From: an uncultured virus (IMG/VR IMGVR_UViG_3300044568_006268)
Lineage: Duplodnaviria; Heunggongvirae; Uroviricota; Caudoviricetes
Virus record (IMG/VR): IMGVR_UViG_3300044568_006268
Coordinates: 62,001-126,000 of that record
Direction: 5' to 3' (one strand)
DNA: 64,000 bases
Position numbers and translations under genes: made by a program. Shown here in pieces: positions 1 to 64,000 of this stretch. A model generated the notes under the pieces. The model did not search any database, had not been told where the DNA came from, and worked only from the letters and a program-made list of their open reading frames with translations. Positions within the stretch are counted from its first letter, which is position 1; each line of letters begins with the position of its first letter.

Positions 1-269
1 TCACGGAATTCCTCATCTTTTACGTTTCTCCAAAGATCTGGTGTAACTCCGATAAGTTCACCAGCTAATCCTCTCTTTTCCCACATTGCTTGCATTTTAG
101 CAAGTCCAGCATGTCTCCATGAAGAACTCATTACAATCTTAGCTCCAGTTTCATCTACAATTCGTTTTAGATTGTCCATGAAATGTTGATGGAATATTTG
201 ACCAAACTCATCGTGACCTTGTCCTATCACGTTAAGCACTCCGTCGATATCAAGAAATATTACTTTCAT
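1..269 (-). CDS. HAD-family phosphatase (Swiss-army-knife RNA-repair HAD type), runs off the window edge
   Basis: Manual translation from ATG at 269: MKVIFLDIDGVLN (DxDGV motif), later IVMSSSW; ATGA overlap with the upstream ORF. Confidence 0.75.
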   Translation of the reverse strand, partial: MKVIFLDIDGVLNVIGQGHDEFGQIFHQHFMDNLKRIVDETGAKIVMSSSWRHAGLAKMQAMWEKRGLAGELIGVTPDLWRNVKDEEFR

Positions 270-535
270 AACTTAAAGTATTTGCCTACTTTATCTAGCA
301 TTACCATATCTCGATTATCTTTAAAGGGCAGATCATCAATATCTTCGTATAAGTTTTGAACAAATACGTCTGCTTTATTTTTTGCAATGTAATTATTAAG
401 TTCCTTACGTTTTAAAGCAATTACAATTTCTTTAAGTTCGTCGACAGATAAGCCATCCAAATCACCAGATCCATCACTATAAACTTTGATTTCTCGAGCA
501 AGTGTAATAATAAAATTTGGTGATGATTTAACCAT
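266..535 (-). CDS. hypothetical protein
   Basis: 89 aa ORF, coupled to the next gene. Confidence 0.6.
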   Translation of the reverse strand: MVKSSPNFIITLAREIKVYSDGSGDLDGLSVDELKEIVIALKRKELNNYIAKNKADVFVQNLYEDIDDLPFKDNRDMVMLDKVGKYFKL

Positions 536-703
536 TTGATTTGTTCATTACGATTCCTAATTTATTCATATCAGCAAGATTTCCTTTAACATACTTTTTA
601 TTCCATTCTCCGTATGATAGGTTATAATTAATTTCCACCCAAAGATTAAAACCGCCAAACCATCTGCGAGTCCAAAAGTATTTTCCTGTTAGTCTTTTTT
701 CGT

Positions 704-1000
704 TCATATTAATTGGCCGTTTTCAATTTCTTCGGATCTCTTCAATAAACTAACTTCCTTTCTAATTTCACGTCTCCACCATTCCTTTGTAAGCTTAGGA
801 TTATGAATGTCCTTATAAATAGTAAATGCTACTTTAGGTTTTGCAATTTCTATTTCTTCACCCCATAAAATCCATTTCTTACGTTTAGTAATTTCCATAC
901 CATCGTAAAACTCGGTATATTCATAACTGTCGCATTCATTAGCTTCGCATTGAACGGCATATTGAAATTTTCTACCGTCGATTTCTATTTCTTTTAACAT
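704..1000 (-). CDS. hypothetical protein
   Basis: 98 aa ORF, TAATG overlap. Confidence 0.65.
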   Translation of the reverse strand: MLKEIEIDGRKFQYAVQCEANECDSYEYTEFYDGMEITKRKKWILWGEEIEIAKPKVAFTIYKDIHNPKLTKEWWRREIRKEVSLLKRSEEIENGQLI

Positions 1001-1191
1001 TATTCATTAGATATTAAGGCACCTAGCCAAGTTAATTCAAGTCCAACAACAAGTATTCTTCCACCGATAGAGTCAAATAACCACCAATGCATAGGATTAA
1101 AGTCCATAGCAACGAAAGAACCTACTACATAACATGATATATGCAATAGAATATAAAGCGCGAGTTTAAATAGATTTCTCTTCATTATCAA
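1000..1191 (-). CDS. small membrane protein
   Basis: Two hydrophobic segments. Confidence 0.55.
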   Translation of the reverse strand: MIMKRNLFKLALYILLHISCYVVGSFVAMDFNPMHWWLFDSIGGRILVVGLELTWLGALISNE

Positions 1192-1411
1192 GTATTTGAT
1201 TTTGGGTAGTATTAACTGATGCCGGAAATAACATTCGAGTAAGTAACATCATTAAGAACATATCGTTATACGATACGAAAGGTCCATCAAAAATTCTTGG
1301 TACAGTAAGATTCCAAAGAATCATGGTTGGAAATGCAAATACGGCAATTACAATAGCAGCAAGAATAAAATACTGAAAAGTTGCACTTATTCCGAGTAAG
1401 ATTGTCTTCAT
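1166..1411 (-). CDS. small membrane protein
   Basis: Hydrophobic 81 aa ORF downstream of a promoter box. Confidence 0.6.
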   Translation of the reverse strand: MKTILLGISATFQYFILAAIVIAVFAFPTMILWNLTVPRIFDGPFVSYNDMFLMMLLTRMLFPASVNTTQNQILDNEEKSI

Positions 1412-1508
1412 AATAAATAGTTTATTGTTATATGTTTGAAAGAGTAAATATAATCAACATTATCTAAAAATGAAAACTTTAGAGCATTTAGTTATTAACA
1501 AATACAAC

Positions 1509-1535
1509 AAAAGCTCAATCTTACGATTAAGCTTT
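1509..1535 (-). terminator. intrinsic terminator ending the His/Ser/Arg/Gln/Thr/Leu tRNA block
   Basis: AAAGCTTAATC-loop-GATTGAGCTTTTG on the minus strand. Confidence 0.6.
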
Positions 1536-1592
1536 ATCGAAGGTATATTAGGCCATACCAATAACCAGGACCTTTTCCCTAGGGAAATGTCG

Positions 1593-1675
1593 TGACCAAA
1601 GAGGGACTCGAACCCTCACGCTCAAAGAGCACCAGCTTCTTAGACTGGCGTGTCTACCAATTCCACCACTCGGCC
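1593..1675 (-). tRNA. tRNA-Leu(AAG), A34 anticodon
   Basis: Stem CCAGT/GCTGG, loop CT-AAG-AA, long variable arm, GGTTCGAGTCC T-arm. Confidence 0.85.
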
Positions 1676-1803
1676 GTAATGAGCAATCCTATGGAATTAC
1701 TGCAGTTTATCCAAAGGTCGTATATAGCTTGCAGACTAAGATTCTGCTGGATTTTCACCTTCATAAAGCTGGATATCAACGACCCTTATCGCGATTCTCA
1801 TTG

Positions 1804-1877
1804 TACCCGAGATGGGACTCGAACCCACACTGTACAGGGTTTAAGTCTGATGCCTCTTCCAATTGGGCTACCCGGGC
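1804..1877 (-). tRNA. tRNA-Leu(TAA), short variable arm
   Basis: Cloverleaf, loop CT-TAA-AC, imperfect anticodon stem. Confidence 0.8.
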
Positions 1878-2044
1878 AAATTAAAGAAGTAAGAAAATGA
1901 ACTCCTTAACAGCTGAACGTTCAATAACTTTAAGAATCATTTTGCTTGTATCTCTAGGATTTGCAACTCCTATAAATTCACAAAATGCTTTTTGTTTATT
2001 CATTATTGTTCATTTCAATTTTGTTATTGCATTATTAGGAATAA

Positions 2045-2115
2045 CGATACTATAGGACTCGAACCTATACCTTCCAGCTCGCTCGCCGGAATTCTACCAA
2101 ATTAAACTAAATACC
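2045..2115 (-). ncRNA. tRNA-like RNA with non-canonical anticodon loop
   Basis: D-arm and T-arm present; TTCCGGC-GAGCGA-GCTGGAA replaces the 7-nt loop. Confidence 0.6.
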
Positions 2116-2153
2116 AACCTTTTTATCTCAATAACAAAAGATGTCCTTCTTTG

Positions 2154-2226
2154 TACCTAAGGAGGGATTCGAACCCACACTGTCATGCTCCTAAGGCATG
2201 TGCCTCTTCCGTTGGGCTACTTAGGC
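2154..2226 (-). tRNA. tRNA-Leu(TAG)
   Basis: CATGC-CTTAGGA-GCATG. Confidence 0.9.
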
Positions 2227-2434
2227 AAATTGGTAAGTGATGGCCTACTTGTTACCATCTGTCTCTGTTTAGTTGCAACCACTAATCCTGAATGTAGAGA
2301 ACTTACCTTTTGTTTTATGTTAGCTAATAAACATTGTTTCTAATGTTATTAACATCATCTTTTTAATTTTTGTACATTATAATATACATTAAGCCACAAT
2401 ATGACGTGTTTTGTATATTATAGTGTACATTTTG

Positions 2435-2507
2435 AGCTGACAATCAGGATCGAACTGATGACCTCTTCGATACCAACGAAGTGTTCTTCCAACTGAACTA
2501 TGTCTGC
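2435..2507 (-). tRNA. tRNA-Thr(GGT)
   Basis: CTTCG-TTGGTAT-CGAAG. Confidence 0.9.
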
Positions 2508-2513
2508 ATATTA

Positions 2514-2612
2514 CAGGGTTGTTAATTACCTCTTTCGAGGATTTCGGAGTTGAACCGATAGACAAAATTTCAAGTTTCGTGTTTAACCAATAGTTGTTTG
2601 CTGAAACAACCC
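2514..2612 (-). ncRNA. structured RNA: GGGTTGTT-TCAGCAA...AACAACCCTG helix enclosing a tRNA core
   Basis: 8-bp closing helix; internal D-like TGGTTAAAC, CGAAA-CTTGAAA-TTTTG arm, TCGG-TTCAACT-CCGA T-arm. Confidence 0.55.
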
Positions 2613-2617
2613 TTTTG

Positions 2618-2691
2618 AGCTGACAGTCAGGATCGAACTGACTCTGTTCCGGGTTACAAATCCGGTGCACCACCATTCATGCGTTGCCAGC
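2618..2691 (-). tRNA. tRNA-Thr(TGT)
   Basis: CCGGA-TTTGTAA-CCCGG. Confidence 0.85.
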
Positions 2692-2701
2692 ATATGTTTC
2701 G

Positions 2702-2772
2702 TTGGGATACTAGGTTTCGAACCTAGGCGGACTGGCTCAAAACCAGTAATGCTACCGTTACATCATATCCCA
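2702..2772 (-). tRNA. tRNA-Gln(TTG)
   Basis: ACTGG-TTTTGAG-CCAGT. Confidence 0.85.
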
Positions 2773-2778
2773 ATGTAG

Positions 2779-2849
2779 TTATCCGAGGTGGATTCGAACC
2801 ACCAATGACTGCACCAAAAACAGTAGTGTTACCGTTACACTATCGGACA
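2779..2849 (-). tRNA. tRNA-Gln(TTG)
   Basis: ACTGT-TTTTGGT-GCAGT. Confidence 0.9.
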
Positions 2850-2850
2850 G

Positions 2851-2924
2851 TGACCATAATAGGATTCGAACCTATAACCGCTGGTTTAGAAAACCAGTGC
2901 TCTATCCAATTGAGCTATATGGCC
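2851..2924 (-). tRNA. tRNA-Arg(TCT)
   Basis: CTGGT-TTTCTAA-ACCAG. Confidence 0.9.
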
Positions 2925-2995
2925 AATTAAGTTCTCCAACCCTGGAACTTATACATATCATCATTAAGCGGTCACATAGAATGTGAGATATGTTG

Positions 2996-3081
2996 AAGAG
3001 AAGATGGGACTCGAACCCACAAACCGAATTAACGGTTAACGGATTAGCAATCCGCTGCAGTACCATTATGCTTACTTCTCT
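2996..3081 (-). tRNA. tRNA-Ser(GCT)
   Basis: GCGGA-TTGCTAA-TCCGT, long variable arm. Confidence 0.9.
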
Positions 3082-3189
3082 ATAAAAAGTTAAAGGCAGA
3101 ATTCCAAATCTGCATTTTTATTCTAAAACGAGAATAACGTGAGTTTTATCGATACGTCTATCGAGGCAATTATCACTACTTTAACTTAA

Positions 3190-3279
3190 TGGAGGAGAGA
3201 GTGGGATTCGAACCCACGGAACGCTTTCACGCTCAATAGTTTTCAAGACTATCCTAATCAACCTCTCTAGCACCTCTCC
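3190..3279 (-). tRNA. tRNA-Ser(TGA), encoded CCA
   Basis: ATAGT-CTTGAAA-ACTAT, long variable arm. Confidence 0.9.
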
Positions 3280-3285
3280 ATTATT

Positions 3286-3363
3286 TGGGGTGGAAGACGG
3301 GACTCGAACCCGCGATCTCTAGAACCACAATCTAGCGCTTTAACCAACTAAGCTACAACCACC
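3286..3363 (-). tRNA. tRNA-His(GTG), encoded CCA
   Basis: CTAGA-TTGTGGT-TCTAG, G-1. Confidence 0.9.
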
Positions 3364-3374
3364 ATGTATAAAAC

Positions 3375-3409
3375 AAAAAAGCTCGATTCATTTGATAGAA
3401 CCGAGCTTT
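3375..3409 (-). terminator. attenuator terminator C
   Basis: AAAGCTCGGTTC-loop-GAATCGAGCTTTTTTG between leader C and tRNA-His. Confidence 0.85.
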
Positions 3410-3443
3410 GCAATTTAGTATTTATATTTTCACATAAGAACCA

Positions 3444-3518
3444 TCACACTTCGGTACTGTTTTCAGATCTTGTTAGATGCTGAAGCGACGTTAACGATAA
3501 TGTACTTGAAGTTCTCAT
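3444..3518 (-). CDS. leader peptide C, MRTSSTLSLTSLQHLTRSENSTEV
   Basis: Manual translation; codons 2-18 are only R/T/S/L/Q/H, the amino acids of the downstream tRNAs. Confidence 0.85.
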   Translation of the reverse strand: MRTSSTLSLTSLQHLTRSENSTEV

Positions 3519-3550
3519 TGTTTGTAATTTATTATTTTTTATATATACTG

Positions 3551-3578
3551 TTATATGTCTAAAATTGCTGAGAGTTTC
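3551..3578 (-). promoter_or_regulatory. GAAACT-N15-CATATAA promoter, block C
   Basis: Same bipartite motif and spacing at 6140, 9470, 44908 and 56118. Confidence 0.7.
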
Positions 3579-3602
3579 AAAAAACTTTCAATTTATTTTC
3601 TA

Positions 3603-3701
3603 GTGAAGACAATTGGGATCGAACCAATGGCACGCCTATGTTCCTTATCGATCATACCAATAAGTACTGAAGGTTGCTCTACCAACTGAGCTATATCTTC
3701 A
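3603..3701 (-). ncRNA. tRNA-like RNA with expanded anticodon arm
   Basis: Acceptor, D (TAGCTCAGTTGGTAGAGC) and T arms intact; extra CTTATTGGT/ATCGATAAG hairpin in place of the anticodon loop. Confidence 0.7.
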
Positions 3702-3705
3702 TTTG

Positions 3706-3776
3706 TAGCGGATTAAGGACTCGAACCTCGCCATTGGGTTATGAGCCCGATATGCTACCAATTACACTAAACCGCA
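3706..3776 (-). tRNA. tRNA-Met(CAT), initiator-like
   Basis: GGG-CTCATAA-CCC. Confidence 0.8.
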
Positions 3777-3778
3777 AG

Positions 3779-3875
3779 ATGACCTTAAGGATTCGAACCT
3801 TTAACTTGTTTCCTCTTTTAGTTTTGCAAACCTACTCAATTCTACCGTGCCCAATACACTATTGCCAATCGTCAT
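3779..3875 (-). ncRNA. degenerate/expanded tRNA-like RNA (possible GCA loop)
   Basis: AAGGTTCGAATCCTT T-arm, TGAC/GTCA ends, TTGCAAA loop; irregular D region. Confidence 0.4.
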
Positions 3876-3917
3876 TTTCGAACATGACAGCCTTAAGTTA
3901 ATTACTCTTAAGATTTG

Positions 3918-3989
3918 TAGTCCCACCGGGAATCGAACCCGACTTTTCAGGATGAAAACCTGATGACCTAACCGATAGTCGATAGGACC
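3918..3989 (-). tRNA. tRNA-Glu(TTC)
   Basis: TCAGG-TTTTCAT-CCTGA. Confidence 0.9.
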
Positions 3990-4172
3990 AATTAAGTTAT
4001 ATCAAATTCTCCCGCAGAGATACCGACCCATTGCTGAGCCAGAGAGGACTTGAACCTCTGATTCTCAATAACTAATTTAAAAGAATTAAAGAGTAGAGCT
4101 CTTCAACGATTTCGGCATTTCAGCTGGATCTTTATGCCAACTTCCTAATCCTTAGTCCGTTTAATTCTTGTA

Positions 4173-4247
4173 GTATTATGTACGGGACTCGAACCCGTGT
4201 TATCAACGTGAAAGGCTGACGTCCTAGACCAACTAGACGAACATAAC
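4173..4247 (-). tRNA. tRNA-Glu(TTC)
   Basis: TCAGC-CTTTCAC-GTTGA. Confidence 0.9.
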
Positions 4248-4251
4248 ATTT

Positions 4252-4464
4252 TTAAGCTTCTTCAGAGACAAGTCCTAAAACTTCTTCTCTGTAAATTTTA
4301 TTCAATTCACTTACTTCAATATCGATATTCGTTTGTGGATATCGGTGAAGTAAAATCTTAACTAATCTGATTCGTTTCTCAGCCAAATCTTGATTAAAGT
4401 CCATTTCAATCATTGCATCACTTAAATGAGATTGAATTGCGATTGATAATTTGATAGTTTCCAT
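4252..4464 (-). CDS. hypothetical protein
   Basis: 70 aa ORF behind a promoter box at 4488-4546. Confidence 0.65.
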   Translation of the reverse strand: METIKLSIAIQSHLSDAMIEMDFNQDLAEKRIRLVKILLHRYPQTNIDIEVSELNKIYREEVLGLVSEEA

Positions 4465-4558
4465 AATGTGATTGTTTAATTTTAATAAGTAAAACTAATC
4501 AATTTAATTGACATATGGAAATTATTTTTCAAAAAGTTATTAACAATTTTAAAATAAA

Positions 4559-4732
4559 AAGTTTGTCACCGGCACAGATTGGTGAATACCCAAGTACAAC
4601 CGAATGTACCCGATACCTTACTAACAAAATGAACGGATCTGTGTTTCCTGTATGCGGCAAGTGACCTCCTTCCTTGCTTGTGTTTCCGTATCGATGTGTG
4701 CGGCAACATACCATTTTGAGTTCAACAAACTT
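4559..4732 (-). ncRNA. candidate structured ncRNA
   Basis: Closing helix AAGTTTGTT/GACAAACTT; internal repeat TTGCCGCA...GGAAACACA twice; directly 3' of tRNA-Met. Confidence 0.45.
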
Positions 4733-4736
4733 CTTG

Positions 4737-4809
4737 TAGCGGGAGCAGGACTCGAACCTGCGACCTTTGGGTTATGAGCCCACTGAGCTACCAACTGCTC
4801 TATCCCGCA
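4737..4809 (-). tRNA. tRNA-fMet(CAT)
   Basis: GGG-CTCATAA-CCC, unpaired 1:72. Confidence 0.9.
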
Positions 4810-4835
4810 ATATACCTTTTAAGTAGAACCATCAA

Positions 4836-5027
4836 CTATATTTCTGTTGATGATTCTAATTGTCTTAATTTTAAACCTTCTTCAATTGTTTGAATGATGT
4901 CCTCAATTATTTGAGCTCGCGTAACATCAAAGTTACCATTCATTCCATTCAAATCTTTTGCATCAATTGCAATAGATCCTACTGACTTACCGTCTTTCTG
5001 TAATTCAATTACTAATGTATCAAACAT
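4836..5027 (-). CDS. hypothetical protein
   Basis: 63 aa ORF. Confidence 0.6.
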   Translation of the reverse strand: MFDTLVIELQKDGKSVGSIAIDAKDLNGMNGNFDVTRAQIIEDIIQTIEEGLKLRQLESSTEI

Positions 5028-5092
5028 AATATAGCTTTTTATTTAATTGTTTTATGCAATTTGAAATAAATTGTTTCTCTTCTTATTAACAT

Positions 5093-5551
5093 CTATCTAC
5101 AGATTCTATCAGCTACATATGAAGCCGAGCATGCATCTGGTTTACATCTAGCGTTATAACCTAATGATTCTACATAACCTAAAGCAGAACGCAGAATTGA
5201 ATTAGATTGATACTTAGGGTCTGGATTAAAATCCAAATCAATAAATGCAGGTTTTTCAATATCATTAGCTTCAAGCCATTGAGCTAATTCAACTGAATCT
5301 TCTACCTCTTTCCAAAGTCTAGTAAATCTATCTAAGATTCTAGGAATTGATTTACGAGAGTAGATAACGTGACCTCCTCGATTACCGTAATGTAAAACAA
5401 TAACCATTGCGTAAATTGTATTTCTTCCAATATTTTGCGAATCTGAACCGATATACATTTTGATGTCTTTACCAGTTGCGAGTTTGTCCTTTAAATAAGG
5501 AATTAAGTCAATTACTTGACCGTTTGTTAACGATTGAAATTTCCGGTCCAT
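5093..5551 (-). CDS. RNase H-like YkuK (DUF458) family protein
   Basis: YIGSDSQ ... EVEDS ... IDLD ... KPDA.SASYVAD pattern. Confidence 0.8.
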   Translation of the reverse strand: MDRKFQSLTNGQVIDLIPYLKDKLATGKDIKMYIGSDSQNIGRNTIYAMVIVLHYGNRGGHVIYSRKSIPRILDRFTRLWKEVEDSVELAQWLEANDIEKPAFIDLDFNPDPKYQSNSILRSALGYVESLGYNARCKPDACSASYVADRICR

Positions 5552-5571
5552 GATTATTAAATTTATGTTAG

Positions 5572-5642
5572 AGGCGAGTATAGGATTCGAACCTATGTAA
5601 CTGATTTTGCAGACCAGCGCCTAACCGCTCGGCCAACTCGCC
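5572..5642 (-). tRNA. tRNA-Cys(GCA)
   Basis: CTGGT-CTGCAAA-ATCAG. Confidence 0.9.
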
Positions 5643-5647
5643 ATTTG

Positions 5648-5719
5648 TGACTCTAGAGAGACTCGAACTCCCATCTCCTGATCCGTAGTCAAGTGTTCTA
5701 TCCATTGAACTATAGAGCC
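5648..5719 (-). tRNA. tRNA-Arg(ACG)
   Basis: CTTGA-CTACGGA-TCAGG. Confidence 0.9.
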
Positions 5720-5728
5720 ATTATTTTG

Positions 5729-5801
5729 TCGGGAAGACAGGACTCGAACCTGCGGCCTCATGCTCCCAAAGCACGCGATCTACCAACTGATCTACTTCCC
5801 G
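5729..5801 (-). tRNA. tRNA-Pro(TGG)
   Basis: CGTGC-TTTGGGA-GCATG. Confidence 0.9.
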
Positions 5802-5848
5802 TGGCAGAGAGGCTTTTGAAGTGCCCTGCTAGTTCATCTTTTAATTTG

Positions 5849-5922
5849 TCGAATAGACAGGAATCGAACCTGCTAACTGATACGTCCAAGGTACCCGTGC
5901 TTAAAACCTTAGTCACTACTCG
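5849..5922 (-). tRNA. tRNA-Pro(TGG), divergent
   Basis: GGTAC-CTTGGAC-GTATC. Confidence 0.75.
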
Positions 5923-5931
5923 TTTAAAAAC

Positions 5932-5967
5932 AAAAAAGCCTGAATCGGTTGAATGATTCAGGCTTTT
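5932..5967 (-). terminator. attenuator terminator B
   Basis: AAAAGCCTGAATC-loop-GATTCAGGCTTTTTTG between leader B and tRNA-Pro. Confidence 0.85.
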
Positions 5968-5988
5968 ATATGATGATGTTACTTTATA

Positions 5989-6084
5989 TCATTCAAAAAC
6001 CTGCATACCATTCTCACATGCCTCAGGACGAGGGCATTCTACTGTTAACTGCGATGTTGTTAGTATGTGTGAAAGTATTAACAT
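5989..6084 (-). CDS. leader peptide B, MLILSHILTTSQLTVECPRPEACENGMQVFE
   Basis: Manual translation; ECPRPEACENGM matches the downstream Pro, Arg(ACG), Cys, Met and Glu tRNAs. Confidence 0.8.
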   Translation of the reverse strand: MLILSHILTTSQLTVECPRPEACENGMQVFE

Positions 6085-6139
6085 TTTAATTTTTATTAGC
6101 AAAGACTCTTTATCTTTGTTTAGTTCTTTTATATATCTT

Positions 6140-6167
6140 TTATATGTTCCGTTATTGCGGAAGTTTC
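6140..6167 (-). promoter_or_regulatory. GAAACT-N15-CATATAA promoter, block B
   Basis: Repeated bipartite motif. Confidence 0.7.
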
Positions 6168-6328
6168 AAAATTATTTTATTCTTTTCTATTTGTGCTTTA
6201 ATCTTAGCAATCTTTTCTGGACTAGGATTTCTATCTATCGTATACGAAACACCCATCTTGTCCATGTAATCGTAAAGAAGTTGCATATCTTCATTAGTAG
6301 TTTTAGTTGTTTTCATAATAACTATTTG

Positions 6329-6402
6329 AGCGGATATTCGGATTCGAACCGAAACTTCAGACTTGGAAGGCCCACGTGCTAGCCGTTAAACACCATACCC
6401 GC
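6329..6402 (-). tRNA. tRNA-Gly(TCC)
   Basis: loop CT-TCC-AA. Confidence 0.88.
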
Positions 6403-6412
6403 ATTTTGTTTG

Positions 6413-6485
6413 AGCAATAAATCAGATTCGAACTGACGACCTCTACCTTGGCAAGGTAATGCTCTACCAACTGAGCTATTATTGC
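6413..6485 (-). tRNA. tRNA-Gly(GCC)
   Basis: TTACC-TTGCCAA-GGTAG. Confidence 0.9.
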
Positions 6486-6552
6486 ATTTGAAGGACTTGC
6501 ACCTTCTGGACATGGTTTGTTTCGCCTAAGTCGCCATGTCAACAGACCCGAG

Positions 6553-6624
6553 AGGGCAGAGTGAGATTCGAACTCACGACCAGTTGATTAACAGTCAACT
6601 GCTCTACCGCTGAGCTATCCACCC
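6553..6624 (-). tRNA. tRNA-Asn(GTT)
   Basis: GTTGA-CTGTTAA-TCAAC. Confidence 0.88.
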
Positions 6625-6630
6625 TTATTG

Positions 6631-6741
6631 CAGGAATGTAAGGAATCGAACCTTAGCATCTTCCGAGACAGGGAGTAATTTATGCAGAATACAATCTTCG
6701 CAGATTGAGTTTTAAGCGTGCTACCATTACACCACATTCCT
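6631..6741 (-). ncRNA. tRNA-Asp(GTC)-like RNA with a 40-nt insertion (6674-6713) in the anticodon stem
   Basis: Removing the insert gives CTTCC-CTGTCTC-GGAAG; G73 discriminator. Confidence 0.65.
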
Positions 6742-6749
6742 GTATTTTG

Positions 6750-6866
6750 TGGGCTCATATGGGCTCGAACCATAATCTCTTCCTAATGACATCCTACCAT
6801 ACTAAAAAGGAATCGAACCTTAGACTCATTATCGAGAAAGCGCTTTGCCAATTAAGCTAATCGCCC
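6750..6866 (-). ncRNA. tRNA-like RNA with a second, permuted T/D elbow in place of the anticodon loop
   Basis: Outer cloverleaf arms; inner TAATGA[AAGGTTCGATTCCTT...TAGTATGGTAGGATG]TCATTA. Confidence 0.65.
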
Positions 6867-6872
6867 ATGTAG

Positions 6873-7004
6873 TGAAGAATCCTAGACTCGAACTAGGAAT
6901 GTCAATTAAGACGCCGGTTTTACATCCTTTAAATTGCTGAATAAACACTTTGCACAGTGTTTGCCTTTTTGGACCGGAGCGTTTACCAATTCCGCCAATT
7001 CTTC
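6873..7004 (-). ncRNA. tRNA-Tyr(GTA)-like RNA with a 47-nt insertion (6925-6971) in the anticodon loop
   Basis: Removing the insert gives CCGGT-CTGTAAA-ACCGG; G1:C72, A73, long variable arm. Confidence 0.7.
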
Positions 7005-7011
7005 ATTATTG

Positions 7012-7083
7012 TTCTCCCGCTGGGAGTCGAACCCAGCCTCATAGATTAAAAGTCTATTGCCCACACCAGTCTGCTACGAGAGA
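7012..7083 (-). tRNA. tRNA-Lys(TTT), divergent
   Basis: ATAGA-CTTTTAA-TCTAT. Confidence 0.8.
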
Positions 7084-7169
7084 TTGTAAAGTTTTCTATT
7101 GCCAACCTCTCAACAGTGTAGAGTATTGACCTATCTATGTTTTCGCTTCATGTTCATTATATTATTTAG

Positions 7170-7243
7170 TGGCCAAGCCTGGACTCGAACCAGGGACCTT
7201 CGCATTATGAGTGCGCCGCTCTAACCAACTGAGCTACATGGCC
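7170..7243 (-). tRNA. tRNA(CAT), Ile2 or elongator Met
   Basis: CGCA-CTCATAA-TGCG. Confidence 0.85.
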
Positions 7244-7359
7244 AAAAATGTAGGGTTATCCGGTACCTACACTGATTAATGACAATCAGACCATCGTTCA
7301 CCACCTGTAAGAGCCTAACGATAGATACTGTACTTGCTTACACTCAAGTATCCGCTGGG

Positions 7360-7433
7360 TAGCGAGGACCGGGATCGAACCGGCGACCTTTGGTTTATGA
7401 ATCCAATGTTACTACCAACTGAACTACCTCGCC
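7360..7433 (-). tRNA. tRNA-Met(CAT), elongator
   Basis: loop TT-CAT-AA. Confidence 0.85.
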
Positions 7434-7472
7434 AAATTGTAAGTTTTGAATGGACTTACAACCATTGATAGA

Positions 7473-7703
7473 TTATTGGTGATGAGGAATATACTTTCCG
7501 TTCTTAACTCTAACTGCCAGTTTGGTCACGTTAAAATTCCAACAATCAAATGTACTTAATGCAGATCTTTGTTTTGCAAGACTAATGGCTTGCTTTTCTG
7601 CTTTTTCTCGACCTTCTTCCGTTGTTTCGACGAAAAAAGTGGGAGCCTGAACACCAGTCTTACTGGTAGGAACTACTCTCCAAATTCTCAAATTAGTAAT
7701 CAT
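7473..7703 (-). CDS. hypothetical protein
   Basis: 76 aa ORF. Confidence 0.6.
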   Translation of the reverse strand: MITNLRIWRVVPTSKTGVQAPTFFVETTEEGREKAEKQAISLAKQRSALSTFDCWNFNVTKLAVRVKNGKYIPHHQ

Positions 7704-7783
7704 AAGTTTTAGCTAAGCTAGACCTATGAGGAATTGTACGATTTTGTTGACATTTGATTTATATTTTTTTATTATATGTTCGA

Positions 7784-8230
7784 TTAAGCCAGAGATTCAA
7801 TAACCTCTTTTACTAATTTTGTATCGGCAAGACCTGGAAATTTCTTAACGAAAGCACCCATAGTCATACCTATTAATTTTTGTTTGTTTAATTCTAAAAC
7901 AGAACCGAGTAAAACATTAACTTCAGTTTCAATTTCAGCTCTAGTCATTTGCTTTGGCAAGTACTTTTCAATAACACCTAATTCATTAGCTTCAGATTCC
8001 ACTAAATCGAATCGACCAGCTTTTGTAAATTCTTCAATAGATTGTCTACGTTGTTTGATTGTAGAAATTACTGCATTTAGAACTAACTCATCAGTAAGTG
8101 GACCAGCATGCTTTGCCTTTTCAGCATCTTGGATTTTTGCCTTTAATCCACTTAATGCATTCTTCGCAATCGCGTTTTTCTCTTTGAATGCTACTATATA
8201 GTCAGCATTGATTGTTTCTCTTAAATTCAT
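7784..8230 (-). CDS. GatB/YqeY domain protein
   Basis: KQRRQSIEEF..AGR.DL...E..EL..IEKYLPKQM signature. Confidence 0.9.
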   Translation of the reverse strand: MNLRETINADYIVAFKEKNAIAKNALSGLKAKIQDAEKAKHAGPLTDELVLNAVISTIKQRRQSIEEFTKAGRFDLVESEANELGVIEKYLPKQMTRAEIETEVNVLLGSVLELNKQKLIGMTMGAFVKKFPGLADTKLVKEVIESLA

Positions 8231-8246
8231 CTTTACTAATTTTTAG

Positions 8247-8327
8247 TGGGCAACAGTGGACTCGAACCACTCCCGTGAGGACCAGATTTACAGTCTGGCT
8301 GCCGTATCCGAACGACTTTTGCGGCCC
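8247..8327 (-). tRNA. tRNA-Tyr(GTA)
   Basis: CCAGA-CTGTAAA-TCTGG. Confidence 0.85.
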
Positions 8328-8336
8328 ATTATATTG

Positions 8337-8410
8337 TGACTCCTCTGGGACTCGAACCCAGGACTCCCTCATTAAAAGTGAGGTGCTCTAGCCGACTGAG
8401 CTAAGAAGTC
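8337..8410 (-). tRNA. tRNA-Lys(TTT)
   Basis: CCTCA-CTTTTAA-TGAGG. Confidence 0.9.
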
Positions 8411-8420
8411 ATTGTAATAG

Positions 8421-8494
8421 CAGTCCTAACGGAATTCGAATCCGCAATCTCTTCCGTGACAGGGAAGCGTCATACGCCAATATGCTGTAGGACT
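8421..8494 (-). tRNA. tRNA-Asp(GTC)
   Basis: CTTCC-CTGTCAC-GGAAG. Confidence 0.85.
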
Positions 8495-8581
8495 ATATAA
8501 AAATTATTTAGTTTAAGCTCCTTTAAACCATGTAATTTCAGGGAGCTATTTGAGCTTATGCATGGAACTAAATAATAATTG

Positions 8582-8655
8582 CCGAGATGACGGGACTCGA
8601 ACCCGTGACCTTCGCCGTGACAGGGCGACATTGTAACCAACTCTACTACACCTCG
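8582..8655 (-). tRNA. tRNA-Asp(GTC)
   Basis: TCGCC-CTGTCAC-GGCGA. Confidence 0.9.
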
Positions 8656-8710
8656 ATTTCTAATTTCACGCTCACACTATGCAGTTCTATAAATTAGTAA
8701 CAGTCTCATC

Positions 8711-8788
8711 TGGGCTCTCCTGACTGGATTCGAACCAGTAACCCTCACCTTAACAGGGTGTCGCTCTAACCGTTGGAGCTACAGGAGA
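8711..8788 (-). tRNA. tRNA-Asn(GTT)
   Basis: CACC-CTGTTAA-GGTG. Confidence 0.9.
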
Positions 8789-8873
8789 ATATTTGATGTT
8801 TTAATTATAAGACAAATATAAACAATGTCATTGACATATGAAAATATTTAATCAAATAGTTATTAACAATTTG

Positions 8874-8945
8874 TGGAGCTACCGGGATTCGAACCCGGAA
8901 TAACAGAGTGCAAGTCTATCGTGATGCCAATTTCACTATAGCCCC
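8874..8945 (-). tRNA. tRNA-Ala(TGC)
   Basis: loop CT-TGC-AC, G3:U70. Confidence 0.9.
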
Positions 8946-8955
8946 ATTAAATTTG

Positions 8956-9030
8956 TAGGAGATGACGGAATCGAACCGACGACCTTTTGCGTGTAAAACA
9001 AACGCTCTAAACCAACTGAGCTAATCTCCT
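8956..9030 (-). tRNA. tRNA-Val(TAC)
   Basis: TTTGT-TTTACAC-GCAAA. Confidence 0.9.
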
Positions 9031-9036
9031 AAATTG

Positions 9037-9110
9037 TAGGTAATATGAGACTCGAACTCATAACCTCCTCGGTATCAGCGAGGTGCTCTAACCAATTGAG
9101 CTAACTACCT
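9037..9110 (-). tRNA. tRNA-Ile(GAT)
   Basis: CCTCG-CTGATAC-CGAGG. Confidence 0.9.
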
Positions 9111-9117
9111 GTGGCAG

Positions 9118-9188
9118 CACGAATGGAAGGATTCGAACCTTCATCGACGGTTTTGGAGACCGGCATGCTACCATTGCACCACACTCGT
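9118..9188 (-). tRNA. tRNA-Trp(CCA)
   Basis: CGGT-CTCCAAA-ACCG. Confidence 0.9.
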
Positions 9189-9195
9189 ATTTTAG

Positions 9196-9268
9196 TGGTA
9201 AGGGACGGGATCGAACCGTCATCATCGGATTTTCAGTCCGCTGCATAGACCAACTTTGCTACCTCACC
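9196..9268 (-). tRNA. tRNA-Phe(GAA)
   Basis: CGGA-CTGAAAA-TCCG. Confidence 0.9.
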
Positions 9269-9274
9269 AAAAAC

Positions 9275-9308
9275 AAAAAACCTCTGAATTTTTGAAGATT
9301 CAGAGGTT
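9275..9308 (-). terminator. attenuator terminator A
   Basis: AACCTCTGAAT-loop-ATTCAGAGGTTTTTTG between leader A and tRNA-Phe. Confidence 0.85.
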
Positions 9309-9335
9309 AAAGTATATTGTATTAAAATATCGATA

Positions 9336-9434
9336 CTACATCCGAATCACATTGCTATCCACATAATCATTCCCGGCAAACTTAATCGCCCAGTCAAAAT
9401 TCATGTTAATATTTATGTTAGTAGTAGGTATCAT
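9336..9434 (-). CDS. leader peptide A, MIPTTNININMNFDWAIKFAGNDYVDSNVIRM
   Basis: Manual translation; codons 6-26 use only, and all of, the 11 amino acids of the downstream tRNA block. Confidence 0.85.
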   Translation of the reverse strand: MIPTTNININMNFDWAIKFAGNDYVDSNVIRM

Positions 9435-9469
9435 TTTATTGATGTTTTAATATTGTTTTATATATACTG

Positions 9470-9497
9470 TTATATGTTCTAAATTTCAAAAAGTTTC
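9470..9497 (-). promoter_or_regulatory. GAAACT-N15-CATATAA promoter, block A
   Basis: Repeated bipartite motif; ACATATAACAGTATATA identical to block C. Confidence 0.7.
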
Positions 9498-9526
9498 AAC
9501 TTATTTTTATATTATTTTAATCTTAG

Positions 9527-10090
9527 TTAGTCCCACCAAGAATCATATTCTTTAGCGAAGATTTCCATTGCTAAAGCAAAGTCTTTACTTCTATTCAAAT
9601 GAGCAATTTTCATACCCATTATGTATTCTTTGTTCTTTTTTCTCAGCTGAGCAGGTGTATATCGCTCATCATTCCTATCCATCAATCTGTGGCAATCTGG
9701 ACGATCTTCGCAAGGAATAGTATAGTAATCTGACTTACCCCATTTAGCGTCATGCTTTTCTCTATATGGCTCGTCGTAGTTATCTTCATGCACTTTCGTT
9801 AATAACTCTAAACATTCAGTCATCGTTCGAATTTGCTTTTCGCGATTCTCATCGACTGTATGGCCATGGTCTTTAACGTATTTGATATGAGCTTTCAACT
9901 TAAAAAGAATTGGTTCCATAATGTAATGGTTATCCCAATCTCTATCTCGCCATACAATAGGCATCCATCGAATTATATTCTTAATTCCTCTCACAAAATC
10001 CTTGGAAGGAATCTTGACGTATTCCTTCCAATAAAATTTTGCATTGTCTACCGCTTCTTCAACGTAGAACTTAATTCGTTCGTTTATCAT
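9527..10090 (-). CDS. hypothetical phage protein
   Basis: 187 aa ORF, WRDRDWD and C-terminal WWD. Confidence 0.75.
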   Translation of the reverse strand: MINERIKFYVEEAVDNAKFYWKEYVKIPSKDFVRGIKNIIRWMPIVWRDRDWDNHYIMEPILFKLKAHIKYVKDHGHTVDENREKQIRTMTECLELLTKVHEDNYDEPYREKHDAKWGKSDYYTIPCEDRPDCHRLMDRNDERYTPAQLRKKNKEYIMGMKIAHLNRSKDFALAMEIFAKEYDSWWD

Positions 10091-10104
10091 ATTGATGTTA
10101 TTGA

Positions 10105-11421
10105 TTAACCTTCAGCTTCTTCGGTATCAATTACTCCAGAATCTTTTACGATTCCTTCAAGTACTTTGAATTCGAAAGACTTGAATTTGAATGTTTTGTT
10201 TACCAAACCACCTTCAATTCTTACACAAACTCCTTCTTTGATATGTCTAGTATCTAAGATAGATGGACCAGTTCCGAATGTTTCGACGGTGTTGCTGAAA
10301 TATTCTCGCAAATCTCTATCATCGAATTTATGAGTGATTGCTTCTAATTCGTTTAAGGTTATCGTAGCAACATGTGGTACAGTTTTTACACCTAATTCAT
10401 TACAACGTTTTACAACATCATTCCAAGCATAATCGATAGATTGACCATCTTCATTAGCAAATGTCATACGGTAAACATAAACCTCAGATTGAGTAGGTTC
10501 ACAACCATAAGAATAAGCCATAGACTTACCGTATTGTTTCGTAAACTCTTTATCACCCATTTTGGTTGTATCAACAGATGGCATAATTGCAGCTCCTGTA
10601 GATTCGTAACCTACAATTTCAAAATAAACGGTTTCACCTTTTCTTAAGTTACCTTTGAATAAGTTCATTGCTTTATCTCGGATGGTTGGGTCATGGAATT
10701 GATTTGCGGATTTTGATTCTCCTAAAACAACTCTACGAGTACCATTCAAATAAGCCCATTCTTTGTCGTTGATAGCTAATCCAAATTTAGTAACAAGTTT
10801 TTCTAACCAACCTAATTCTCTAGTCATTTGAACGTGACCAATACGACCTGAAGTACCGTGAAGTTTTTCAGTAATAATGATGTGTTGACCCTTTTCAAAT
10901 TCGTGGATACTCTTACCAAAGTGTCCGGTATCAAAATGTTCTTTGAACATTACAGAAGATCTAGAAACTCGGGTTTTCTTACCTTGATTTTCTCTAGCAA
11001 TTTTAGCCGTATTTGGATTTACATATTTGTTACAGATAGGTACACCTTTCCATTCGTCAAATTCAAATCCTTCTACATCTAAACCAGTTACCATAATGAA
11101 TCCAAAGTAATGTAATGGAACCCAGAAACCATCAGAGATTTCACCTCTAAATTTTTGAGCTCTTACTCTTCGGTTTGCATCGAACATTCCACCTTTCTCA
11201 TCTTTTCTAGCATTTAACTCGGCATCACGATAAAGGTTGTTTGCTTTACAGAACTCATCGGATAACTGACCATCAGATGGAAAGTAAACTCCTAAATGTC
11301 CTTCTAAAGAATCTAAACCAATTACTACTTGATTACCGTGACAAGTTGCTAATTGAACTTTGTCTGCGTTAGGATGTGGTCTCACGTTTGTCAACCTAGT
11401 GACGATTGCATTGTATGCCAT
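10105..11421 (-). CDS. RNA ligase, DRB0094/Rnl2-like, with N-terminal tRNA-binding OB fold
   Basis: HPNADK N-domain; TEKLHGTS motif I; EGVCVR motif IV; FKFKS motif V. Confidence 0.85.
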   Translation of the reverse strand: MAYNAIVTRLTNVRPHPNADKVQLATCHGNQVVIGLDSLEGHLGVYFPSDGQLSDEFCKANNLYRDAELNARKDEKGGMFDANRRVRAQKFRGEISDGFWVPLHYFGFIMVTGLDVEGFEFDEWKGVPICNKYVNPNTAKIARENQGKKTRVSRSSVMFKEHFDTGHFGKSIHEFEKGQHIIITEKLHGTSGRIGHVQMTRELGWLEKLVTKFGLAINDKEWAYLNGTRRVVLGESKSANQFHDPTIRDKAMNLFKGNLRKGETVYFEIVGYESTGAAIMPSVDTTKMGDKEFTKQYGKSMAYSYGCEPTQSEVYVYRMTFANEDGQSIDYAWNDVVKRCNELGVKTVPHVATITLNELEAITHKFDDRDLREYFSNTVETFGTGPSILDTRHIKEGVCVRIEGGLVNKTFKFKSFEFKVLEGIVKDSGVIDTEEAEG

Positions 11422-11507
11422 GATTTCGTATTTTTAATTTATAAGACAAATATAATCAATGTCTTCGACACTTGAAAATAATTTCTCATTAAGTTATTAA
11501 CAATTAG

Positions 11508-11618
11508 TAGTCAGAACAGGATTCGAACCTGTATGGTGTTACCTAGAGTACTCAATACAGAGCGGTAAATCGGTTACGAACCATTACTCTTAGCGTCTTC
11601 CAATTCCGCCACCTGACT
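11508..11618 (-). ncRNA. isolated tRNA-like RNA with expanded, anticodon-less arm
   Basis: AGTCAGG/TCTGACT acceptor, TGGCGGAATTGGAAGACGC D-arm, ACAGGTTCGAATCCTGT T-arm. Confidence 0.7.
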
Positions 11619-11634
11619 CGATAGAACTAGCCTA

Positions 11635-11985
11635 TCATGATTGTGTAGATTTAATGTACACAATTATTCCAATGATTGAAAGAAAGCACAATGCTAATAC
11701 TGTTATTGCAGGTAAATAATCTTCTTTCTCTCTCCAAATTTTGTAATTATATCGAGGTTCGTTCTGCTTCCACGAATGGTCTTCAGACTTCTCAGACTTA
11801 ACATATTTTTTGTTTAGTTTTTTTAGGGATTTCCTAATTTCCTTTTTACATGGTTCAGCACCACAACAATAAAAAAATGATATATCTGTTTCGCTTATCA
11901 GCTTAGTAGTAGCTTCTTCCTCGCAACAATAACAATAATTTGGTTTCATATTAATACTCTTTAATGAGTACGGTACCATCTCCAT
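11635..11985 (-). CDS. Cys-rich protein with C-terminal TM (likely start about 11949)
   Basis: CxCC...CC..xxC and a hydrophobic tail. Confidence 0.55.
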   Translation of the reverse strand: MEMVPYSLKSINMKPNYCYCCEEEATTKLISETDISFFYCCGAEPCKKEIRKSLKKLNKKYVKSEKSEDHSWKQNEPRYNYKIWREKEDYLPAITVLALCFLSIIGIIVYIKSTQS

Positions 11986-12817
11986 GCTCTAAACAGTCAA
12001 CGCAAAAGATAGTGTCTTTTACTTCTGGCCATCTACCAGCAGTCGGTTCAGTATCGTATTCAGTTACTTTGTGATGGGGTGTATGTCCGATTACTTGGTC
12101 ATAACCTTCTAATGCATCCCATCTTAATCTTCTCGGTCTAATCCAAACAGGACCTGCAAATTCTGAATATCCACCAGAATCTCCATCTACGTTAAATAAA
12201 ATATTTAAACGATATTGCCAAGCTTTATTGATAATCTCATCCGGCCTAAGATTCCAATCTCCTTCAAAATCTGCTTTGAATCGGAAACCGTCTCTTTTAA
12301 CCGTTGCATGCAATTGGCGTAACCAACCATGAGTTACTCCAGCATGAGTCCATAAAGTTCGCTTTAACCTACCATCGATTTCTCTTTCATGATAATATGC
12401 GAAAGTAAATTTGTCGATGTTTTTAGTAAACAACTCTTGAAAATCAAATTTCATTTCAGGTCGATAACCTGAACAGATTTGATCGGCTACAATATATTGA
12501 ATATCGTGATTTCCTAAAAGCAAGACTATTTTGTCTGGATATTCGGTTTTTAAATGTATGATTTCCTCTAGATTTAATTTCATCTCTAGGTTTTGTACAT
12601 CAAATGAATCTACGTAATCTCCAACGAAAACGATTTTATCCATTTCGTTAAAAATAGGATAGGTGTCTTCAAACGCTTCTTTTGCTCCGTTATCTACTTC
12701 CTGTCTCCAGCTATTATAGTCCGTTAGAGAGCCGAATAACACAGTCTTCCAGGTATTTCTTCCGTGGATATCTCCGATAGACATGATTTTCATTGTAGTT
12801 TTCATTTTATGGTTCAT
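11951..12817 (-). CDS. calcineurin-like metallophosphoesterase
   Basis: GDIHG, GDYVD, GNHD, HAG, GHT motifs. Confidence 0.9.
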   Translation of the reverse strand: MNHKMKTTMKIMSIGDIHGRNTWKTVLFGSLTDYNSWRQEVDNGAKEAFEDTYPIFNEMDKIVFVGDYVDSFDVQNLEMKLNLEEIIHLKTEYPDKIVLLLGNHDIQYIVADQICSGYRPEMKFDFQELFTKNIDKFTFAYYHEREIDGRLKRTLWTHAGVTHGWLRQLHATVKRDGFRFKADFEGDWNLRPDEIINKAWQYRLNILFNVDGDSGGYSEFAGPVWIRPRRLRWDALEGYDQVIGHTPHHKVTEYDTEPTAGRWPEVKDTIFCVDCLEHGDGTVLIKEY

Positions 12818-12890
12818 CTTATTTAGTAAACATCGTTCAAGAGATGAACTCTCGTAGATGCCATTTGTACTATGTTATATGCACCAAATA

Positions 12891-13454
12891 TTAATTAGTA
12901 TCAAAAACTGATTTCAAATTTCTCTTCTTAATTATTTCCTTTAGTCGGTCCACATAAGTATGGTCTTCTGCGTAATTTTGTCTCAGATACTCAAAATACT
13001 CTCCTTCAGTTTTAATATCATAAAGGTAAGTAGAGTAATATAGAGCATAGTCTAATAAAGAGTCTTGCCAATTATCGTAATATGCATGATTGCGATGAGT
13101 TCCTTTAGCTAAGTTTGCTCGTTGTGCAGCTTCACGCATTCCAAACATATTATTATTTTCTTTAAAGATAACTGATTTGTAATGTCCAGTTTCTAAATAT
13201 GTTTGTGCCAATACAATATGTGGATATTTAAAATTCAAAGTTTTGATTTTTGCAATCAAAGCAGTTTCCGTAAATTCGTTGTATTCTCTTATAACAATTA
13301 ACTTTTCTTCTTGTGATAGGTTTTTTACTTCTACCCTTGGTGCAGTTGCAAATCCTATCGTAAACATTATTGCTATAATTGCTAGCAAATACTTAACATA
13401 TTTTAAAATGGATATTTTCTCGAAATCTAAGGTTTCTTTGTTAAATCTATACAT
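12891..13454 (-). CDS. glucosaminidase (GH73-like) with N-terminal TM
   Basis: AQTYLETG, NNMFGM, YAED..Y motifs; start taken at MYRFNK. Confidence 0.8.
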   Translation of the reverse strand: MYRFNKETLDFEKISILKYVKYLLAIIAIMFTIGFATAPRVEVKNLSQEEKLIVIREYNEFTETALIAKIKTLNFKYPHIVLAQTYLETGHYKSVIFKENNNMFGMREAAQRANLAKGTHRNHAYYDNWQDSLLDYALYYSTYLYDIKTEGEYFEYLRQNYAEDHTYVDRLKEIIKKRNLKSVFDTN

Positions 13455-13468
13455 AATTTTTATTTTCG

Positions 13469-14071
13469 TTAATACTCTTTTCGAAGTGCTTGGATTACGT
13501 CCCAAGCATCTTCTAATGCATCATGAGTTACTGCACCAGGAATTCCACCTCGTTCTTTGCATTCGTTCAATGATGGCAATGCATAATCATTTGCCCAATC
13601 TACATAAAGAATAGATGGGTCTAAAATTCTGTTTCTAAACTTAATACATTTCTTAAATGCTGGTAATCTTTCTAGGAACAATTTATCGAAGGTTCCAAAG
13701 TTTTTACCTGCTACGTTAATAGTCAATTGTTCACCATATTCACCGAAACCATTGTCTACTAAGAATTGATGAAGTAAATTTACTGCTTCTGCAGGACTTC
13801 TGAATTCCATACCAGTTTTTTCAATCAACTCACATCTAACATCTTTCTTACTGATTAGGTATTTATTGATGTTTGCAATTAAGTCTTTGTTCATGTTAAT
13901 TGCAAAATGAGAACCTTCAATTCTTTCGTGTAGCAAAGCAACGTGGAATTTAGGAAGCTCCTGATATGGGAGCTTCGTTTTCGTATCTTCTATGATTGCA
14001 CCAATAGAAAGAATTTGGTCGCGTTTAGAATCGATTCCTGTGGTTTCGATGTCGATTGAAACGTATTTCAT
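13469..14071 (-). CDS. DEDDh 3'-5' exonuclease
   Basis: IDIETTG, N.G.FD, HDALEDA. Confidence 0.88.
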   Translation of the reverse strand: MKYVSIDIETTGIDSKRDQILSIGAIIEDTKTKLPYQELPKFHVALLHERIEGSHFAINMNKDLIANINKYLISKKDVRCELIEKTGMEFRSPAEAVNLLHQFLVDNGFGEYGEQLTINVAGKNFGTFDKLFLERLPAFKKCIKFRNRILDPSILYVDWANDYALPSLNECKERGGIPGAVTHDALEDAWDVIQALRKEY

Positions 14072-14346
14072 TATTTACTTTCTTTAAGGATTACCTCACC
14101 GTTACCGGTTAAATTTAAAACTGATCCTTTATCTTGTTTAAAGGTGTAAGTTTCAGCAGAATCTTTTGCTGTCATTTTACGAGTCAAATACCATAGGTCA
14201 GATTCACCTTTCCAAGTAACATTTACTAATTTTTCTCCAGCCGGTAAATCGACTGAATATGTTCCACCAAAAGATTTTGCTCTTTGATTGTCGGTACATG
14301 ATACCATTACTAATGCCAATGCGGCTACTACAAATAATTTTTTCAT
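14071..14346 (-). CDS. lipoprotein
   Basis: Signal peptide ending MVSC. Confidence 0.75.
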   Translation of the reverse strand: MKKLFVVAALALVMVSCTDNQRAKSFGGTYSVDLPAGEKLVNVTWKGESDLWYLTRKMTAKDSAETYTFKQDKGSVLNLTGNGEVILKESK

Positions 14347-14361
14347 AATTTTAGATTTTAG

Positions 14362-14835
14362 TTATTCAACGATTTCGATTGCTGGTTCGTAAGACTCATC
14401 GTCAAAAGTTTCCATAATAGGTTCAGTTGGAAATTCTTCCTCTTCAACTGCAGCTTTTTTACGAGAAGCTTTAAGAACTGGCAAATACATTTTTAGCGGT
14501 TCGTAATCTTTTTCGATTGGTGTAGATTTACCGCCTAAATCTTTCCATTCTACGTATTTTCTATCTAACTTCATTTGTACAAAATGAGCAGAACATTCCC
14601 AGTAGATAGTTTCACCATCTACCTGTTCGGTAACAATCATGTGTTCGTTAGCCGTCATTCCATGAATTTTGAAGGTTCGGTCATTATGAGTAAACTCAGT
14701 TCCTATGTCTTCGACACTTACTAAATATTTAGTAATTAGGTTTTGTGTGAACACATTTAGTTGTTTTTGGTAATGAGCCGCTAACACTGGTGTTACGTTA
14801 GCCTTTTGTCTCATTAATTCTCGTTCTTTAGCCAT
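14362..14835 (-). CDS. hypothetical protein
   Basis: 157 aa ORF, acidic tail. Confidence 0.7.
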   Translation of the reverse strand: MAKERELMRQKANVTPVLAAHYQKQLNVFTQNLITKYLVSVEDIGTEFTHNDRTFKIHGMTANEHMIVTEQVDGETIYWECSAHFVQMKLDRKYVEWKDLGGKSTPIEKDYEPLKMYLPVLKASRKKAAVEEEEFPTEPIMETFDDESYEPAIEIVE

Positions 14836-14864
14836 TTTTTGTTTTAGTTGTTTTTAGTTTATGA

Positions 14865-16010
14865 TTAGTCTTCAATTACTTCTTCGATAAATTGTTCAAC
14901 ATCTGAGTCGAAGTCTTCCTCATCTGGTGTTTTGTCAGTGATACCGAAGATTTTGTTAAACTTAGCTTCTTCAGAAAGTAAGATTTCCTTTTCTTTCTGA
15001 AGACGTTTCTTAATATCATCGTCTCTATCTAGACGTTTTTGGTCGTATTCAACTTCGTTTACGTTATCTAAAGAGAAGTAAATCTTTTCATGTTTAAATC
15101 CTCGACGGTTTTTAGTTACTTTTGCGTATCTATCACCAGAGAATTCAGATGAATATCGAAGTTCAATCATTCCGGTAGTATTGTGTTTTAATTTATTGGA
15201 TCCTACGAAATTACCACCTTTGGTAACTTGTTGAATCGCTAAAAATGAAGTGTATTTGTTTTCGGCATTTTTACCTTTATTGTTTTGGACCATTATATCA
15301 ATCATCCATTTTTCAGCTTGAGTACGATTCATTCCTGAAGAAGCTTGAATAGATTCTTGAACCTCGACGAAGGAGTCGATAAGTATAATATCCCATCCTT
15401 GATTGTAGGTTGATTCTAATACTTCGGCAGCATTATCATCGAGATAATCACAAAGAAATAATGTAGGGATTTTACCGAAAGCTGGATATCGTTGAACATA
15501 ACCAAACATATCGATATCGTTCATTTCGCCTGAGATAAATAAGACCTTTTTAGAAGGGTCGTTTTTCTTGATTTTTGCAAGGATATCAAGAGTTTGAGTA
15601 GATTTACCAATTCCTGGGTCACCTATAATCATGTAGTTTGTAGCAGGATAGATTCCACCTTCAGATGAAAACATATAGTCGATTGAATCGTTAGTTTTCA
15701 TTGGAATAAAGATTGAAGGGTCGTAAGATAAATCAGCAACTTGTACTAAGTTAATTTTTACTGGAGTTTTAATCATAGGATTTACGGTAGAAGTCGAAGT
15801 TTTTCCTTTGAAAGGTACGATGAAATATTCATCTTTTTTATCTGAATTGGATTTTAAAACCCAGTGTTGATTTGAACGATACATTCCTTGGAATGTAAAA
15901 TCAGTGTTTTCGAATTGTTCGCCTATCGTGTATTGATTTGCGAATTTAGAAGCCTGAAAACGTTTTTGGCATTTAATAAGGATTGCGTTTGAAGTTTCGA
16001 TTCTTTCCAT
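14865..16010 (-). CDS. RadA/Sms-like RecA-fold ATPase
   Basis: GDPGIGKST, ISGE, LIDS, QVTKGG.F.G...LKH, KNRRG. Confidence 0.85.
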   Translation of the reverse strand: MERIETSNAILIKCQKRFQASKFANQYTIGEQFENTDFTFQGMYRSNQHWVLKSNSDKKDEYFIVPFKGKTSTSTVNPMIKTPVKINLVQVADLSYDPSIFIPMKTNDSIDYMFSSEGGIYPATNYMIIGDPGIGKSTQTLDILAKIKKNDPSKKVLFISGEMNDIDMFGYVQRYPAFGKIPTLFLCDYLDDNAAEVLESTYNQGWDIILIDSFVEVQESIQASSGMNRTQAEKWMIDIMVQNNKGKNAENKYTSFLAIQQVTKGGNFVGSNKLKHNTTGMIELRYSSEFSGDRYAKVTKNRRGFKHEKIYFSLDNVNEVEYDQKRLDRDDDIKKRLQKEKEILLSEEAKFNKIFGITDKTPDEEDFDSDVEQFIEEVIED

Positions 16011-16102
16011 AAATAGTGTAATTAGATTAATTTGATATACAAATATAACACATATATTTGACAATAAAAAATGTTTTGACTAAAAGTTATTAACAATTTG
16101 AA

Positions 16103-16318
16103 TTAATAAATTTTTGCAAAAACACTATCGTTGACAAATTCCGAATTTTGATTTATCTCTTCGATCTGTTCATCGGTCATAGGCACTCCATCGTAATCAG
16201 CAGACACAATATAAGCGTCGCAGAAATCTGGATAATCTTTAAAGTCGATATTATCTACTACTACGTTACTGATTTTTTTGACGTCGATTTCTTCTTTAGG
16301 ATTTTTTGAATTTTTCAT
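16103..16318 (-). CDS. conserved small phage protein
   Basis: DYPDFCDAYI motif. Confidence 0.7.
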   Translation of the reverse strand: MKNSKNPKEEIDVKKISNVVVDNIDFKDYPDFCDAYIVSADYDGVPMTDEQIEEINQNSEFVNDSVFAKIY

Positions 16319-16425
16319 AATTGTATTGGTTTAAATTGATATACAAATATAAGCAAAAAACTCGACATATGGAAATGTCGAGTCATATAGTTATTAACAA
16401 TAAAATGTATTCAGGCGCTTGTTAA

Positions 16426-16848
16426 TTATTTAATTGTTAAAGTTTTCGGTTTAGCTTCTTCAGCAATTGGAATATCGATGGTCAGTAAACCATGTTCCAT
16501 TTCTGCTTCTGCGAGGCTCAAGTTAAATTTAGACAAAGGTATTCGATAACCTAAGTCAAACGATTTACGGGAAATACCTTTATGGTAGTAGTTTCTCTTT
16601 GTACTCTCTTCAACGTCTTTGTTGTGAGAGATTTTAAGGACATCGCCTTCAATTGAGATGTTGATGTCTTCTTTAGTTAGACCTGTTCCGGCAACTGCAA
16701 AATGTAGGCCGGCTTCATCTTCGTATATGTCTACAGGATGACCAATTCGAGTATCAATCACTGGAGCGAAGAATGAATCGTTGTTAAAGAAGTTTTTAAA
16801 TAAGACGTCAAATGCGTCCATGTCTCTAGTTATTCTAGTGTGTGTCAT
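16426..16848 (-). CDS. small heat-shock protein (Hsp20)
   Basis: PVDIYE...KEDINI...GISRKSF...A.MEHGLLTI alpha-crystallin pattern. Confidence 0.9.
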   Translation of the reverse strand: MTHTRITRDMDAFDVLFKNFFNNDSFFAPVIDTRIGHPVDIYEDEAGLHFAVAGTGLTKEDINISIEGDVLKISHNKDVEESTKRNYYHKGISRKSFDLGYRIPLSKFNLSLAEAEMEHGLLTIDIPIAEEAKPKTLTIK

Positions 16849-16939
16849 AGTTCTTAAATCTATTTTTTTTATTTTTGACTCTCGTTCGATGAGTCTTTGA
16901 ATGCGCCTGAGATACATTCATTTTATTTATCTTTGTTGA

Positions 16940-17410
16940 TTAGGCAAGCATATGAAGATTAGTTCTCAAAGCTCCAATAGCAGCATCAAAGGTTTCAAAT
17001 ACCGGTATTCCTGCTCGTGAGCAAATAATATCTACATTACCTTTTCGCCAAAATCCGGTAGGACAACAGACAATTACACGTTGATGAATTGCAGCACATA
17101 CACCTAATTCCATTAATGTGATAGGACTTTTTGTGTCTGGTAAGATATTAAAGAATGCAATATCCGATTCAGTTAATTGAGTCAATTCCCAATTTACTTG
17201 ATGATTGAATTCTGGATTACTTTCCTTTTGTTCCCATGAAGAATCCCAATCATCTCTTCGAGGATTTAAGAAAGTAACATCTTCGTCTTTAAAGATTTCA
17301 GTGATTGCAGTTTGCCAATCTTCGGCAACTCCCATTTCAATGGAACCAGCTAAAAATACGCTGGTTCCATCTATGATTTGGTCTGATGAATTTGGTTTAA
17401 TTACTTGCAT
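16940..17410 (-). CDS. nucleoside 2-deoxyribosyltransferase-like protein
   Basis: VFLAGSI, NPRR, QVNWEL, SPITLMELG. Confidence 0.85.
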   Translation of the reverse strand: MQVIKPNSSDQIIDGTSVFLAGSIEMGVAEDWQTAITEIFKDEDVTFLNPRRDDWDSSWEQKESNPEFNHQVNWELTQLTESDIAFFNILPDTKSPITLMELGVCAAIHQRVIVCCPTGFWRKGNVDIICSRAGIPVFETFDAAIGALRTNLHMLA

Positions 17411-18932
17411 TAGACAATTCCATTACTTTAGCTCGGATAGCTGTTAATGTTGTTCGATTATAGAATTTTCCATTTTCATAAATCGTTTGTAAGATACCCA
17501 TATCTTCTTCAGTGTCGTTACATTGAGTTTGAACTACATAAGTTCCATCAACTTCAACAACTGCACATTTACCCTTTAATGACTTTTTAGTACCATCATC
17601 GGTAATTGGATCTTTAAAGATATCGTAACCTACTCCATTTGCCTCAAACCAAGCACCTTTTGCAGCATAACCGAAAGTATCACGAGTTGTAAATTGATAT
17701 GTGAATGAACCTACACCTAATACAATATTCGTTGAAGCAAATCCTTTAGCTTCTAATCTTTCGTAGATTTGGATTTGTCTTTCTAGATTAATTGAGTCTC
17801 CGTAGATAGCACCAATATGTGGATCTAGAACTTTATAACCTTGTTCGTTGATTGTACCACCAAAGATATCCCAAAGTAATTCAATAACACCTTTAAATTC
17901 TGGCACATAAACATCTTCATCAATTTCTTCGGCAGTTAAAAGTTTATCACCTGATTGGTACATTCCTCTTCCGCAAATAATATCTACCGGATCACCTGAA
18001 TCAGGACGAATAACCAATTTACCGTCACGTGACATGATTTGCTCTTTGTTTGCAGGCAAATACTCAGTAATCAATTTCCATAAGTCGAATGTGTCAGCCA
18101 CAATAGAAAGTATTCCTTTATCAAATTCAGTTAACCAATCAGAAATCATTTGTTGTTCACCTACCGTAAAGATTTTAGTAGTTGATACTGAGTGCTCAGA
18201 AGCATTTACTGAATTGATACAAACTTCGTTTTCTGGTTCGTCATAAAAATAACGAGCACCTGGAATAACTATGATTGAGTCAGATCCTCGGAATGAGAAT
18301 GCATGACCTAATCCAGAAGATAAACTATCCCATGGAGAAAGTCCTCTGGCAGAAAAATCATGACATAAGAAGTCGATTAACCAAGCATTTGCAGGATCAG
18401 TTTTCATTACCCATTTAACAAGGTTTCTACGGTATTGTAATGCATAAGTTGCAGATGTAGCTGGTTTCCAAGCTAAAGAAGAGATAATAGTTTCTAAGTA
18501 CAATGTCAACCAAGCAAAACCTTTAACAGTATTGATGAATGTCATATGAGGTACATTAGGATCAGTTTCAATTCCTTCTGGAAGAGCTTTGATACGAATA
18601 GGTAAGTAACCTAAATCATGGAGTGATTCAAAGTGCGAAGCATCGTAAGGCATACCTAAATATTGAGACATATCCACTCCAAATTGAGTAGCTGTTTCTT
18701 TTGGCATGTCGAAGAAATTTTCTTGCCATTCTGCATGCAACCAACTTACCGTTAATTGATGTCCAACCGAAAGAATTTTATTAACACCTTTTGGTGCATG
18801 TTTTAAACTTCTAGGAATCCAAGTTCCATATAAGAAATCTGTACCAGGAGCAAGCATCCTTTTATGGCCGACTTTGTAACCATCAGAATAAAAAGGAGCA
18901 GGTGCTCGAAATGTTTTTTGTAGTTTTAACAT
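17397..18932 (-). CDS. nicotinamide phosphoribosyltransferase-like (NAMPT/Namat)
   Basis: DGYKVGH, HDFSARG, ASEHSV, IRPDSGDP, IYGDSI, KDP.TD.GTKKS.KG. Confidence 0.92.
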   Translation of the reverse strand: MLKLQKTFRAPAPFYSDGYKVGHKRMLAPGTDFLYGTWIPRSLKHAPKGVNKILSVGHQLTVSWLHAEWQENFFDMPKETATQFGVDMSQYLGMPYDASHFESLHDLGYLPIRIKALPEGIETDPNVPHMTFINTVKGFAWLTLYLETIISSLAWKPATSATYALQYRRNLVKWVMKTDPANAWLIDFLCHDFSARGLSPWDSLSSGLGHAFSFRGSDSIIVIPGARYFYDEPENEVCINSVNASEHSVSTTKIFTVGEQQMISDWLTEFDKGILSIVADTFDLWKLITEYLPANKEQIMSRDGKLVIRPDSGDPVDIICGRGMYQSGDKLLTAEEIDEDVYVPEFKGVIELLWDIFGGTINEQGYKVLDPHIGAIYGDSINLERQIQIYERLEAKGFASTNIVLGVGSFTYQFTTRDTFGYAAKGAWFEANGVGYDIFKDPITDDGTKKSLKGKCAVVEVDGTYVVQTQCNDTEEDMGILQTIYENGKFYNRTTLTAIRAKVMELSNASN

Positions 18933-19003
18933 AATATTGATTTTAATTATAAGACAAATATAAACAATTGCCTCGACATACTAAAATATCGAGGCTTAAG
19001 TTA

Positions 19004-19357
19004 TTAACAATTAATTCCCTTTTCTTTTAGGAATTGTCGAATCTGATATTCAACCGTAGGGATTATCATACCAGCTTTAACCAAAGACTCTAAACTTTCT
19101 AAATCAGCATTGATGTTAAATCGTTTTAGGATTTCAGCTTTGTGTGCTTCTGGATTTTGATGCTTTGCAACAAAGGCGGGCAAAGCCATTTTAGTAATCG
19201 TATTTGTTTCTAAATCGATAGTGTGAACGTCGTTAGCCGTTGACATATATTTAGCATGATACAATACCCAACGTGGACTTCTCCAAGCTATTTTATTAGA
19301 AGCTCCTTTTCTAATTACTTGACCTCTCGAATTTGTGACTGTGTAAATTTTACTCAT
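19004..19357 (-). CDS. hypothetical protein
   Basis: 117 aa ORF. Confidence 0.6.
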   Translation of the reverse strand: MSKIYTVTNSRGQVIRKGASNKIAWRSPRWVLYHAKYMSTANDVHTIDLETNTITKMALPAFVAKHQNPEAHKAEILKRFNINADLESLESLVKAGMIIPTVEYQIRQFLKEKGINC

Positions 19358-19658
19358 TTGGTTTTGTTAATTTAAGTTCTTGACTATCTGTTTCAATTTT
19401 CACTTCGGTTGCATCTGAATTTTTTGAATATTCTTTAAGAAGTTCAATAGTTCCATCAACTCCTTTTTTAATACCTTCATTGTATTTTTGGTCAGAAATT
19501 AACCCAACTCCAATTGCGATTATTAGCCAACCTATCGCAGATTTCCAAGCTGCCAAATGAATAGAAAATGGATTGAATGTTATTGTTGTTTCTGCAATAA
19601 AAAGGAAAGCTGCTATACAGATGATAGAGCTGATAATTAATGATGTGTACATTTTCAT
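19350..19658 (-). CDS. membrane protein
   Basis: Two TM segments. Confidence 0.65.
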   Translation of the reverse strand: MKMYTSLIISSIICIAAFLFIAETTITFNPFSIHLAAWKSAIGWLIIAIGVGLISDQKYNEGIKKGVDGTIELLKEYSKNSDATEVKIETDSQELKLTKPNE

Positions 19659-20218
19659 TATGGTTTATAGTTTACAATTGTTATTTTACAATCTTTTAAT
19701 TCAGTTTGAATGATTTTCTTAACGATTTCCCAATCACCACCAGCAAGTCCACAACCAATTCTAGGGAGACCGATGTGTTTGCCTTTAAATCGATAATTGA
19801 TTTTTTTCATACACATCTCGATAGCAGCATAATCAACTGGATTTTCATCTCCATCTTTATGATTTCTACCGTATTTGTATTGTGTATATGCATTGACTAC
19901 TTCTAATCTTCTGCGTTGGCCATCTTCATCAAAGACATACCAAGCATAATGTTCGATATTTCCTAATTTGGTCATATCACCTTTACGGTCTGGAAAATCC
20001 GTAGATTCTCCATGATATTTTTCAGGGTCATTACAGGAAAATGCCTTTGCCATTTGTGGTGCAATTCCAGCACCCATTTGACAGAAGCAATTGCAGCCAT
20101 GAGCAATCACATCGAAATTAGCTCGTTGAGCCAACTTTATTAAATCACCATCGATTTCTCGGTAATTTGTACCATTCCATTCATGTGGAAATTCTCGCAT
20201 AATTTGATCTGGTGACAT
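19658..20218 (-). CDS. macrodomain (ADP-ribose processing) protein
   Basis: GDL, HGCNC..MGAGIA, PRIGCGLAGGDW; start placed just after the prs-like stop. Confidence 0.88.
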   Translation of the reverse strand: MSPDQIMREFPHEWNGTNYREIDGDLIKLAQRANFDVIAHGCNCFCQMGAGIAPQMAKAFSCNDPEKYHGESTDFPDRKGDMTKLGNIEHYAWYVFDEDGQRRRLEVVNAYTQYKYGRNHKDGDENPVDYAAIEMCMKKINYRFKGKHIGLPRIGCGLAGGDWEIVKKIIQTELKDCKITIVNYKP

Positions 20219-20219
20219 A

Positions 20220-21140
20220 TTAAAAAATTGATTGAACTTTAAGTTTGTGCATTTCGTTGTCGTTTGCAAGTGAGAATCCTGCATTGTCTGTTGCATGAAT
20301 AGAATCGGTAGTATAGATTCCATCAAATGTTTCGTTTAAAGGTTTAAGTCCAGCAGAAAATAATCCATGAGTTACTACTAAGAAAATTTTATCATTGAAT
20401 TTATCTTTTGGTCTTTGTAAGCGAATAGCTTTTGCAAGTTCAGTAAAAGTTCTACCACCATCGCAAATATCATCAAGAATAAAGTAAGCTTTGCTATCAG
20501 CATCTTCACCTAGATTAGGCACTTCCGTATGAGTGATTTTACCTGTGGTTATATCTCTATGTTTAGATGCAATTAAGATGTCTTTATTAAAACCTAAAGC
20601 TTCGGCAGCATGATAAACTTTCTTTAGAGCACCTGCATCCGGAGAAACTAACTCAACGTTAGTATAATCACTTTTAGGTAATTTGATTACATTAGCAAAA
20701 TAATCTACTATTGCAAATTGAACAACACCTACATTTGTGAACTTTTCAAAGTTATCTAAACAAGCTTCTAACACATCTGAATGTGGATCTACTACGGTAA
20801 CTTTGTTAAATTTTTGTAGATTGATTATCGGACATACTACATTTTTAAGGTAGTTTACGCTATTTTCTTCGAATCGTCTATCTGACCTAGCTCCTAAAAA
20901 GTAAGGAACGTAAAGTTCAACATGTTCTGAACCTAATTGTCTTAATGTTTGATTAGCCGCAATAATAAGTTCTAAGTCTCTAAATGAATTGAATCGAGAC
21001 TTGATTACTACTCGTTGTAAGGTTTTTTTGAATGCATATCCTTTATTTTCTAAAGTAATCGATTGTTGTCCATCAGGGAATCGAGAGATTTTGAATTGGA
21101 TTTCTGATTTATCAGGGTGTGCTAAATTAAGTACTTTCAT
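20220..21140 (-). CDS. ribose-phosphate pyrophosphokinase-like (Prs/Adps)
   Basis: FPDGQ, PYF.GARSDR, DPHS, SPDAGA, DDICDGGRTF, VTHG. Confidence 0.92.
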   Translation of the reverse strand: MKVLNLAHPDKSEIQFKISRFPDGQQSITLENKGYAFKKTLQRVVIKSRFNSFRDLELIIAANQTLRQLGSEHVELYVPYFLGARSDRRFEENSVNYLKNVVCPIINLQKFNKVTVVDPHSDVLEACLDNFEKFTNVGVVQFAIVDYFANVIKLPKSDYTNVELVSPDAGALKKVYHAAEALGFNKDILIASKHRDITTGKITHTEVPNLGEDADSKAYFILDDICDGGRTFTELAKAIRLQRPKDKFNDKIFLVVTHGLFSAGLKPLNETFDGIYTTDSIHATDNAGFSLANDNEMHKLKVQSIF

Positions 21141-21186
21141 CTGTATAGATTTTATGTAAGTTATATGAACAATTGATTATTAAGTT

Positions 21187-21465
21187 TTAGAATTTGTTGA
21201 ATGCAAATGCACAATAAAAAGTTTCATCATCTAATGTAGAAGTTGAATAGTCATCAATATTATCAGAAAGTTCTTCGATTAACTCATCACTAACTGGAGG
21301 ACTTACATAGAAATTAAAAATCTGCCCATCAATAGATTGAAACATTTCAATGGTATCTATTTGATTGGTATTTTTAAATTCCATTAGCATATCAAATACT
21401 TTAGGATTTAAGTAAGTTTGTTCGTGTTTAGTATGAGCAGTAACCAACGTAATAAATGTTTCCAT
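21187..21465 (-). CDS. hypothetical protein
   Basis: 92 aa ORF. Confidence 0.6.
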   Translation of the reverse strand: METFITLVTAHTKHEQTYLNPKVFDMLMEFKNTNQIDTIEMFQSIDGQIFNFYVSPPVSDELIEELSDNIDDYSTSTLDDETFYCAFAFNKF

Positions 21466-22079
21466 TATGCAATGTATAAAATAGTTGGGTTATCTTTATG
21501 TGAGTCCATTTGAGGTAGTTTTCCCATTATCAATAGTTGATTAAGCTTACTGATATTGAATGGACGAGTAATGATATGGAATCCATTTTTAGTAGGTATT
21601 TCAATCATTAGAGGTTCTCTATTTGCTTCTGTTTGCAAATTAGAAATGATTTCCTTTATTTTTTCGATTGCACCAGGAAAGTTCTCATAATCAATCCAAT
21701 CGATATCGATTAACCAAGTTTTATCTGGATCCGAGTGGAATTCACCTGCAATAGATGCATATGAATTTTTGATTGGTCGATAGTTTTCGCTAATGATTAA
21801 ATCAGTAATTCGCTTAAGCATTTGTAAGCCAACTTTTTTAGCATCTCTACGATTTAATCGGAAATATGCTCTGGCGTTTTCATCATTACAAATCTTAATT
21901 ATCTTAGGCATTAGATTATCAAATTGCTCTAATGAATAGATGTAATAATCTCCTAAAACATTCATATCTCGTTCAAGGTCTGGATTGTCCTTTCTACGTT
22001 TAAGTATTTGAAGAAAATAGAAATCGTTAGGCGATTCAAATTTTAAAAGTGGTCTTATTAAGTGGGCATTGTTTATCAT
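21465..22079 (-). CDS. phage protein with AEP/primase-like motifs
   Basis: LIDID and TKNGFHII. Confidence 0.55.
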   Translation of the reverse strand: MINNAHLIRPLLKFESPNDFYFLQILKRRKDNPDLERDMNVLGDYYIYSLEQFDNLMPKIIKICNDENARAYFRLNRRDAKKVGLQMLKRITDLIISENYRPIKNSYASIAGEFHSDPDKTWLIDIDWIDYENFPGAIEKIKEIISNLQTEANREPLMIEIPTKNGFHIITRPFNISKLNQLLIMGKLPQMDSHKDNPTILYIA

Positions 22080-22088
22080 ATCGTGGGT

Positions 22089-22319
22089 TTAATTAACTTT
22101 AATTTCTAATTCAAATTCGCTGATTTCAATAGCAAATTCTCGTGATATATTTTCGATGTCCTCTATCGAAAGCTCAATCCATTTTTCATCAAAGTAATAT
22201 TCGAAAAATTCTTTACGTTGTCTAAATGAACCAATCAATTGAGGTAGTAATTTTTCGATGAGTTCCTTTTCGAATCCACCAATAACTCCTTCTTTTATTT
22301 GTATTAATCTCTTTATCAT
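22089..22319 (-). CDS. hypothetical protein
   Basis: 76 aa ORF. Confidence 0.55.
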   Translation of the reverse strand: MIKRLIQIKEGVIGGFEKELIEKLLPQLIGSFRQRKEFFEYYFDEKWIELSIEDIENISREFAIEISEFELEIKVN

Positions 22320-22570
22320 ATCGTTTGTTTTTATCTGTCAGCTAATCTTTTGAATACGTCAATGTTTTGCATTATTTTCTCGTTTAAGATTTTCATCTTG
22401 TCATCTAAGAATTTTTTGTACTCAGCGTCGTTCTTGAATTGTTTTTTGTCGTAGTTCAATTTCGCAGTCTGTGTCATAATTTTGAAGTATTAATTTATAA
22501 GACAAATATAATCAAAAAGCTCGATACGTGGAAATATCGAGCTTATTATTTTCAAAAAGTTATTAACAAT

Positions 22571-23005
22571 CTAGCGAAGTTCAAATGCAGTTTTTGTGAA
22601 CCTTACGGTTGCAGTTGCATCACAAGCTTCTTTGAACATCTTAAATGGTCGTCCACCTCTAACTGGCCTTCCAGTAGGAGTAGTAAGTTCGGTCCAACCT
22701 GATCTTTCATGATTGTTCGATGTACCCCATAAAATATAATATCGATAACCTTTAGTGTGAGCATTCCAACTAATATTACTACCGAAACGATAAGTGAATT
22801 CCTGAAAATGTCCTAGTTTATCAAACTTAGGTTTAACTTTCGTTTTGATTAAAGCTATATGTCGAGGATGGAATTCACCATCATCAGTTTTTTGCCAAGC
22901 AGAAAAGGTCATCAAAGCTTCTACTGGACCCATTAGCTCATGTCGTATAATTATTTTAGGTTGTTTGAACATTGTATTATTTTTTAAATTGATATAAGAT
23001 TGCAA
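22571..23005 (-). CDS. hypothetical protein (likely start about 22972)
   Basis: ORF between coupled genes. Confidence 0.6.
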   Translation of the reverse strand: MQSYINLKNNTMFKQPKIIIRHELMGPVEALMTFSAWQKTDDGEFHPRHIALIKTKVKPKFDKLGHFQEFTYRFGSNISWNAHTKGYRYYILWGTSNNHERSGWTELTTPTGRPVRGGRPFKMFKEACDATATVRFTKTAFELR

Positions 23006-23456
23006 TGAACTCGGTGAACGTTACTTGTTTGTCTATCCGTAAAAGGATATTTGCTGCATAAGTAGAATTACCGACATAAACAAAAGGAGCTTTCAGAGTG
23101 CAAATTATGTTTGATGCATATTGTGAATTACCGGAATATAAGTAAGGACCTTTCATATTTGAAATAATGCTCGACTCATAATATGAGTTTTGCTTATATA
23201 CGAATAAATCCTTAGTGGTATAAATTATTTGACCGGTGTAATCGCAATCACATAGATAGATTTTATCACCTTTAATAGTGCATAAAATATCTGAACGATA
23301 TGTAGATTTACCTTTGTACAATTTGCCATCATTTAAAGTAAATAAAATATCCGAATCATAAGTAGAATTTCCTTTGTAGACATAAGTCTGAGCGGCTGCA
23401 ATACAACTTACGAAAAGTAATAAAGCAATGAGTAATTTTTTAATTTGCATTTTCAT
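22977..23456 (-). CDS. secreted beta-repeat protein
   Basis: Signal peptide; repeats of Y.G.S.Y.S.I..T. Confidence 0.7.
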   Translation of the reverse strand: MKMQIKKLLIALLLFVSCIAAAQTYVYKGNSTYDSDILFTLNDGKLYKGKSTYRSDILCTIKGDKIYLCDCDYTGQIIYTTKDLFVYKQNSYYESSIISNMKGPYLYSGNSQYASNIICTLKAPFVYVGNSTYAANILLRIDKQVTFTEFIAILYQFKK

Positions 23457-24651
23457 AATTTAAAAGTTCGAATGTACGAGTTGAATTCATTAACATTACT
23501 TTACCGTAAGATAATCCAAGAGCAGAGCAACATTGAATATAGTTATTTGGTGATTGACCATCTAAACCAATAAGGTCGAATGTATCAATTAGAGTGTTTA
23601 GTGCATGTAAACCAGTTTTTGATTCGTAAAATACTTTACCTGCAAAATACATCCTAGCTCGATTTGGCATAATACCAGTTTTTACGAAAGGACGTAGAAT
23701 TTTATCTAATTCCTTAATACCAGTATTTGCATTTTTTATACCAGAGAAATCCAATTCGCTTTTAGGATTTGGAGTAGCAGAAATCATATTTTCATAAGCT
23801 TTAATATGCATTAGAGCTTGAGCCCATTCGATTGGTGTATTTTCTAAAGTTAAATTATGTTTACGAGCTTGCATAATAGACATTTCGCGAAAAGCAAATT
23901 GACGTAACATTGATGCATGAACACCTTCGTTTATCGATAAATCCGAACCTGCATTTTTGAAGTTGTTAGCGATTTGATAAAATACATTATGTGGATCAGC
24001 AATACCATTATGTAGCATTGTAGATAATTGGGTTTGACCATCATGTTTATCGCGAGTTTGTGCATATGTTTGTGCAATTTTATAAGCACGGGTAATAACA
24101 TCAGATTGAACGAATTTAGTTACATTTGCCGGAATTGGATATGTTTGTGAAGTTTCTGGAATGTTAACTAAAACGATATTTGAATTCCATGTTAAAGGAA
24201 CGAGAGTTTCGATTGATTTAACATGAGACATCCAACGAGATTTTGCAGTCATTTTGTGACATGTATCATCGACCAAAGCTGAATCGATTATTTCGTAAGG
24301 AATATCTAAATTAAGCAAATCGATAGAATGCCACATTGCAAAAAGAGGTTGGTCAATAACTAATTTAGTAAAACCATAGTTTTTTGCTAAATGATTAATG
24401 TGTGCAATTGGATTAGATTCCTTAAATACAAAGAGTTTACCGCTTTTAGATTGCAAAGAATTATCGAATTGATGCAATGAATGATAGAATGCATCTAAAT
24501 TAGCTTGTGAACATTTTTTGTATATTTGTTGCTCACGTTTACCTGCAAAATAGTAAGGAGAGTAATAAATAAATGTACACTCGCCGGATAATTTAGAAGT
24601 TAATCGAGAATCTTGACGAAATGAATTTGTAATCCAAACTAATGTTTTCAT
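23440..24651 (-). CDS. divergent photolyase/cryptochrome-like protein
   Basis: LVW....RQD N-terminus; TQLS..LH.G, RQFAFRE, TG.MPNRARMY FAD-domain motifs. Confidence 0.7.
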   Translation of the reverse strand: MKTLVWITNSFRQDSRLTSKLSGECTFIYYSPYYFAGKREQQIYKKCSQANLDAFYHSLHQFDNSLQSKSGKLFVFKESNPIAHINHLAKNYGFTKLVIDQPLFAMWHSIDLLNLDIPYEIIDSALVDDTCHKMTAKSRWMSHVKSIETLVPLTWNSNIVLVNIPETSQTYPIPANVTKFVQSDVITRAYKIAQTYAQTRDKHDGQTQLSTMLHNGIADPHNVFYQIANNFKNAGSDLSINEGVHASMLRQFAFREMSIMQARKHNLTLENTPIEWAQALMHIKAYENMISATPNPKSELDFSGIKNANTGIKELDKILRPFVKTGIMPNRARMYFAGKVFYESKTGLHALNTLIDTFDLIGLDGQSPNNYIQCCSALGLSYGKVMLMNSTRTFELLNYENAN

Positions 24652-24710
24652 ATATTTTGTTTAATTTTATAAGACAAATATAAAACAAATTCCCGATACT
24701 TGAAAATTTA

Positions 24711-25127
24711 TTATGTTAAATTTTCAATTTGTTTTACCTTTTCTTGATATTCTTTATATGCAATACTTTTCAAATGGTCTTTATTTTCTTTGAGTAGCTT
24801 TTTAGCTAACAAATCGGCTGCTATATTTACAGGAGCCTTAGTGATTTTATATCCTTCAACCTCGTATGTTGAATGGTCGCAATGCCAATCAATAGAAACA
24901 TGAGTACATCCGATACTCTTCATATTATTTACTAGATTAAGGATATGGTCAATGTGAATCGGTTCGCCGTCGTTATTACCATATCCATTAGTATGATTGA
25001 TTTGATAATCTTCATAGACATCCTCGTCGAAGCCGAATTCATCTCGTAATAAAGAATTAGTATCTTCAGTTTCGTCTACGGTTATTAATTCTTGATTGAT
25101 GTAAAGCAATGGTAATTTGTTATTCAT
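24711..25127 (-). CDS. hypothetical protein
   Basis: 138 aa ORF. Confidence 0.65.
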   Translation of the reverse strand: MNNKLPLLYINQELITVDETEDTNSLLRDEFGFDEDVYEDYQINHTNGYGNNDGEPIHIDHILNLVNNMKSIGCTHVSIDWHCDHSTYEVEGYKITKAPVNIAADLLAKKLLKENKDHLKSIAYKEYQEKVKQIENLT

Positions 25128-25857
25128 GTGATGGCATTATTAAGGTTCTTACTTTGTGTACTTTATATGGGTAAATAATTTTGATTAAGAAAGCTGAGAT
25201 TTTAGCAAAAGACCTATCGTCTTTATAATTGTAATGGATGCAATCAATATAACCTAAGCATTTTTTTAAATCCTCAACTTTGGGTTTGTCAGTGTTCATT
25301 AAGTTTTTATAGGCCACATTAAATTCTCGCAAATAATAACTTACCATTCGATGAGTAGGCATAATGTTAACATAACCATCACCATCCTTTTTCCACCATT
25401 CAAATCGATAAGAAAATTTCTTTGGTAGGTATTGCAATTCTAAAGGATAGTTATAACCTTTCTCTCTAGGTTCAACCTTCAATTTATATTTTCCTAGTTT
25501 GAAGGTTTTTTTTCTAGCGGCAATTGCAGATTTGCCTATATTGTAATGATGTTCCCACGAATTCAATGCATAATACATTCCAGATTGGCTTAATTGCTCT
25601 ATTGCTCTATGAGCCTCAGTCCAAGTAACGTTCATCGGTAATTTAGAAGAGTCAATATACATTCCACCATCTTCAATCCAAGAAGCATGCAATTGATGAG
25701 CCAAACACGTTGCGTCAGGACATTGATAGCCATCCTTTAACGAAGGTGTGCCATTAGGATTACATACGTGGTCAGATAAGTCTTCATATCTTTCTTGATG
25801 AGTTATCTCTAATGTTGACGAACATATTGGACACTGCAATTCTTTATTTGTTTCCAT
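25120..25857 (-). CDS. hypothetical protein with N-terminal Zn ribbon
   Basis: CPIC...CPDATC. Confidence 0.65.
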   Translation of the reverse strand: METNKELQCPICSSTLEITHQERYEDLSDHVCNPNGTPSLKDGYQCPDATCLAHQLHASWIEDGGMYIDSSKLPMNVTWTEAHRAIEQLSQSGMYYALNSWEHHYNIGKSAIAARKKTFKLGKYKLKVEPREKGYNYPLELQYLPKKFSYRFEWWKKDGDGYVNIMPTHRMVSYYLREFNVAYKNLMNTDKPKVEDLKKCLGYIDCIHYNYKDDRSFAKISAFLIKIIYPYKVHKVRTLIMPSHE

Positions 25858-26019
25858 GATTGTCTTTTTTGTTTTGTTCTCTTAATTTTTCTCCTATTGA
25901 TGTGTTGCCATAAAAGCCATCAAAAAACATTTCTCCACCTTCGTTTCCTATGCATTGAAGTGCACATACGATTAGAAAGGCTATTATAATACCAAATCCT
26001 ATGGTAAAGAAGGTTTCCA

Positions 26020-26568
26020 TTATTGAATTTCAAAAATTTCTTCTAAATAATCCCATAGTGGCTGAGTGTAATGCCCATCAGCATGTAACATTTTTTTGAA
26101 GTGTGCATGTTCTTTTTTGTATTTAGCAAACATAGAACTTCCAGTCATTTTAGAATATTGAGCATTCGCAATTCTATCACATAATTTAACATAAACCGCG
26201 TGTGGAGTTTCATAGATGTCTTTGTAAATAAAATCAGGCATTCTTTCTTCTCGGTCTCTGCCTCTGCCGTAGTTAGTACAAGCTCTTACGATTTCAGCAG
26301 TCATTTTGTTAGTTTGACGTAATACGCTGTTGTAGTTTTCTCTTGCATCTTCGATTAAGTCATGACAATAGCAGGCAGCAATAACCGAATCTACATCAGA
26401 ATCTGGCAAAACGTGCATAAATTTCATACCGTTATTAGCTACCATTCGCAAATGGAATTCATAAGGCAAATACTCGTCATACATATGGTTTGTACCGGCA
26501 TGAGTAGCAATTGCGTAGTTTTTTGCATTTGTAATAAAAATGCTCGGAAATATTCTTGAAGTTTTCAT
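26020..26568 (-). CDS. HD-domain (p)ppGpp hydrolase-like (SpoT/Mesh1 type)
   Basis: H...PY.FH, HDLIED, VKLCDRIAN. Confidence 0.85.
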   Translation of the reverse strand: MKTSRIFPSIFITNAKNYAIATHAGTNHMYDEYLPYEFHLRMVANNGMKFMHVLPDSDVDSVIAACYCHDLIEDARENYNSVLRQTNKMTAEIVRACTNYGRGRDREERMPDFIYKDIYETPHAVYVKLCDRIANAQYSKMTGSSMFAKYKKEHAHFKKMLHADGHYTQPLWDYLEEIFEIQ

Positions 26569-26572
26569 AGTC

Positions 26573-27040
26573 TTAAATTATAGTGTCAATATAAGGTTTC
26601 TTCCATTCCATCCATGGTAGGGTCTCCGAATCTAATTCTCTGAAAACTTTCCAATACTGGAAGAATTTTCTTTCGGAATTATCTTTATAGAATTTCTTTA
26701 ATCGATCATGTTCGTCCATGATTTCTTTTTGGTGCATGATTTTTGATCGTAATTCAGTAATCTTTTCAGGTAAAACTAATAGCGCTTCAACTGCTTCAGC
26801 TGTTGATAATTGTTTACATGCTAAATCAACGATAAGCTCTTTTAAACCTTCACCTCTTTGAATTAACTCATTGATTTTAGGAACCATTTCGTTATGACGT
26901 TCTTTAGCAGCTTCTCGAATTTTATCAAAGTTTTCGTATCTTTCTTGTAGTTCTTTGTCATTAAAATCTTCCATGAATAAATCATAGATTTTTTCAAATG
27001 CGGTTTTCTCTACCTTGGTTTTCTTATTCTTAGTTTCCAT
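26573..27040 (-). CDS. coiled-coil protein
   Basis: 155 aa ORF. Confidence 0.65.
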   Translation of the reverse strand: METKNKKTKVEKTAFEKIYDLFMEDFNDKELQERYENFDKIREAAKERHNEMVPKINELIQRGEGLKELIVDLACKQLSTAEAVEALLVLPEKITELRSKIMHQKEIMDEHDRLKKFYKDNSERKFFQYWKVFRELDSETLPWMEWKKPYIDTII

Positions 27041-27117
27041 ATTGATTTTATTTATAAGACAAATATAACAAAAAGCCTCGATACATGGAAATGTCGAGGC
27101 TTAAAGTTATTAACAAA

Positions 27118-27618
27118 TTATAGATTAGGGAATTCTAACTTTTTGATTCCGAGATTTTCGAGAACCTCTTTCCAATTAGCAGCATTTGGCATTCCAAAGT
27201 GAATGTGCTTGCCATCGAAATCTGCAACACCATTAGCAATTCTATCGTCAACTAAATAATCACCTTTTACTAGGCCTTTGTTATGACAGAGAATTAATTT
27301 CTTATTAGCAGATTTACCAAAATGCTCTTCAACCCATTTTCTTTTTTCTGCCCAAGCTTCTGGATTAGACCAAGGTGGAGTTGATAAAATATAGGTCTCG
27401 AATTTATCTTGGAGTAAATGCCAAGCTTCGATTGCACCTTCAATAGGCTCTAAGTTTTTATAAGCGTTTGGATGTTTAAATAAACGATGTCCTTTAATAC
27501 CTTCGTTTTCTTCGAGTTCCTTAGCTCGTTTATCAAAATCACATAACACTCCGTCCATATCAATGTACATGATAGGTTTGCTAGTTTTTAAGCTAGCTCT
27601 TAAATAATCTTTTTGCAT
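27118..27618 (-). CDS. 5'(3')-deoxyribonucleotidase, HAD family
   Basis: IDMDGVLCDF, LSTPPW, GDYLVDD. Confidence 0.88.
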   Translation of the reverse strand: MQKDYLRASLKTSKPIMYIDMDGVLCDFDKRAKELEENEGIKGHRLFKHPNAYKNLEPIEGAIEAWHLLQDKFETYILSTPPWSNPEAWAEKRKWVEEHFGKSANKKLILCHNKGLVKGDYLVDDRIANGVADFDGKHIHFGMPNAANWKEVLENLGIKKLEFPNL

Positions 27619-27685
27619 TTACGTTAACATATTAAGGATTACCACTACGACAATTCCAATTATTCCTATTATAAATTTTCTCATT

Positions 27686-28018
27686 TTATTGTGTATAAAA
27701 AGACTTGACTTTCTTTACATAACCCTGTTTGTAACCAACGATAGTTCCTTCGTCATTTTCATCATAATTCCAAGTAGGAACTGGTTCAGTATTAAGATAT
27801 GAACGTAAATCTCGATGATGCACTTTCCCATGAATTGCATTGTGTGCAGGATGAGATTCAATAAAAGCACCATCCATACGGTTCCAAAGAACTACTGCCT
27901 GATGTGGCTTTCCAGTTTCCCAAGGCAACCAAACCTCTACGGTATCTCCAGCATAAATCATATTACCGTAAGAATCTCTGCCAACCCAATATGCTTTCTT
28001 GTAGTTTCTAATTGTCAT
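27686..28018 (-). CDS. YopX-like small protein
   Basis: G.DSYG..IY.GD.V. Confidence 0.55.
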   Translation of the reverse strand: MTIRNYKKAYWVGRDSYGNMIYAGDTVEVWLPWETGKPHQAVVLWNRMDGAFIESHPAHNAIHGKVHHRDLRSYLNTEPVPTWNYDENDEGTIVGYKQGYVKKVKSFYTQ

Positions 28019-28400
28019 ACTTCCATTTTAGTCGTAAATATTCCTTTCTTTCCTTTTCCTCTTCTTTCTCTTTGGCTATTTTAGCAGTAGCTTCCTTGAT
28101 TTGTCTAGCAGTTTCATTGGCCTGTTCAATAAGAATTTTTGCATCTTCAAGAATTTCTTCATCAGACATAAACAAATAATCTGATTTAAAATTCATTGAA
28201 GTTGAATCATAACTACCTCGGAAATATTCATTAGTGTTCAATGAAACTGAATTATCGTAGAAATACAATTCACCGGTATCAGCAAACATTTCCCACATTT
28301 GAAAATTTAATTTGTTTAGAATTTTTGATATTTCGTAAGCTCGTTTCTCTAAAGTTTCTTGATAGCTAATGTGATTTAAGTAATTTTCTTTCGTTATCAT
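28008..28400 (-). CDS. hypothetical protein
   Basis: 130 aa ORF. Confidence 0.65.
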   Translation of the reverse strand: MITKENYLNHISYQETLEKRAYEISKILNKLNFQMWEMFADTGELYFYDNSVSLNTNEYFRGSYDSTSMNFKSDYLFMSDEEILEDAKILIEQANETARQIKEATAKIAKEKEEEKERKEYLRLKWKYDN

Positions 28401-28408
28401 ATTTAATA

Positions 28409-29032
28409 TTAGTTAGCTAAACTTCTAAGTTTAGATATTAATTCATCTCTTTCTTTTATATAGTCTCTGGTATCAAAAGTTTCATCGTCGATTAAACGAA
28501 AATCTTCCCAAATATAATTACATTCTTCAAAATCTACAATCTTTTGATTTTCGATTAATTGAATTCCAAAATGTAAAATTCTGAGTGCGTGAAATATTCC
28601 TTTTTTGGCCGAATGTTTCCAATCATCTTTAGCTTGCAAATCGGCAATATGCCAAGAGTTAGAAGCCTTTGTAATGATTTTCTTTATCATTTCTTTATTG
28701 TTCCATTTAGAGACTTTGAATGGCCAGTTAGCTTGAATAACATTTTCTTCAGGAAGTGACAAACATTCTAATGCTGAAATATCATAGTTGTTAATGGCAT
28801 CGATAAATCCACTTCTCGAATAAAGAACTCCTTGAATGGTTCGAGTTTTATTTGATATTGCATTTTGTTTGAATGCTCCACTTTTTAACATCGAACCTTT
28901 CGTGACAATGATGTAATCATGGTCAGAGTCTTCATTTGCCGTACCATAAATTCGGCTACCATATTCATAAATGTTTAGCACATCTTCATCGATACGAAGT
29001 TCGGCTAAAATTCTTTCTGCTTCGGTTACCAT
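28409..29032 (-). CDS. pol-beta-type nucleotidyltransferase
   Basis: YGSRIYGT...SDHD. Confidence 0.8.
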   Translation of the reverse strand: MVTEAERILAELRIDEDVLNIYEYGSRIYGTANEDSDHDYIIVTKGSMLKSGAFKQNAISNKTRTIQGVLYSRSGFIDAINNYDISALECLSLPEENVIQANWPFKVSKWNNKEMIKKIITKASNSWHIADLQAKDDWKHSAKKGIFHALRILHFGIQLIENQKIVDFEECNYIWEDFRLIDDETFDTRDYIKERDELISKLRSLAN

Positions 29033-29283
29033 GATATTGTATGATAGTCTTGTTCTCTCGGATCTCTAAAATCTCCTTGATTTAGCTTAACAACAAATCC
29101 TCTAGATTCTAATTCTCTCTTCGTCAAGTTATCTAATGAAATAAAAACATTAGCCGACATTTTATTTTCTCTAACTGCAGCTTCAATAAGAGTTTGACAT
29201 TTTTGCAATTGAAGTTTTACCTTTTCTCCTAATACTGCGGTTGCTTTTGTTCTGCACATTTGTGCTGTAAAATTACTGTCCAT
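29026..29283 (-). CDS. hypothetical protein
   Basis: 85 aa ORF. Confidence 0.6.
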   Translation of the reverse strand: MDSNFTAQMCRTKATAVLGEKVKLQLQKCQTLIEAAVRENKMSANVFISLDNLTKRELESRGFVVKLNQGDFRDPREQDYHTISW

Positions 29284-30026
29284 TATTTTGCGTGTTTAAA
29301 TGTTGGGTTTAACCAAAGTCCATTAGCAAATATTAATGCTAATAAACCCGGAATTTGATTTTGGTCGATAGAAGTTAACAACTTAATAGTTGCAACGGTA
29401 TCGTGTTTCATCATTTTGAAAAGTTCTTCTCGGATTCTTTCTCCACTAACAGTAGTTCTTAATTTCTCAAGAATTTCTTCTTGTTCCATAGCTTGAAAAA
29501 TTGTGTGATGAATAAGAAATCCTTTAGTGATAGAAAATCTAATAGCTCTTAAGATTCTTAATGGATCGTCCATCATAGTTATCTTAGCATCTAGTGGAGT
29601 TCTTAAGATTTTCATTTCTAAATCTTCTTGACCGTTGAATAAATCGATAATGTTACCATCTACATCTTCAGCCATTGCATTTAGTGTAAAATCTCTTCGC
29701 ATAAGGTCATCTTCAAGAGTACCTAATTCTAGAATAGGTCTTCTAGTTCCTTCCATGTAACCAATTTCTTTTCTGGCCATTACAAAATCAGCATCTAACT
29801 TAGCGAACTTATGATCGGTTGGAAATTTAGCTCGGATAGTAAACATTTCCGGAACAGAAAGAAAGATAGTAAATCCTTGATCAGTCATCCATTTTTCCAT
29901 TTCAGCAAATCCACTTTCTACTGTTTGGTCTAAATTATCGAGTACAAAAGTAAAATCGATATCCTTAGAATTGATTCCTAGGAATGCGTCTCTTACGCAA
30001 CCTCCTACTTTGAATATCTTTGGCAT
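29283..30026 (-). CDS. cca: CCA-adding enzyme / tRNA nucleotidyltransferase
   Basis: VGGCVRD, DID, RRDFTLNAMA, DDPLRILRAIRF, ERI.EEL. Confidence 0.9.
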   Translation of the reverse strand: MPKIFKVGGCVRDAFLGINSKDIDFTFVLDNLDQTVESGFAEMEKWMTDQGFTIFLSVPEMFTIRAKFPTDHKFAKLDADFVMARKEIGYMEGTRRPILELGTLEDDLMRRDFTLNAMAEDVDGNIIDLFNGQEDLEMKILRTPLDAKITMMDDPLRILRAIRFSITKGFLIHHTIFQAMEQEEILEKLRTTVSGERIREELFKMMKHDTVATIKLLTSIDQNQIPGLLALIFANGLWLNPTFKHAK

Positions 30027-30043
30027 AATTATGTAGTTTTAAT

Positions 30044-30107
30044 TTATAAGACAAATATAACAAAAAAACTCGATACTTGGAAATATCGAGTCGAAAGTTA
30101 TTAACAA
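30044..30107 (-). promoter_or_regulatory. representative of a repeated element: TTGTTAATAAC box + hairpin + TATATTTG (-7) promoter
   Basis: Related copies near 1447, 4488, 8805, 11436, 16036, 16336, 18945, 22495, 27052, 43755, 46542, 58803 and 60340. Confidence 0.8.
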
Positions 30108-30114
30108 TTTAACG

Positions 30115-32889
30115 TTAACCTACTCCTCCTGCACCAAGTTTTCTAGGTGGCATGTTGGTAAATATCCATCCTGAGCCAGCAGTCGAAATTGCTTGATTAT
30201 TGACACTATTAAGTCCAGCATACCACGTATTAGTAGAAGGTGTTGCAATGCAATGTTGAATATTTAAGTAGTCACAATTTACTACGCCTAAAGGTGATTT
30301 TACGAGGTTAAACCCATTTACAGTATTTCCACTATTTAAAGTTATTAAATTACCAGGTGAGCCATTAACTACGAAATTACCTACGGTGAAAGTACCACCT
30401 TGTGAAAATAATAAAGAATGAGCGGCAGTTCCTATATCAATAAAATTAACACATGATAAAGTCGTGTTTATACCACAAGATCCAGTACTTCCGGCTCTGT
30501 TCCATTGTAATGTATAATATAAAGCGTTAGTTCCTCCTGAGAAATTAACAGAATTTGATGATGAATTCGTTATATTAATTGTTGCAGTTCCTCCATTAAA
30601 AGTTAAATTTGTGGAGTTTACATTCCAAACAGTACCAGTTCCAGTAATTGTCCAAGTACCACTGCCCATTGATATGTATCTCACACCAGTACCAGCGGCG
30701 GCAAAAGTTCCTAAATTATAATTACGAGATCCTTCAGTTATTATGCTTCCTATAGCAAGAGTTAATGTACCACTAACATTCAATGTACCATATGATTGTA
30801 AATTGCCATTTGATATGTTAAGAGTTGGTGTTGTTAGTGTACTATAATAAAGTAAAGAACTCGGAGATGTAGCGTTAGATAATGTTATAGACGATGTTAC
30901 GTTAGCGTTTCCTGTAAATAATACAGCTCCTTGGGCAGAATGAGTTAGAGTTGCAATCGATGCAATTCCAGTAACTTCAACCGAATTACCAAATCCTAAT
31001 ACGCTATTATTTAAAAGCATAGTACCGCTTAGAGTTAAAGAAGAATAAAAATATGTAGTATTACATGCGGTTGAAGTAAATGCCGTACCAGTAAAAGGTC
31101 CGTTAAAATAAACATATGCCGCTGAAGTAACCAGAAATGCAGCATTAGAAGAAAATCCGTCAAAATCTATCATTAACGTATTAGGTCCAGTTACGGAATC
31201 AGTTATTGTAACTGGACCCGTTACGAGAGATTTACCATTTAATGTTACGTATGCTTGATTGGAGCCAGAACCTAATACTGCAAATCCATTAAATATCATA
31301 GTAGGTGTTAATGTTGGAGTTCCTGCCGAAGCTGCAATAGTTAAATTACTACCTATGGTTAAAGTTTGACCTGCCGCATTCGACCAGATTGCGTTTGTAC
31401 CAGAAGAGAATTCTAAAGATTTAATTGTAGCAGTCGAAAATGAAACTGCAGCTCCTCCAGTATTTGTAACATAAATATCAAAGAGACCAGTAGTAGAAGC
31501 TGCTAAAGTTATAGTCGAGCCACCAGAACCACCTAAATAAACTCCGATTTGAGGATAAAAAACTGTATTAAATGATAATGTTCGAGCGACTGATAAAGAA
31601 CTAATAAGATAAACATTATTGATACCTACCGTTAGATTAGCGTTTGTAGCAGAACTAATTAAGGTTCCAGAACCTGATAGATATAAATCATTCGTTAATA
31701 TTGATCGTGGATTTGAGTTAGAACTGGATATAGCACCACAATAAATATCTCCGCCGCTTCCTGTTGTATCTATGGTGCCATTTGTAAGTATAATGCTAGC
31801 AGTTGTAATAAGACTTCCTACAGTTACGATTATTCCGGTAGCATCTGAACCACTAACGGTTATTGCGGAAGTGAAAGATTTATTATATTGATTAGATAAA
31901 TAAAAGGCCTGCACTGCCGTTGGGTTATTAATAGCAATTGGCGGTGATGCGGTGATGGTCATGGCAGAATTAAAAGAAATCGCACCATAATCGCTATTAA
32001 ATGTCATAGTGGATGTACCATTATTCCAATTCATATTTGGCGTTACTCCAGGAGAAGCATATACACCCCAATCAAAATTTTGATACATTGTGGTAGTACC
32101 AAAGTTAATTGATGCGCCACCGGTATTATGACAATAAAAATCATAGAAGTTACCGTTTGCAGTATATGAACCAGTTCCGTTTCCGGTTATATGAAAACTT
32201 ACTTTAAAAGTTCCTCCATATGAGACACTCGCAGTTGTTACCGTATTTGTTATAGTTTTAGTATCCGATGATGTATTTGTAACTTTTACGACAGATCCAT
32301 CGTTCCAACTAAAATTAGTTCCCGACACGTTCCAAACCGTTCCAGAACCGGTCACTGACATTTCATTAAGTTGAATAGTTCTTTCGACCGATCCAGCCGA
32401 AGCAAAACGACCAACGGATACATTGATACCAGGAGAATTTAGTACGATAGCTCCACCACTTAATGTTAGAGTTGCCGTTGGGGACATTGTAAAATTATCG
32501 TAAAAATTCAATACTCCGTTTATTGTGCTAACTGTAATATTAAATGTTACTATTTTTCCGTTAGATATAAAAGCAGAAAATCCGGTAGTTGTTGCAGTTC
32601 CTGTCCACGTAAGTCCCATTGAGGAACCTAAAACTATTGCATTATTACATGATACGTTTGCAGTGCCTGCTAATGTACCAGTAAATCCTGTACAATCAAG
32701 AGTTTGAAATGAGGAAGCAAGTGCGATAGTTAATGTACCTGAGCCTGATTCAGCGGTTAAATAAACATCGTCTGCTATAGTTGGTACAGTAGTAGTCCCT
32801 AGAGTACCACCTGGTCCATTATACCAGTTTGCTGCAGTTGACCACAATCCACTCCCGTTACCCGCTACATACCAATACTTAGCTGCCAT
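30115..32889 (-). CDS. large beta-rich fibre/adhesin-like protein
   Basis: 924 aa, G/S/T/N-rich beta-helix-like repeats. Confidence 0.75.
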   Translation of the reverse strand: MAAKYWYVAGNGSGLWSTAANWYNGPGGTLGTTTVPTIADDVYLTAESGSGTLTIALASSFQTLDCTGFTGTLAGTANVSCNNAIVLGSSMGLTWTGTATTTGFSAFISNGKIVTFNITVSTINGVLNFYDNFTMSPTATLTLSGGAIVLNSPGINVSVGRFASAGSVERTIQLNEMSVTGSGTVWNVSGTNFSWNDGSVVKVTNTSSDTKTITNTVTTASVSYGGTFKVSFHITGNGTGSYTANGNFYDFYCHNTGGASINFGTTTMYQNFDWGVYASPGVTPNMNWNNGTSTMTFNSDYGAISFNSAMTITASPPIAINNPTAVQAFYLSNQYNKSFTSAITVSGSDATGIIVTVGSLITTASIILTNGTIDTTGSGGDIYCGAISSSNSNPRSILTNDLYLSGSGTLISSATNANLTVGINNVYLISSLSVARTLSFNTVFYPQIGVYLGGSGGSTITLAASTTGLFDIYVTNTGGAAVSFSTATIKSLEFSSGTNAIWSNAAGQTLTIGSNLTIAASAGTPTLTPTMIFNGFAVLGSGSNQAYVTLNGKSLVTGPVTITDSVTGPNTLMIDFDGFSSNAAFLVTSAAYVYFNGPFTGTAFTSTACNTTYFYSSLTLSGTMLLNNSVLGFGNSVEVTGIASIATLTHSAQGAVLFTGNANVTSSITLSNATSPSSLLYYSTLTTPTLNISNGNLQSYGTLNVSGTLTLAIGSIITEGSRNYNLGTFAAAGTGVRYISMGSGTWTITGTGTVWNVNSTNLTFNGGTATINITNSSSNSVNFSGGTNALYYTLQWNRAGSTGSCGINTTLSCVNFIDIGTAAHSLLFSQGGTFTVGNFVVNGSPGNLITLNSGNTVNGFNLVKSPLGVVNCDYLNIQHCIATPSTNTWYAGLNSVNNQAISTAGSGWIFTNMPPRKLGAGGVG

Positions 32890-32896
32890 ATTAAAA

Positions 32897-33259
32897 TTAT
32901 GTTATAGGATCTTCAGAAGGAGGAGTTTCTTCGATAGGAGTTTCTTCGATAGGAGTTTCTTCGATAGGAGTTTCTTCGATAGGAGTTTCTTCGATAGGAG
33001 TTTCTTCTATGATTGCTCGAGTTAAATTCAATTGAGCTATCACATAATCTTCGAGTACTGAATCATCCGTACCCCATTGCAAAACTATTTCATGAGGAAT
33101 TATCATAGATCCTTCGAAGGTTTTATCATCACCTATTAATTTCCAAAATACTTCAACAGTATCTGGAAAAAGAGGAAATGAATTAACTGTTACCTCTAGT
33201 GAATCTATATTCCACCCTAAAGGATATGTGAAAGTAGAAATTGGTTGAATATTTGCCAT
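32897..33259 (-). CDS. fibre-associated protein with EETPI repeats
   Basis: ORF; WG.DD motif; repeat tail. Confidence 0.7.
   Translation of the reverse strand: MANIQPISTFTYPLGWNIDSLEVTVNSFPLFPDTVEVFWKLIGDDKTFEGSMIIPHEIVLQWGTDDSVLEDYVIAQLNLTRAIIEETPIEETPIEETPIEETPIEETPIEETPPSEDPIT
32920..33008. repeat. 15-bp tandem repeat GGAGTTTCTTCGATA, about 6 copies
   Basis: Direct reading. Confidence 0.9.
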
Positions 33260-33261
33260 CG

Positions 33262-33708
33262 TTATTTATAGAATATGTTTATGTTTAAATCGTTTAATGC
33301 TACTGCAACTGTATCGGTGTCAGCTATTCCAGTAGTTGTAGATATTGCAATTCCAGTAGAAAAATTAATACCTGCTGGATATGATACGTTTGCTCCTGAT
33401 AAAGGTGGAATAACTACCGAAAAATAAACCGATGCTCCGGCTGTAGGTGTACCCGCATTATTATGAAAGGCAACTTTTCTAGCAGAACCATTGTTATTAT
33501 AGATGTACCATCCAGTTACTTTCCCGGCACTAGATTTTATATTTGTTAGATTAGTTGAGGCAGCAGAAACTAGGTGAAATGCCGTAGCTCCACCAGTAGC
33601 AACCTCTTGTAAGGAAACATTTACCGTTGATTGATCTGGAGCTATAACAACCGGAGAAGAATTCGCTGAAGCCGTTGGTCCATTTGGATTATTAGGATTG
33701 TATGCCAT
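33262..33708 (-). CDS. putative structural protein
   Basis: Beta-rich, within the fibre cluster. Confidence 0.65.
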   Translation of the reverse strand: MAYNPNNPNGPTASANSSPVVIAPDQSTVNVSLQEVATGGATAFHLVSAASTNLTNIKSSAGKVTGWYIYNNNGSARKVAFHNNAGTPTAGASVYFSVVIPPLSGANVSYPAGINFSTGIAISTTTGIADTDTVAVALNDLNINIFYK

Positions 33709-33721
33709 TTTATTTTTTATT

Positions 33722-34879
33722 TTATATTACCCACCAGTTTGCGTTATCTGAAACTAAAGTAATTGATTCATATATTTTGTTTATTACTGCAGTAAGTCCA
33801 TCATCTATCGTTTGAGTAGAAAATGCATCAACAGTAATTGGTGGAGTACCATCTATTTTTTTAATTACTAATGTTGAAGTATTATCAATTGCAGTAGGTA
33901 GATTAACTTGAAAAGCTCCTCCAGAAGTATTACATTTTAAAATAAAGGTTCCTGCAGTTGCACTTATATTATATGTAGTAGATGCAGAATCAATTACATA
34001 ACCGCTAACACCTCCTGTTCCAGCAGGACCGGTAGCACCTTGAGGACCAGTAGCACCAACTGGACCGGTTATACCAATTCCGGTAGCTCCATTAAGACCA
34101 TCGTTTCCAGTAGGTCCAGTAGGTCCATTAAGGCCAGTAGGTCCAGTTTGACCTACTCCAGTAGCACCAGTAATTCCGATAAGACCAGTAGCACCGATAG
34201 GACCTTGAAGTCCAGTAGCACCAGTTTGTCCATTATTACCAGTAGGACCTTGAAGTCCAGTAGCACCAGTAGGACCTTGAAGTCCAGTAGCACCAGTAGG
34301 ACCTTGAAGTCCAGTAGCACCAGTTTGTCCATTATTACCGGTAGAACCTTGAATTCCAGTAGAACCAGTTTGTCCATCGTTTCCAGTAGGACCTATTCCA
34401 CCAGTCATTCCAATAGCTCCAGTTTGTCCATCATTTCCGGTAGCACCTTGAAGGCCATTGTTTCCGGTAGGACCAGTAGCTCCGGCTACACCAGGATTTC
34501 CTGTAGCACCAGTAGCTCCAATTTGACCATCATTTCCTGTAGCACCAGTAAGACCGATTTGACCATCATTTCCAGTAGGACCGGTAGGTCCAGTTACACC
34601 TGCACCGGTTGGACCGATTTGTCCATTATTTCCAGTAGGACCGGTAGGTCCTTGAATTCCAGTAGCTCCGGTTTCACCAGCACCAGTAGAACCAGTAGCA
34701 CCTTTATTTCCGTCTACCCCTGTAGGACCGGTAGCTCCTGTTTGACCTCTACTTGCTTGTAAAGTTATAGGATTACCGAGTCCATCATAATAATTTCCGT
34801 TTCCGTCTGTTTGTAAAAGATTACCAAAAGAGTTTGATACGAACTGATTGGTTAAATCAAAATCTTGATTTTGTGGCAT
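33722..34879 (-). CDS. collagen-like fibre protein
   Basis: Long G-X-T/G-X-Y tract; C-terminal LP.A...IKK.D domain. Confidence 0.9.
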
Positions 34880-34881
34880 TG

Positions 34882-35418
34882 TTATCTAATATTAGAAATT
34901 CTAACTCCAACTTTTGGTGCGGTCTCAACCGATTCCGTAACCTTAACCGTTACTTTCTTAGAGCTAGTAGCTACAAAAGTATCTTCCCAAGGATTAAATA
35001 CCATGTCATCAGCTATAACTTCAAGTTTTATTTTTCCTATCTCATTTTCTAACAGAAAATTCATTTTACGTAAAGGTATTTCACAATGTCCTTTATCGTC
35101 AATAGTACCTTCAAACATATAAGTCATATCCTTACTTTCAATAATAACTCTAGCCTTACTATTTGCTGGATTAGCTCCTGATATTTCCATATCACAAATA
35201 AACGTTTCAGTTTTATCTCTAAATACTTTATATCCGGTAACAGGTTCTTCAACTATAGGTGTGATAGATTCCTGTATTTTTTGAGGTTCTCTGATTGGTG
35301 GAGTATTGATTTCCGGCTTTTCATCGATAACAACCGTTTCTAATACAGGTTCGTTTTCAATGGATTCGGTAGATCTTTCTTTAGCTAATTTAGCCATGAA
35401 TGTTTCGAAACTTTCCAT
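34882..35418 (-). CDS. putative virion protein
   Basis: 178 aa ORF. Confidence 0.65.
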
Positions 35419-35436
35419 TTAGTGTGTTGCTTTTTG

Positions 35437-35805
35437 TTATATATCCTTCCTACTAATGTGAGTAAGTTTTACTTGCGGTTTAAGGACTTCTTCAATAGTT
35501 CGATCTATTTCAGTCAAAGTCATTACGCATTCAGGATTTCTTTCTTTTAATTGATGAGATGTAATACCATTAACTCTACATATAAGATTGACGAATTTCT
35601 TATATTCTTTACCGGTTAAGGCTTGCTTTACTATTTCCTGTGGCGGCAAATAAACATGCTTAGCTGCCGGATTTGTTAAATTTGCATTTACTCCTCCTAA
35701 TGCATCACGAACTTTTATCGTAATTGCTACATCATCCCATGTATAATATGCACCTATCCATTCCTCATTCAAATTAGACCATTTGAAATATATCTTTTCG
35801 TCCAT
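35437..35805 (-). CDS. hypothetical protein
   Basis: 122 aa ORF. Confidence 0.65.
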   Translation of the reverse strand: MDEKIYFKWSNLNEEWIGAYYTWDDVAITIKVRDALGGVNANLTNPAAKHVYLPPQEIVKQALTGKEYKKFVNLICRVNGITSHQLKERNPECVMTLTEIDRTIEEVLKPQVKLTHISRKDI

Positions 35806-35835
35806 TTCTATTATATGTTAATAACTTCAAAAAGA

Positions 35836-36309
35836 TTATTTAGGAGTATCGTATTTTTCGAGAATAGATGTCATCTTTTTTAGTATAGGCTTTTGATTTA
35901 CAGGCACTATAGTTTTCTTAATTTGTACAATAGGTTCAGGTTCTCGAACGCTTCTCAAAACTCGAATAGTATCGTAAGGATTGTCTCTTTCTATTTCGTT
36001 AACTTCGGGTCTTCGTACTAAAGTTCTTTCGACTAGAGTTTGAGGTTTAAGTGAGAGCATACTATCTAAAAGGCGTTTTACTTCTAAAATATCTTTTGTC
36101 TTTTTATTGCTATCATCCATTATTTGATTATTCAATTTTAGTTGATTAGCATAAGTAACCATCATTGAATCATATTGAGTAGATATTGATAAACAATCGT
36201 CAGTTTTAAAATACGAAGTACCTATAGCAGTCATCGAACTAAAGATAACTGCTATGATAAATGCCCATATTCTTTGTTTTGGTGTTAGTGATTTTATAAC
36301 TTCAAACAT
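35836..36309 (-). CDS. membrane-anchored coiled-coil protein (spanin-like candidate)
   Basis: N-terminal TM, next to an endolysin. Confidence 0.5.
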   Translation of the reverse strand: MFEVIKSLTPKQRIWAFIIAVIFSSMTAIGTSYFKTDDCLSISTQYDSMMVTYANQLKLNNQIMDDSNKKTKDILEVKRLLDSMLSLKPQTLVERTLVRRPEVNEIERDNPYDTIRVLRSVREPEPIVQIKKTIVPVNQKPILKKMTSILEKYDTPK

Positions 36310-36317
36310 AATTAAAA

Positions 36318-36935
36318 TTATTTGTATGGCGCATATTTAGGTAGGCCCTTAACTCTAACGCAACGTAGAATTTGTTTTCTTTGTTTGCCAGTGGATTCGT
36401 AACTCACATGAACCCAATTTGGATTTATATCATTACCATATTCCCATATAAGCTGGTCAAATTCTAAATTATCTTTAATAAAATCAAAGACCATTTTATT
36501 AGTAATTCCTGTACCTGCAGAATCTTGGTCTAAATCTAAAGCTTCACCAGTACTGTGTTGTGAAGTTAAAGATGCTCCTGGTGTAGCAGCATTTAGGGCT
36601 TTGCTTCTATATCCCGAAGATATTAAAATAGGTTTACCAAAATGTAAACGAATAGGTTCAAAAACCTTTTCGGCTATTAATTTCAAATTAGCCAAATGTT
36701 CAGGAGATGGGGTATTGTCTATTCCAAGGCGTTTTGCTTCACCGGAATTAGTTACTTCGCTAAGCGAAAGGTGTGCACTTAATTTCATAGGATATATTAT
36801 TTTTCTGTCTTCTAATTCTTCCGTTATGATTCGATTCATCATAATTTGAGCATCATCAGGTTTAACACCGGCACGAATTAACATCGATAGTATCTTCATG
36901 CCAAATTCCATTTGGTCATCTGATAATCTTGACAT
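36318..36935 (-). CDS. peptidase M15A endolysin
   Basis: SSGYR, SQH..G.A.D, WVHVS. Confidence 0.88.
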   Translation of the reverse strand: MSRLSDDQMEFGMKILSMLIRAGVKPDDAQIMMNRIITEELEDRKIIYPMKLSAHLSLSEVTNSGEAKRLGIDNTPSPEHLANLKLIAEKVFEPIRLHFGKPILISSGYRSKALNAATPGASLTSQHSTGEALDLDQDSAGTGITNKMVFDFIKDNLEFDQLIWEYGNDINPNWVHVSYESTGKQRKQILRCVRVKGLPKYAPYK

Positions 36936-36941
36936 CGCTAT

Positions 36942-37517
36942 TTAGCTATTTTTATTCTCGGATGCATATTTTACACCCATAATCGTACCTACGATAGAGA
37001 ATGCGTTTGTGAGTAGAATACCAAACATATTAGACCAAGTCGAACCTATGATTTGAGTGTCTTTACCAGTAAACATTGCAACACTGTACATAATCGTTGT
37101 TATTATTCCAACGCTCATAATTACAACTAAAGCTACTTTGACGATTGTTCCAATTAATTCAGTTTGTGATTTTTTCTGAATAATATCTAAGTCGTTTAAA
37201 GCTGCGTCTTTTGCTACTAATGCCTCAGTTTTAGAATTCTCTGCTTCTTGAAGAGCAATCTTAAGGTCTTCGTTTATACGTATGTTTTCTTCCTCGGATG
37301 CTAATAATTCTCGATTTCTTTCTTGTACTTGTTTAGTAACTTCTAATCGTTTCCTTCTAGCATCTTTGTCCTTTTCTAAAGCCGTTGAAAGATAATCTGA
37401 AAATTCTTTATCACCTTCTTCGGGCTCTATAACTTTAAGTAAGTTACCTTCAATAGCAACTCGTTTAGTCTTTTGAATTTCAAGTAAAAAATCTCGGATT
37501 ACTTTATTTACTTTCAT
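36942..37517 (-). CDS. coiled-coil plus 2-TM membrane protein (holin-like candidate)
   Basis: Coiled coil, then two TM helices; overlaps the receiver gene stop. Confidence 0.65.
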   Translation of the reverse strand: MKVNKVIRDFLLEIQKTKRVAIEGNLLKVIEPEEGDKEFSDYLSTALEKDKDARRKRLEVTKQVQERNRELLASEEENIRINEDLKIALQEAENSKTEALVAKDAALNDLDIIQKKSQTELIGTIVKVALVVIMSVGIITTIMYSVAMFTGKDTQIIGSTWSNMFGILLTNAFSIVGTIMGVKYASENKNS

Positions 37518-37948
37518 TATTTATAAACTTTGAACGGCGCAGTTCTATTTTTATAACCTTCAAAATCTTTTTTAAATTCCTCTAGTCTAGGTTCGATGTC
37601 GTCAGATTTGATTATCCAGAATTGAGCTCCAGATTTAACGGCTTTTGCTTGTTCTTCTGGCTCATTAGATGATGAGATGATTCCAATAACCACGTTATTA
37701 CCATACTCAAAGTTTATCTTACGAATAAGCTCGATACCATCATACGAAGAACCTATGATATTAAGATCTACGAAAACACATTCAGGTTTTCCTTCAGGAT
37801 CTTTTTGCCAACCTGAAAATAGTTTAGCAGCTTCGTCTGAGCTATCTATAGACTCAAGAGAAAGTGAAATATCTAAAAGACTGCAAGCGTCTTCGAAAAC
37901 TAAGTGAAAAAGACTTTCGTCATCTACTAGTAAAATTGAATCAATCAT
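37517..37948 (-). CDS. single-domain response regulator (receiver)
   Basis: ILLVDDE, VFVDLN (phospho-Asp), DGIEL, ISSS, IIK. Confidence 0.92.
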   Translation of the reverse strand: MIDSILLVDDESLFHLVFEDACSLLDISLSLESIDSSDEAAKLFSGWQKDPEGKPECVFVDLNIIGSSYDGIELIRKINFEYGNNVVIGIISSSNEPEEQAKAVKSGAQFWIIKSDDIEPRLEEFKKDFEGYKNRTAPFKVYK

Positions 37949-37960
37949 TTTTGTTTTATG

Positions 37961-39886
37961 TTATTTTAATTTGATTTTCATTTGTGTGCCTATCTCTGGC
38001 AGTTTATTACATTTAATGGTAAAGCCATGTTCACTTAAAATTGCAATACATATATTAAGGCCTAATCCGGTTCCTGATTCTGCTTGTCCTTCTTTCCTTA
38101 CATACGGTTTAGATAGATAATCGAAATCTGCTTGACTTAATCCTCTACCGTTATCTTCAATAAAGAGAGTATCTTCAACTCGATAAATTTTAACAAATTT
38201 ACTATTACTGTCATTGTATTTCAATCCATTACGAATAAGATTATCAATTGATGTACAAAATAAGGCTTCATTAACATCCAATTCTCCTAAGTCTTCTAAA
38301 ATTACTTGAGGTCGATATGCAGTTGCAGAAAGATAATCCTCTAATATAAGCTTAAGATTGCAATTAACTCGATCAAGTACAACATCCTTCTTTACCAAAT
38401 TTGTAAATTCATAAACTCCTTTATAAACTTTTTGAGTGTGTCGCAGACCTTCTTTAATCATCTTAAGAGGTGCTTCAATCTTCAACTCTTTTATTTGTTC
38501 TTCCGTGAGTCTACGTTCTAACGAAGATAAACCTCGAGGCATATATGTGTTAATTCCACTATGCATATCATGTCGAAGAATTTTAGCAGCATGTTCAAGA
38601 TAAGTGTTTTTCTTTTCAATCTCTATCTGCTGATTATAGCTTTGAGTAACATCAGTAGCAATTTTCATTATTCGATAAGGTTTACCATCAATACCAATAA
38701 CCGGATTATAAGTTGCTTGTAGATAAATTAAATTTCCATCTTTTTTCTTTCTGATAATTTCTCCACTAAAGAATTTTCCTGTTCGTAGAGTTTCCCAAAA
38801 TTTTTGATATTCATTTGATTCGACAAATTCATCCTCTACGAATATGCTATGATGTTTACCTACGATTTCTTCGAATTTATCGTATCCCATAGTATTTAAG
38901 AAAAGTGAATTAGCAAATATTATATTACCTCCTAAGTCGAATTCAATAACCGCATTAGATTGATTAATTGCAGTCATTCTATTATGTATTTCGTTCTCTT
39001 TGTTTTTTAATTGAGTAACATCTTGTCGGATAGACATAAATCCTAATATGGTTCCGTCATCGTCGAAATTGCACTTTATAAAAGTATCTACATAATACAA
39101 TGAGCCATTTTTTGCTCGGTTTGTACAGATAGCATTCCAAATTTTCTTTTCTTTGACTACTGTCCTATACATATCAGACCAAAATTCCTTAGGATGTTCA
39201 CCTGAATTTACAACATTATGGTCAAGGCCTATCACTTCATCTATCGTATATCCAGAAATATCACAAAACTTTTGATTTACATATGTTATCTTTCCTTTAG
39301 AATCAGCCATTGAAATGATTGCTGATGTATCGAGAAATTTTTCTAGTTCTATCATTTGACTCGATAACTTTTTAGATTCTTTAACAGAATAAGCAAATGA
39401 ATACAGAGACGAAAGTATTTGAGCAAAATGAATTTCCTCAGTTTTCCATATTCTAGGGGATAGACTTTCAATACAAATAACCCCAATCAACGATCCACTA
39501 TACCAAATTGGTACATCTAACATCGATTTAACACCCAGAGGTTTTAGATAACCTTCAAGAAAACACGATGTGGCAGGATGATTTTCTGCATCATTAGCAA
39601 CAATGATTGGATTTTCTTCCAGTGATAAAAAATATGATTCGAAATCTTTTTTATGTAAAATAATATCTTGATAAAAGGCATCTTCTAATTTTATATAAAG
39701 TTGTTGAAGGATGATAGAATCTCGGTCCTCGTTAAACAACCATATAGATGTTCGATCAGCTGAAACACTATCTACAACTTCCTTAACCACCAATTTAGCT
39801 CCTTCCATAATATTACCTTTATAAAATAATTCATTTGAAGATTGATGTACTAATACCTCAGTTAAAATTTCTGAGTATGATTTCAT
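37961..39886 (-). CDS. GAF-PAS-PAS sensor histidine kinase
   Basis: GAF (LDVPI..G..IGVICIE), two PAS/PAC, H-box LRHDM, N-box NLIRNGLKY, DNGRG, GTGLGL. Confidence 0.93.
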   Translation of the reverse strand: MKSYSEILTEVLVHQSSNELFYKGNIMEGAKLVVKEVVDSVSADRTSIWLFNEDRDSIILQQLYIKLEDAFYQDIILHKKDFESYFLSLEENPIIVANDAENHPATSCFLEGYLKPLGVKSMLDVPIWYSGSLIGVICIESLSPRIWKTEEIHFAQILSSLYSFAYSVKESKKLSSQMIELEKFLDTSAIISMADSKGKITYVNQKFCDISGYTIDEVIGLDHNVVNSGEHPKEFWSDMYRTVVKEKKIWNAICTNRAKNGSLYYVDTFIKCNFDDDGTILGFMSIRQDVTQLKNKENEIHNRMTAINQSNAVIEFDLGGNIIFANSLFLNTMGYDKFEEIVGKHHSIFVEDEFVESNEYQKFWETLRTGKFFSGEIIRKKKDGNLIYLQATYNPVIGIDGKPYRIMKIATDVTQSYNQQIEIEKKNTYLEHAAKILRHDMHSGINTYMPRGLSSLERRLTEEQIKELKIEAPLKMIKEGLRHTQKVYKGVYEFTNLVKKDVVLDRVNCNLKLILEDYLSATAYRPQVILEDLGELDVNEALFCTSIDNLIRNGLKYNDSNSKFVKIYRVEDTLFIEDNGRGLSQADFDYLSKPYVRKEGQAESGTGLGLNICIAILSEHGFTIKCNKLPEIGTQMKIKLK

Positions 39887-39898
39887 ATTTTGATATTT

Positions 39899-40711
39899 TT
39901 ATTTTAGTAGGGAGTAATATTCCTTGAAATGTTTTAGCCTATCAGCTAATCCTATGGTACCACCGTTTACTCTTTTAGTTACTGCAGTAACTGTTGCATC
40001 GTCCGCTCCTTTGTCGCATATGGACCATAGTTTATTTGAATCAAAAAAGAATGCTGCAGAAGCTAATGGATATTTAGTCGCAACTAAATCTGGAGTAGCA
40101 ATACAATCTTCACCGATAAATTTAGTAAAGTTAGTGTAGTTAGATTTTCCTGTTAATTGAATGAAACCTCTTCCTCTGAATTTGAATCCTTCACGAGAAG
40201 CCTCATCACCATTACCCATTCTAGATGCATAAACTCTAGAAGCAATTTTCTCTGGTTGTCTTGCATATAAATCAGACATATTTCCAGGAAAGTACTTTCC
40301 AAATATTTTCTTCAAACCATCTGCCGAGTAATTTACATTTTCAGTAACTGCCTTAAATCCACCTGACTCATGGCCACATTGAGCTAAGAAATGAGCTAAT
40401 CTTAATGGAGTAGTGATGTTGAATTTTTTGGCAGTATCAGGAATTTGAGCAATAACTGAATCTGGTACGTGACCTTTTAATTTGTCTAATTTAAAAGGAG
40501 ATGTAGGAATTGGTGTAGACGATGTAGTAATTGCTTGGATTTTACTCCAAGTAGCATCACCAACAAATCCATCTGCAGTTAATCCATTCTTAGATTGAAA
40601 GTCTTTAACCGCCTTTTCTGTGCCTGGACCGAAGTCACCATCAGCACTCAAACCCAAAGCTTTTTGTAAAGCTATTACGTCTGGACTAGTAGAACCTATT
40701 TTAAGTAGCAT
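39899..40711 (-). CDS. PG-binding plus GH19 (chitinase-like) endolysin
   Basis: ADGDFG..T..AV..FQ; HFLAQ..HESG; RGRG.IQLTG..NY; VNGG..GL.DR. Confidence 0.92.
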   Translation of the reverse strand: MLLKIGSTSPDVIALQKALGLSADGDFGPGTEKAVKDFQSKNGLTADGFVGDATWSKIQAITTSSTPIPTSPFKLDKLKGHVPDSVIAQIPDTAKKFNITTPLRLAHFLAQCGHESGGFKAVTENVNYSADGLKKIFGKYFPGNMSDLYARQPEKIASRVYASRMGNGDEASREGFKFRGRGFIQLTGKSNYTNFTKFIGEDCIATPDLVATKYPLASAAFFFDSNKLWSICDKGADDATVTAVTKRVNGGTIGLADRLKHFKEYYSLLK

Positions 40712-40896
40712 AGATAAATTTATTTTAAATATCTATCTCTTATAGGCAATAAAATCTATTTATACATTAGATTAAATGTCTTTGGTTGGGTCCTTGGCTC
40801 GGCTGGGCTTTGCCTCGGAATAAACTTCTTCAATTTCCTCGAATCCAAGTAATCGTTATATGCATCTTGGATACGGAGAGTTTCGAAATTGAAAAT

Positions 40897-41244
40897 TTAT
40901 TTTAGAAAAATTTGTATTGCCAGAATGACAAACGAAAGAAAAACGCAAAGACCATTTTTGAAGTCTAGGCCTTGTTTGAGGATGAGGAGAGTAAGAATAA
41001 AGAAGATGATTGTTCCAGTGATTGTAGGAATAATTCTCGAAGGCCATATCTGCGAATCAAATCCTTCGTATAAATGACCTACTCCTAGAATGAATAAGTA
41101 AGAAACCGTAGTTCCAAAAACTATTGATATGAGAAGACGATAATCGTTGACTTCAGGCCAGATGAATTGTGAATTAGTTTGAAACCAAATTAAGACTTGG
41201 CCTATTGCACAATATAAAATTCCTATAAGGATATGTTTATTCAT
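40897..41244 (-). CDS. 4-TM membrane protein (SMR/DMT-like)
   Basis: Four hydrophobic helices in 115 aa. Confidence 0.65.
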   Translation of the reverse strand: MNKHILIGILYCAIGQVLIWFQTNSQFIWPEVNDYRLLISIVFGTTVSYLFILGVGHLYEGFDSQIWPSRIIPTITGTIIFFILTLLILKQGLDFKNGLCVFLSFVILAIQIFLK

Positions 41245-41359
41245 CGTTTTCTAAAAGTTTCAATTATAGAGACGATTTCTCCCAATACCACGATTATAAA
41301 TATTGCTATGCAAATAGATACTCCTTGATGATTTTCTATTGAGGTTAATATTTCTTCCA

Positions 41360-41584
41360 TTATTCAGGATTTATGATTTCTACTATTTTCCATCTATCAG
41401 TTTTCTGACAGATTACAATTTGTTTTTGTGCTAAAATTTTACCTAACCAAATTGATTTTTCTTCGTTAGCTAGATAAGTCTTAACTTCTTCTAGAGTTTT
41501 GAATGTCTTATGGGTTTTTAATAACACGGTAAGACCTGAACTATAAGAATCATAAGCGTATAATTTGAATTTAGTTTCTTCCAT
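41360..41584 (-). CDS. hypothetical protein
   Basis: 74 aa ORF. Confidence 0.55.
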   Translation of the reverse strand: MEETKFKLYAYDSYSSGLTVLLKTHKTFKTLEEVKTYLANEEKSIWLGKILAQKQIVICQKTDRWKIVEIINPE

Positions 41585-42285
41585 TACAATTGTTGAGCTT
41601 TACGTTTGATTTCATCTTTTGTTGCTTCTAATTTCTTCAACGATTTTTTGATTTTTTCTAATGCAAAATCATTTGAAATTTCTTTCATCCAAAGTTTATG
41701 AGTTTCTTTGGCCTCTTTCGTGGATTCTTCTAGGAATGAATAAACATTAAGACCCCAATGAGGCGTGAACTTAACGAATTCCATTTTAAACATTGCCGTT
41801 TTGTAAAGACCAAATCTATTTGCATAACGAGGATTTCTTCGAGAATTATAATTTTTATATCGTTGTATTATGATTGATGGTGATTTATTTTCGTAATTTT
41901 CGAGTTCATTTACATATCGTTCTATGAGCTCGTGGGCTAATGAAAAATCTACATACACATCTTTTATTTGTGCATAGATAGGAGATTGTTTATCTTCTGG
42001 TGCTATATAACCAAGCAACATATTAGGTCCACCATCCCAACCATTGTTAGGCTCGAAATTAGAAGAGTATTTATTAAGAATGGTTCGGTCACCCTTTTTG
42101 ATGTGACATTCCTCATTTTCCATTTCTTTACCAACACTAATAATAAATTCTTTAAGCGTACTTTCGTAGAAATTTACATTTTCTTTATGAAGACGATATC
42201 TTTCAGTTTCAATTTCTTGAGCTTTCTTAATTGCCTCAAGTTTTTTGATTCGTCGTTTATCTCGGATGAATTGAAATATACCCAT
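41584..42285 (-). CDS. hypothetical protein
   Basis: 233 aa ORF. Confidence 0.7.
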   Translation of the reverse strand: MGIFQFIRDKRRIKKLEAIKKAQEIETERYRLHKENVNFYESTLKEFIISVGKEMENEECHIKKGDRTILNKYSSNFEPNNGWDGGPNMLLGYIAPEDKQSPIYAQIKDVYVDFSLAHELIERYVNELENYENKSPSIIIQRYKNYNSRRNPRYANRFGLYKTAMFKMEFVKFTPHWGLNVYSFLEESTKEAKETHKLWMKEISNDFALEKIKKSLKKLEATKDEIKRKAQQL

Positions 42286-42578
42286 TATTTTAAAGATTTA
42301 ACTTGTGATTCGATTTCGTTGTACATTGCTTCAACTAATTTGTTTGAACGTTTGTCGTAGTGAATACAAGTAGATGCATGAATTACTGTGGCATGATTAT
42401 CTCTTCCGTGTTGTTTAGCAATGGCAAGTAAATTAAGGCCGGTATTAAATCTTGAAAAGTACATTGACAAATGTCGTGCTTGAACTACGTTAGCTTTCCT
42501 TGAAGGAGAATTGATTTGACTGATTGAGATTCCAGTTACTTGCGAAACGATAGTTTGAATTTGTGGTACTGTTGACAT
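42285..42578 (-). CDS. stand-alone DnaA C-terminal (domain IV) HTH protein
   Basis: I...V.......I.SPSRK..VV.AR...MY.......L..IA...GRDNHATVIHA. Confidence 0.85.
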   Translation of the reverse strand: MSTVPQIQTIVSQVTGISISQINSPSRKANVVQARHLSMYFSRFNTGLNLLAIAKQHGRDNHATVIHASTCIHYDKRSNKLVEAMYNEIESQVKSLK

Positions 42579-42655
42579 AATGTATTTGTTTAAGAATTAT
42601 AAGTAAAACTAATCATTTTTTGCGACATAAAGAAATAAAAACTGTTAAATTAATG

Positions 42656-43030
42656 TTAAAGTTTTTCATAATGATGTTGAGCCCAATATGCAGGACCTCC
42701 ATAATAAGTACAGATTTCTTCACCAATTTCTATATCTCGAATAGCAAAAAAGGTTACGGCTTTATGGTCTCTAGGAAATTTCCAAGATGCATTATTTTTA
42801 TCTGCATGATTGTAGATGCAACCATATCCGAAAGGAATAATGTACTCAAAATCTCGACCGTTCGTAGGTAATATGAACCGATAATCTAAGAGCAAATCAC
42901 CATCCTTAGGAATAATCACATAATGGCATTCCTCAATAATTTCATCTTTAAGGATTTTTTCAGTAGCGAATACACCTAATCCTTTACCTTCGGTATGGTC
43001 GATTTTTATTTTTGTAGGAACTTTAAACAT
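42656..43030 (-). CDS. SET-domain protein
   Basis: GKGLGVFA, YNHA...NA, A.RDI..GEEI...YG. Confidence 0.9.
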   Translation of the reverse strand: MFKVPTKIKIDHTEGKGLGVFATEKILKDEIIEECHYVIIPKDGDLLLDYRFILPTNGRDFEYIIPFGYGCIYNHADKNNASWKFPRDHKAVTFFAIRDIEIGEEICTYYGGPAYWAQHHYEKL

Positions 43031-43198
43031 GTCTTAATTTTATTTGATATTTGTAGGCGAACGTAACGGTTTGACCACGTTCTAAGGCCTTAATAAAATT
43101 TGAATATCTCCATGGTAAAAAAATCATATTGAAATAAACAAAGCAATATTCTAAATTACTTAGTTCTTTATATTTACGGCAACATACACATCTACTCA

Positions 43199-43498
43199 TT
43201 ATATCATCGATTTAATTTGTTCTAAAGCATTTTCTCCTTTAATAGCCGCAATACCATCTCGGATAAATATTGCTCGGTCATAATATTCTCTTTCGGCAAA
43301 CCAAGTTTCCATGTTTTTTAGGATTCTTAATTTTTTTTCTTCGGAGAATTCTACTTGTTTGTTCCAATTTTCTACTCCTGCTTTATATACAATATCATAA
43401 GCAGCAATAACAGAAAGTTCCATGTCAATTTCAAATTGTTCTTTTGCTTTAACAATGTCTAGTGGATCTAGTTCGTCGTTCATAAAATCGTTTTCCAT
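43199..43498 (-). CDS. hypothetical protein with UVR-like motif
   Basis: EYYDRAIFIRD. Confidence 0.6.
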   Translation of the reverse strand: MENDFMNDELDPLDIVKAKEQFEIDMELSVIAAYDIVYKAGVENWNKQVEFSEEKKLRILKNMETWFAEREYYDRAIFIRDGIAAIKGENALEQIKSMI

Positions 43499-43500
43499 AA

Positions 43501-43737
43501 TTATATTTTAGTTTGATTATCTACTAATTGAGCTTTAAAGATTGCTCTTACCATATAGATGGCAGAGAATAAAAATGCAAAGAAACATGCAGATTCGATA
43601 GGATTAAGATATGCAAGATATAAAATTCCAATTGCAAAAATTACAGCTTTTGAAAATGCAAGTCCGCATATGATTGAAATGGATAATATAGCTATCCATG
43701 ATAGAGAATTAATCCAATTCGATATTTTGATTTTCAT
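43501..43737 (-). CDS. membrane protein
   Basis: Hydrophobic 78 aa ORF. Confidence 0.55.
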   Translation of the reverse strand: MKIKISNWINSLSWIAILSISIICGLAFSKAVIFAIGILYLAYLNPIESACFFAFLFSAIYMVRAIFKAQLVDNQTKI

Positions 43738-43809
43738 AATTTGAAGTTTTAATTATAGTGTAAATATAACAAAAAAACTCGATACTAAAAAATATCGAGT
43801 CGAAAGTTA

Positions 43810-44889
43810 TTAACAATTGTACTTAAAGAATTCTGAGAACTTTTCTTTATAGAATTCGATATCCTTAGATAATTTGACATAATCCGAACATTTGTAAATT
43901 TCCTTGATTGCTGATTCATAATCGATAGTTTCTATCAAAGATTTAATTCCATCCATACTCACTACATATTTATCGAACAATTTCGATAATTCCGGATAGT
44001 GTTGAAGTCCTATCTTATATTGAGTTTCTTCATGAATTAAAGGTATCGTTTTCATTGCCAATGCCTCGTAAAAACGAACTGAACTAAAATGATTTTTATC
44101 GTATGATGGAACGATTAAAGTAAACTTAGACTTACATAAGAATTCGTTATAAATTCTATTGTTTACCATGTTGTCTCGCTTTTTAAATTTGTCTTTTACA
44201 AAAACGTTAAATCCTTTGATTGATTGTAGTTCAATAAGCGAATCTGATAAATGAGCTCTATCTTTACTTAATACCGTACAACCAAAGGTAAAATCTTCGG
44301 TCTTTCTTTCAATCGGTAAGTCCTTCTTAAAAATAAATCCATATTCCACGTATGGAAGATATTTTAAGTTAGTTTCTGGCGAATCATAAAAGTAAAAACG
44401 ATTTTTTATTGCATCATATTCATGAGGATCCGATACTATATGCAAAGCCTCAATTCCTTTAATTTCGGTAATGTAATAGTTTGTTAGTATTCCTCTAGTC
44501 GAATGAAAGACAATATTAAATTTGTTTAAGTACTCATCGTCTTCTAAAGAATTTTTGTAATGTAATTCTGATTTTGTATCTCCACCTAATCGATGGTCAC
44601 CCATTATATTTAAGTAAAAAACTAAATATCTATCGATTGAATATTTTTCAATAATAGAATCTATAGAAGCCCAATAGGCTTTCCATGATTTACCCTTTTC
44701 GGTTTTAACAATTGTAATATTTTTAACGTTTGCCACATTAGGAAAACTACGTAAAAATGTACTATCGCTATATCGATTAATAATGTAGTAGTGATTAACT
44801 TCGTCAAGCTCAATAAATTTAATATATGAGTTGAATTTGTTTGCCTCAAATCGAGACAGTGCTTTATCAAAGTTTAGTAATATGTTCAT
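43810..44889 (-). CDS. GT-B glycosyltransferase-like protein
   Basis: Y...L.KSKFTLI.P......S.RFYEAL. Confidence 0.65.
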   Translation of the reverse strand: MNILLNFDKALSRFEANKFNSYIKFIELDEVNHYYIINRYSDSTFLRSFPNVANVKNITIVKTEKGKSWKAYWASIDSIIEKYSIDRYLVFYLNIMGDHRLGGDTKSELHYKNSLEDDEYLNKFNIVFHSTRGILTNYYITEIKGIEALHIVSDPHEYDAIKNRFYFYDSPETNLKYLPYVEYGFIFKKDLPIERKTEDFTFGCTVLSKDRAHLSDSLIELQSIKGFNVFVKDKFKKRDNMVNNRIYNEFLCKSKFTLIVPSYDKNHFSSVRFYEALAMKTIPLIHEETQYKIGLQHYPELSKLFDKYVVSMDGIKSLIETIDYESAIKEIYKCSDYVKLSKDIEFYKEKFSEFFKYNC

Positions 44890-44913
44890 TTACTCTTCTT
44901 TTTTGTTTATATG

Positions 44914-46527
44914 CTAGGATTTAGCAAGAGTTTCTTTCTTTGCTAATGCAATTCCTATTTTCTTTCCTTCTTCAACATCTGAAGGATAATGAACTCCTGA
45001 TAGGATTCTTGAGTTACCTATTTTATCAGCCAATTCACTCAATGAATTAGCTAAATGAGGATATTTGTTTGCTAACATACAAGCCATATAATGAGCACCA
45101 CATGAATGCCCAGAAGGAAACGAATATGTGTTTGATGTAGTTCCACTTAAAGGAACTATGTTATGAGACATATATGGTCTAAGTCTTTGCCAAGCAACTT
45201 TCATGTTATTCACTAATTCAATATTGCCGTCATGCTTCCATAAGTCTTTTAATTCTTTCATTGAAGGTTTTTCTCCTCTGATGGTTAACCATTGATAGAA
45301 AAGTTCAGGTGGCGAATCATTTGCAGCAAGTGCAAATTTTTTATCTTCTTCGGTAGCTCTCTTCATTTCACTCTTAACTAATCCAATTTCATGATTATCT
45401 TCGATTGTAAGATTTCCAGCTGGTGGCATTTTACCTAAGAAGTTATGATGTAAGGTGTTTGAAATTTCTTCTGGCAAAAATGAATAATCAGCACCAACAC
45501 CCGGTGCATCAGTAGCCCATTCTTCGTTTATGCTTTCAAATAGAGGAGTTTCTTCTAATGCAATAAGTAAACCTATTCCATCTTTAGCCATCTTCCAATG
45601 AAATCCCGGTTTTATGTTATCTTTTATCAATTCAACATAAACTCTACCTCTCTTATTTAATTTACCTTCTTCGGTTTCTTCTCCAGGAGAATCAGCACCT
45701 ACAAAATAAACTGTAACTGAAGGATGGAGATTTAGATACTCTTCGATGATAGCTTGGATAGTAGAAAAAACTTTACTAACCTCAGTCATAGAAGATAATC
45801 CATTACCAGCAGATTTTAATTTATCAGATTCAAAGAAACATAAAGTAGATTTTAAAGCTAACGCATTAAACTTAACGATGTAATGGTCGCTTGAACCTGA
45901 AAATTGAACTCTGGAATTACCATGATTACTAGCTATAATAGTCCATGGATATTTAAAATCAGTAAGCTTTCTTTCGTTTAAAGAATTTTTAGTATTTGCC
46001 ATGTAATTCAATCTCATTCCTTTAGGAATGCCTTGATAAACTCCTTCGTTCTTTTTAAGGAATTTATTTTCACAATAATTTACCCATTTAGAGAATATGT
46101 CAATAGGAGTTCGATGGCCATTATTTTCGTAGTTTTGATAGAATGTACCTATTCCGTGTTTTAGGAAATATATGTTACTTTCTTTAGGGACTATGTCATC
46201 GTCGTTTCTACCAAATACTATGGTATTGACTGCACGTTTAGTTCCCATTCTAACTATTGGGTCGAATGATCGACTATGGACTGCCGGATTAAAAAGTAAT
46301 GTAGGTATTCCGGTTAATGTGCCTATGCAATAAGCAAACCAACCACCCATAGAAGAACCTATTAGGAGATCGATTTTATTTTTCTTAACTTCGGCTAAGG
46401 TTTTTTCGAAAAGTCCGTTGTCGTGATAGTCCATTGGTGGATCGTAAACATAATCAAACTTTTCTAAGAATTCGTTTTTGTCAGTTTTAGGTGAGGACTC
46501 AAGTCCATGGAAGAATGCAACTCGCAT
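44914..46527 (-). CDS. YqiA-type esterase fused to PAP2 acid phosphatase
   Basis: FHG..S, GSSMGG, NPA; K...R.RP, SFPSGH, SR..SGVHYPSDV. Confidence 0.85.
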   Translation of the reverse strand: MRVAFFHGLESSPKTDKNEFLEKFDYVYDPPMDYHDNGLFEKTLAEVKKNKIDLLIGSSMGGWFAYCIGTLTGIPTLLFNPAVHSRSFDPIVRMGTKRAVNTIVFGRNDDDIVPKESNIYFLKHGIGTFYQNYENNGHRTPIDIFSKWVNYCENKFLKKNEGVYQGIPKGMRLNYMANTKNSLNERKLTDFKYPWTIIASNHGNSRVQFSGSSDHYIVKFNALALKSTLCFFESDKLKSAGNGLSSMTEVSKVFSTIQAIIEEYLNLHPSVTVYFVGADSPGEETEEGKLNKRGRVYVELIKDNIKPGFHWKMAKDGIGLLIALEETPLFESINEEWATDAPGVGADYSFLPEEISNTLHHNFLGKMPPAGNLTIEDNHEIGLVKSEMKRATEEDKKFALAANDSPPELFYQWLTIRGEKPSMKELKDLWKHDGNIELVNNMKVAWQRLRPYMSHNIVPLSGTTSNTYSFPSGHSCGAHYMACMLANKYPHLANSLSELADKIGNSRILSGVHYPSDVEEGKKIGIALAKKETLAKS

Positions 46528-46603
46528 AAGTGGTATTTATTTATAGTACAAATATAATCATTTTCCTATTCAATAGGAAATTAAATTGAATTAATTATTA
46601 ACA

Positions 46604-47197
46604 TTATGCTCTTGGTCGTCCTAACATAATTTTGTCGTGAGCTCCACCAGCAATATTTCTAGTGTACCAACCATCACCAGAAGCATCTGGCATAGTACCA
46701 ATCCATTGAACTTGTTTACCTAAAACTTTAGTAACTACATCAATATCAGTTACTACTGGCACATCATATTTGTTGATTAAGATTTCCGCGATTTTACCAG
46801 AAACTTCGATATAGAATCCCATCTTTTTAAGGTCGACTCCTCTAGCTTCAATGTAAGCACGTTTAGCATCTTTGGTTCCGTCATGTCCTACTCCTGAGAA
46901 TTTAACTCCAAATTTAGTTCTTTGACCAAACATTACCATATCAAAATCTCTGGTTCCGTGAATATCTTCACCTTCCCAATAATTCCAATCTGGATCTGCA
47001 AACACATCTTCAGGAGATTTTATTTTAATGTGACCTCCAATTTCGGCATATGCCGTTTGTATCAAATCGAAAAATTCTCCAGCTAATTCTGGATATTTCT
47101 TATGATTGAATAGTAAAGCCTTTCCTCTTGGTGGTTTTAAATCACCAGAAGAAGTTATTTCGTTTACGTACTCTTCGTATTTTTTAAATGTTGTCAT
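46604..47197 (-). CDS. tagged protein, MTTFKKYEEYVNE
   Basis: Shared N-terminal tag; distant paralogue of 47194..47751. Confidence 0.75.
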   Translation of the reverse strand: MTTFKKYEEYVNEITSSGDLKPPRGKALLFNHKKYPELAGEFFDLIQTAYAEIGGHIKIKSPEDVFADPDWNYWEGEDIHGTRDFDMVMFGQRTKFGVKFSGVGHDGTKDAKRAYIEARGVDLKKMGFYIEVSGKIAEILINKYDVPVVTDIDVVTKVLGKQVQWIGTMPDASGDGWYTRNIAGGAHDKIMLGRPRA

Positions 47198-47751
47198 TTT
47201 AATTTACCGTATATTCGTTTTGTAATTCGTTTTCCTGCTTTTGAAAGAAATCTAGAGTAATATCCGTCTTCTTCCATTTGTGGTTGTTTATGCTTACCTA
47301 CAATATTTTGAATTACTTCAAAATCATCTACTACTGGAACTTTAGAATCCACTAAGATTTCTTCCATTCTTTTCGATGCTTCGATAAACCAACCTTTAGT
47401 ATTTACTAAGTCAATAACTTTCGTTATCAATTCTCGTTTAGCACCTTTCTTTTCGTTAGTACCTAATAGAGCAATCTTGTTTCCATAAGCAGTTTCCTTA
47501 TAAATAATGAATGCATCTGGTTTGTGATCGGAATCTACGTCTTTTAGATAAGTAGCTTTATATTTCGTCTTTAATTCATGAGCATCATCAGCAGAAAAAT
47601 CTAGACCTTCTTTAGAATATGTATCGGTGTACATTTTCCAAATTAAGTCTTCTGCCTCTTTATCTAATTTAGACATATCAATATTAACCCACTTACCAGT
47701 AGGAATCGACATTTCACTTACAAATTCGTTATATTTTTTAAATTGTGTCAT
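47194..47751 (-). CDS. tagged protein, MTQFKKYNEFVSE
   Basis: Shared N-terminal tag. Confidence 0.75.
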   Translation of the reverse strand: MTQFKKYNEFVSEMSIPTGKWVNIDMSKLDKEAEDLIWKMYTDTYSKEGLDFSADDAHELKTKYKATYLKDVDSDHKPDAFIIYKETAYGNKIALLGTNEKKGAKRELITKVIDLVNTKGWFIEASKRMEEILVDSKVPVVDDFEVIQNIVGKHKQPQMEEDGYYSRFLSKAGKRITKRIYGKLK

Positions 47752-48218
47752 TTTATTAGTTTTACCGATTTTTTAGGTTCAATTACAACTACATTAGTTG
47801 TACGTATATATTTGTTTCCTTTTACTGGATGACTTCCGGCATCCATAATATTTTGAAAGACTATTCCATCAAAACCTTTATCTATAGCTGCTCTAACAAA
47901 ATGGTCAGTCTTTATAGATTTAATTTCAGGATTTGGTTTGTATCTATCGAAATCTTCGGGTTTCATTCCTAATTTTTTAGCTTCGGCTTTTGCAGCTATC
48001 TCAGGTAACCACCAACCTTCAGCTGAACTAAAATCTAAAGTAACAAATTTCTTAAGGATGATTTGATATGGTCCAGTAACCTTTCCGTAAGATTGTGCTA
48101 TTAATAAACTATCAGTAAAATATATTGGTTTGTTAAAATCTACATCTCCACCATGATACATCAAATCAAATTTTTCTGATTCGTTTAAGAACTCGTCATA
48201 TTTTTTAAATGTCGTCAT
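47748..48218 (-). CDS. tagged protein, ADP-ribosyltransferase-like
   Basis: MYHGG, IYFTD....A.SYG, GFDGIVF. Confidence 0.6.
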   Translation of the reverse strand: MTTFKKYDEFLNESEKFDLMYHGGDVDFNKPIYFTDSLLIAQSYGKVTGPYQIILKKFVTLDFSSAEGWWLPEIAAKAEAKKLGMKPEDFDRYKPNPEIKSIKTDHFVRAAIDKGFDGIVFQNIMDAGSHPVKGNKYIRTTNVVVIEPKKSVKLIK

Positions 48219-48610
48219 TAATCTCCAGTTCCTTTGTATATTATTTTAATTGCCTTAGCAGGAATATTTTCAAATGTAATTATACGTTTGTCTTTCAAAT
48301 CAAAATTTGGATCTACGTACCATATATTCTTAAGATTAGTTGTATCTATTTGATAGATGTCATCATCATAAGTTGAATCCCACCAATCTTTCTTATTATC
48401 ACTATTAACTGCAAATATAACTTTGCCATCAATATTGGTGTCAGATAACCAAGTCTCACTTTTACCTTTAGTAATCAATCCTTCTTTAGAAATAATATTT
48501 CTATAATGAGGATTTGATGTATGATATAAGTATCTGTTTGGTTTTACTTCAATTAAGCGAGAATTAGCACTTTCATTTATCCATTTTTCGTATAGAGGCA
48601 AATTTCTCAT
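48218..48610 (-). CDS. tagged protein, ART/Tpt1-like
   Basis: LYH.S......I..EGL, IF, IP..AI. Confidence 0.55.
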   Translation of the reverse strand: MRNLPLYEKWINESANSRLIEVKPNRYLYHTSNPHYRNIISKEGLITKGKSETWLSDTNIDGKVIFAVNSDNKKDWWDSTYDDDIYQIDTTNLKNIWYVDPNFDLKDKRIITFENIPAKAIKIIYKGTGD

Positions 48611-49008
48611 ATCTTTGCTTTAAGTATTTTCATATTAATAGCCTTGTCTCCTTTTATGATTTGTGATGCTATTCGATGATGTCCATCAAAAACGATTACT
48701 GTTCCATTTTTAAATTGTACACCAGTAGGCATTTCGGTCTTTTTACTTTTTGAATATAAATTAACCGTAGTTGAATTCAAATAATCTTGATTTGGAACTA
48801 TTTTGTTTATGTCTATAGATAAAGTTTTAGCTTTATCGAATGCCTTAATTTTTAAATTTGCGTTATCCTCTTCATCGTATCCTAATTCAGATCTCCAAAA
48901 ATCCTTCATATCTAAATATGAATCCGTAGTCATCTTTTGTTTGAATACGTTTAACAATTTCGTATTATCCTCATTAAGCCAGTCTTCATATATAGGCAAA
49001 TTTCTCAT
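48607..49008 (-). CDS. tagged protein, ParB/Srx-like domain
   Basis: I.PNQ, VFDGHHR. Confidence 0.7.
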   Translation of the reverse strand: MRNLPIYEDWLNEDNTKLLNVFKQKMTTDSYLDMKDFWRSELGYDEEDNANLKIKAFDKAKTLSIDINKIVPNQDYLNSTTVNLYSKSKKTEMPTGVQFKNGTVIVFDGHHRIASQIIKGDKAINMKILKAKI

Positions 49009-50090
49009 TACAGAAGATTCTTTTTAGCTCTTTTTATATATTCGGTAACTAAACCTCGGATTTTGTTCATTGCCGCTATTGCAGCCGGAGTTTCAGCCTT
49101 ATTGAATTTAGGAGAGTTATAAGCTTCCATCATTCCTTTCTCATATTGTTTTACTACTGCCTGCATAAATTCTTTTGCCGACTTATATTTTAAAACAGTA
49201 CCAAATTCTCCTATTTGTTCAAGAGTATCAGCCACCGCTAATATTCCATCACACAAATCATCAAATGTAGGAGAATCAGGATTAACACCTTTCCATTGTT
49301 GTAATGATTCAGAAGGCACAAAAGGCTTTCCAGGATTAGATTGGTCCCAAAAGAATCTAGCAATATCCATCATAAAAGTAGACGAACTTAAAGTAATTAA
49401 TCGATCTTCAACATTTGAACGTTTAGAATAAGGCACCATTAAATCACCTTGAAATCTTGCTCTAATTCCTCTTGGTTGTATTGAAATTTCTAAAGCCTCA
49501 CCGAATGACGAGTATAACTTACCAATTACAAATCCTTTAACGTTTTTCTCTGGAGTAAAACGGAAAACTGCCCATGATGAATATTCTTTATGAGTTACCA
49601 CTAAGTCCACTTGCACATAACCTATTTCACCAGTTCTTAAAGGAACTGTTACTAATAATTTTAGAGATGCATCAGTAGAAATAGATTTTGTTTCTTCTAC
49701 GTCTATACCTTCAGGTGTTTCAGCTTCTAGCCACATTAGCAGCTCTTGATTATACAATTTAACAGTAGCAATCTCATCAGCTCGTGGATCTTTACTTGTA
49801 AGTTTAAGTACCGGATATGCGATCATGTAATCTACATCTCCGTATAATTTTTCAGGTTGATTTTTTAAATCATCTTCCCACCAAGTACCAGATCCTATAG
49901 GCTTCAAAAAGTCTAAAGATGGTAATTCCAATTCTCGTAAATGTCCATTGAAATCTTCGGAAATCCTAGCTACGACCTTCGTTACTTTTTGGATAACGTC
50001 TGGAGTTAAAGGAGTTTCCTGAGTTTTAGTAGTTGACCAACCGCCTTCGTTGATAGTCAACCATTCGTTATATAGTTGTAAGTTTCTCAT
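49008..50090 (-). CDS. tagged protein, nucleotidyltransferase-like
   Basis: IGS...YGDVD...VQVD pol-beta pattern. Confidence 0.7.
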   Translation of the reverse strand: MRNLQLYNEWLTINEGGWSTTKTQETPLTPDVIQKVTKVVARISEDFNGHLRELELPSLDFLKPIGSGTWWEDDLKNQPEKLYGDVDYMIAYPVLKLTSKDPRADEIATVKLYNQELLMWLEAETPEGIDVEETKSISTDASLKLLVTVPLRTGEIGYVQVDLVVTHKEYSSWAVFRFTPEKNVKGFVIGKLYSSFGEALEISIQPRGIRARFQGDLMVPYSKRSNVEDRLITLSSSTFMMDIARFFWDQSNPGKPFVPSESLQQWKGVNPDSPTFDDLCDGILAVADTLEQIGEFGTVLKYKSAKEFMQAVVKQYEKGMMEAYNSPKFNKAETPAAIAAMNKIRGLVTEYIKRAKKNLL

Positions 50091-50097
50091 AATTTTG

Positions 50098-50463
50098 TTA
50101 TTCTATTAACTTTTCTACATAAGTGCAGGTTTCTCCTGCATCAAATCCCTTTTCGATAAGTAGTGATAGTGAGGCCGGTTTACACCAAGCATATACAAGC
50201 CAACCTGAATATTTACTTTGTACGTATTCCCATCGAGTATTCCAAAGTTTTCTAAAGATTCCTTTTCTTCTATGCTCTTCTTGTACCCAGGCATCTAAGA
50301 ATTTAATCTTCTGATCCTTTTCTCTTTCCATATAGATATGGCCTACAATATCACCATTTATCATTGCAATCCAAGTTTCTAATTGCTGGGCATTGCTCTT
50401 TAGGTGAATTATTTTTATATCTTCTATAAAAGAATTCGATACTTCATTCAAAACATTACTCAT
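50098..50463 (-). CDS. GNAT acetyltransferase
   Basis: WV.EEHRRKGI...L, KGF. Confidence 0.8.
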   Translation of the reverse strand: MSNVLNEVSNSFIEDIKIIHLKSNAQQLETWIAMINGDIVGHIYMEREKDQKIKFLDAWVQEEHRRKGIFRKLWNTRWEYVQSKYSGWLVYAWCKPASLSLLIEKGFDAGETCTYVEKLIE

Positions 50464-50479
50464 TATATTTATAAGTTTC

Positions 50480-50776
50480 TCATATTGCAGGTAAAGACAA
50501 ATCTAATGTTTCTGGTATGTGTTTATATTTGTTGTAAACGTTATTAGACACTATGTAGGATTTGATAAATCTTTCCATTTCTGCAATACTACCAAAGGTA
50601 TGACCTCCGAAATCGATATCAATTCCTTTATAAAATGGAGTATAATTTGCAACAGTACGACCAGCTTGTTTTTGCTCTCTTTGTTTTTTCCAAATAATTC
50701 CGTCATTACCTTTTACTTCATCTGGCCATTTAGTAGATTCGTTAAGAAACTCGTCGTATTTTTTAAATTGTGTCAT
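50480..50776 (-). CDS. tagged protein, MTQFKKYDEFLNE
   Basis: Shared N-terminal tag. Confidence 0.7.
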   Translation of the reverse strand: MTQFKKYDEFLNESTKWPDEVKGNDGIIWKKQREQKQAGRTVANYTPFYKGIDIDFGGHTFGSIAEMERFIKSYIVSNNVYNKYKHIPETLDLSLPAI

Positions 50777-50777
50777 A

Positions 50778-51521
50778 TTATTTAGTATTTCTTTTTAACC
50801 ACTGATTAAATGATTCGGTTATTTTAGTTAGGGTTGCTTTATACGTAGCCTTAAAATCTTTTGGTTCTTGAATATAACCTTCGGCAGTTTCGTCATGTAA
50901 ATCAGAAGTCCATTGCCAATGAAAACATAATTCATTAGGCACATCAAATCCATAAAATTTAAGGACTTGCTTTTGTTTTTCTAATTCCGTACCGCCATTC
51001 CAATTGTGACCAGTTAAAACAATACCAGCTAATTTACCTTCTAAAATATTATTTTCTTCTAGGGTAGTCCATCGATTTTCTAACCAATTTAAGCGTTCGA
51101 TTAGTTTTTGATAGACTGCGTTAACTGAACCCCATCGAATCGAACCTAAAAATATAACGGCATCAGCTTCTAATAAAGGTTTGCTCACTTTCCAAAGTTC
51201 ATCGTCTTTGTGATTAATAGAAGCCCAACAACGATGACATCCACTCGGATTTTTAGTTGCATCTTTTAGTATGGAATCTTTTACTCCACATGAATTTCCT
51301 TTTGAAGTAGAAACATTACCTTCGCATTGATAGATGTGCAATTTAGTAACGTCGACAATTTCGCAAGTAGATGAACCTAATTCATCTTGAATCATTTGTG
51401 CCAATTGAGAGGACTTAGGAATATCATCACTACCTTCCCATCGAGTCGATGTGGTAAGTAGGAGTACCTTCTTTCCTCTGAGATGAGTGGTCAATCTTTG
51501 TAAATCGTGGTTGCTATTCAT
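50778..51521 (-). CDS. flavodoxin-like NADPH-dependent FMN reductase / iron-sulfur flavoprotein
   Basis: TS.R, Cys cluster, DD.......EADA.IF.....WG, K.IERL. Confidence 0.75.
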   Translation of the reverse strand: MNSNHDLQRLTTHLRGKKVLLLTTSTRWEGSDDIPKSSQLAQMIQDELGSSTCEIVDVTKLHIYQCEGNVSTSKGNSCGVKDSILKDATKNPSGCHRCWASINHKDDELWKVSKPLLEADAVIFLGSIRWGSVNAVYQKLIERLNWLENRWTTLEENNILEGKLAGIVLTGHNWNGGTELEKQKQVLKFYGFDVPNELCFHWQWTSDLHDETAEGYIQEPKDFKATYKATLTKITESFNQWLKRNTK

Positions 51522-51522
51522 A

Positions 51523-52173
51523 TTATTTAGATGTCCAAACTACTCCACCACCACCATCTTCGATATGGAATTTAGCTTTTGGATATTTTCTTTTCATGTC
51601 TTCGTATTTAGCCGGAATCAAGTCTCGGATTTTAATGTCATTTGATTGACCAACTACCTTTCCATATTCTAAAGCAACAATAGACCAAGGTCCGTTATCA
51701 CCAGTTTTTACGCCTTTCATCATCACTGCCCAAACTCCTTCGTTAACAACAGATTCGTTACGCATATCTGCTAGATATGCATCGGTTAAATCGGTTATTA
51801 GGTCTAGCAATTCGTTTTTCTTATTAATATTTAACCCGGCCATATCGATAATATCATCGATTTCCTTTGCAACCTCTTTTACCTCTTTATCAGAGTTTCT
51901 ATAATAATCGGTTAGAGACATTGCCTCATTAATAGAAGATTCATTATAAGGAATTACTCCTAATTTTTGATCGGCTTTAGCGATCATATCCTCTACCTTT
52001 TTACAAGCAGATTGAATGCCTTTTAAAGCAACAATCCATTTAGGAGCTGATATGTCCTTCTTTAATAGCTCATCGATTTTATCTTGAAGGTTAGTTATGT
52101 CACTCCCAATTTCATCAAAAATAAAATATTGACCTTCGTTTAAGAATTCTTCGTATGTTTGTAAGTTTTTCAT
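51523..52173 (-). CDS. tagged protein, MKNLQTYEEFLNE, with internal xNE sites
   Basis: Tag plus YNE/INE/VNE. Confidence 0.75.
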   Translation of the reverse strand: MKNLQTYEEFLNEGQYFIFDEIGSDITNLQDKIDELLKKDISAPKWIVALKGIQSACKKVEDMIAKADQKLGVIPYNESSINEAMSLTDYYRNSDKEVKEVAKEIDDIIDMAGLNINKKNELLDLITDLTDAYLADMRNESVVNEGVWAVMMKGVKTGDNGPWSIVALEYGKVVGQSNDIKIRDLIPAKYEDMKRKYPKAKFHIEDGGGGVVWTSK

Positions 52174-52571
52174 TATTTGTAATTTTTATTTAAGTACCAA
52201 TTAATATCCTCTTTAGCATAACCTAAAAGCTCGCCAATTCTTTTGCTCTCCTGTTTAGTAGCCTCATATGATAAATATCCGCCATATTTATTAGCAATCT
52301 TTGCTAATTCTTTAGCTTTTTTCTCGGCACCTTTATTAAAATAAATATAAGCGTCGAATGGATTTCCTGGTAATTTGATTGTTCCTAAGTTGTGAGTCTT
52401 AACCAAATCCCAAAATTCATCTATACTTAAATCAACTGTGGTTTTTAAAGTAATAAATCCTAAATCTCTCTTTCCGTCTATAACAGTTTGTACCGCACTT
52501 TTATCTCGGTGGGCTTCTTCTGCCTTAATAGTTTCGTTTACGAATTCGTCGTATGTAGGAATGTGTTTCAT
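52173..52571 (-). CDS. tagged protein, MKHIPTYDEFVNE
   Basis: Tag; IGELLGY motif. Confidence 0.75.
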   Translation of the reverse strand: MKHIPTYDEFVNETIKAEEAHRDKSAVQTVIDGKRDLGFITLKTTVDLSIDEFWDLVKTHNLGTIKLPGNPFDAYIYFNKGAEKKAKELAKIANKYGGYLSYEATKQESKRIGELLGYAKEDINWYLNKNYK

Positions 52572-53110
52572 TATATTTTTCCGGCTTTTACTCTATCTCT
52601 AGAAACGCTGTTGATGTATTTTAATTCATCTGCATTTAGTTTAGGAGCAATTAGTTTTTTCCATTGACCTTCTTGTTTAGCTCTTGGTAATTGCAAAAAT
52701 TCAATAACGTCTTGGTCATCTTTTAACTTGCTAATTATCGATTGGACTGCTTTATCTCGCCAATGTTCTTTCCACCACATTTTCAAATCATCAACTGGGT
52801 GAAAATCTACTCTATTAGCTAACAGTGCAATTTGTCCTCCAATTGCAGCAGCCTGTAACATAAGGATTGCAGTCATTGCATCTTCATTTAAGAATTCTTC
52901 GGATTCTTTTAAATATCCTTCGTCACTCCAACCAGCTATAAAAGAGATATCTCCTTTTGCTCGGCCTTCTAAAAATTTCACCTTTGTATTTTGATTTTTA
53001 CCTAAATCAATAACTTCAAATTTACCTAATTTAGGGTGAGTGTAAATTTTGCCAACGATAAAATTAGATTTCTCGTTTAAGAATTCCTCGTATGTTTGTA
53101 AGTTTCTCAT
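52571..53110 (-). CDS. tagged protein, MRNLQTYEEFLNE
   Basis: Tag plus a second internal EEFLNE. Confidence 0.75.
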   Translation of the reverse strand: MRNLQTYEEFLNEKSNFIVGKIYTHPKLGKFEVIDLGKNQNTKVKFLEGRAKGDISFIAGWSDEGYLKESEEFLNEDAMTAILMLQAAAIGGQIALLANRVDFHPVDDLKMWWKEHWRDKAVQSIISKLKDDQDVIEFLQLPRAKQEGQWKKLIAPKLNADELKYINSVSRDRVKAGKI

Positions 53111-53244
53111 TATCTTCCTTGTCCTTTGTATTTTTTAGGCTTTTCTTCTTTAGGCCCAAAGTGTTTTTTGGCTTTGCCAGTACTCTTCGTTTTAGTTATC
53201 TTAACCGAAGTAGTTGTAGTTGATTTGCTTTTAGTAGCGGCCAT
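53110..53244 (-). CDS. 44 aa basic protein ending KKYKGQGR
   Basis: Manual translation MAATKSK...KKYKGQGR; TAATG overlap. Confidence 0.65.
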   Translation of the reverse strand: MAATKSKSTTTTSVKITKTKSTGKAKKHFGPKEEKPKKYKGQGR

Positions 53245-53385
53245 GGTGTTACATGATATTTTTATTTTTGCGTTTTATTCATTTAGAGTTCACCAGATAA
53301 ACGATTTACTGGTGTTATAATACCTACTAACCAGAGAACAATTTTTAAACGTGGATTACACGATTTCTCTTACTAATCAGTGGTT

Positions 53386-53802
53386 TTATTGTATGTCTTC
53401 TTTTCTGTATTCTGGTGCAATTGTTGCAGCCGGTAATTGAGTAGCTAAATCAGTCGTACCTTCATTAACCGTAGCCTTATAACCAAATTTTGATCGTAAA
53501 GCTTTAATTGCGGCAATAGCCTTTGCTTCATCTTCGAAGGAGTCGTCCATAAAAATAGAAATTTGTTCAGGTGCTAAATCTTCAGCACCGTTTTTCATTT
53601 TTAAAGGCGATATAGTAACATTAACAATAGCGGCAAAGTTATTTCTCATTGTTCCCGCAACTCCACCCTCAACAACTACACATTGATTTTCATCGAAGTG
53701 TAGTGCGTCTTTCCAACATGATTTCCATGTCTTATTAGCCGGAGTAGCTGATTGAAATTTAGCACCATCAGCTAAAAATTCGTTTAGAGATTCATGTAAC
53801 AT
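53386..53802 (-). CDS. tagged protein, MLHESLNEFL
   Basis: Second tag variant. Confidence 0.7.
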   Translation of the reverse strand: MLHESLNEFLADGAKFQSATPANKTWKSCWKDALHFDENQCVVVEGGVAGTMRNNFAAIVNVTISPLKMKNGAEDLAPEQISIFMDDSFEDEAKAIAAIKALRSKFGYKATVNEGTTDLATQLPAATIAPEYRKEDIQ

Positions 53803-53805
53803 AAT

Positions 53806-54141
53806 CTATTTAGGTGACCATTCTTTTTTGTCAAAATCTTCGATGTTTAACATGGCTTGTATCGACTTTTCAAAATGAATATTTACTCGACCCCAAAAAA
53901 ATCCAGTAGTAGGAGCAAATTCCGTATTCCAAAATTTACGATCTCTCAATCTATCCAAACAATCTTTTGTAACTCCTTTTGGATCGTCATAGACGATATT
54001 AAGATAGCCATTTACATCCTCAGTTCTAAACTTAATTTTACTAGAAAATCCATGTAAAGCTTGTAAGATGTCAATTAAATCATTTGCAGTTCCTCTACCT
54101 TCATTTAAGAAAGTTTCTAGTGATTCGTGTAATGAGCTCAT
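53806..54141 (-). CDS. tagged protein, MSSLHESLETFLNE
   Basis: Second tag variant. Confidence 0.7.
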   Translation of the reverse strand: MSSLHESLETFLNEGRGTANDLIDILQALHGFSSKIKFRTEDVNGYLNIVYDDPKGVTKDCLDRLRDRKFWNTEFAPTTGFFWGRVNIHFEKSIQAMLNIEDFDKKEWSPK

Positions 54142-54578
54142 TATTTGATGTATTTTTTTCTAATAATTTCCTCAGCCTTTTCAATCTCTTTCGGAGACCA
54201 ACCATAGAGCTTACCTATCTCGGTGGCAACCTCTAATGGGTCGTCTGAAGTCTTAAATTGATTGATGTGCATTTTAATGGTTGCATCATTTACCGGTTGT
54301 TTGCTCTCATTTAAGAAGGCTTCAAAGCTTTCCATAAGATTACTTGATTCGCTCACTTCTGCTTCATATACAGTTCCTATTACATCACTAGCATTACTAA
54401 ATTTCTTAATGTGACTACTCACATCCTTTAGCTTTTTGATAATAGCATCTAATTCTTTAGGGTCAACATCATTACCGGAAGTAACTCGATCGGTAAATAC
54501 ATTTAACTTTATGCGAGCTACGAATAGTTCGGTTTTGACTACATCTTTCGGTAATCGATAGAAAGTTCCTTCGTTCAT
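54141..54578 (-). CDS. protein with internal tag LMESFEAFLNE
   Basis: Start placed at MNEG. Confidence 0.65.
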   Translation of the reverse strand: MNEGTFYRLPKDVVKTELFVARIKLNVFTDRVTSGNDVDPKELDAIIKKLKDVSSHIKKFSNASDVIGTVYEAEVSESSNLMESFEAFLNESKQPVNDATIKMHINQFKTSDDPLEVATEIGKLYGWSPKEIEKAEEIIRKKYIK

Positions 54579-54582
54579 AATA

Positions 54583-54963
54583 TTATTTCTTGCTCCAAAG
54601 TAAATCTGAAAAATCCGAGTACATGTACTTGTCAATTAGAGAATTCTCTAGTTTTTTAAATTTTTGTTGTTGGTCAGCTTTACCTAAATAAGGATTTCCT
54701 TCGGTTTGAAGTTTTATCTGATGAGTTAATTCATGTAAGATAGCTTGTTCCGGATCAACCATTCTCGACAAATCAAATGAGATATAAAGAGCTTGATTTG
54801 TCTTAGCATTGTAAGAAGTACATGCACCACCATGAGCAACCTTTTCAAATTTCAAAGGTAATTCCTTAACTCTCTCAGCTTTACATACCGCAGAATAGTA
54901 AGCCTTAACATTAGCTTGACTAACGGCTTCATTAAGAAACTCTTCTAATGATTCGTGTAACAT
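54583..54963 (-). CDS. tagged protein, HExxH metallopeptidase-like
   Basis: MLHESLEEFLNE; ILHELTH. Confidence 0.7.
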   Translation of the reverse strand: MLHESLEEFLNEAVSQANVKAYYSAVCKAERVKELPLKFEKVAHGGACTSYNAKTNQALYISFDLSRMVDPEQAILHELTHQIKLQTEGNPYLGKADQQQKFKKLENSLIDKYMYSDFSDLLWSKK

Positions 54964-54965
54964 AA

Positions 54966-55169
54966 TTATTTCTTTTGTTCTAAGCCATCACTATAAGCCC
55001 AACGAATAGCTGAAAATACATCAGCAGCTAAAGGAGAATTAAATGTCGAACCTTTCATTGACAACCCGAATTTCTTAAATTGTTTAAATGCCTGAATAGC
55101 ATATTCTCTCGCTTCATCATCACCGGAAGATTCAATTAAATACTCGTCGTATGTTGGTAAGTTTTTCAT
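54966..55169 (-). CDS. tagged protein, MKNLPTYDEYLIE
   Basis: First gene of the tagged array. Confidence 0.7.
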   Translation of the reverse strand: MKNLPTYDEYLIESSGDDEAREYAIQAFKQFKKFGLSMKGSTFNSPLAADVFSAIRWAYSDGLEQKK

Positions 55170-55188
55170 TGTAGCAACTTCTTTTTTA

Positions 55189-55197
55189 TTATGTATC
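55189..55197 (-). promoter_or_regulatory. candidate late promoter GATAnATA
   Basis: Similar octamers precede the endolysin (40730-40737) and Hsp20 (16924-16931). Confidence 0.4.
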
Positions 55198-55223
55198 TCA
55201 GACTCCCTCGATTAGCTATCGAA

Positions 55224-55592
55224 CTATTTCCCAGTTTTCTTCAAGTCCTGAGGCCCCGAGGAGGCTTTTTCCGCAGCCAACACCTCAACGGCACTAATCA
55301 AATCGACGACCTCTTGACAGTCCTCGTATTCCTCCTCTTCTACTCGATGGTCTAAAATCTTACCTAAAGCCGTAATAGCATCAGTCAATCGGATAGACAC
55401 CCATACTGACGAATAAGTTTCAATACACCAGATTTCCAAACACATATCGGTCGTACTCCGGAATTCTAACATCCGCTTACACCCGAGTACAATTTGACTA
55501 TGAATAAATGATTTATCTTTAATAGCATTCTCCACTTCATCCAATGTCTTACAATAGAGACGAGTCCACTTTTGTTCCTTAGTTATAACCAT
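55224..55592 (-). CDS. hypothetical protein with UVR-like motif
   Basis: EEEYEDC..V.DLI. Confidence 0.65.
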   Translation of the reverse strand: MVITKEQKWTRLYCKTLDEVENAIKDKSFIHSQIVLGCKRMLEFRSTTDMCLEIWCIETYSSVWVSIRLTDAITALGKILDHRVEEEEYEDCQEVVDLISAVEVLAAEKASSGPQDLKKTGK

Positions 55593-55715
55593 GTTCTACC
55601 GATGATTAAACCTGTCAGCAACCCTGCTAGATAGGTAATTAACATGAGCCTAATCCAGAAAGAAGGCGTTTTTACTTTTATGTGTATCATATTATATGTA
55701 TCGCATTACAACTGA

Positions 55716-56096
55716 TTAAGATGAGCAAGCGGTGTAGTACATGATACAAATAACAACCGCATGTAAGAATTGGTCGAATCCAAATAAAATCCAATGCCAT
55801 TTAGAGGCTGGAGATTGTACAATTGGAAACCATACATTCATCCGACCTTTCCATAAGTCAATCAGAAAATGCGATAACAATTGAAACATAACCAAATTAA
55901 ACCAAAGGGCGAAGGTCATCTGACCAAATGCTAATACAATAGCCATGAGGGTAGCATGAACGGCAGCATGGGCAAAGATAGGGAGTAGAGGCTTACCGAC
56001 AGCTTTAGCATTAAGCATCCAAGAGGTCGATAACCAAGTAAAGTCAGCTAAAAAGTGACAGAAGAAGAGGGCAATAAGTAAGTAGCAATTATCCAT
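55716..56096 (-). CDS. DUF3307 membrane protein
   Basis: HFLADF, HAAVH, HFLID..K, DQFLH. Confidence 0.85.
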   Translation of the reverse strand: MDNCYLLIALFFCHFLADFTWLSTSWMLNAKAVGKPLLPIFAHAAVHATLMAIVLAFGQMTFALWFNLVMFQLLSHFLIDLWKGRMNVWFPIVQSPASKWHWILFGFDQFLHAVVICIMYYTACSS

Positions 56097-56099
56097 AGA

Positions 56100-57079
56100 G
56101 TATTAATTTATAGTAATTATATGAAGGCGCCGCGGATGAGTTTCGAGGGCCACTCGAATTCCCTGAAAAAAATTTTATGACAGTGATTTTAGGCCGAAAG
56201 TTTAACCAGTGTTAGGGTTGGGCTTTAGCCGGCCACAGATCTATTTCCAGAGCGAAAAGTGCCTGGAATTGCATGCCCACAGGGCCCGGCACAAATCCTC
56301 CGCGTCATTAACGCAACTCAGGGATCCTATGACCTGAGGCCTTTCTAGCTTCTCAAAAAGTCACCTCGGGAAAAGTTGATAGCTAGGTCACTTTCTCCAC
56401 TCTCTTCGACCTCGAGCTCTCTTAGGCTACTCGCCACCTTCTCTACCCTAATCCTCCCTTCTACTCCCTCAAGGTGTAGCACCTCTACTCTCCTACCCTA
56501 CTTCTACTCTTAAGGCTACCTACCTCTCTACCCCTCTACTCTCTTAGACCTTCCTCTACTAGCTACTACACTCTTATTGCCTATTTGCCTTTCTACTACG
56601 CTACGCTTACTCTATAAAGAGAGCCTACCTATACGTATGTAATGCACTCTATACGAGAGCCTCTATCTAGTGTGTAGTGTTAGGTAGTTATAACAGGTGA
56701 AGGTGGCAAGGGTAGGGAGTGATGTAGGAGTACGTACACTAGGGTGGTGGTAGAGCCTCGCTACCCTACGAGTGTTGTGGACTGGTAAGGTTAGAAGGCT
56801 GCTGACTGGTACGTACCTGAGTGGCTACCTGTCTGGTACGTGTCTGAGGTGACTGCCAGGGTCAACCTGGGTGGTCCTAGACAGTCCCTGGGATGACCTA
56901 GGAGTGGTCCTGGAGGTACGTACCTGGAGTACGTGTCTAGAAGTGGTCCTAGAGTGGTCCCTGGAGAAAGTTAATATATGGCCGTCTCGGAATGAACCTG
57001 GAGAAAGCCACTAAACCCCTCAAAGGCCATATATATTTGACTATATATGGCCTAAGATTCGATCAAATTAAAAAATCAC
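56100..57079. other. about 1 kb non-coding region with a C/T-rich to G-rich skew switch and short repeats
   Basis: CTCTACT/CTACT repeats 56400-56610; GTGGTCC and GTACGT repeats 56700-56960; palindrome 57026-57052. Confidence 0.75.
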
Positions 57080-58168
57080 TTAGAATGGTTGATTTAGGAC
57101 CAAATTAGCGGTATCAAAGTTTTTGGCAAGTATATCACCTGCAACCATTTGTAAGTGTGTATCAGAATTGGCTTTTTTCTCAAAGCCATAATTATGTGAT
57201 GCGAAATCAGTTACTCCATTAATGACATCCCATACTGAAACTCCTGTTCTTAGATTAGCCTTTTGTTTGGCATTTAACTTAGTAGTATCTAAATTAGCAC
57301 CATGTATTCTATTATATGTGTTTTTATGGCCTTTGAAAAACATCTCTAACTCATTTTGTTGGATATTAGAGTTATTAAGGAGTAAATTAGCACCTTGCTC
57401 TAGCTCTAATAGTGAGGCAGGAGTATTAATAGCTTCAATAACCTTTTGGTTAAATGCGGTAGGTACGAAATTCATTTTTTCGATACGTTCCATATGCTCA
57501 TAAAATTCTTGCCATGTTCTTGCATCCATACTACGAAGATTGAAGGACTCATCGAATGCTCTTAAGACATTACCATTTGTACATACTAGACGGTCCATAT
57601 AAGGGTCAGCCTGGAGTCCATTTGCCGTTCTGGCCAAAGATATACCAGTTTGAAATACCTCATTGGATAGGTTTTCCACTTGGTGTTGATTACCTTGACC
57701 ATTAATTGCTCTTATATAGATATTACCATTTCCTTTATTGAAATCGGTTGAGGTAATTTCCAAATTATGAGTATTGGCTAGACGTTCGAAAGTATCAAAG
57801 TATGTTTCAGCAGAGATAATGGCTGAAGCACCTTCTTTTTGTATACGTGAGATAATACGATCGGGTGTAACTGCTATAGTTACTTGCATAGACTTGTTTT
57901 GGCCAATTGCATTTTTTAGGGAATTTAAAAACATTTGAGCTCCATCTTCACCTACTGATGAGGTAAGATTTTTTAATCCAGTTGAGGAGAATCCTACTAT
58001 CTGAAGTAAGTCTTTAATAGCTTGTCGGTCGACTCCTAATTTTAGACCATTGAATTCTACTAGGTCCATAGTAATAAATCTTAAATCCGTAAGAGCAATA
58101 GTTTTTCTTAGGGGTTGATTGCGTAGGCTGGTTTCTTTGAAATTAGCGTACTGTGCTTGTGATATCAT
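57080..58168 (-). CDS. DUF932-like protein
   Basis: RLVCTNG; SVWD..NGVT.FASH. Confidence 0.65.
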   Translation of the reverse strand: MISQAQYANFKETSLRNQPLRKTIALTDLRFITMDLVEFNGLKLGVDRQAIKDLLQIVGFSSTGLKNLTSSVGEDGAQMFLNSLKNAIGQNKSMQVTIAVTPDRIISRIQKEGASAIISAETYFDTFERLANTHNLEITSTDFNKGNGNIYIRAINGQGNQHQVENLSNEVFQTGISLARTANGLQADPYMDRLVCTNGNVLRAFDESFNLRSMDARTWQEFYEHMERIEKMNFVPTAFNQKVIEAINTPASLLELEQGANLLLNNSNIQQNELEMFFKGHKNTYNRIHGANLDTTKLNAKQKANLRTGVSVWDVINGVTDFASHNYGFEKKANSDTHLQMVAGDILAKNFDTANLVLNQPF

Positions 58169-58209
58169 ATTGAATGAATTTTTTTGTGTCCTGATGGACT
58201 AGTTATGTA

Positions 58210-58485
58210 TTACAGTTTCGGTGCTTCAACTTTGGTACTTGGTTTTAACTTAATAAAGTAGGATGTTTCCATCGTAGATACTCTAATAGATTTCTGACCA
58301 TTTGTTTCGTCAAATACAACTGCTTTTACCGCTTCATATCCTTTGCATAAGTCTCTTACAAGGCCGATTGCAATGATAGGTTCTTTCGCATTGTTTTGAA
58401 CCAATTGTTTGATTTTGAAATACTGATCTTTTCTTAAACGGTTAGTTACTGGAACCTCATCGTTAACACTTTCTGGTCTTGCCAT
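58210..58485 (-). CDS. hypothetical protein
   Basis: 91 aa ORF behind a CATATAA promoter. Confidence 0.65.
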   Translation of the reverse strand: MARPESVNDEVPVTNRLRKDQYFKIKQLVQNNAKEPIIAIGLVRDLCKGYEAVKAVVFDETNGQKSIRVSTMETSYFIKLKPSTKVEAPKL

Positions 58486-58524
58486 AGTTTTCTTATTTTA
58501 TATGATTAATTTGATAATTAGTTT

Positions 58525-58788
58525 TTAGTAAAAGTAGCCATTGTGAACAATTTGTATAGCTTGTTCGTATTGTTGACCGACTTTTTCTTGTCCTTCTGAA
58601 CCTAAGTAAGAAGGAGTAATTTCTAAGATGCATGTTCCTTTAACAGTATCGATACTCACTAACTTTGACCTTAAGGTAGCAGAATGATTATCTGGACCGA
58701 TTTTTCCTATTACGGATTGAAGGTCGTAAGCCATTCTGTTAATAGTTTGTTGTTGGTACTCAGCGAATTTTGAATCGGACATAAACAT
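58525..58788 (-). CDS. hypothetical early protein
   Basis: Own promoter box. Confidence 0.65.
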   Translation of the reverse strand: MFMSDSKFAEYQQQTINRMAYDLQSVIGKIGPDNHSATLRSKLVSIDTVKGTCILEITPSYLGSEGQEKVGQQYEQAIQIVHNGYFY

Positions 58789-58981
58789 AATATGTGTTTT
58801 TAATTATAAGTAAATCTAATCATTTTAGGCGAAACTAGGAAATGATTTGTGCATTATTTTCAAAAAGTTATTAACAATTGAGAGGTGTAGCATATCGATT
58901 TAATGCTCTTAATATTTACTCGGTGAGCACCTCTCAATGTTAATTATCAGTTTACATATTGTAAGTGTTGAGGTTTACAAA

Positions 58982-59272
58982 TTATTTCACTAAGAACCTT
59001 GAAGCTCCAGTTCTTCTTGACTCAACGATTTCAGATAAAATGTTTTTGGTATTTACCACTTGTACGTAGTTTTTTCTAGCGTATAATTGAACAAATACTT
59101 TTCTAGACATATTAATGGTTTTCTCAACGATTGCGTTGGTAGTAGTCATTTGGATTGCATTTTCGTTTAAGGCAGTAATCTCGAAAATGTTGTTAGCACC
59201 ATTACGGATAATTTGACCTTTTGCAATTGTAGCGTTGATTGTTGTTTCTGAGGTAGTGTTGATTGTTGTCAT
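58982..59272 (-). CDS. hypothetical early protein
   Basis: Own promoter box. Confidence 0.65.
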   Translation of the reverse strand: MTTINTTSETTINATIAKGQIIRNGANNIFEITALNENAIQMTTTNAIVEKTINMSRKVFVQLYARKNYVQVVNTKNILSEIVESRRTGASRFLVK

Positions 59273-59470
59273 AATGAATAAGTTGTTGTTTTTAATTATA
59301 AGTAAATCTAATCATTATTGGCGATACTTGAAAATAAAAACTGTTAAATTTTTGTTAAAGTTTTGAAACTTTTTTGGTCAGCCAGATTATCAAAAGGCAG
59401 GTAATAACACTAGCTATTACAAAGCCTAAGAATAAGCCCATGACCTGGATGGCTATAGTAAATGGATCCA

Positions 59471-59845
59471 TTAGTAGAAAAGAGATAAAAGGTTATTGTA
59501 ATCCGCAGGAGTAGACACTCTAAATGTCTTCATATCTGGTACACAAGTTCCTTTATAATCATCAGTACTGTACTTAGCTTTTGCAAGTTCCATTGCCTCT
59601 TCTTTAGTGTGAGCATATTCACTGTTCCAACCTCCACCTTCAAAGTTAAATAAGAATTCGTATTTAGCTGAGGTAGCCTTTTCTAATTGGTTGATGACGT
59701 CTTGATTTTCAGCCATTTGCTCGAGAATTTCGTTTTCCATTACATCAGATAATTCCATTACATTACACATAGCGTGCATATTAATGTTACGATTCTTAAG
59801 GATAATAATTCTTTCTAAAGCTGATTGTCTCTGTGCTTGTGTCAT
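59471..59845 (-). CDS. hypothetical protein
   Basis: 124 aa ORF. Confidence 0.65.
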   Translation of the reverse strand: MTQAQRQSALERIIILKNRNINMHAMCNVMELSDVMENEILEQMAENQDVINQLEKATSAKYEFLFNFEGGGWNSEYAHTKEEAMELAKAKYSTDDYKGTCVPDMKTFRVSTPADYNNLLSLFY

Positions 59846-59969
59846 GATTATTTTATTTTGTTAAAGGTTTTATATAGTCGAAAAAAACTCGTTTTTAAGG
59901 AAATTCTTTGATTGATATTCAAATTACCGTGAATGGTATAAAAATGCTTTAATGCCATAATGTATATTA

Positions 59970-60320
59970 TTAGTTAATGAATGATCCGTTTTCGTCGATT
60001 AGGTTTAGGTTATCTAGAGTCTCATAACCAAGAGGAGTAATGTGCATGGTTCCATAAGCATCGGGAGACCAATAAGGATTACGGGTTTTGTTTCCGTCCT
60101 TGTCGATGTTAAATTTTTTCTCACCTTCTTGGATATTGACAAGACCTTTAGTAGATAGTGAAGCGAAAACTCCACCTCTTTTACTTTTAGGTATTGAACA
60201 GGCATCGTACACTGAGAAATCCCATAAGATAGATTCTCGTCCATTTTCATAGAAATCCGAGTAAGTAATAGATTTCAGAGCAAGTAGCTCGAGGTCGGTA
60301 AGGGTGATTGGAGTTGTCAT
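59970..60320 (-). CDS. winged-helix-like early protein
   Basis: GGVFASLSTKGLV...ITPLG. Confidence 0.6.
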   Translation of the reverse strand: MTTPITLTDLELLALKSITYSDFYENGRESILWDFSVYDACSIPKSKRGGVFASLSTKGLVNIQEGEKKFNIDKDGNKTRNPYWSPDAYGTMHITPLGYETLDNLNLIDENGSFIN

Positions 60321-60744
60321 AACGTATTGTTTTAATTTGATAAGTAAAACTAATCATTTTAGGCGACAAATGGAAATGTTTCGGCAACTATTTTTAGAAA
60401 GTTATTAACAATTTAGAGTGGCCGAAGTTGTGAAAAACCAGGTAGTAGACTAGCTGATGTTGTACTAGGGTTGATAAAAGCCACAAAAAGCCAGACGGGA
60501 GTCTAGCTGGGTGTATAAAGGTGAATCGGATTTCGCTTCGCCGGTATTGTGGGTGAGCCATTAGGCCTTTCTGGTATTGGAGTACTTTGCATTTTATTGA
60601 CGACGGCGAGTATCGAACGAGCTCATCTATTACATTTTTGTCTGCTCGGTGGACTAGGAGTAATAATCTTTCATTGAAATGCTCCTCCTCGCACGGGTGC
60701 ACGATAGGCACACATGTGCTGGAGTGGCTTACTTACTCGCTACC

Positions 60745-60969
60745 CTACTGCATGTTTCTAAAATCATCATCATTAGGTCCTTCTATTAGGATTCTTATTA
60801 CATGATATACGAATAGGCAGATAGCTATAGGCCATAATAAGATGAGATTGATACGTTCACTATTAGACTTGATTTGATATTCTTGTATAGCTGTAGACTT
60901 TAATATAAGTTCTGCTATGATAGAGACTATTGAGCCTATTACTAGATAGATGGAGATGTTGTATAACAT
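60745..60969 (-). CDS. small membrane protein
   Basis: Two TM segments, LLWP. Confidence 0.6.
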   Translation of the reverse strand: MLYNISIYLVIGSIVSIIAELILKSTAIQEYQIKSNSERINLILLWPIAICLFVYHVIRILIEGPNDDDFRNMQ

Positions 60970-61018
60970 TTTTATTATTTAGTGGTGGTAGGAATTTTTA
61001 TTTTGTGGCGAACGGTCG

Positions 61019-61480
61019 CTAGGATGACTTGGTAGCCGCGTTCCTGGAGAGCATTTCGTTGATAATTTTAACTTCGACTTGATGGTGGATGCTCTTCTTG
61101 TATTTAGTCGTTGACCATTTATGAGAACGGTCAACAAAGATGATTGGATTTGGTAGCTCCTTACCGGTAAATGGTTGATCGATATAATCGTCACCTAAAA
61201 ACCGGACTGATGTTGGATTGTCCTTCATCCAATTGAGAAATCCTTCTTCGGTATGATAAACTCCTATCTGGTCAACGGATCTCAATTCTAATAAGATAAC
61301 AGCTCTCTCTTCGACTGAGAGTACAGGTGCTAATTTATGAGGTCTTTCTGCGGATGGGTCGACATGTATTAAGACAACGAGTTTTTCGCAATGTGCTTTC
61401 GCATCGCCAAATAACTTAATGTAACCAGGATGTATCACATCAAAGGCACCGGCTACAAAGCCTACTTCGTATTTTTTCAT
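61019..61480 (-). CDS. cytidylyltransferase-like (glycerol-3-phosphate CTase family)
   Basis: GAFD.IHPGY, ER...L, GDDY, R....STT. Confidence 0.85.
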   Translation of the reverse strand: MKKYEVGFVAGAFDVIHPGYIKLFGDAKAHCEKLVVLIHVDPSAERPHKLAPVLSVEERAVILLELRSVDQIGVYHTEEGFLNWMKDNPTSVRFLGDDYIDQPFTGKELPNPIIFVDRSHKWSTTKYKKSIHHQVEVKIINEMLSRNAATKSS

Positions 61481-61683
61481 AGATTTCTAGCTTTTAACAT
61501 GGCATCGGCTATCTTATAGCTTTCTGCGGCTCGGCTATCGTAGTTTGTTAACACTGAGCCATATTTTGCAGTAAATCCTTGCATTGCGGCTGCCGCAAAA
61601 TAATCTCTTAAGGACATGCCAGAATATTCTTCTTGTACAGTATCAGCTGGAAATGCGTTAGGGTTAGGTGGTTTTGTTTCCAT
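61477..61683 (-). CDS. small phage protein with GMSLRDYFAA motif
   Basis: GMSLRDYFAA..MQG...Y.IADAML.AR. Confidence 0.8.
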   Translation of the reverse strand: METKPPNPNAFPADTVQEEYSGMSLRDYFAAAAMQGFTAKYGSVLTNYDSRAAESYKIADAMLKARNL

Positions 61684-61970
61684 TAAAATTTAATTTGATT
61701 GTTAGTAAATAGCTTTTCAGTTTGTCGAACGATGGCTTCTTCATAAGTTTCTTCTCGGTCCTTCTTCCACCATTTCGTATGTTTAACCATTTCTCGTTTA
61801 ACGATGTTTTCGTCACCTCGTTGTTCGGTTTCTAATGCGCCAAAGTTGACAAGTCCAGCTTCTAAATAGCCTAAATGTGCATATAGAGCAGGAGTGCCCA
61901 TATGGTCTCTTTTGGTTTTGAGTGTATTATAGCAATATTGCAAGTGGCTGAGAGTAAGTTTATTCTCCAT
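61683..61970 (-). CDS. hypothetical protein
   Basis: 95 aa ORF. Confidence 0.6.
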   Translation of the reverse strand: MENKLTLSHLQYCYNTLKTKRDHMGTPALYAHLGYLEAGLVNFGALETEQRGDENIVKREMVKHTKWWKKDREETYEEAIVRQTEKLFTNNQIKF

Positions 61971-61973
61971 AAT

Positions 61974-62183
61974 TTATTTCTTGTTAGCGGGTTCGAATGT
62001 TGACGTATACCAATTTTTGTCGTATAAACCTTTTGGCCATTCTTTTGATTCGATTACAACACCTTGAAATTCTTTACTCGAGTAGTTGCAGGTAGTTTCA
62101 GTACACATAATTATAGTGTTACCTGATTTGTTTGTGTATAATTCTCCTTTTAGGAAAACTTTTCTTTCTATAAAATCTTCCAT
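61974..62183 (-). CDS. hypothetical protein
   Basis: 69 aa ORF. Confidence 0.6.
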   Translation of the reverse strand: MEDFIERKVFLKGELYTNKSGNTIIMCTETTCNYSSKEFQGVVIESKEWPKGLYDKNWYTSTFEPANKK

Positions 62184-62186
62184 ATC

Positions 62187-62762
62187 TTATTGGTTTTCGT
62201 CATAATATCCGTAATCTACTCCTGTGCAATCGACGCATCTATCGCATTGTTCTAAACATTGTTCGTCATAATCTACCTTATCGCCGCAATAGAAGTTTCT
62301 TTTGCGTTTGCTGTTTTCTAGCTTTTCAGTTTCATATTTAGTTAAAATCCATCTAACATTCGTTTCCGTATCTTTGCCTTCTAGGCCAGCTTCAACGATA
62401 TTGTATTGGTTGTAGCCGGCATTATAAGCTCTTCGCATTAACTCTAAAATATCTACATTGGTTAGGCTGAAAGTTTTTTGTGCTAATTTATAACCATCAA
62501 TAAATGATAGTTCATCTCCATATTGATTTCTTTCAACCGATGATAGTAAATAATTTTCAGCAAGTTTATCAAGTGTTTCTTGTTTAGGTTCTTCTAATGT
62601 AATTTCCTTCAATGATTGTAATTCTATAATACTTCGATTTCCAAAACCTATTTGTTTTAATTTTCGAGGTTCTATGTTAATAGCCTCTTCGAAAGTTATA
62701 TTAAATTGTTTAAAGGAATTTTCTAACCTTGCCGATATTTCTTGTTCGTTGTTATTTGTCAT
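62187..62762 (-). CDS. hypothetical protein
   Basis: 191 aa ORF, Cys-rich tail. Confidence 0.65.
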   Translation of the reverse strand: MTNNNEQEISARLENSFKQFNITFEEAINIEPRKLKQIGFGNRSIIELQSLKEITLEEPKQETLDKLAENYLLSSVERNQYGDELSFIDGYKLAQKTFSLTNVDILELMRRAYNAGYNQYNIVEAGLEGKDTETNVRWILTKYETEKLENSKRKRNFYCGDKVDYDEQCLEQCDRCVDCTGVDYGYYDENQ

Positions 62763-63174
62763 CTTCTATATCTTTAGGTCCACATTCACATGTTGTAGTG
62801 TGTCCACAATAGCATTTTATTTCGATTGTATCTTCGATGCAAGTACATGACTCTAATGCTGTATTGCAATCATTACATACTTTTGGCAGCCATTTGATGT
62901 TGGCAAGTATTTCTCTAGCTCTATCATTACTCTTTTTGAATAGCTCTTGACCTTTAAATTTGTCGATGAATTCTTTAAGTTTAGCCTTCTTGTCGTCGTT
63001 AAAGACTTCTTCGTGAGTAATTTCCCTTTTAGAAACTTTCGATTCTTCTTCATCTACTTCCGTGATAGATGAGATTTTGAAATTGTATCTTTTTATCCAA
63101 CTAGCTAATTCACTAGATTCCATTGTTGATACTGAACTACCAAATTCGGTAAAATATCTGACTGCTACTTTCAT
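62752..63174 (-). CDS. hypothetical protein
   Basis: 140 aa ORF, CYCGHT..C.C. Confidence 0.65.
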   Translation of the reverse strand: MKVAVRYFTEFGSSVSTMESSELASWIKRYNFKISSITEVDEEESKVSKREITHEEVFNDDKKAKLKEFIDKFKGQELFKKSNDRAREILANIKWLPKVCNDCNTALESCTCIEDTIEIKCYCGHTTTCECGPKDIEDDK

Positions 63175-63262
63175 ATTAATTTATTATGACATTATGACAT
63201 ACATTACTATTTCTACAAATATTATAAATAAGGCAAACATACAGATTGCAAATTTATCGTCA

Positions 63263-63802
63263 CTACTCAACCGTTTCACTTGTTCTGCGTTTTGGTTGAT
63301 GCTTAGCTAAACGCATTTCAATTTTGTTGACTAACTTTAGATTTTTGTACATTTCTATATTGTCAAGGTATTTTTGATGTCCGGCTTTTGCCACTTTAAT
63401 TAAATCCGATTCTTCAGCATCGGTAAGTTCATAAACTAAATCACCACATTGAATTTTTGTTACAAAATTCCATTCTCGTTCACATAATACAATATTCGGA
63501 CGAAGAAACCTTTTCTTAAAGATTGTTTCCTTTTCGTTAATATTTGTGCTAGTGTATACTCGAATGTCAGGTTCACCATCAGGAAATTTCAAACTAAAAG
63601 AAAGAATGTCTCGTTCAAAATATTCTCTTTTAGGGTAAGCACCATTATCTACTGCAATGTCAGTTAACCATTTAGTGCAATAATTACCTTTCCATGTCGG
63701 ATCACATCCACCAACAATACTATTGATGGTGTCTTTAAATACTGACTTGTCGGTCATACCCTCAATTTCGAGATGAATTAGTCTTAGTAGTTTTTCTTTC
63801 AT
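63263..63802 (-). CDS. hypothetical protein
   Basis: 179 aa ORF. Confidence 0.65.
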   Translation of the reverse strand: MKEKLLRLIHLEIEGMTDKSVFKDTINSIVGGCDPTWKGNYCTKWLTDIAVDNGAYPKREYFERDILSFSLKFPDGEPDIRVYTSTNINEKETIFKKRFLRPNIVLCEREWNFVTKIQCGDLVYELTDAEESDLIKVAKAGHQKYLDNIEMYKNLKLVNKIEMRLAKHQPKRRTSETVE

Positions 63803-64000
63803 GATTACTTGTTTCTTGATTTTAATAATTCAACTGCTATTTCGATACCATCTAACTTAGCTTCGTAATAACCTATGGCATTGTCGTCTGTAGTTTCCTC
63901 TTCTCCTTCTTGTAAATAAGAATATACATCGGCAATAAAGGTAGGTTGACCTTCTAATGTGTGACCTTCATATGTTACTTGAACAATAATATCATGTTCA

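Follow-up and report, generated by a model that had tools for sequence, protein, structure and literature searches.

When and why phages use large sets of tRNA genes is a long-standing open question. The locus described here raises it in a concrete form, since its tRNA array is interrupted by short open reading frames (ORFs) and intrinsic terminators: could this phage decide, block by block, when its tRNAs are made, and what would it measure in doing so? The window, by which we mean the whole 64,000-nucleotide stretch that was analyzed, covers bases 62001-126000 of a 129 kb (129,487-base) virus record. The same region, with identical sequence, is also present in a 294 kb record estimated to be 91% complete, which points to a giant phage as the source, and lake-water metagenomes hold near-identical DNA. 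Using ARAGORN, we found 35 tRNA genes between 9268 and 1592, all on the minus strand. The genes upstream of this array include an RNA ligase and a metallophosphoesterase, and the array itself contains a YqeY-like ORF and an RNase H-like ORF. In protein searches with a neighboring gene for a 187-residue protein, the cultured relatives were Flavobacterium phages only (the match was Flavobacterium phage immuto), suggesting a host of the Bacteroidota type.

The tRNA array is divided into three units

The array consists of three units, A, C and B, all built in the order promoter-like motif, short ORF, predicted intrinsic terminator, block of tRNA genes. The features of the three units are as follows.

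9456..9518, minus strand: promoter-like region A, with a 22-base motif at 9477-9456 and an upstream TTGAAA-type element
9336..9434, minus strand: leader A ORF, 32 codons and a stop; the 11 block A amino acids are listed in codons 6-26
9375..9390, minus strand: 5-pair hairpin inside leader A, a candidate RNA polymerase pause hairpin
9341..9348, minus strand: putative antiterminator strand A, 8 bases within codons 29-31 that can pair with the terminator A 5' arm
9269..9308, minus strand: predicted intrinsic terminator A, 11-pair stem at 9308-9279 (4 G-C pairs), -13.7 kcal/mol; the T tract reaches tRNA-Phe
6328..9268, minus strand: tRNA block A, 16 tRNA genes of 11 identities (ARAGORN), with the YqeY-like ORF and small ORFs between them
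6127..6147, minus strand: promoter-like motif of unit C, a copy of the motif
5989..6084, minus strand: leader C ORF, 31 codons; the second half has Glu, Cys, Pro, Arg and Met, as in block C
5923..5967, minus strand: predicted terminator C and T tract, 13 pairs, -18.0 kcal/mol; abuts tRNA-Pro
3604..5922, minus strand: tRNA block C, Pro (two), Arg(acg), Cys, Met (two, both initiator-like) and Glu (two)
3537..3558, minus strand: promoter-like motif of unit B, a copy of the motif
3444..3518, minus strand: leader B ORF, 24 codons; codons 2-18 have Arg, Thr, Ser, Leu, Gln and His only
3363..3409, minus strand: predicted terminator B and T tract, 12 pairs, -16.5 kcal/mol; abuts tRNA-His
1592..3362, minus strand: tRNA block B, His, Ser (two), Arg(tct), Gln (two), Thr(ggt), Leu (three) and one tRNA with an ambiguous anticodon

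Each unit is about 230 bases long. The promoter-like motif of 21-22 bases has three copies in the whole 129,487-base record (at 9477, 6147 and 3558), one per leader, and its 21-mer core has two exact copies where none is expected. The distance from the motif to the ORF start is 18-42 bases in all three units. When the leader region was compared with the rest of the phage record, bases 9518-9446 proved to be repeated at 3599-3528 (78% identity). The terminators have stems of 11-13 pairs and T tracts (-13.7 to -18.0 kcal/mol), and the stem lies 17-35 bases beyond the stop codon of the ORF. The T tract ends 0-12 bases ahead of the first tRNA gene of its block, which is Phe in A, Pro in C and His in B, leaving no space for a further promoter. 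The leader ORFs are without a Shine-Dalgarno sequence; this is no objection to their translation because a Shine-Dalgarno core is present in just 6 of 86 long ORFs of the phage, where start regions are A-rich. Sigma-70-like matches are found inside the blocks (for example at 8831-8804, 11 of 12 positions), and their number, 46, is not above the 39.6 (sd 5.3) in shuffled sequence; such sites could allow tRNA transcription that is independent of the units.

The limits of the blocks were set by the motif, ORF and terminator landmarks without reference to the peptides. In particular, the lower limit of block A is the start of the next motif, short ORF and terminator (6147-5934) and was not chosen to fit. 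Block A contains tRNAs for Phe, Trp, Ile, Val, Ala, Asn, Asp (two), Lys, Tyr, Met (two), Lys, Asn and Gly (two). An additional tRNA-like element with an insert is present at 6631-6741 (Rfam); the intron mode of ARAGORN guesses Asp, which would leave the set of block A identities unchanged. Block C also contains one insert-bearing tRNA-like element and ORFs that include the RNase H-like one. The four tRNAs with a CAT anticodon are all called Met by ARAGORN, two being initiator-like and two of the elongator type, a call that does not distinguish decoding as Met from decoding as Ile (ATA). Block B has a Thr(tgt)-like element at 2618-2691 (Rfam) whose anticodon loop was read by eye; a tRNA of this type would decode ACA and ACG, both present in leader B.

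Leader peptides list the tRNAs of their blocks

According to the original prediction, codons 6-26 of leader A encode Asn, Ile, Met, Phe, Asp, Trp, Ala, Lys, Gly, Tyr and Val only, each at least once, and these eleven amino acids are exactly the identities of the canonical tRNAs from 9268 down to 6329. Both statements are correct when compared with the ARAGORN calls, 16 tRNA genes from 9268 to 6328. After Met1, 26 of the 31 residues of leader A belong to the block A set, with an uninterrupted run of 21 and all 11 identities present. Leader B has 19 of 23 residues in its set, a run of 17 and 6 of 6 identities. By fraction, leader C is the weak case, with 10 of 30 residues in its set, a run of 6 and 5 of 5 identities; its first half is made up of block B amino acids (13 of 30 residues in set B, all six present).

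These matches were weighed against chance in several ways. With random peptides drawn from the amino-acid composition of the phage, the probability of a run of at least 21 with all 11 amino acids present was 1.5e-5 for leader A, as the original prediction had proposed to compute. For leader B the binomial probability was 3.4e-7 and no run of 17 arose in 2,000,000 random peptides, and for leader C run and coverage jointly had a probability of 1.2e-4. As an empirical null that shares the AT bias of the DNA, we used all 1022 ORFs of 20-40 codons in the six frames of the 129 kb record. By in-set run, leader A ranked first (21, the next being 16), leader B first (17, the next being 12) and leader C tied for first. 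Leader A was also alone among the 1022 small ORFs in having both an in-set fraction of 0.84 or more and all 11 amino acids.

The match is also specific to block and to reading frame. When each leader is assigned to its own block, 55 of 84 residues are in set; the five wrong assignments score 43, 32, 19, 17 and 16. After random relabeling of the amino acids in the block sets, 2 of 200,000 trials reached 55 and 14 of 200,000 gave full coverage of the three blocks. In the other five frames of each leader, the runs were 1-8 long and 2 of 15 frames covered their block; those of leader A, also with runs of 1-8, never reached full coverage. Thus, the listing in leader A is correct and far beyond chance.

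Could the leaders nevertheless have arisen by chance, as meaningless ORFs in the AT-rich DNA that separates the array from the terminator of the preceding gene? The set A amino acids are encoded by AT-rich codons and account for 59% of the proteome, and a simple binomial gives 0.003 for leader A and 0.016 for leader C. Set against this are the ranks of the three leaders among ORFs from the same DNA, the relabeling result and the frame specificity. Moreover, the codons of set B are GC-richer, yet the signal of leader B is the strongest, and in relatives described below the ORF and its content persist where the neighboring gene has fallen to 52-53% identity. We consider a chance origin very improbable.

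At the level of codons, decoding discriminates poorly because the 35 phage tRNAs read most sense codons (strict wobble, counted by hand), and the informative patterns are confined to the Arg, Leu and Ser isoacceptors. Leader B has two AGA codons, and block B has tRNA-Arg(tct); leader C has a CGT codon, and block C has tRNA-Arg(acg). In leader B, moreover, every one of the three Leu isoacceptors has one matching codon, and the two Ser isoacceptors are both matched as well. The tRNA-Gly(gcc) of block A is not sampled by leader A, and two leader A codons, GCC and CGG, have no reader among the phage tRNAs if wobble is strict; the antiterminator strand contains one of the two. Compared by resampling with the codon usage of the phage, the leaders are biased toward rare codons (none of 5000 samples as low for A, P=0.013 for C, P=0.025 for B). 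Rare codons fit a sensitive sensor, and a sequence constrained by RNA pairing would also fit.

The ends of the leaders can pair with the terminators

It had also been predicted that bases just before the stop codon of leader A pair with the 5' arm of the terminator. We found this to hold in a fold of the nascent transcript and as a duplex: eight bases at 9348-9341, two codons ahead of the stop, pair with the terminator A 5' arm at -11.3 kcal/mol (shuffle P=0.009), which ranks first among 26 windows of the ORF. In folds that left out the terminator 3' arm, the 5' arm paired with the 3' end of the ORF in A and in C, forming a long helix in C. There, the last eight codons of the leader pair with the terminator C 5' arm at -10.7 to -12.9 kcal/mol (shuffle P 0.0025-0.005). 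The pairing in unit B is weak (-8.2 kcal/mol, shuffle P=0.2) and is still the best window of its ORF. In each leader the block listing stops where the antiterminator strand starts, with out-of-block residues in the last 6-8 codons.

Over nine leaders, three from this phage and six from relatives, the last 24 bases of the ORF were the best-pairing window for the terminator 5' arm in eight. Dinucleotide shuffles of the ORF 3' end were significant in four of the nine and did not reach 0.05 in five, and with a shortened terminator arm the test for leader A was likewise not significant. The case for pairing therefore rests on the position of the best window and on substitutions rather than on energies alone. 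In one orthologue of unit A (L146), a G-to-A change converts the lone G-U pair of antiterminator A to A-U. Between two related leaders (L121 and L140) and a third (L141), a single base of the leader complement differs, and so do its partner in the 5' arm of the terminator and, in turn, the partner of the latter in the 3' arm.

In a consensus fold of four unit A orthologues, the 5-pair hairpin inside leader A was the sole structure besides the terminator; two of its pairs change on one side only with pairing kept, and the terminator stem is invariant in all four. An anti-antiterminator (1:2) competing with the antiterminator was found in none of the folds of units A, C and B, the small hairpin of leader A being the only other structure. 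Untranslated transcripts should therefore read through by default.

A leader with a choice between terminator and antiterminator, placed before tRNA genes, could also be a sensor made of RNA alone, with direct binding of uncharged tRNA as in T-box-like elements. No Rfam family except tRNA reached threshold in 1400-9600, however, and nothing matched on the leaders. In addition, one specifier cannot explain 6-11 listed amino acids that are seen in the reading frame only. We give such a sensor hardly any weight.

Three metatranscriptome runs hold small parts of the window as contigs. One of these contigs spans 9205-9428 and thus contains leader A, terminator A and part of tRNA-Phe, and another spans 5848-5995, with terminator C and tRNA-Pro. 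These contigs, which show no ends, depth or strand, are compatible with read-through transcripts and may also be carried-over DNA.

The design varies among relatives

A scan of metagenomes yielded three orthologues of unit A (L146, L148 and L149), all of which keep the promoter-like motif. The leader of L146 has two residue changes. In L148 and L149, the neighboring gene is 53% and 52% identical, and the ORF is kept with 34 and 36 codons. Their peptides differ at many positions, with 26 of 33 and 26 of 35 residues in set A and 11 of 11 identities present in both. Near the end of each ORF a 7-8-base complement to the terminator arm is kept along with the motif.

In a wider set (loci L062-L225 of our pipeline), 11 of 173 tRNA heads had an abutting terminator, and in 10 of these 11 the terminator was preceded, at a distance of 5-70 bases, by the end of an ORF with 20 or more codons; three are the unit A orthologues. 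In distant lake phages, such ORFs have 30-46 codons with 18-20 different amino acids and precede tRNA arrays of 15-23 members; similarity searching added two leaders of 51 codons. One ORF of 33 codons has all 20 amino acids and precedes 23 tRNAs (random P=5e-4); across the many-amino-acid leaders, random-peptide probabilities run from this value (33 codons, 20 kinds) to 0.17 for the weakest two. Among 592 ORFs of 39-46 codons in loci L062-L139, the full set of 20 amino acids occurs in five, two being leaders of this kind. Two small blocks have leaders to match: an ORF of 29 codons with 8 of 28 residues Tyr, Ala or Cys precedes Tyr, Ala and Cys tRNAs (P=0.008), and one of 25 codons with 8 of 24 residues Cys or Leu precedes Cys and Leu tRNAs (P=5.5e-4).

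The leaders of distant relatives are not limited to the identities of their arrays. One (G005) contains all 20 amino acids, and the part of its array that was analyzed is without Lys, Trp, Tyr or Cys tRNA (ARAGORN). In the L121/L141 group, the terminator is separated from the first tRNA by about 100-140 bases that contain a second promoter-like motif. Thus, the design varies. Nor is it universal. A locus with 50% GC and 29 tRNAs behind the homologous gene (L074) has a sigma-70-type promoter and no leader, another genome (G008) has scattered tRNAs and no array, and two more (L150 and L151) have different genes behind the neighboring gene. The tRNA region of Flavobacterium phage immuto is without a leader/terminator unit, and no cultured example of the unit was found by near and distant DNA searches of a phage collection or by protein searches; in the DNA searches, tRNA similarity was the sole match to the leader region. 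When viral contigs were scanned for the promoter-like motif, 47 stretches matched. Matches outside the phage's own relatives look like chance; two of them (L044 and L055) are near tRNAs without a comparable leader.

A fragment of 17 kb from a close relative (G001, neighboring gene 95% identical) has the leader A and leader B ORFs unchanged and homing-endonuclease-like ORFs in its array. Behind leader A it has tRNAs for Phe, Trp, Ile, Met and Glu (two) only, and its block B is without Thr, Ser(gct) and Leu(aag). Either the listing lags recent gene loss, or the fragment does not include these genes; if they are not located elsewhere, this relative is evidence against tight co-adaptation of leader and block.

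The relatives bear on two other explanations. One is that the ORFs encode small functional proteins with their own promoter and terminator, the tRNAs being transcribed by other means. The orthologues of leader A share a conserved peptide core, the peptides of the L121/L140/L141 leaders are 47-67% identical, and the sigma-70-like matches inside the blocks could serve the tRNAs. Such proteins would leave unexplained why the composition of each peptide mirrors the tRNAs behind it, why peptides of 30-51 residues contain 18-20 different amino acids, why the last codons complement a terminator arm and why each terminator directly adjoins the first tRNA gene, leaving a promoter no space. Nor do the leaders, with their bias toward rare codons, resemble ordinary genes of the phage, and we regard this explanation as quite improbable.

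The other explanation accepts that the leaders are translated and control read-through, and holds that the logic is opposite or non-specific, as would be the case if they gauged overall translation capacity or coupled transcription to translation. That distant leaders hold 18-20 amino acids whatever tRNAs follow speaks for it, as do the unchanged leaders of G001 after its blocks had changed and the folds without an anti-antiterminator. On the other side, the leaders of this phage are partitioned by block (55 of 84 residues in the true assignment, at most 43 in the wrong ones, 2 of 200,000 relabelings), the Arg codons follow the isoacceptor of the block, and the Tyr-Ala-Cys and Cys-Leu blocks have leaders of their own composition. 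Furthermore, a stop codon 17-35 bases before the stem would hold a terminating ribosome beyond reach of the terminator, so that it could not mask it. For these reasons we think opposite or non-specific logic unlikely, though less so than the small proteins.

A model for tRNA supply on demand

Taken together, the architecture of the units, their match in composition, their capacity for pairing and their conservation argue that A, C and B are multivalent leader-peptide attenuators, each of which would open its tRNA block when any listed tRNA limits. We put the probability of this at roughly 0.7. An attenuator whose leader samples the whole block was implied by the original prediction, and every testable expectation at the level of sequence has held, namely the frame, the sister units, the abutting terminator, the pairing and the orthologues.

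In this model, transcription would start at the dedicated promoter-like motif, and a ribosome would translate the leader of 24-32 codons, the first three quarters of which would sample each amino acid of the block, often through rare codons. The last codons, being complementary to the terminator 5' arm, would provide the switch, with the terminator 17-35 bases past the stop and against the first tRNA gene. If all of the sampled aminoacyl-tRNAs were plentiful, the ribosome would reach the stop and cover the complement, the terminator would form and the block would stay off. If any one of them were scarce, the ribosome would stall upstream, the antiterminator would pair and the polymerase would enter the tRNA block. 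The new tRNAs would then relieve the stall, which would amount to negative feedback. Candidate triggers are high demand late in infection and the loss of host tRNAs by shut-off or by anticodon nucleases.

On balance, we also favor a more far-reaching view in which tRNA supply is modular and driven by demand, each leader acting as an OR-gate over exactly the tRNAs that it controls. The loss of any one host tRNA, for example to an anticodon-nuclease defence, would then switch on only the replacement set that includes it, and the product would close the gate. The leaders of relatives with nearly all 20 amino acids would represent the unsplit form of the same sensor.

If the attenuator model is true, the phage measures its decoding capacity codon by codon and makes tRNAs on demand. 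These would be the first known attenuators with tRNA genes as targets, and also the first in which the regulated product itself removes the signal being sensed. Rival ideas about phage tRNAs include codon compensation, the replacement of degraded host tRNAs and escape from tRNA-cutting defences; since each unit names the shortages that it should answer, these ideas become testable. The three-way split of the blocks within one genome would be a natural control for specificity, and small portable units such as these could serve as in vivo reporters of the supply of single tRNAs. The accessible part of one study treats phage tRNA arrays as supplements or as counter-defence (eLife 2023, PMC10264068) and, in that part, addresses the tRNAs themselves and not leader-peptide control of their transcription. 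In full-text literature, a body from which subscription journals are largely excluded, we found no description of a leader peptide or attenuator that controls tRNA genes in phages or in cells.

Comparison with known systems

Three kinds of known regulators resemble these units. T-box riboswitches are RNA-only elements with one specifier codon that regulate genes for synthetases, biosynthesis or transport. As proposed for the phage units, the status of tRNA decides whether a terminator or an antiterminator forms; in the phage units, by contrast, the signal depends on the reading frame, and Rfam gave no T-box match in 1400-9600. The pheST attenuator of E. coli has a Phe-rich leader that controls phenylalanyl-tRNA synthetase. 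It is, as proposed here, a leader-peptide attenuator of a translation component set by the supply of charged tRNA, and it differs in that its target is a synthetase, it senses one amino acid and it belongs to a cellular gene.

The nearest likeness is to the enterobacterial attenuators of ilvGMEDA, ilvBN and thr, which have multivalent leader peptides; the trp, his, leu and pheA operons are likewise controlled by leader peptides. As in the ilv and thr attenuators, a short leader ORF is rich in codons for the amino acids that are, or in the phage would be, sensed, several of them by one leader; a terminator stands before the regulated genes; and the 5' arm has an alternative pairing that a ribosome at the stop codon could block. 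Rare codons occur in the phage leaders as in the leu leader. No match to the curated leader families (trp, his, leu, thr, ilv and phe) was found in 1400-9600 with Rfam at E <= 0.1.

The differences from amino-acid operon attenuators are several. Operon leaders sense 1-3 amino acids in runs, whereas the phage leaders have 6-11 (18-20 in relatives), each once to a few times. The phage units are without a clear 1:2 anti-antiterminator and exist as three block-specific copies, and they would regulate tRNA genes rather than biosynthetic enzymes. Judged from its sequence, the most likely mechanism at this locus is block-specific, ribosome-mediated attenuation of tRNA transcription, which would be a known type of switch with a new target.

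tRNA genes and tRNA-like elements

Initiator tRNAs are marked by an anticodon stem with three G-C pairs and by a first base that is not paired. Both features are present in each of the two tRNAs with a CAT anticodon in block C (the tRNA gene block at 5922-3604), and the two CAT tRNAs of block A (9268-6328) are of the elongator type. One of the latter could be an isoleucine tRNA that reads ATA, a codon with two occurrences in leaders A and C (the short ORFs before the terminators of these blocks). Searches with Rfam added three tRNA-like elements that are absent from the default ARAGORN run.

tRNAs and tRNA-like elements of the window
4736-4809, minus strand, CAT tRNA, initiator-like
3705-3776, minus strand, CAT tRNA, initiator-like
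6631-6741, minus strand, tRNA-like element with insert (Rfam)
3604-3700, minus strand, tRNA-like element with insert (Rfam)
2618-2691, minus strand, tRNA-like element with a Thr(tgt)-type anticodon loop (Rfam)
2044-2116, minus strand, tRNA with an abnormal anticodon loop

The inserts in 6631-6741 and 3604-3700, of about 40 and 16 bases, represent either introns or decay.

Arrangements in related genomes

The 17 kb fragment of a close relative (G001) lacks many of the window's tRNAs and has three paralogous ORFs between its tRNA genes that, by eye, look like GIY-YIG-type homing endonucleases. Inserts of approximately 700 bases also separate tRNAs at locus L147. In the L121/L141 group of relatives, the promoter-like motif recurs between the leader terminator and the first tRNA, and the array there may also have a basal promoter. 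The tRNA genes of the 246 kb relative (G008) are few and scattered, with no array, and this genome carries a tmRNA gene.

Features of the relatives
L011 (G001) 9067-9720, 11280-11927 and 8702-8929, minus strand, paralogous ORFs
L141 3620-3700 and L121 2100-2180, second copy of the promoter-like motif
L144 (G008) 8491-8888, tmRNA gene with a 29-residue tag

Translation initiation and neighboring protein genes

Of the 86 ORFs in the whole record that are 150 codons or longer, just 6 carry a Shine-Dalgarno core at -20 to -4, and the start regions of this set of ORFs are A-rich. This pattern is consistent with a host that initiates translation without Shine-Dalgarno sequences.

Protein genes within and directly upstream of the tRNA array
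7784-8230, minus strand, YqeY-like ORF, inside
5093-5551, minus strand, RNase H-like ORF, inside
10105-11421, minus strand, RNA ligase (OB-fold and RNA_ligase domains), upstream
11951-12817, minus strand, calcineurin-like phosphoesterase, upstream

Because the YqeY-like and RNase H-like ORFs lie within tRNA blocks and in the same orientation, read-through transcripts would be mixed tRNA-mRNA precursors. The pairing of an RNA ligase with a calcineurin-like phosphoesterase, typical of tRNA repair, suggests that damage to tRNAs is important for this phage.

Follow-up and report, generated by a model that had tools for sequence, protein, structure and literature searches.

An intact phage-encoded two-component system linked to a membrane hairpin protein among lysis genes: a candidate control of lysis timing

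In pathways such as CheA-CheY-FliM and DivJ/PleC-DivK-DivL, a single-domain response regulator acts by protein contact. LytS, by comparison, senses at the membrane, and the partner protein has a LytTR output domain that binds DNA. In chemoreceptor stalks and the signalling helices of sensor kinases, the length of the coiled coil varies in whole heptads. Class II holins or pinholins, e.g. S21 of phage 21, have two transmembrane (TM) segments, and holins as a group diverge fast. DivL and the response regulator DivK are named in the regulation of CckA in an excerpt of PMC9430884, and T4 lysis inhibition is presented in an excerpt of PMC11413866 as the work of the holin T with the antiholin RI. 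According to an excerpt of PMC6997555, the cellular LytST system affects lrgAB transcript levels and promoter activity, and LrgAB-type proteins have also been linked to pyruvate transport.

We analysed a stretch of 64,000 nt (the window) from a large uncultured phage from lake water (IMGVR_UViG_3300044568_006268). The record is labelled 'provirus' in its entry; a search of 129 kb of it turned up no tyrosine integrase. On the minus strand, from 40711 to 35836, a GH19 endolysin is followed by a histidine kinase, a receiver, p191 (a 191-aa stalk/2-TM protein), an M15 endolysin and p157 (a 1-TM protein), with the kinase-receiver-p191 triad sitting between the two endolysin genes (Table 1). All six ORFs of the original prediction were recovered in their order, strand and positions. 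The intergenic distances in the order of transcription are 12, 12, -1, 6 and 8 nt, in agreement with the predicted gaps of about 12 nt or less, and the stop codon of the receiver overlaps the start codon of p191 in TAATG (-1 nt).

Table 1. Features of the kinase-receiver-p191 locus and its neighbours in the window.
Feature	Coordinates	Strand	Evidence
p115TM, 115 aa, 4 TM segments, upstream of GH19	40897..41244	-	hydropathy
Endolysin 1, PG_binding_1 + GH19 catalytic domain, 270 aa	39899..40711	-	PG_binding_1 2e-13; Glyco_hydro_19 4e-8; phrog_181 endolysin 7.5e-67
Sensor histidine kinase, 641 aa, GAF-PAS1-PAS2-DHp-CA	37961..39886	-	Pfam: GAF 2e-12, two PAS, HATPase_c 5e-11
GAF domain, aa 31-163	39398..39796	-	PF01590 2e-12; 60% identical to P0017 GAF
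PAS1, aa 189-292, MmoS/Aer/NifL type	39011..39322	-	PF13426; 64% identical to P0035 PAS
PAS2, aa 322-409	38660..38923	-	PF08447; 54% identical to P0051 PAS
H-box RHDMHSGINTY, presumed phospho-acceptor H439	38543..38575	-	alignment of 54 sequences
HATPase_c catalytic domain, aa 547-640, N/G1/G2 boxes	37967..38248	-	PF02518 5e-11
Receiver-only response regulator, 143 aa, phospho-acceptor D61	37517..37948	-	PF00072, 35.3 bits (cut-off 30.2)
p191 N-domain, aa 1-75, proposed receiver-coupled input domain	37293..37517	-	conserved E23, G24, F39, Y42, D50, R54, R57, Q65, N68
p191 stalk, aa 76-121, section of one long helix	37155..37292	-	AF2 model
p191 membrane hairpin, aa 122-191, and stop codon	36942..37154	-	alignment, AF2 model, hydropathy
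Endolysin 2, M15-family peptidase, 205 aa	36318..36935	-	Peptidase_M15_3 (PF08291) 7.5e-14; phrog_894 endolysin 2e-26
p157, one N-terminal TM (aa 13-34)	35836..36309	-	hydropathy

Hydropathy revealed no TM segment in the kinase, indicating a cytoplasmic protein. PAS1 matched the PDB entries 3ewk (1.9e-27), 8dik (3e-16) and 2gj3 (1.6e-10), and by similarity it would be of the flavin/redox type. The original prediction had named the redox or metabolic state of the host as the signal; this is putative, drawn solely from the similarity of PAS1-PAS2 to the PAS domains of MmoS, Aer and NifL. The Pfam family HisKA did not match the kinase at E<=0.01; PDB entry 8f71_A aligns to its residues 424-634. 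Among 54 kinase sequences, the DMHSGINTY block and the RH before it are invariant, and the NGLKYN, DNGRG and GLGL motifs are conserved together with the ATP lid. In the receiver, D9, D10, D61, S92/S93, W111 and K114 are invariant in 53/53 relatives. The catalytic His, ATP boxes and phospho-Asp, which had been called intact, are thus all present (H439, the N/G1/G2 boxes and D61) and, across 53-54 diverse relatives, either invariant or conserved. PF00072 was the only Pfam family found in the receiver, in line with the predicted absence of a DNA-binding output; a PF00072 profile search of genomes did not pick up this receiver in the record from which the window comes.

The cellular proteins closest to the kinase core share 22-37% identity with it and are ordinary kinases from Saprospiraceae, Flavobacterium and other bacteria, as would be expected if the kinase and receiver were captured host genes carried as passengers without a role in the phage. 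We regard this as highly improbable given the hundreds of viral copies, the tight coding overlap with p191, p191 atlas clusters that are 100% viral, and catalytic residues that stay invariant in relatives down to ~60% kinase and 52% p191 identity. The pattern supports strong purifying selection on the kinase-receiver pair. We found no cultured phage with the system and no paper on it. The description of such pairs as rare in lytic phages should nevertheless be qualified, as at least 631 viral contigs encode relatives of the kinase.

Our survey of p191 covered 171 unique loci from viral and metagenome contigs, in which the conserved unit is kinase, receiver and p191, in this order. The receiver lies immediately upstream of p191 in 154/156 unique loci with at least 500 bp visible, and the kinase was found in 110/112 unique p191 loci with at least 2.5 kb visible. 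In a smaller set of 97 loci, the receiver is adjacent to p191 in 86 and separated from it by one small ORF in 7. The two-component pair is thus complete, as had been claimed, and is firmly coupled to the 2-TM protein across almost all relatives.

p191 (36942-37517, minus strand) matched no Pfam or PHROG family and no holin or antiholin family and, judged from its sequence, is a new membrane protein family. Its hairpin consists of TM1, the loop GKDTQIIGSTWSN and a nearly invariant TM2, MFGILLTNAFSIVGTIMGV, with G177xxxG181; hydropathy places the TM segments at approximately residues 122-150 and 164-182. In the AF2 model, residues 37-150 form a single continuous helix. The N-domain and loop motifs lie 90, 97, 104, 118, 125 or 132 residues apart in 108/112 p191 sequences, values that are all equal modulo 7. 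The stalk of these sequences thus changes its length in whole heptads only, which argues for mechanical coupling.

Domain-swapped forms of p191 bear on the direction of the signal. In P0017 (GAF), P0050 (PAS-PAS), and P0051 and P0035 (PAS), the sensor is joined straight onto a p191-type hairpin (identities to the sensors of the window kinase in Table 1), and neither a receiver nor a kinase core was found beside such fused hairpin genes (0/80 loci). The p191 N-domain, on the other side, co-occurs with the receiver. It is fused to HisKA and HATPase_c in the full-length proteins P0108, P0132, P0138 and P0141, and to HisKA in L178, where the gene occupies the slot of p191 after the kinase and receiver and runs off the contig. 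Taken together, the sensor-hairpin and N-domain-kinase swaps fix the direction of signal flow. Gene order alone gives no direction, and the receiver, with a mean column identity of 83% vs 61% for p191, is conserved in a way compatible with several partners; p191 might on these grounds be an input that senses the state of the membrane and informs the kinase or receiver, whose real target would lie elsewhere, e.g. among host proteins. This is very unlikely, as the four sensor-plus-hairpin proteins would then have no output and the kinase-fused form has the N-domain at its N-terminus, where a kinase carries its input.

We then considered the linkage to lysis genes. An endolysin (GH19, M15, GH24 or GH108) lies within ~5 kb in 46/63 fully flanked triad loci, at varying positions and on either strand, as counted in a neighbour-cluster scan that covered 119/152 clusters and in related phages whose synteny is not independent evidence. 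The other 17/63 have no recognised endolysin within this distance, their neighbours being metabolic, chaperone or baseplate genes, and in L105 and L134 p191 lies amid replication and structural genes with neither receiver nor lysin close by. The linkage of the module to lysis genes in relatives therefore holds for most loci, but not cleanly. These exceptions would suit a relay that serves a non-lysis membrane function (superinfection exclusion, an effect on host energy or transport, or a different step of takeover) and that lies near lysis genes through shared ancestry or late expression; the invariant hairpin and loop, suggestive of a conserved host target, would also fit. We consider it rather unlikely, for the fused hairpin genes adjoin an endolysin in 78/80 loci, with the same arrangement in 8/8 further ones, and their cassettes exchange three endolysin families and have overlapping start and stop codons. 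Moreover, a lysin that occurs upstream or downstream of the triad and on either strand points more readily to selection for linkage than to frozen synteny. These observations support the membrane hairpin as a component of the lysis cassette in related phages.

In the window, hydropathy detected no signal or TM segment in either endolysin, so a membrane lesion would be needed for their export. The GH19 gene resembles endolysin/chitinase genes from Flavobacterium and Cellulophaga phages at the DNA level (~68-70% similarity). The M15 endolysin, given as M15A in the original prediction, matched the Pfam family Peptidase_M15_3. p157 matched no Pfam or PHROG family and is spanin-like in position only; its homologues were confined to four identical contigs (L002, L003, L082 and L083). 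p115TM likewise matched no Pfam or PHROG family; its atlas look-alikes are viral, some with DMT_6 (14-35% of members), and it directly follows p191 in L031, L034-L038 and L065. Its assignment as a candidate holin or a small DMT-like membrane protein of the cassette is uncertain.

p191 itself could be taken for a holin or pinholin-like hole-former, with the receiver licensing hole formation and the relay working as a lysis clock. It has two TM segments, a probable N-in/C-in topology with a short charged tail and the invariant glycine motif in TM2, it adjoins endolysins without signals, and the window contains no other recognised holin, with homologues of the small 2-TM proteins and PF05105 holins of relatives likewise absent. 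We judge this unlikely. Small 2-TM proteins adjoin the fused hairpin genes in 63/80 loci and PF05105 holins occur in 8/80 of these cassettes, a further candidate of these kinds accompanies the triad at L153, and p115TM is another holin candidate in the window. p191 also lacks a holin-family match, and its nearly invariant hairpin is conserved far above what is usual for holins. The term 'holin-like' in the original prediction is thus unproven, and on the same evidence a role as regulator, trigger or antiholin is likelier than that of the holin; p191 more probably serves as a regulator than as the sole holin.

The best reading, to which we assign a probability of about 0.58, is that a phosphorelay mechanically gates a lysis-cassette membrane hairpin. 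The soluble kinase would sense a cytoplasmic signal through GAF, PAS1 and PAS2 and autophosphorylate on H439, and the phosphoryl group would pass to D61 of the receiver-only protein. The phosphorylated receiver would then dock onto the N-domain of p191, probably a parallel dimer, and the resulting change would be transmitted along the coiled-coil stalk, which keeps its register, and reach the 2-TM hairpin, shifting its packing in the inner membrane. Repacking of the hairpin would advance or delay the holin-dependent release of both signal-less endolysins. For the hairpin, a role as regulator or antiholin, or else as depolarising trigger, is conceivable; formation of the hole itself is less likely. 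The proposal of lysis timing is upheld in part: the intact pair, the triad linkage and the hairpin as a lysis-cassette component support it, whereas the holin-like label, the redox signal and the rarity are not supported as worded. If the reading is correct, the relay would let the phage adjust the time at which its host bursts, as suggested by the comparison with hundreds of related phages.

The locus shares features with each of the systems introduced above. Like class II holins such as S21, p191 has two TM segments, a probable N-in/C-in topology and small-xxx-small motifs, and is encoded beside endolysin genes; unlike them, it carries a cytoplasmic N-domain and stalk of ~120 aa, has no family match, is extremely conserved and coexists with other holin candidates. 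As in chemoreceptor and sensor-kinase stalks, a long coiled coil that changes in whole heptads connects its input and output, but the output is a C-terminal 2-TM hairpin of a new family rather than a kinase-control tip or DHp. In LytSR/LytST of Firmicutes, too, a two-component system has a functional link to holin/antiholin-like membrane proteins (LrgAB/CidAB) whose genes lie alongside; in contrast to LytST, the phage pair consists of a soluble kinase and a receiver that lacks a DNA-binding domain, and the coupling is presumably post-translational. Closer to the CheY and DivK pathways, a histidine kinase is paired with a receiver-only protein that has canonical receiver residues and no DNA-binding output, and the output is presumably binding to another protein; the form with the p191 N-domain at the head of a second kinase is reminiscent of the action of DivK on DivL/CckA. 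The phage system differs from these pathways in being phage-encoded and in its predicted contact with a new, phage-only membrane protein without FliM, CheZ or DivL homology. T4 RI, an antiholin of the periplasm, responds to superinfection, binds the periplasmic domain of the holin (PMC11413866) and is not known to involve a kinase, receiver or phosphorylation, whereas the signal proposed here is cytoplasmic and enters a phage relay, and p191 has no sequence similarity to RI (no family hits). As in T4 lysis inhibition, however, a large phage would set a signal-dependent lysis time through a membrane lysis protein and not through transcription.

The original prediction had described a complete two-component system embedded in a lysis cassette, and this description proved correct: seven minus-strand ORFs were recovered with the expected domain calls (Pfam and PHROGs), short gaps, and conserved motifs. 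From the GH19 endolysin through the membrane protein p157, the spacings are 12, 12 (between the kinase and the receiver), -1, 6, and 8 nt, with one base common to the receiver stop codon and the p191 start codon (TAATG), and the membrane protein p115TM lies 185 nt from GH19. Hydropathy analysis found zero hydrophobic segments in the kinase, the receiver, and the GH19 and M15 endolysins, one N-terminal transmembrane (TM) segment in p157, and four TM segments in p115TM. The triad of kinase, receiver, and p191 is placed between two endolysins, neither of which has an export signal. Between positions 33000 and 43000, promoter-like sites (39 versus 42.0±7.1 in shuffles) and terminator-like sites (5 versus 4.3±2.0) were found at the level of shuffled sequences.

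Coordinates of the features discussed, in window positions
Feature	Position	Strand	Length
p115TM	41244-40897	minus	115 aa
GH19 endolysin	40711-39899	minus	270 aa
Kinase	39886-37961	minus	641 aa
Receiver	37948-37517	minus	143 aa
p191	37517-36942	minus	191 aa
M15 peptidase	36935-36318	minus	205 aa
p157	36309-35836	minus	157 aa
PIEET-repeat protein and collagen-like tail-fibre protein	32897-33259 and 33722-34879	minus	120 aa and 385 aa
ORF antisense to the collagen repeats	34040-34762		
Imperfect direct repeat, two copies	36939-36956 and 39886-39903		18 nt
DnaA C-terminal domain protein	42285-42578	minus	97 aa
Cluster of 35 tRNA genes	1592-9268	minus	
tRNA-like gene within the cluster	2044-2116		
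RNA ligase, NAMPT, PRPP synthetase, and tRNA nucleotidyltransferase genes	10105-11421, 17397-18932, 20220-21140, and 29283-30026	minus	

Beyond p157 lie two further genes, p122 and p178, and then the tail fibre, which carries collagen repeats (PF01391, phrog_6320); the antisense ORF is a by-product of these repeats. A second protein downstream of the cassette ends in seven tandem 'PIEET'-type repeats, and 1.6 kb upstream of the cassette a small protein consists of the DnaA C-terminal helix-turn-helix domain only (PF08299, 1.2e-17). The kinase-receiver-p191 block is flanked, exactly at its two edges, by an imperfect direct repeat (16/18 identical); the first copy is the coding end of p191 and the second the GH19 stop codon with the intergenic spacer. 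In the related loci L084 and L094, GH19 adjoins M15 and the triad follows both. The block may have moved inside the cassette, and the repeat may be an insertion scar or may be due to chance.

The kinase matches HATPase_c (PF02518, 5.2e-11) with 43.4 bits against a cut-off of 26.4, and its N, G1, and G2 boxes (NGLKYN, DNGRG, and GLGL motifs) are kept across 54 kinase sequences. The motif RHDMHSGINTY, which contains H439, is invariant in 54 sequences and lies approximately 110 residues ahead of the N box; a kinase of known structure (PDB 8f71_A) aligns to residues 424-634, and no Pfam HisKA match was obtained at E<=0.01. The receiver scores 35.3 bits with PF00072 against a cut-off of 30.2, and it was overlooked in the PF00072 profile search of the window's own record. 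Residues D9, D10, D61, S92/S93, W111, and K114 do not vary in any of the 53 relatives compared. Pfam assigns only a receiver domain, at residues 5-115, and the conserved C-terminal 28 residues matched no family. Judged by sequence, the kinase and the receiver pass the tests for a two-component pair, the assignment of the DHp family aside, and would belong functionally with single-domain-receiver pathways, with phosphotransfer of the H439-to-D61 type presumably running from the kinase to the receiver. The tandem PAS1-PAS2 of the kinase matches that of PDB 3ewk ('Sensor protein', 1.9e-27), which we take to be MmoS, and PAS1 also matches PAS domains in the aerotaxis receptor (8dik) and in a nitrogen fixation regulatory protein (2gj3), presumably NifL. 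PAS domains of this kind bind flavin, and this likeness makes the redox or energy state a plausible signal for the kinase.

The third member of the triad, p191, matched no Pfam or PHROG family at E<=0.01, with chance-level matches only at E<=1. An AF2 model (pLDDT 84, pTM 0.35) agrees with the alignment on the layout of the protein: a small conserved N-domain comes first, a continuous helix covers residues 37-150 with TM1 included, and a short loop (GKDTQIIGSTWSN) leads into a second helix, TM2 (MFGILLTNAFSIVGTIMGV), which is almost invariant and holds G177xxxG181. Hydropathy places the TM segments at approximately 122-150 and 164-182, and the cytoplasmic-side lysines on both ends fit an N-in/C-in topology of the hairpin. 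A Foldseek search of the model against BFVD returned a single significant match, to an uncharacterised homologue, and the p191 clusters in the ESM Atlas are viral and have no Pfam family. We measured the stalk as the distance from the N-domain motif TKQ[IV]Q to the loop motif G-S-T-W-S-N, both of which are present in 112 of 171 unique sequences. This distance is 97 residues in 41 sequences, 132 in 35, 104 in 15, 125 in 13, 91 in four, 118 in three, and 90 in one, so that in 108 of the 112 the lengths differ from one another by exact multiples of seven residues. Such whole-heptad steps indicate that the stalk is a register-preserving coiled coil, as mechanical coupling between the N-domain and the hairpin would require.

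The triad is widely conserved among uncultured relatives. Viral contigs contain at least 631 kinase relatives (635 pattern matches, of which the best 80 were kept) and 256 relatives of p191. In the fetched loci, ORFs were called and annotated, first by phmmer and subsequently with cluster-derived HMMs. In a first count of 97 loci, unique by p191 sequence, the receiver immediately precedes p191 in 86 and is separated from it by one small ORF in seven, and the kinase lies two genes ahead of p191 in 85. A wider count with metagenome loci added comprised 239 loci with 171 unique p191 sequences; the receiver adjoins p191 in 154 of the 156 whose upstream sequence spans at least 500 bp, and the kinase was found in 110 of the 112 where it spans at least 2.5 kb. 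The exceptions, L105 and L134, have p191 beside an unrelated 427-aa protein, and in L134 the neighbourhood includes a clamp-loader-like ATPase and a T4-type portal. Mean column identity is 83% for the receiver versus 61% for p191. Neither p191 nor the receiver had a tblastn match in cultured phages (INPHARED), where the kinase gave PAS-level matches only.

The kinase itself occurs with GAF (as in the window), without GAF, or as two tandem genes. Tandem kinases upstream of one receiver and p191 are found in L011, L028, L030, L032, L033, L037, L039, L042, L071, L084, L092, L101, L104, L106, and L146, an arrangement that suggests the convergence of two inputs on one receiver. The receiver and p191 are separated in a marine subgroup by an inserted gene for a 162-aa multi-TM protein (cluster c86, no family) (L137:5501-5989; also L139, L144, L145, L156, and L160). 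One triad neighbour (L028:705-1256) matches Tad6, a Thoeris inhibitor family (PF25188, 2.5e-13).

The direction of the signal can be read from natural domain swaps. A search of 1.84 billion representative proteins with a profile of the p191 alignment gave 264 matches, among which are two kinds of chimera. In the first kind, a sensor replaces the N-domain ahead of the hairpin and part of the stalk, for example GAF in P0017, PAS-PAS in P0050, and PAS in P0051 and P0035. These sensors are close to those of the window kinase, with 60% identity over 179 residues between its GAF and P0017, 64% over 116 residues between PAS1 and P0035, and 54% over 122 residues between PAS2 and P0051. In the second kind, HisKA-HATPase_c replaces the hairpin after the N-domain and stalk (for example P0108, P0132, P0138, P0141, and the fragment P0106). 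Residues F39, Y42, D50, R54, R57, Q65, N68, and L71 of the N-domain are invariant in the hairpin and kinase forms. The sole context recovered for the second kind is the 1,058-bp contig L178, which encodes a kinase C-terminus, a 143-aa receiver of the same family, and an N-domain-kinase (L178:609-1058) that overlaps the receiver by 4 nt, which is the slot of p191, before the contig ends downstream; this order implies a putative cascade from kinase to receiver to second kinase. P0108 was not found in viral contigs, and genome contigs gave matches to its kinase core only. In a metagenome scan with P0108, the 79 loci kept besides L178 matched only within residues 1-133, which cover the N-domain and stalk, and were assigned to the p191 family. 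Four other matches, P0079 (FecCD), P0053 (GT2 with the hairpin), P0022 (Rpb1_5), and P0085, were set aside as likely assembly or gene-call chimeras.

Beside genes in which the sensor is fused directly to the hairpin, a receiver, a kinase core, or an N-domain was found in 0 of 80 loci. Sensor domains take the place of the N-domain where the receiver is absent, and the N-domain co-occurs with the receiver, with which it appears to go. Together, the swaps and the fused loci indicate that the hairpin would be the output and the N-domain the input, which speaks against p191 as an upstream sensor. A predicted complex of the receiver with p191(1-125), run without controls, gave a median score of 0.31 against a mark of 0.32. 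We infer binding of the receiver to p191, as well as the sign of the regulation and the target of the hairpin.

Lysis genes were sought near both the triad and the fused genes. At least 5 kb of upstream and 3 kb of downstream sequence is available for 63 triad loci, and in 44 of these a GH19, M15, or GH24 gene occurs, at a median of 745 bp from p191, upstream or downstream and on either strand. For the remaining 19, a Pfam scan of 119 of 152 neighbour clusters added a GH108 protein in two, giving 46 of 63 with an endolysin; the other 17 have metabolic, chaperone, nucleotide, or baseplate genes. The pattern is plainest in the fused loci, here 80 loci of P0051 relatives with duplicates retained: an endolysin is present in 78 (M15 only in 43, GH19 only in 28, GH24 only in two, two lysin families in five), which in nearly every case abuts or overlaps the hairpin gene, and one of the two lysin-less loci stops 26 bp past it. 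A P0035 search yielded eight fused loci among 76 matches, all eight with the same layout.

With its two TM segments and a gene flanked by GH19 and M15, p191 is a small membrane protein beside an endolysin, as a holin might be. In the fused loci, a small 2-TM protein of 74-104 aa lies beside the hairpin gene in 63 of 80 and a PF05105-type holin is found in eight. Since such canonical holin candidates occur alongside the hairpin gene, the hairpin itself is unlikely to be the only holin, and its strong conservation is atypical of holins. Nor does p191 resemble a T4-type antiholin (RI/RIII): it has no PHROG match, its bulk is predicted to be cytoplasmic, and its predicted periplasmic loop has only about 13 residues. 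The window contains no homologue of the relatives' small 2-TM proteins or of PF05105; PF05105 and PF07230 had no match in the record, nor did PF07230 in the control genomes. The only other holin candidate in the window is p115TM, a viral 4-TM protein of no family whose ESM Atlas look-alikes partly carry DMT_6, a weak affinity. It travels with the triad in two arrangements, before GH19 as in the window or directly after p191 (L031, L034-L038, and L065).

The window comprises bases 62001-126000 of a 129,487-bp IMG/VR record that is flagged 'provirus' with a completeness of 52% (CheckV); a profile search of the record gave no match to PF00589 or a tyrosine integrase. A 294-kb viral contig, L002, carries a segment identical to that of the window. 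Nearly all window genes are on the minus strand, and G+C is approximately 31-39%. Near-identical DNA is present in lake-water metagenomes, and the sequencing runs that contain the stretch are lake-water DNA only. At the DNA level, the GH19 gene shares 68-70% identity with endolysin genes from phages of Flavobacterium and Cellulophaga, making a Bacteroidota host a reasonable inference. The tRNA cluster contains duplicates (four Met; two each of Gln, Glu, Pro, Gly, Asn, Lys, and Asp) and a tRNA-like gene with the four-base anticodon 'agcg' (ARAGORN). The record also encodes an RNA ligase, a nicotinamide phosphoribosyltransferase (NAMPT), a PRPP synthetase, and a CCA-adding tRNA nucleotidyltransferase; such a set of NAD-salvage and tRNA-repair genes is typical of large phages.

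We propose, with a probability of roughly 0.4, that large uncultured phages of lakes and the sea, probably infecting Bacteroidota, time lysis by a modular signalling system of their own built from a sensor, a stalk, and a membrane hairpin. Its three wirings would be a sensor joined directly to the hairpin, a sensor kinase acting through a receiver on the N-domain-stalk-hairpin protein, and a sensor kinase acting through a receiver on an N-domain-kinase. If true, this would mark the first case of a phage lysis membrane protein under post-translational control gated by phosphorylation, and the N-domain of p191 would be a new receiver-binding input domain, a partner for single-domain response regulators. 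Lysis timing sets the burst size and fitness of a phage, and to our knowledge the timing controls described comprise the holin clock and a small number of antiholins that sense superinfection. If the relay feeds a lysis membrane protein, the phage would sense the physiology of the cell it has infected and decide the time of bursting, and with hundreds of environmental phage contigs carrying the system, it could influence how aquatic bacteria are turned over by viruses. The natural one-gene versions, in which a PAS- or GAF-hairpin gene adjoins the genes of a small TM protein and of an endolysin, offer a minimal testable system, and the heptad-quantised stalk offers a handle for engineered signal-gated lysis modules.

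In LytSR-LrgAB systems, a membrane LytS sensor is paired with a LytTR DNA-binding regulator. The window system does not match this architecture, as its kinase has no TM segment and its receiver no DNA-binding domain. A full-text literature search turned up no account of a kinase-receiver pair linked to lysis in a phage, and excerpts of a jumbo-phage survey (PMC7824862) mention only a divergent receiver outside two-component systems and do not describe the present system. The closest cellular analogue in theme is LytST-LrgAB, which, according to an excerpt of its description, acts on lrgAB expression (PMC6997555). The closest phage analogue in purpose is T4 lysis inhibition, with which, as far as the excerpted account goes (PMC11413866), the window system has zero parts in common. 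We place the system with two known kinds, two-component signalling and regulated lysis, and regard its effector family as new.
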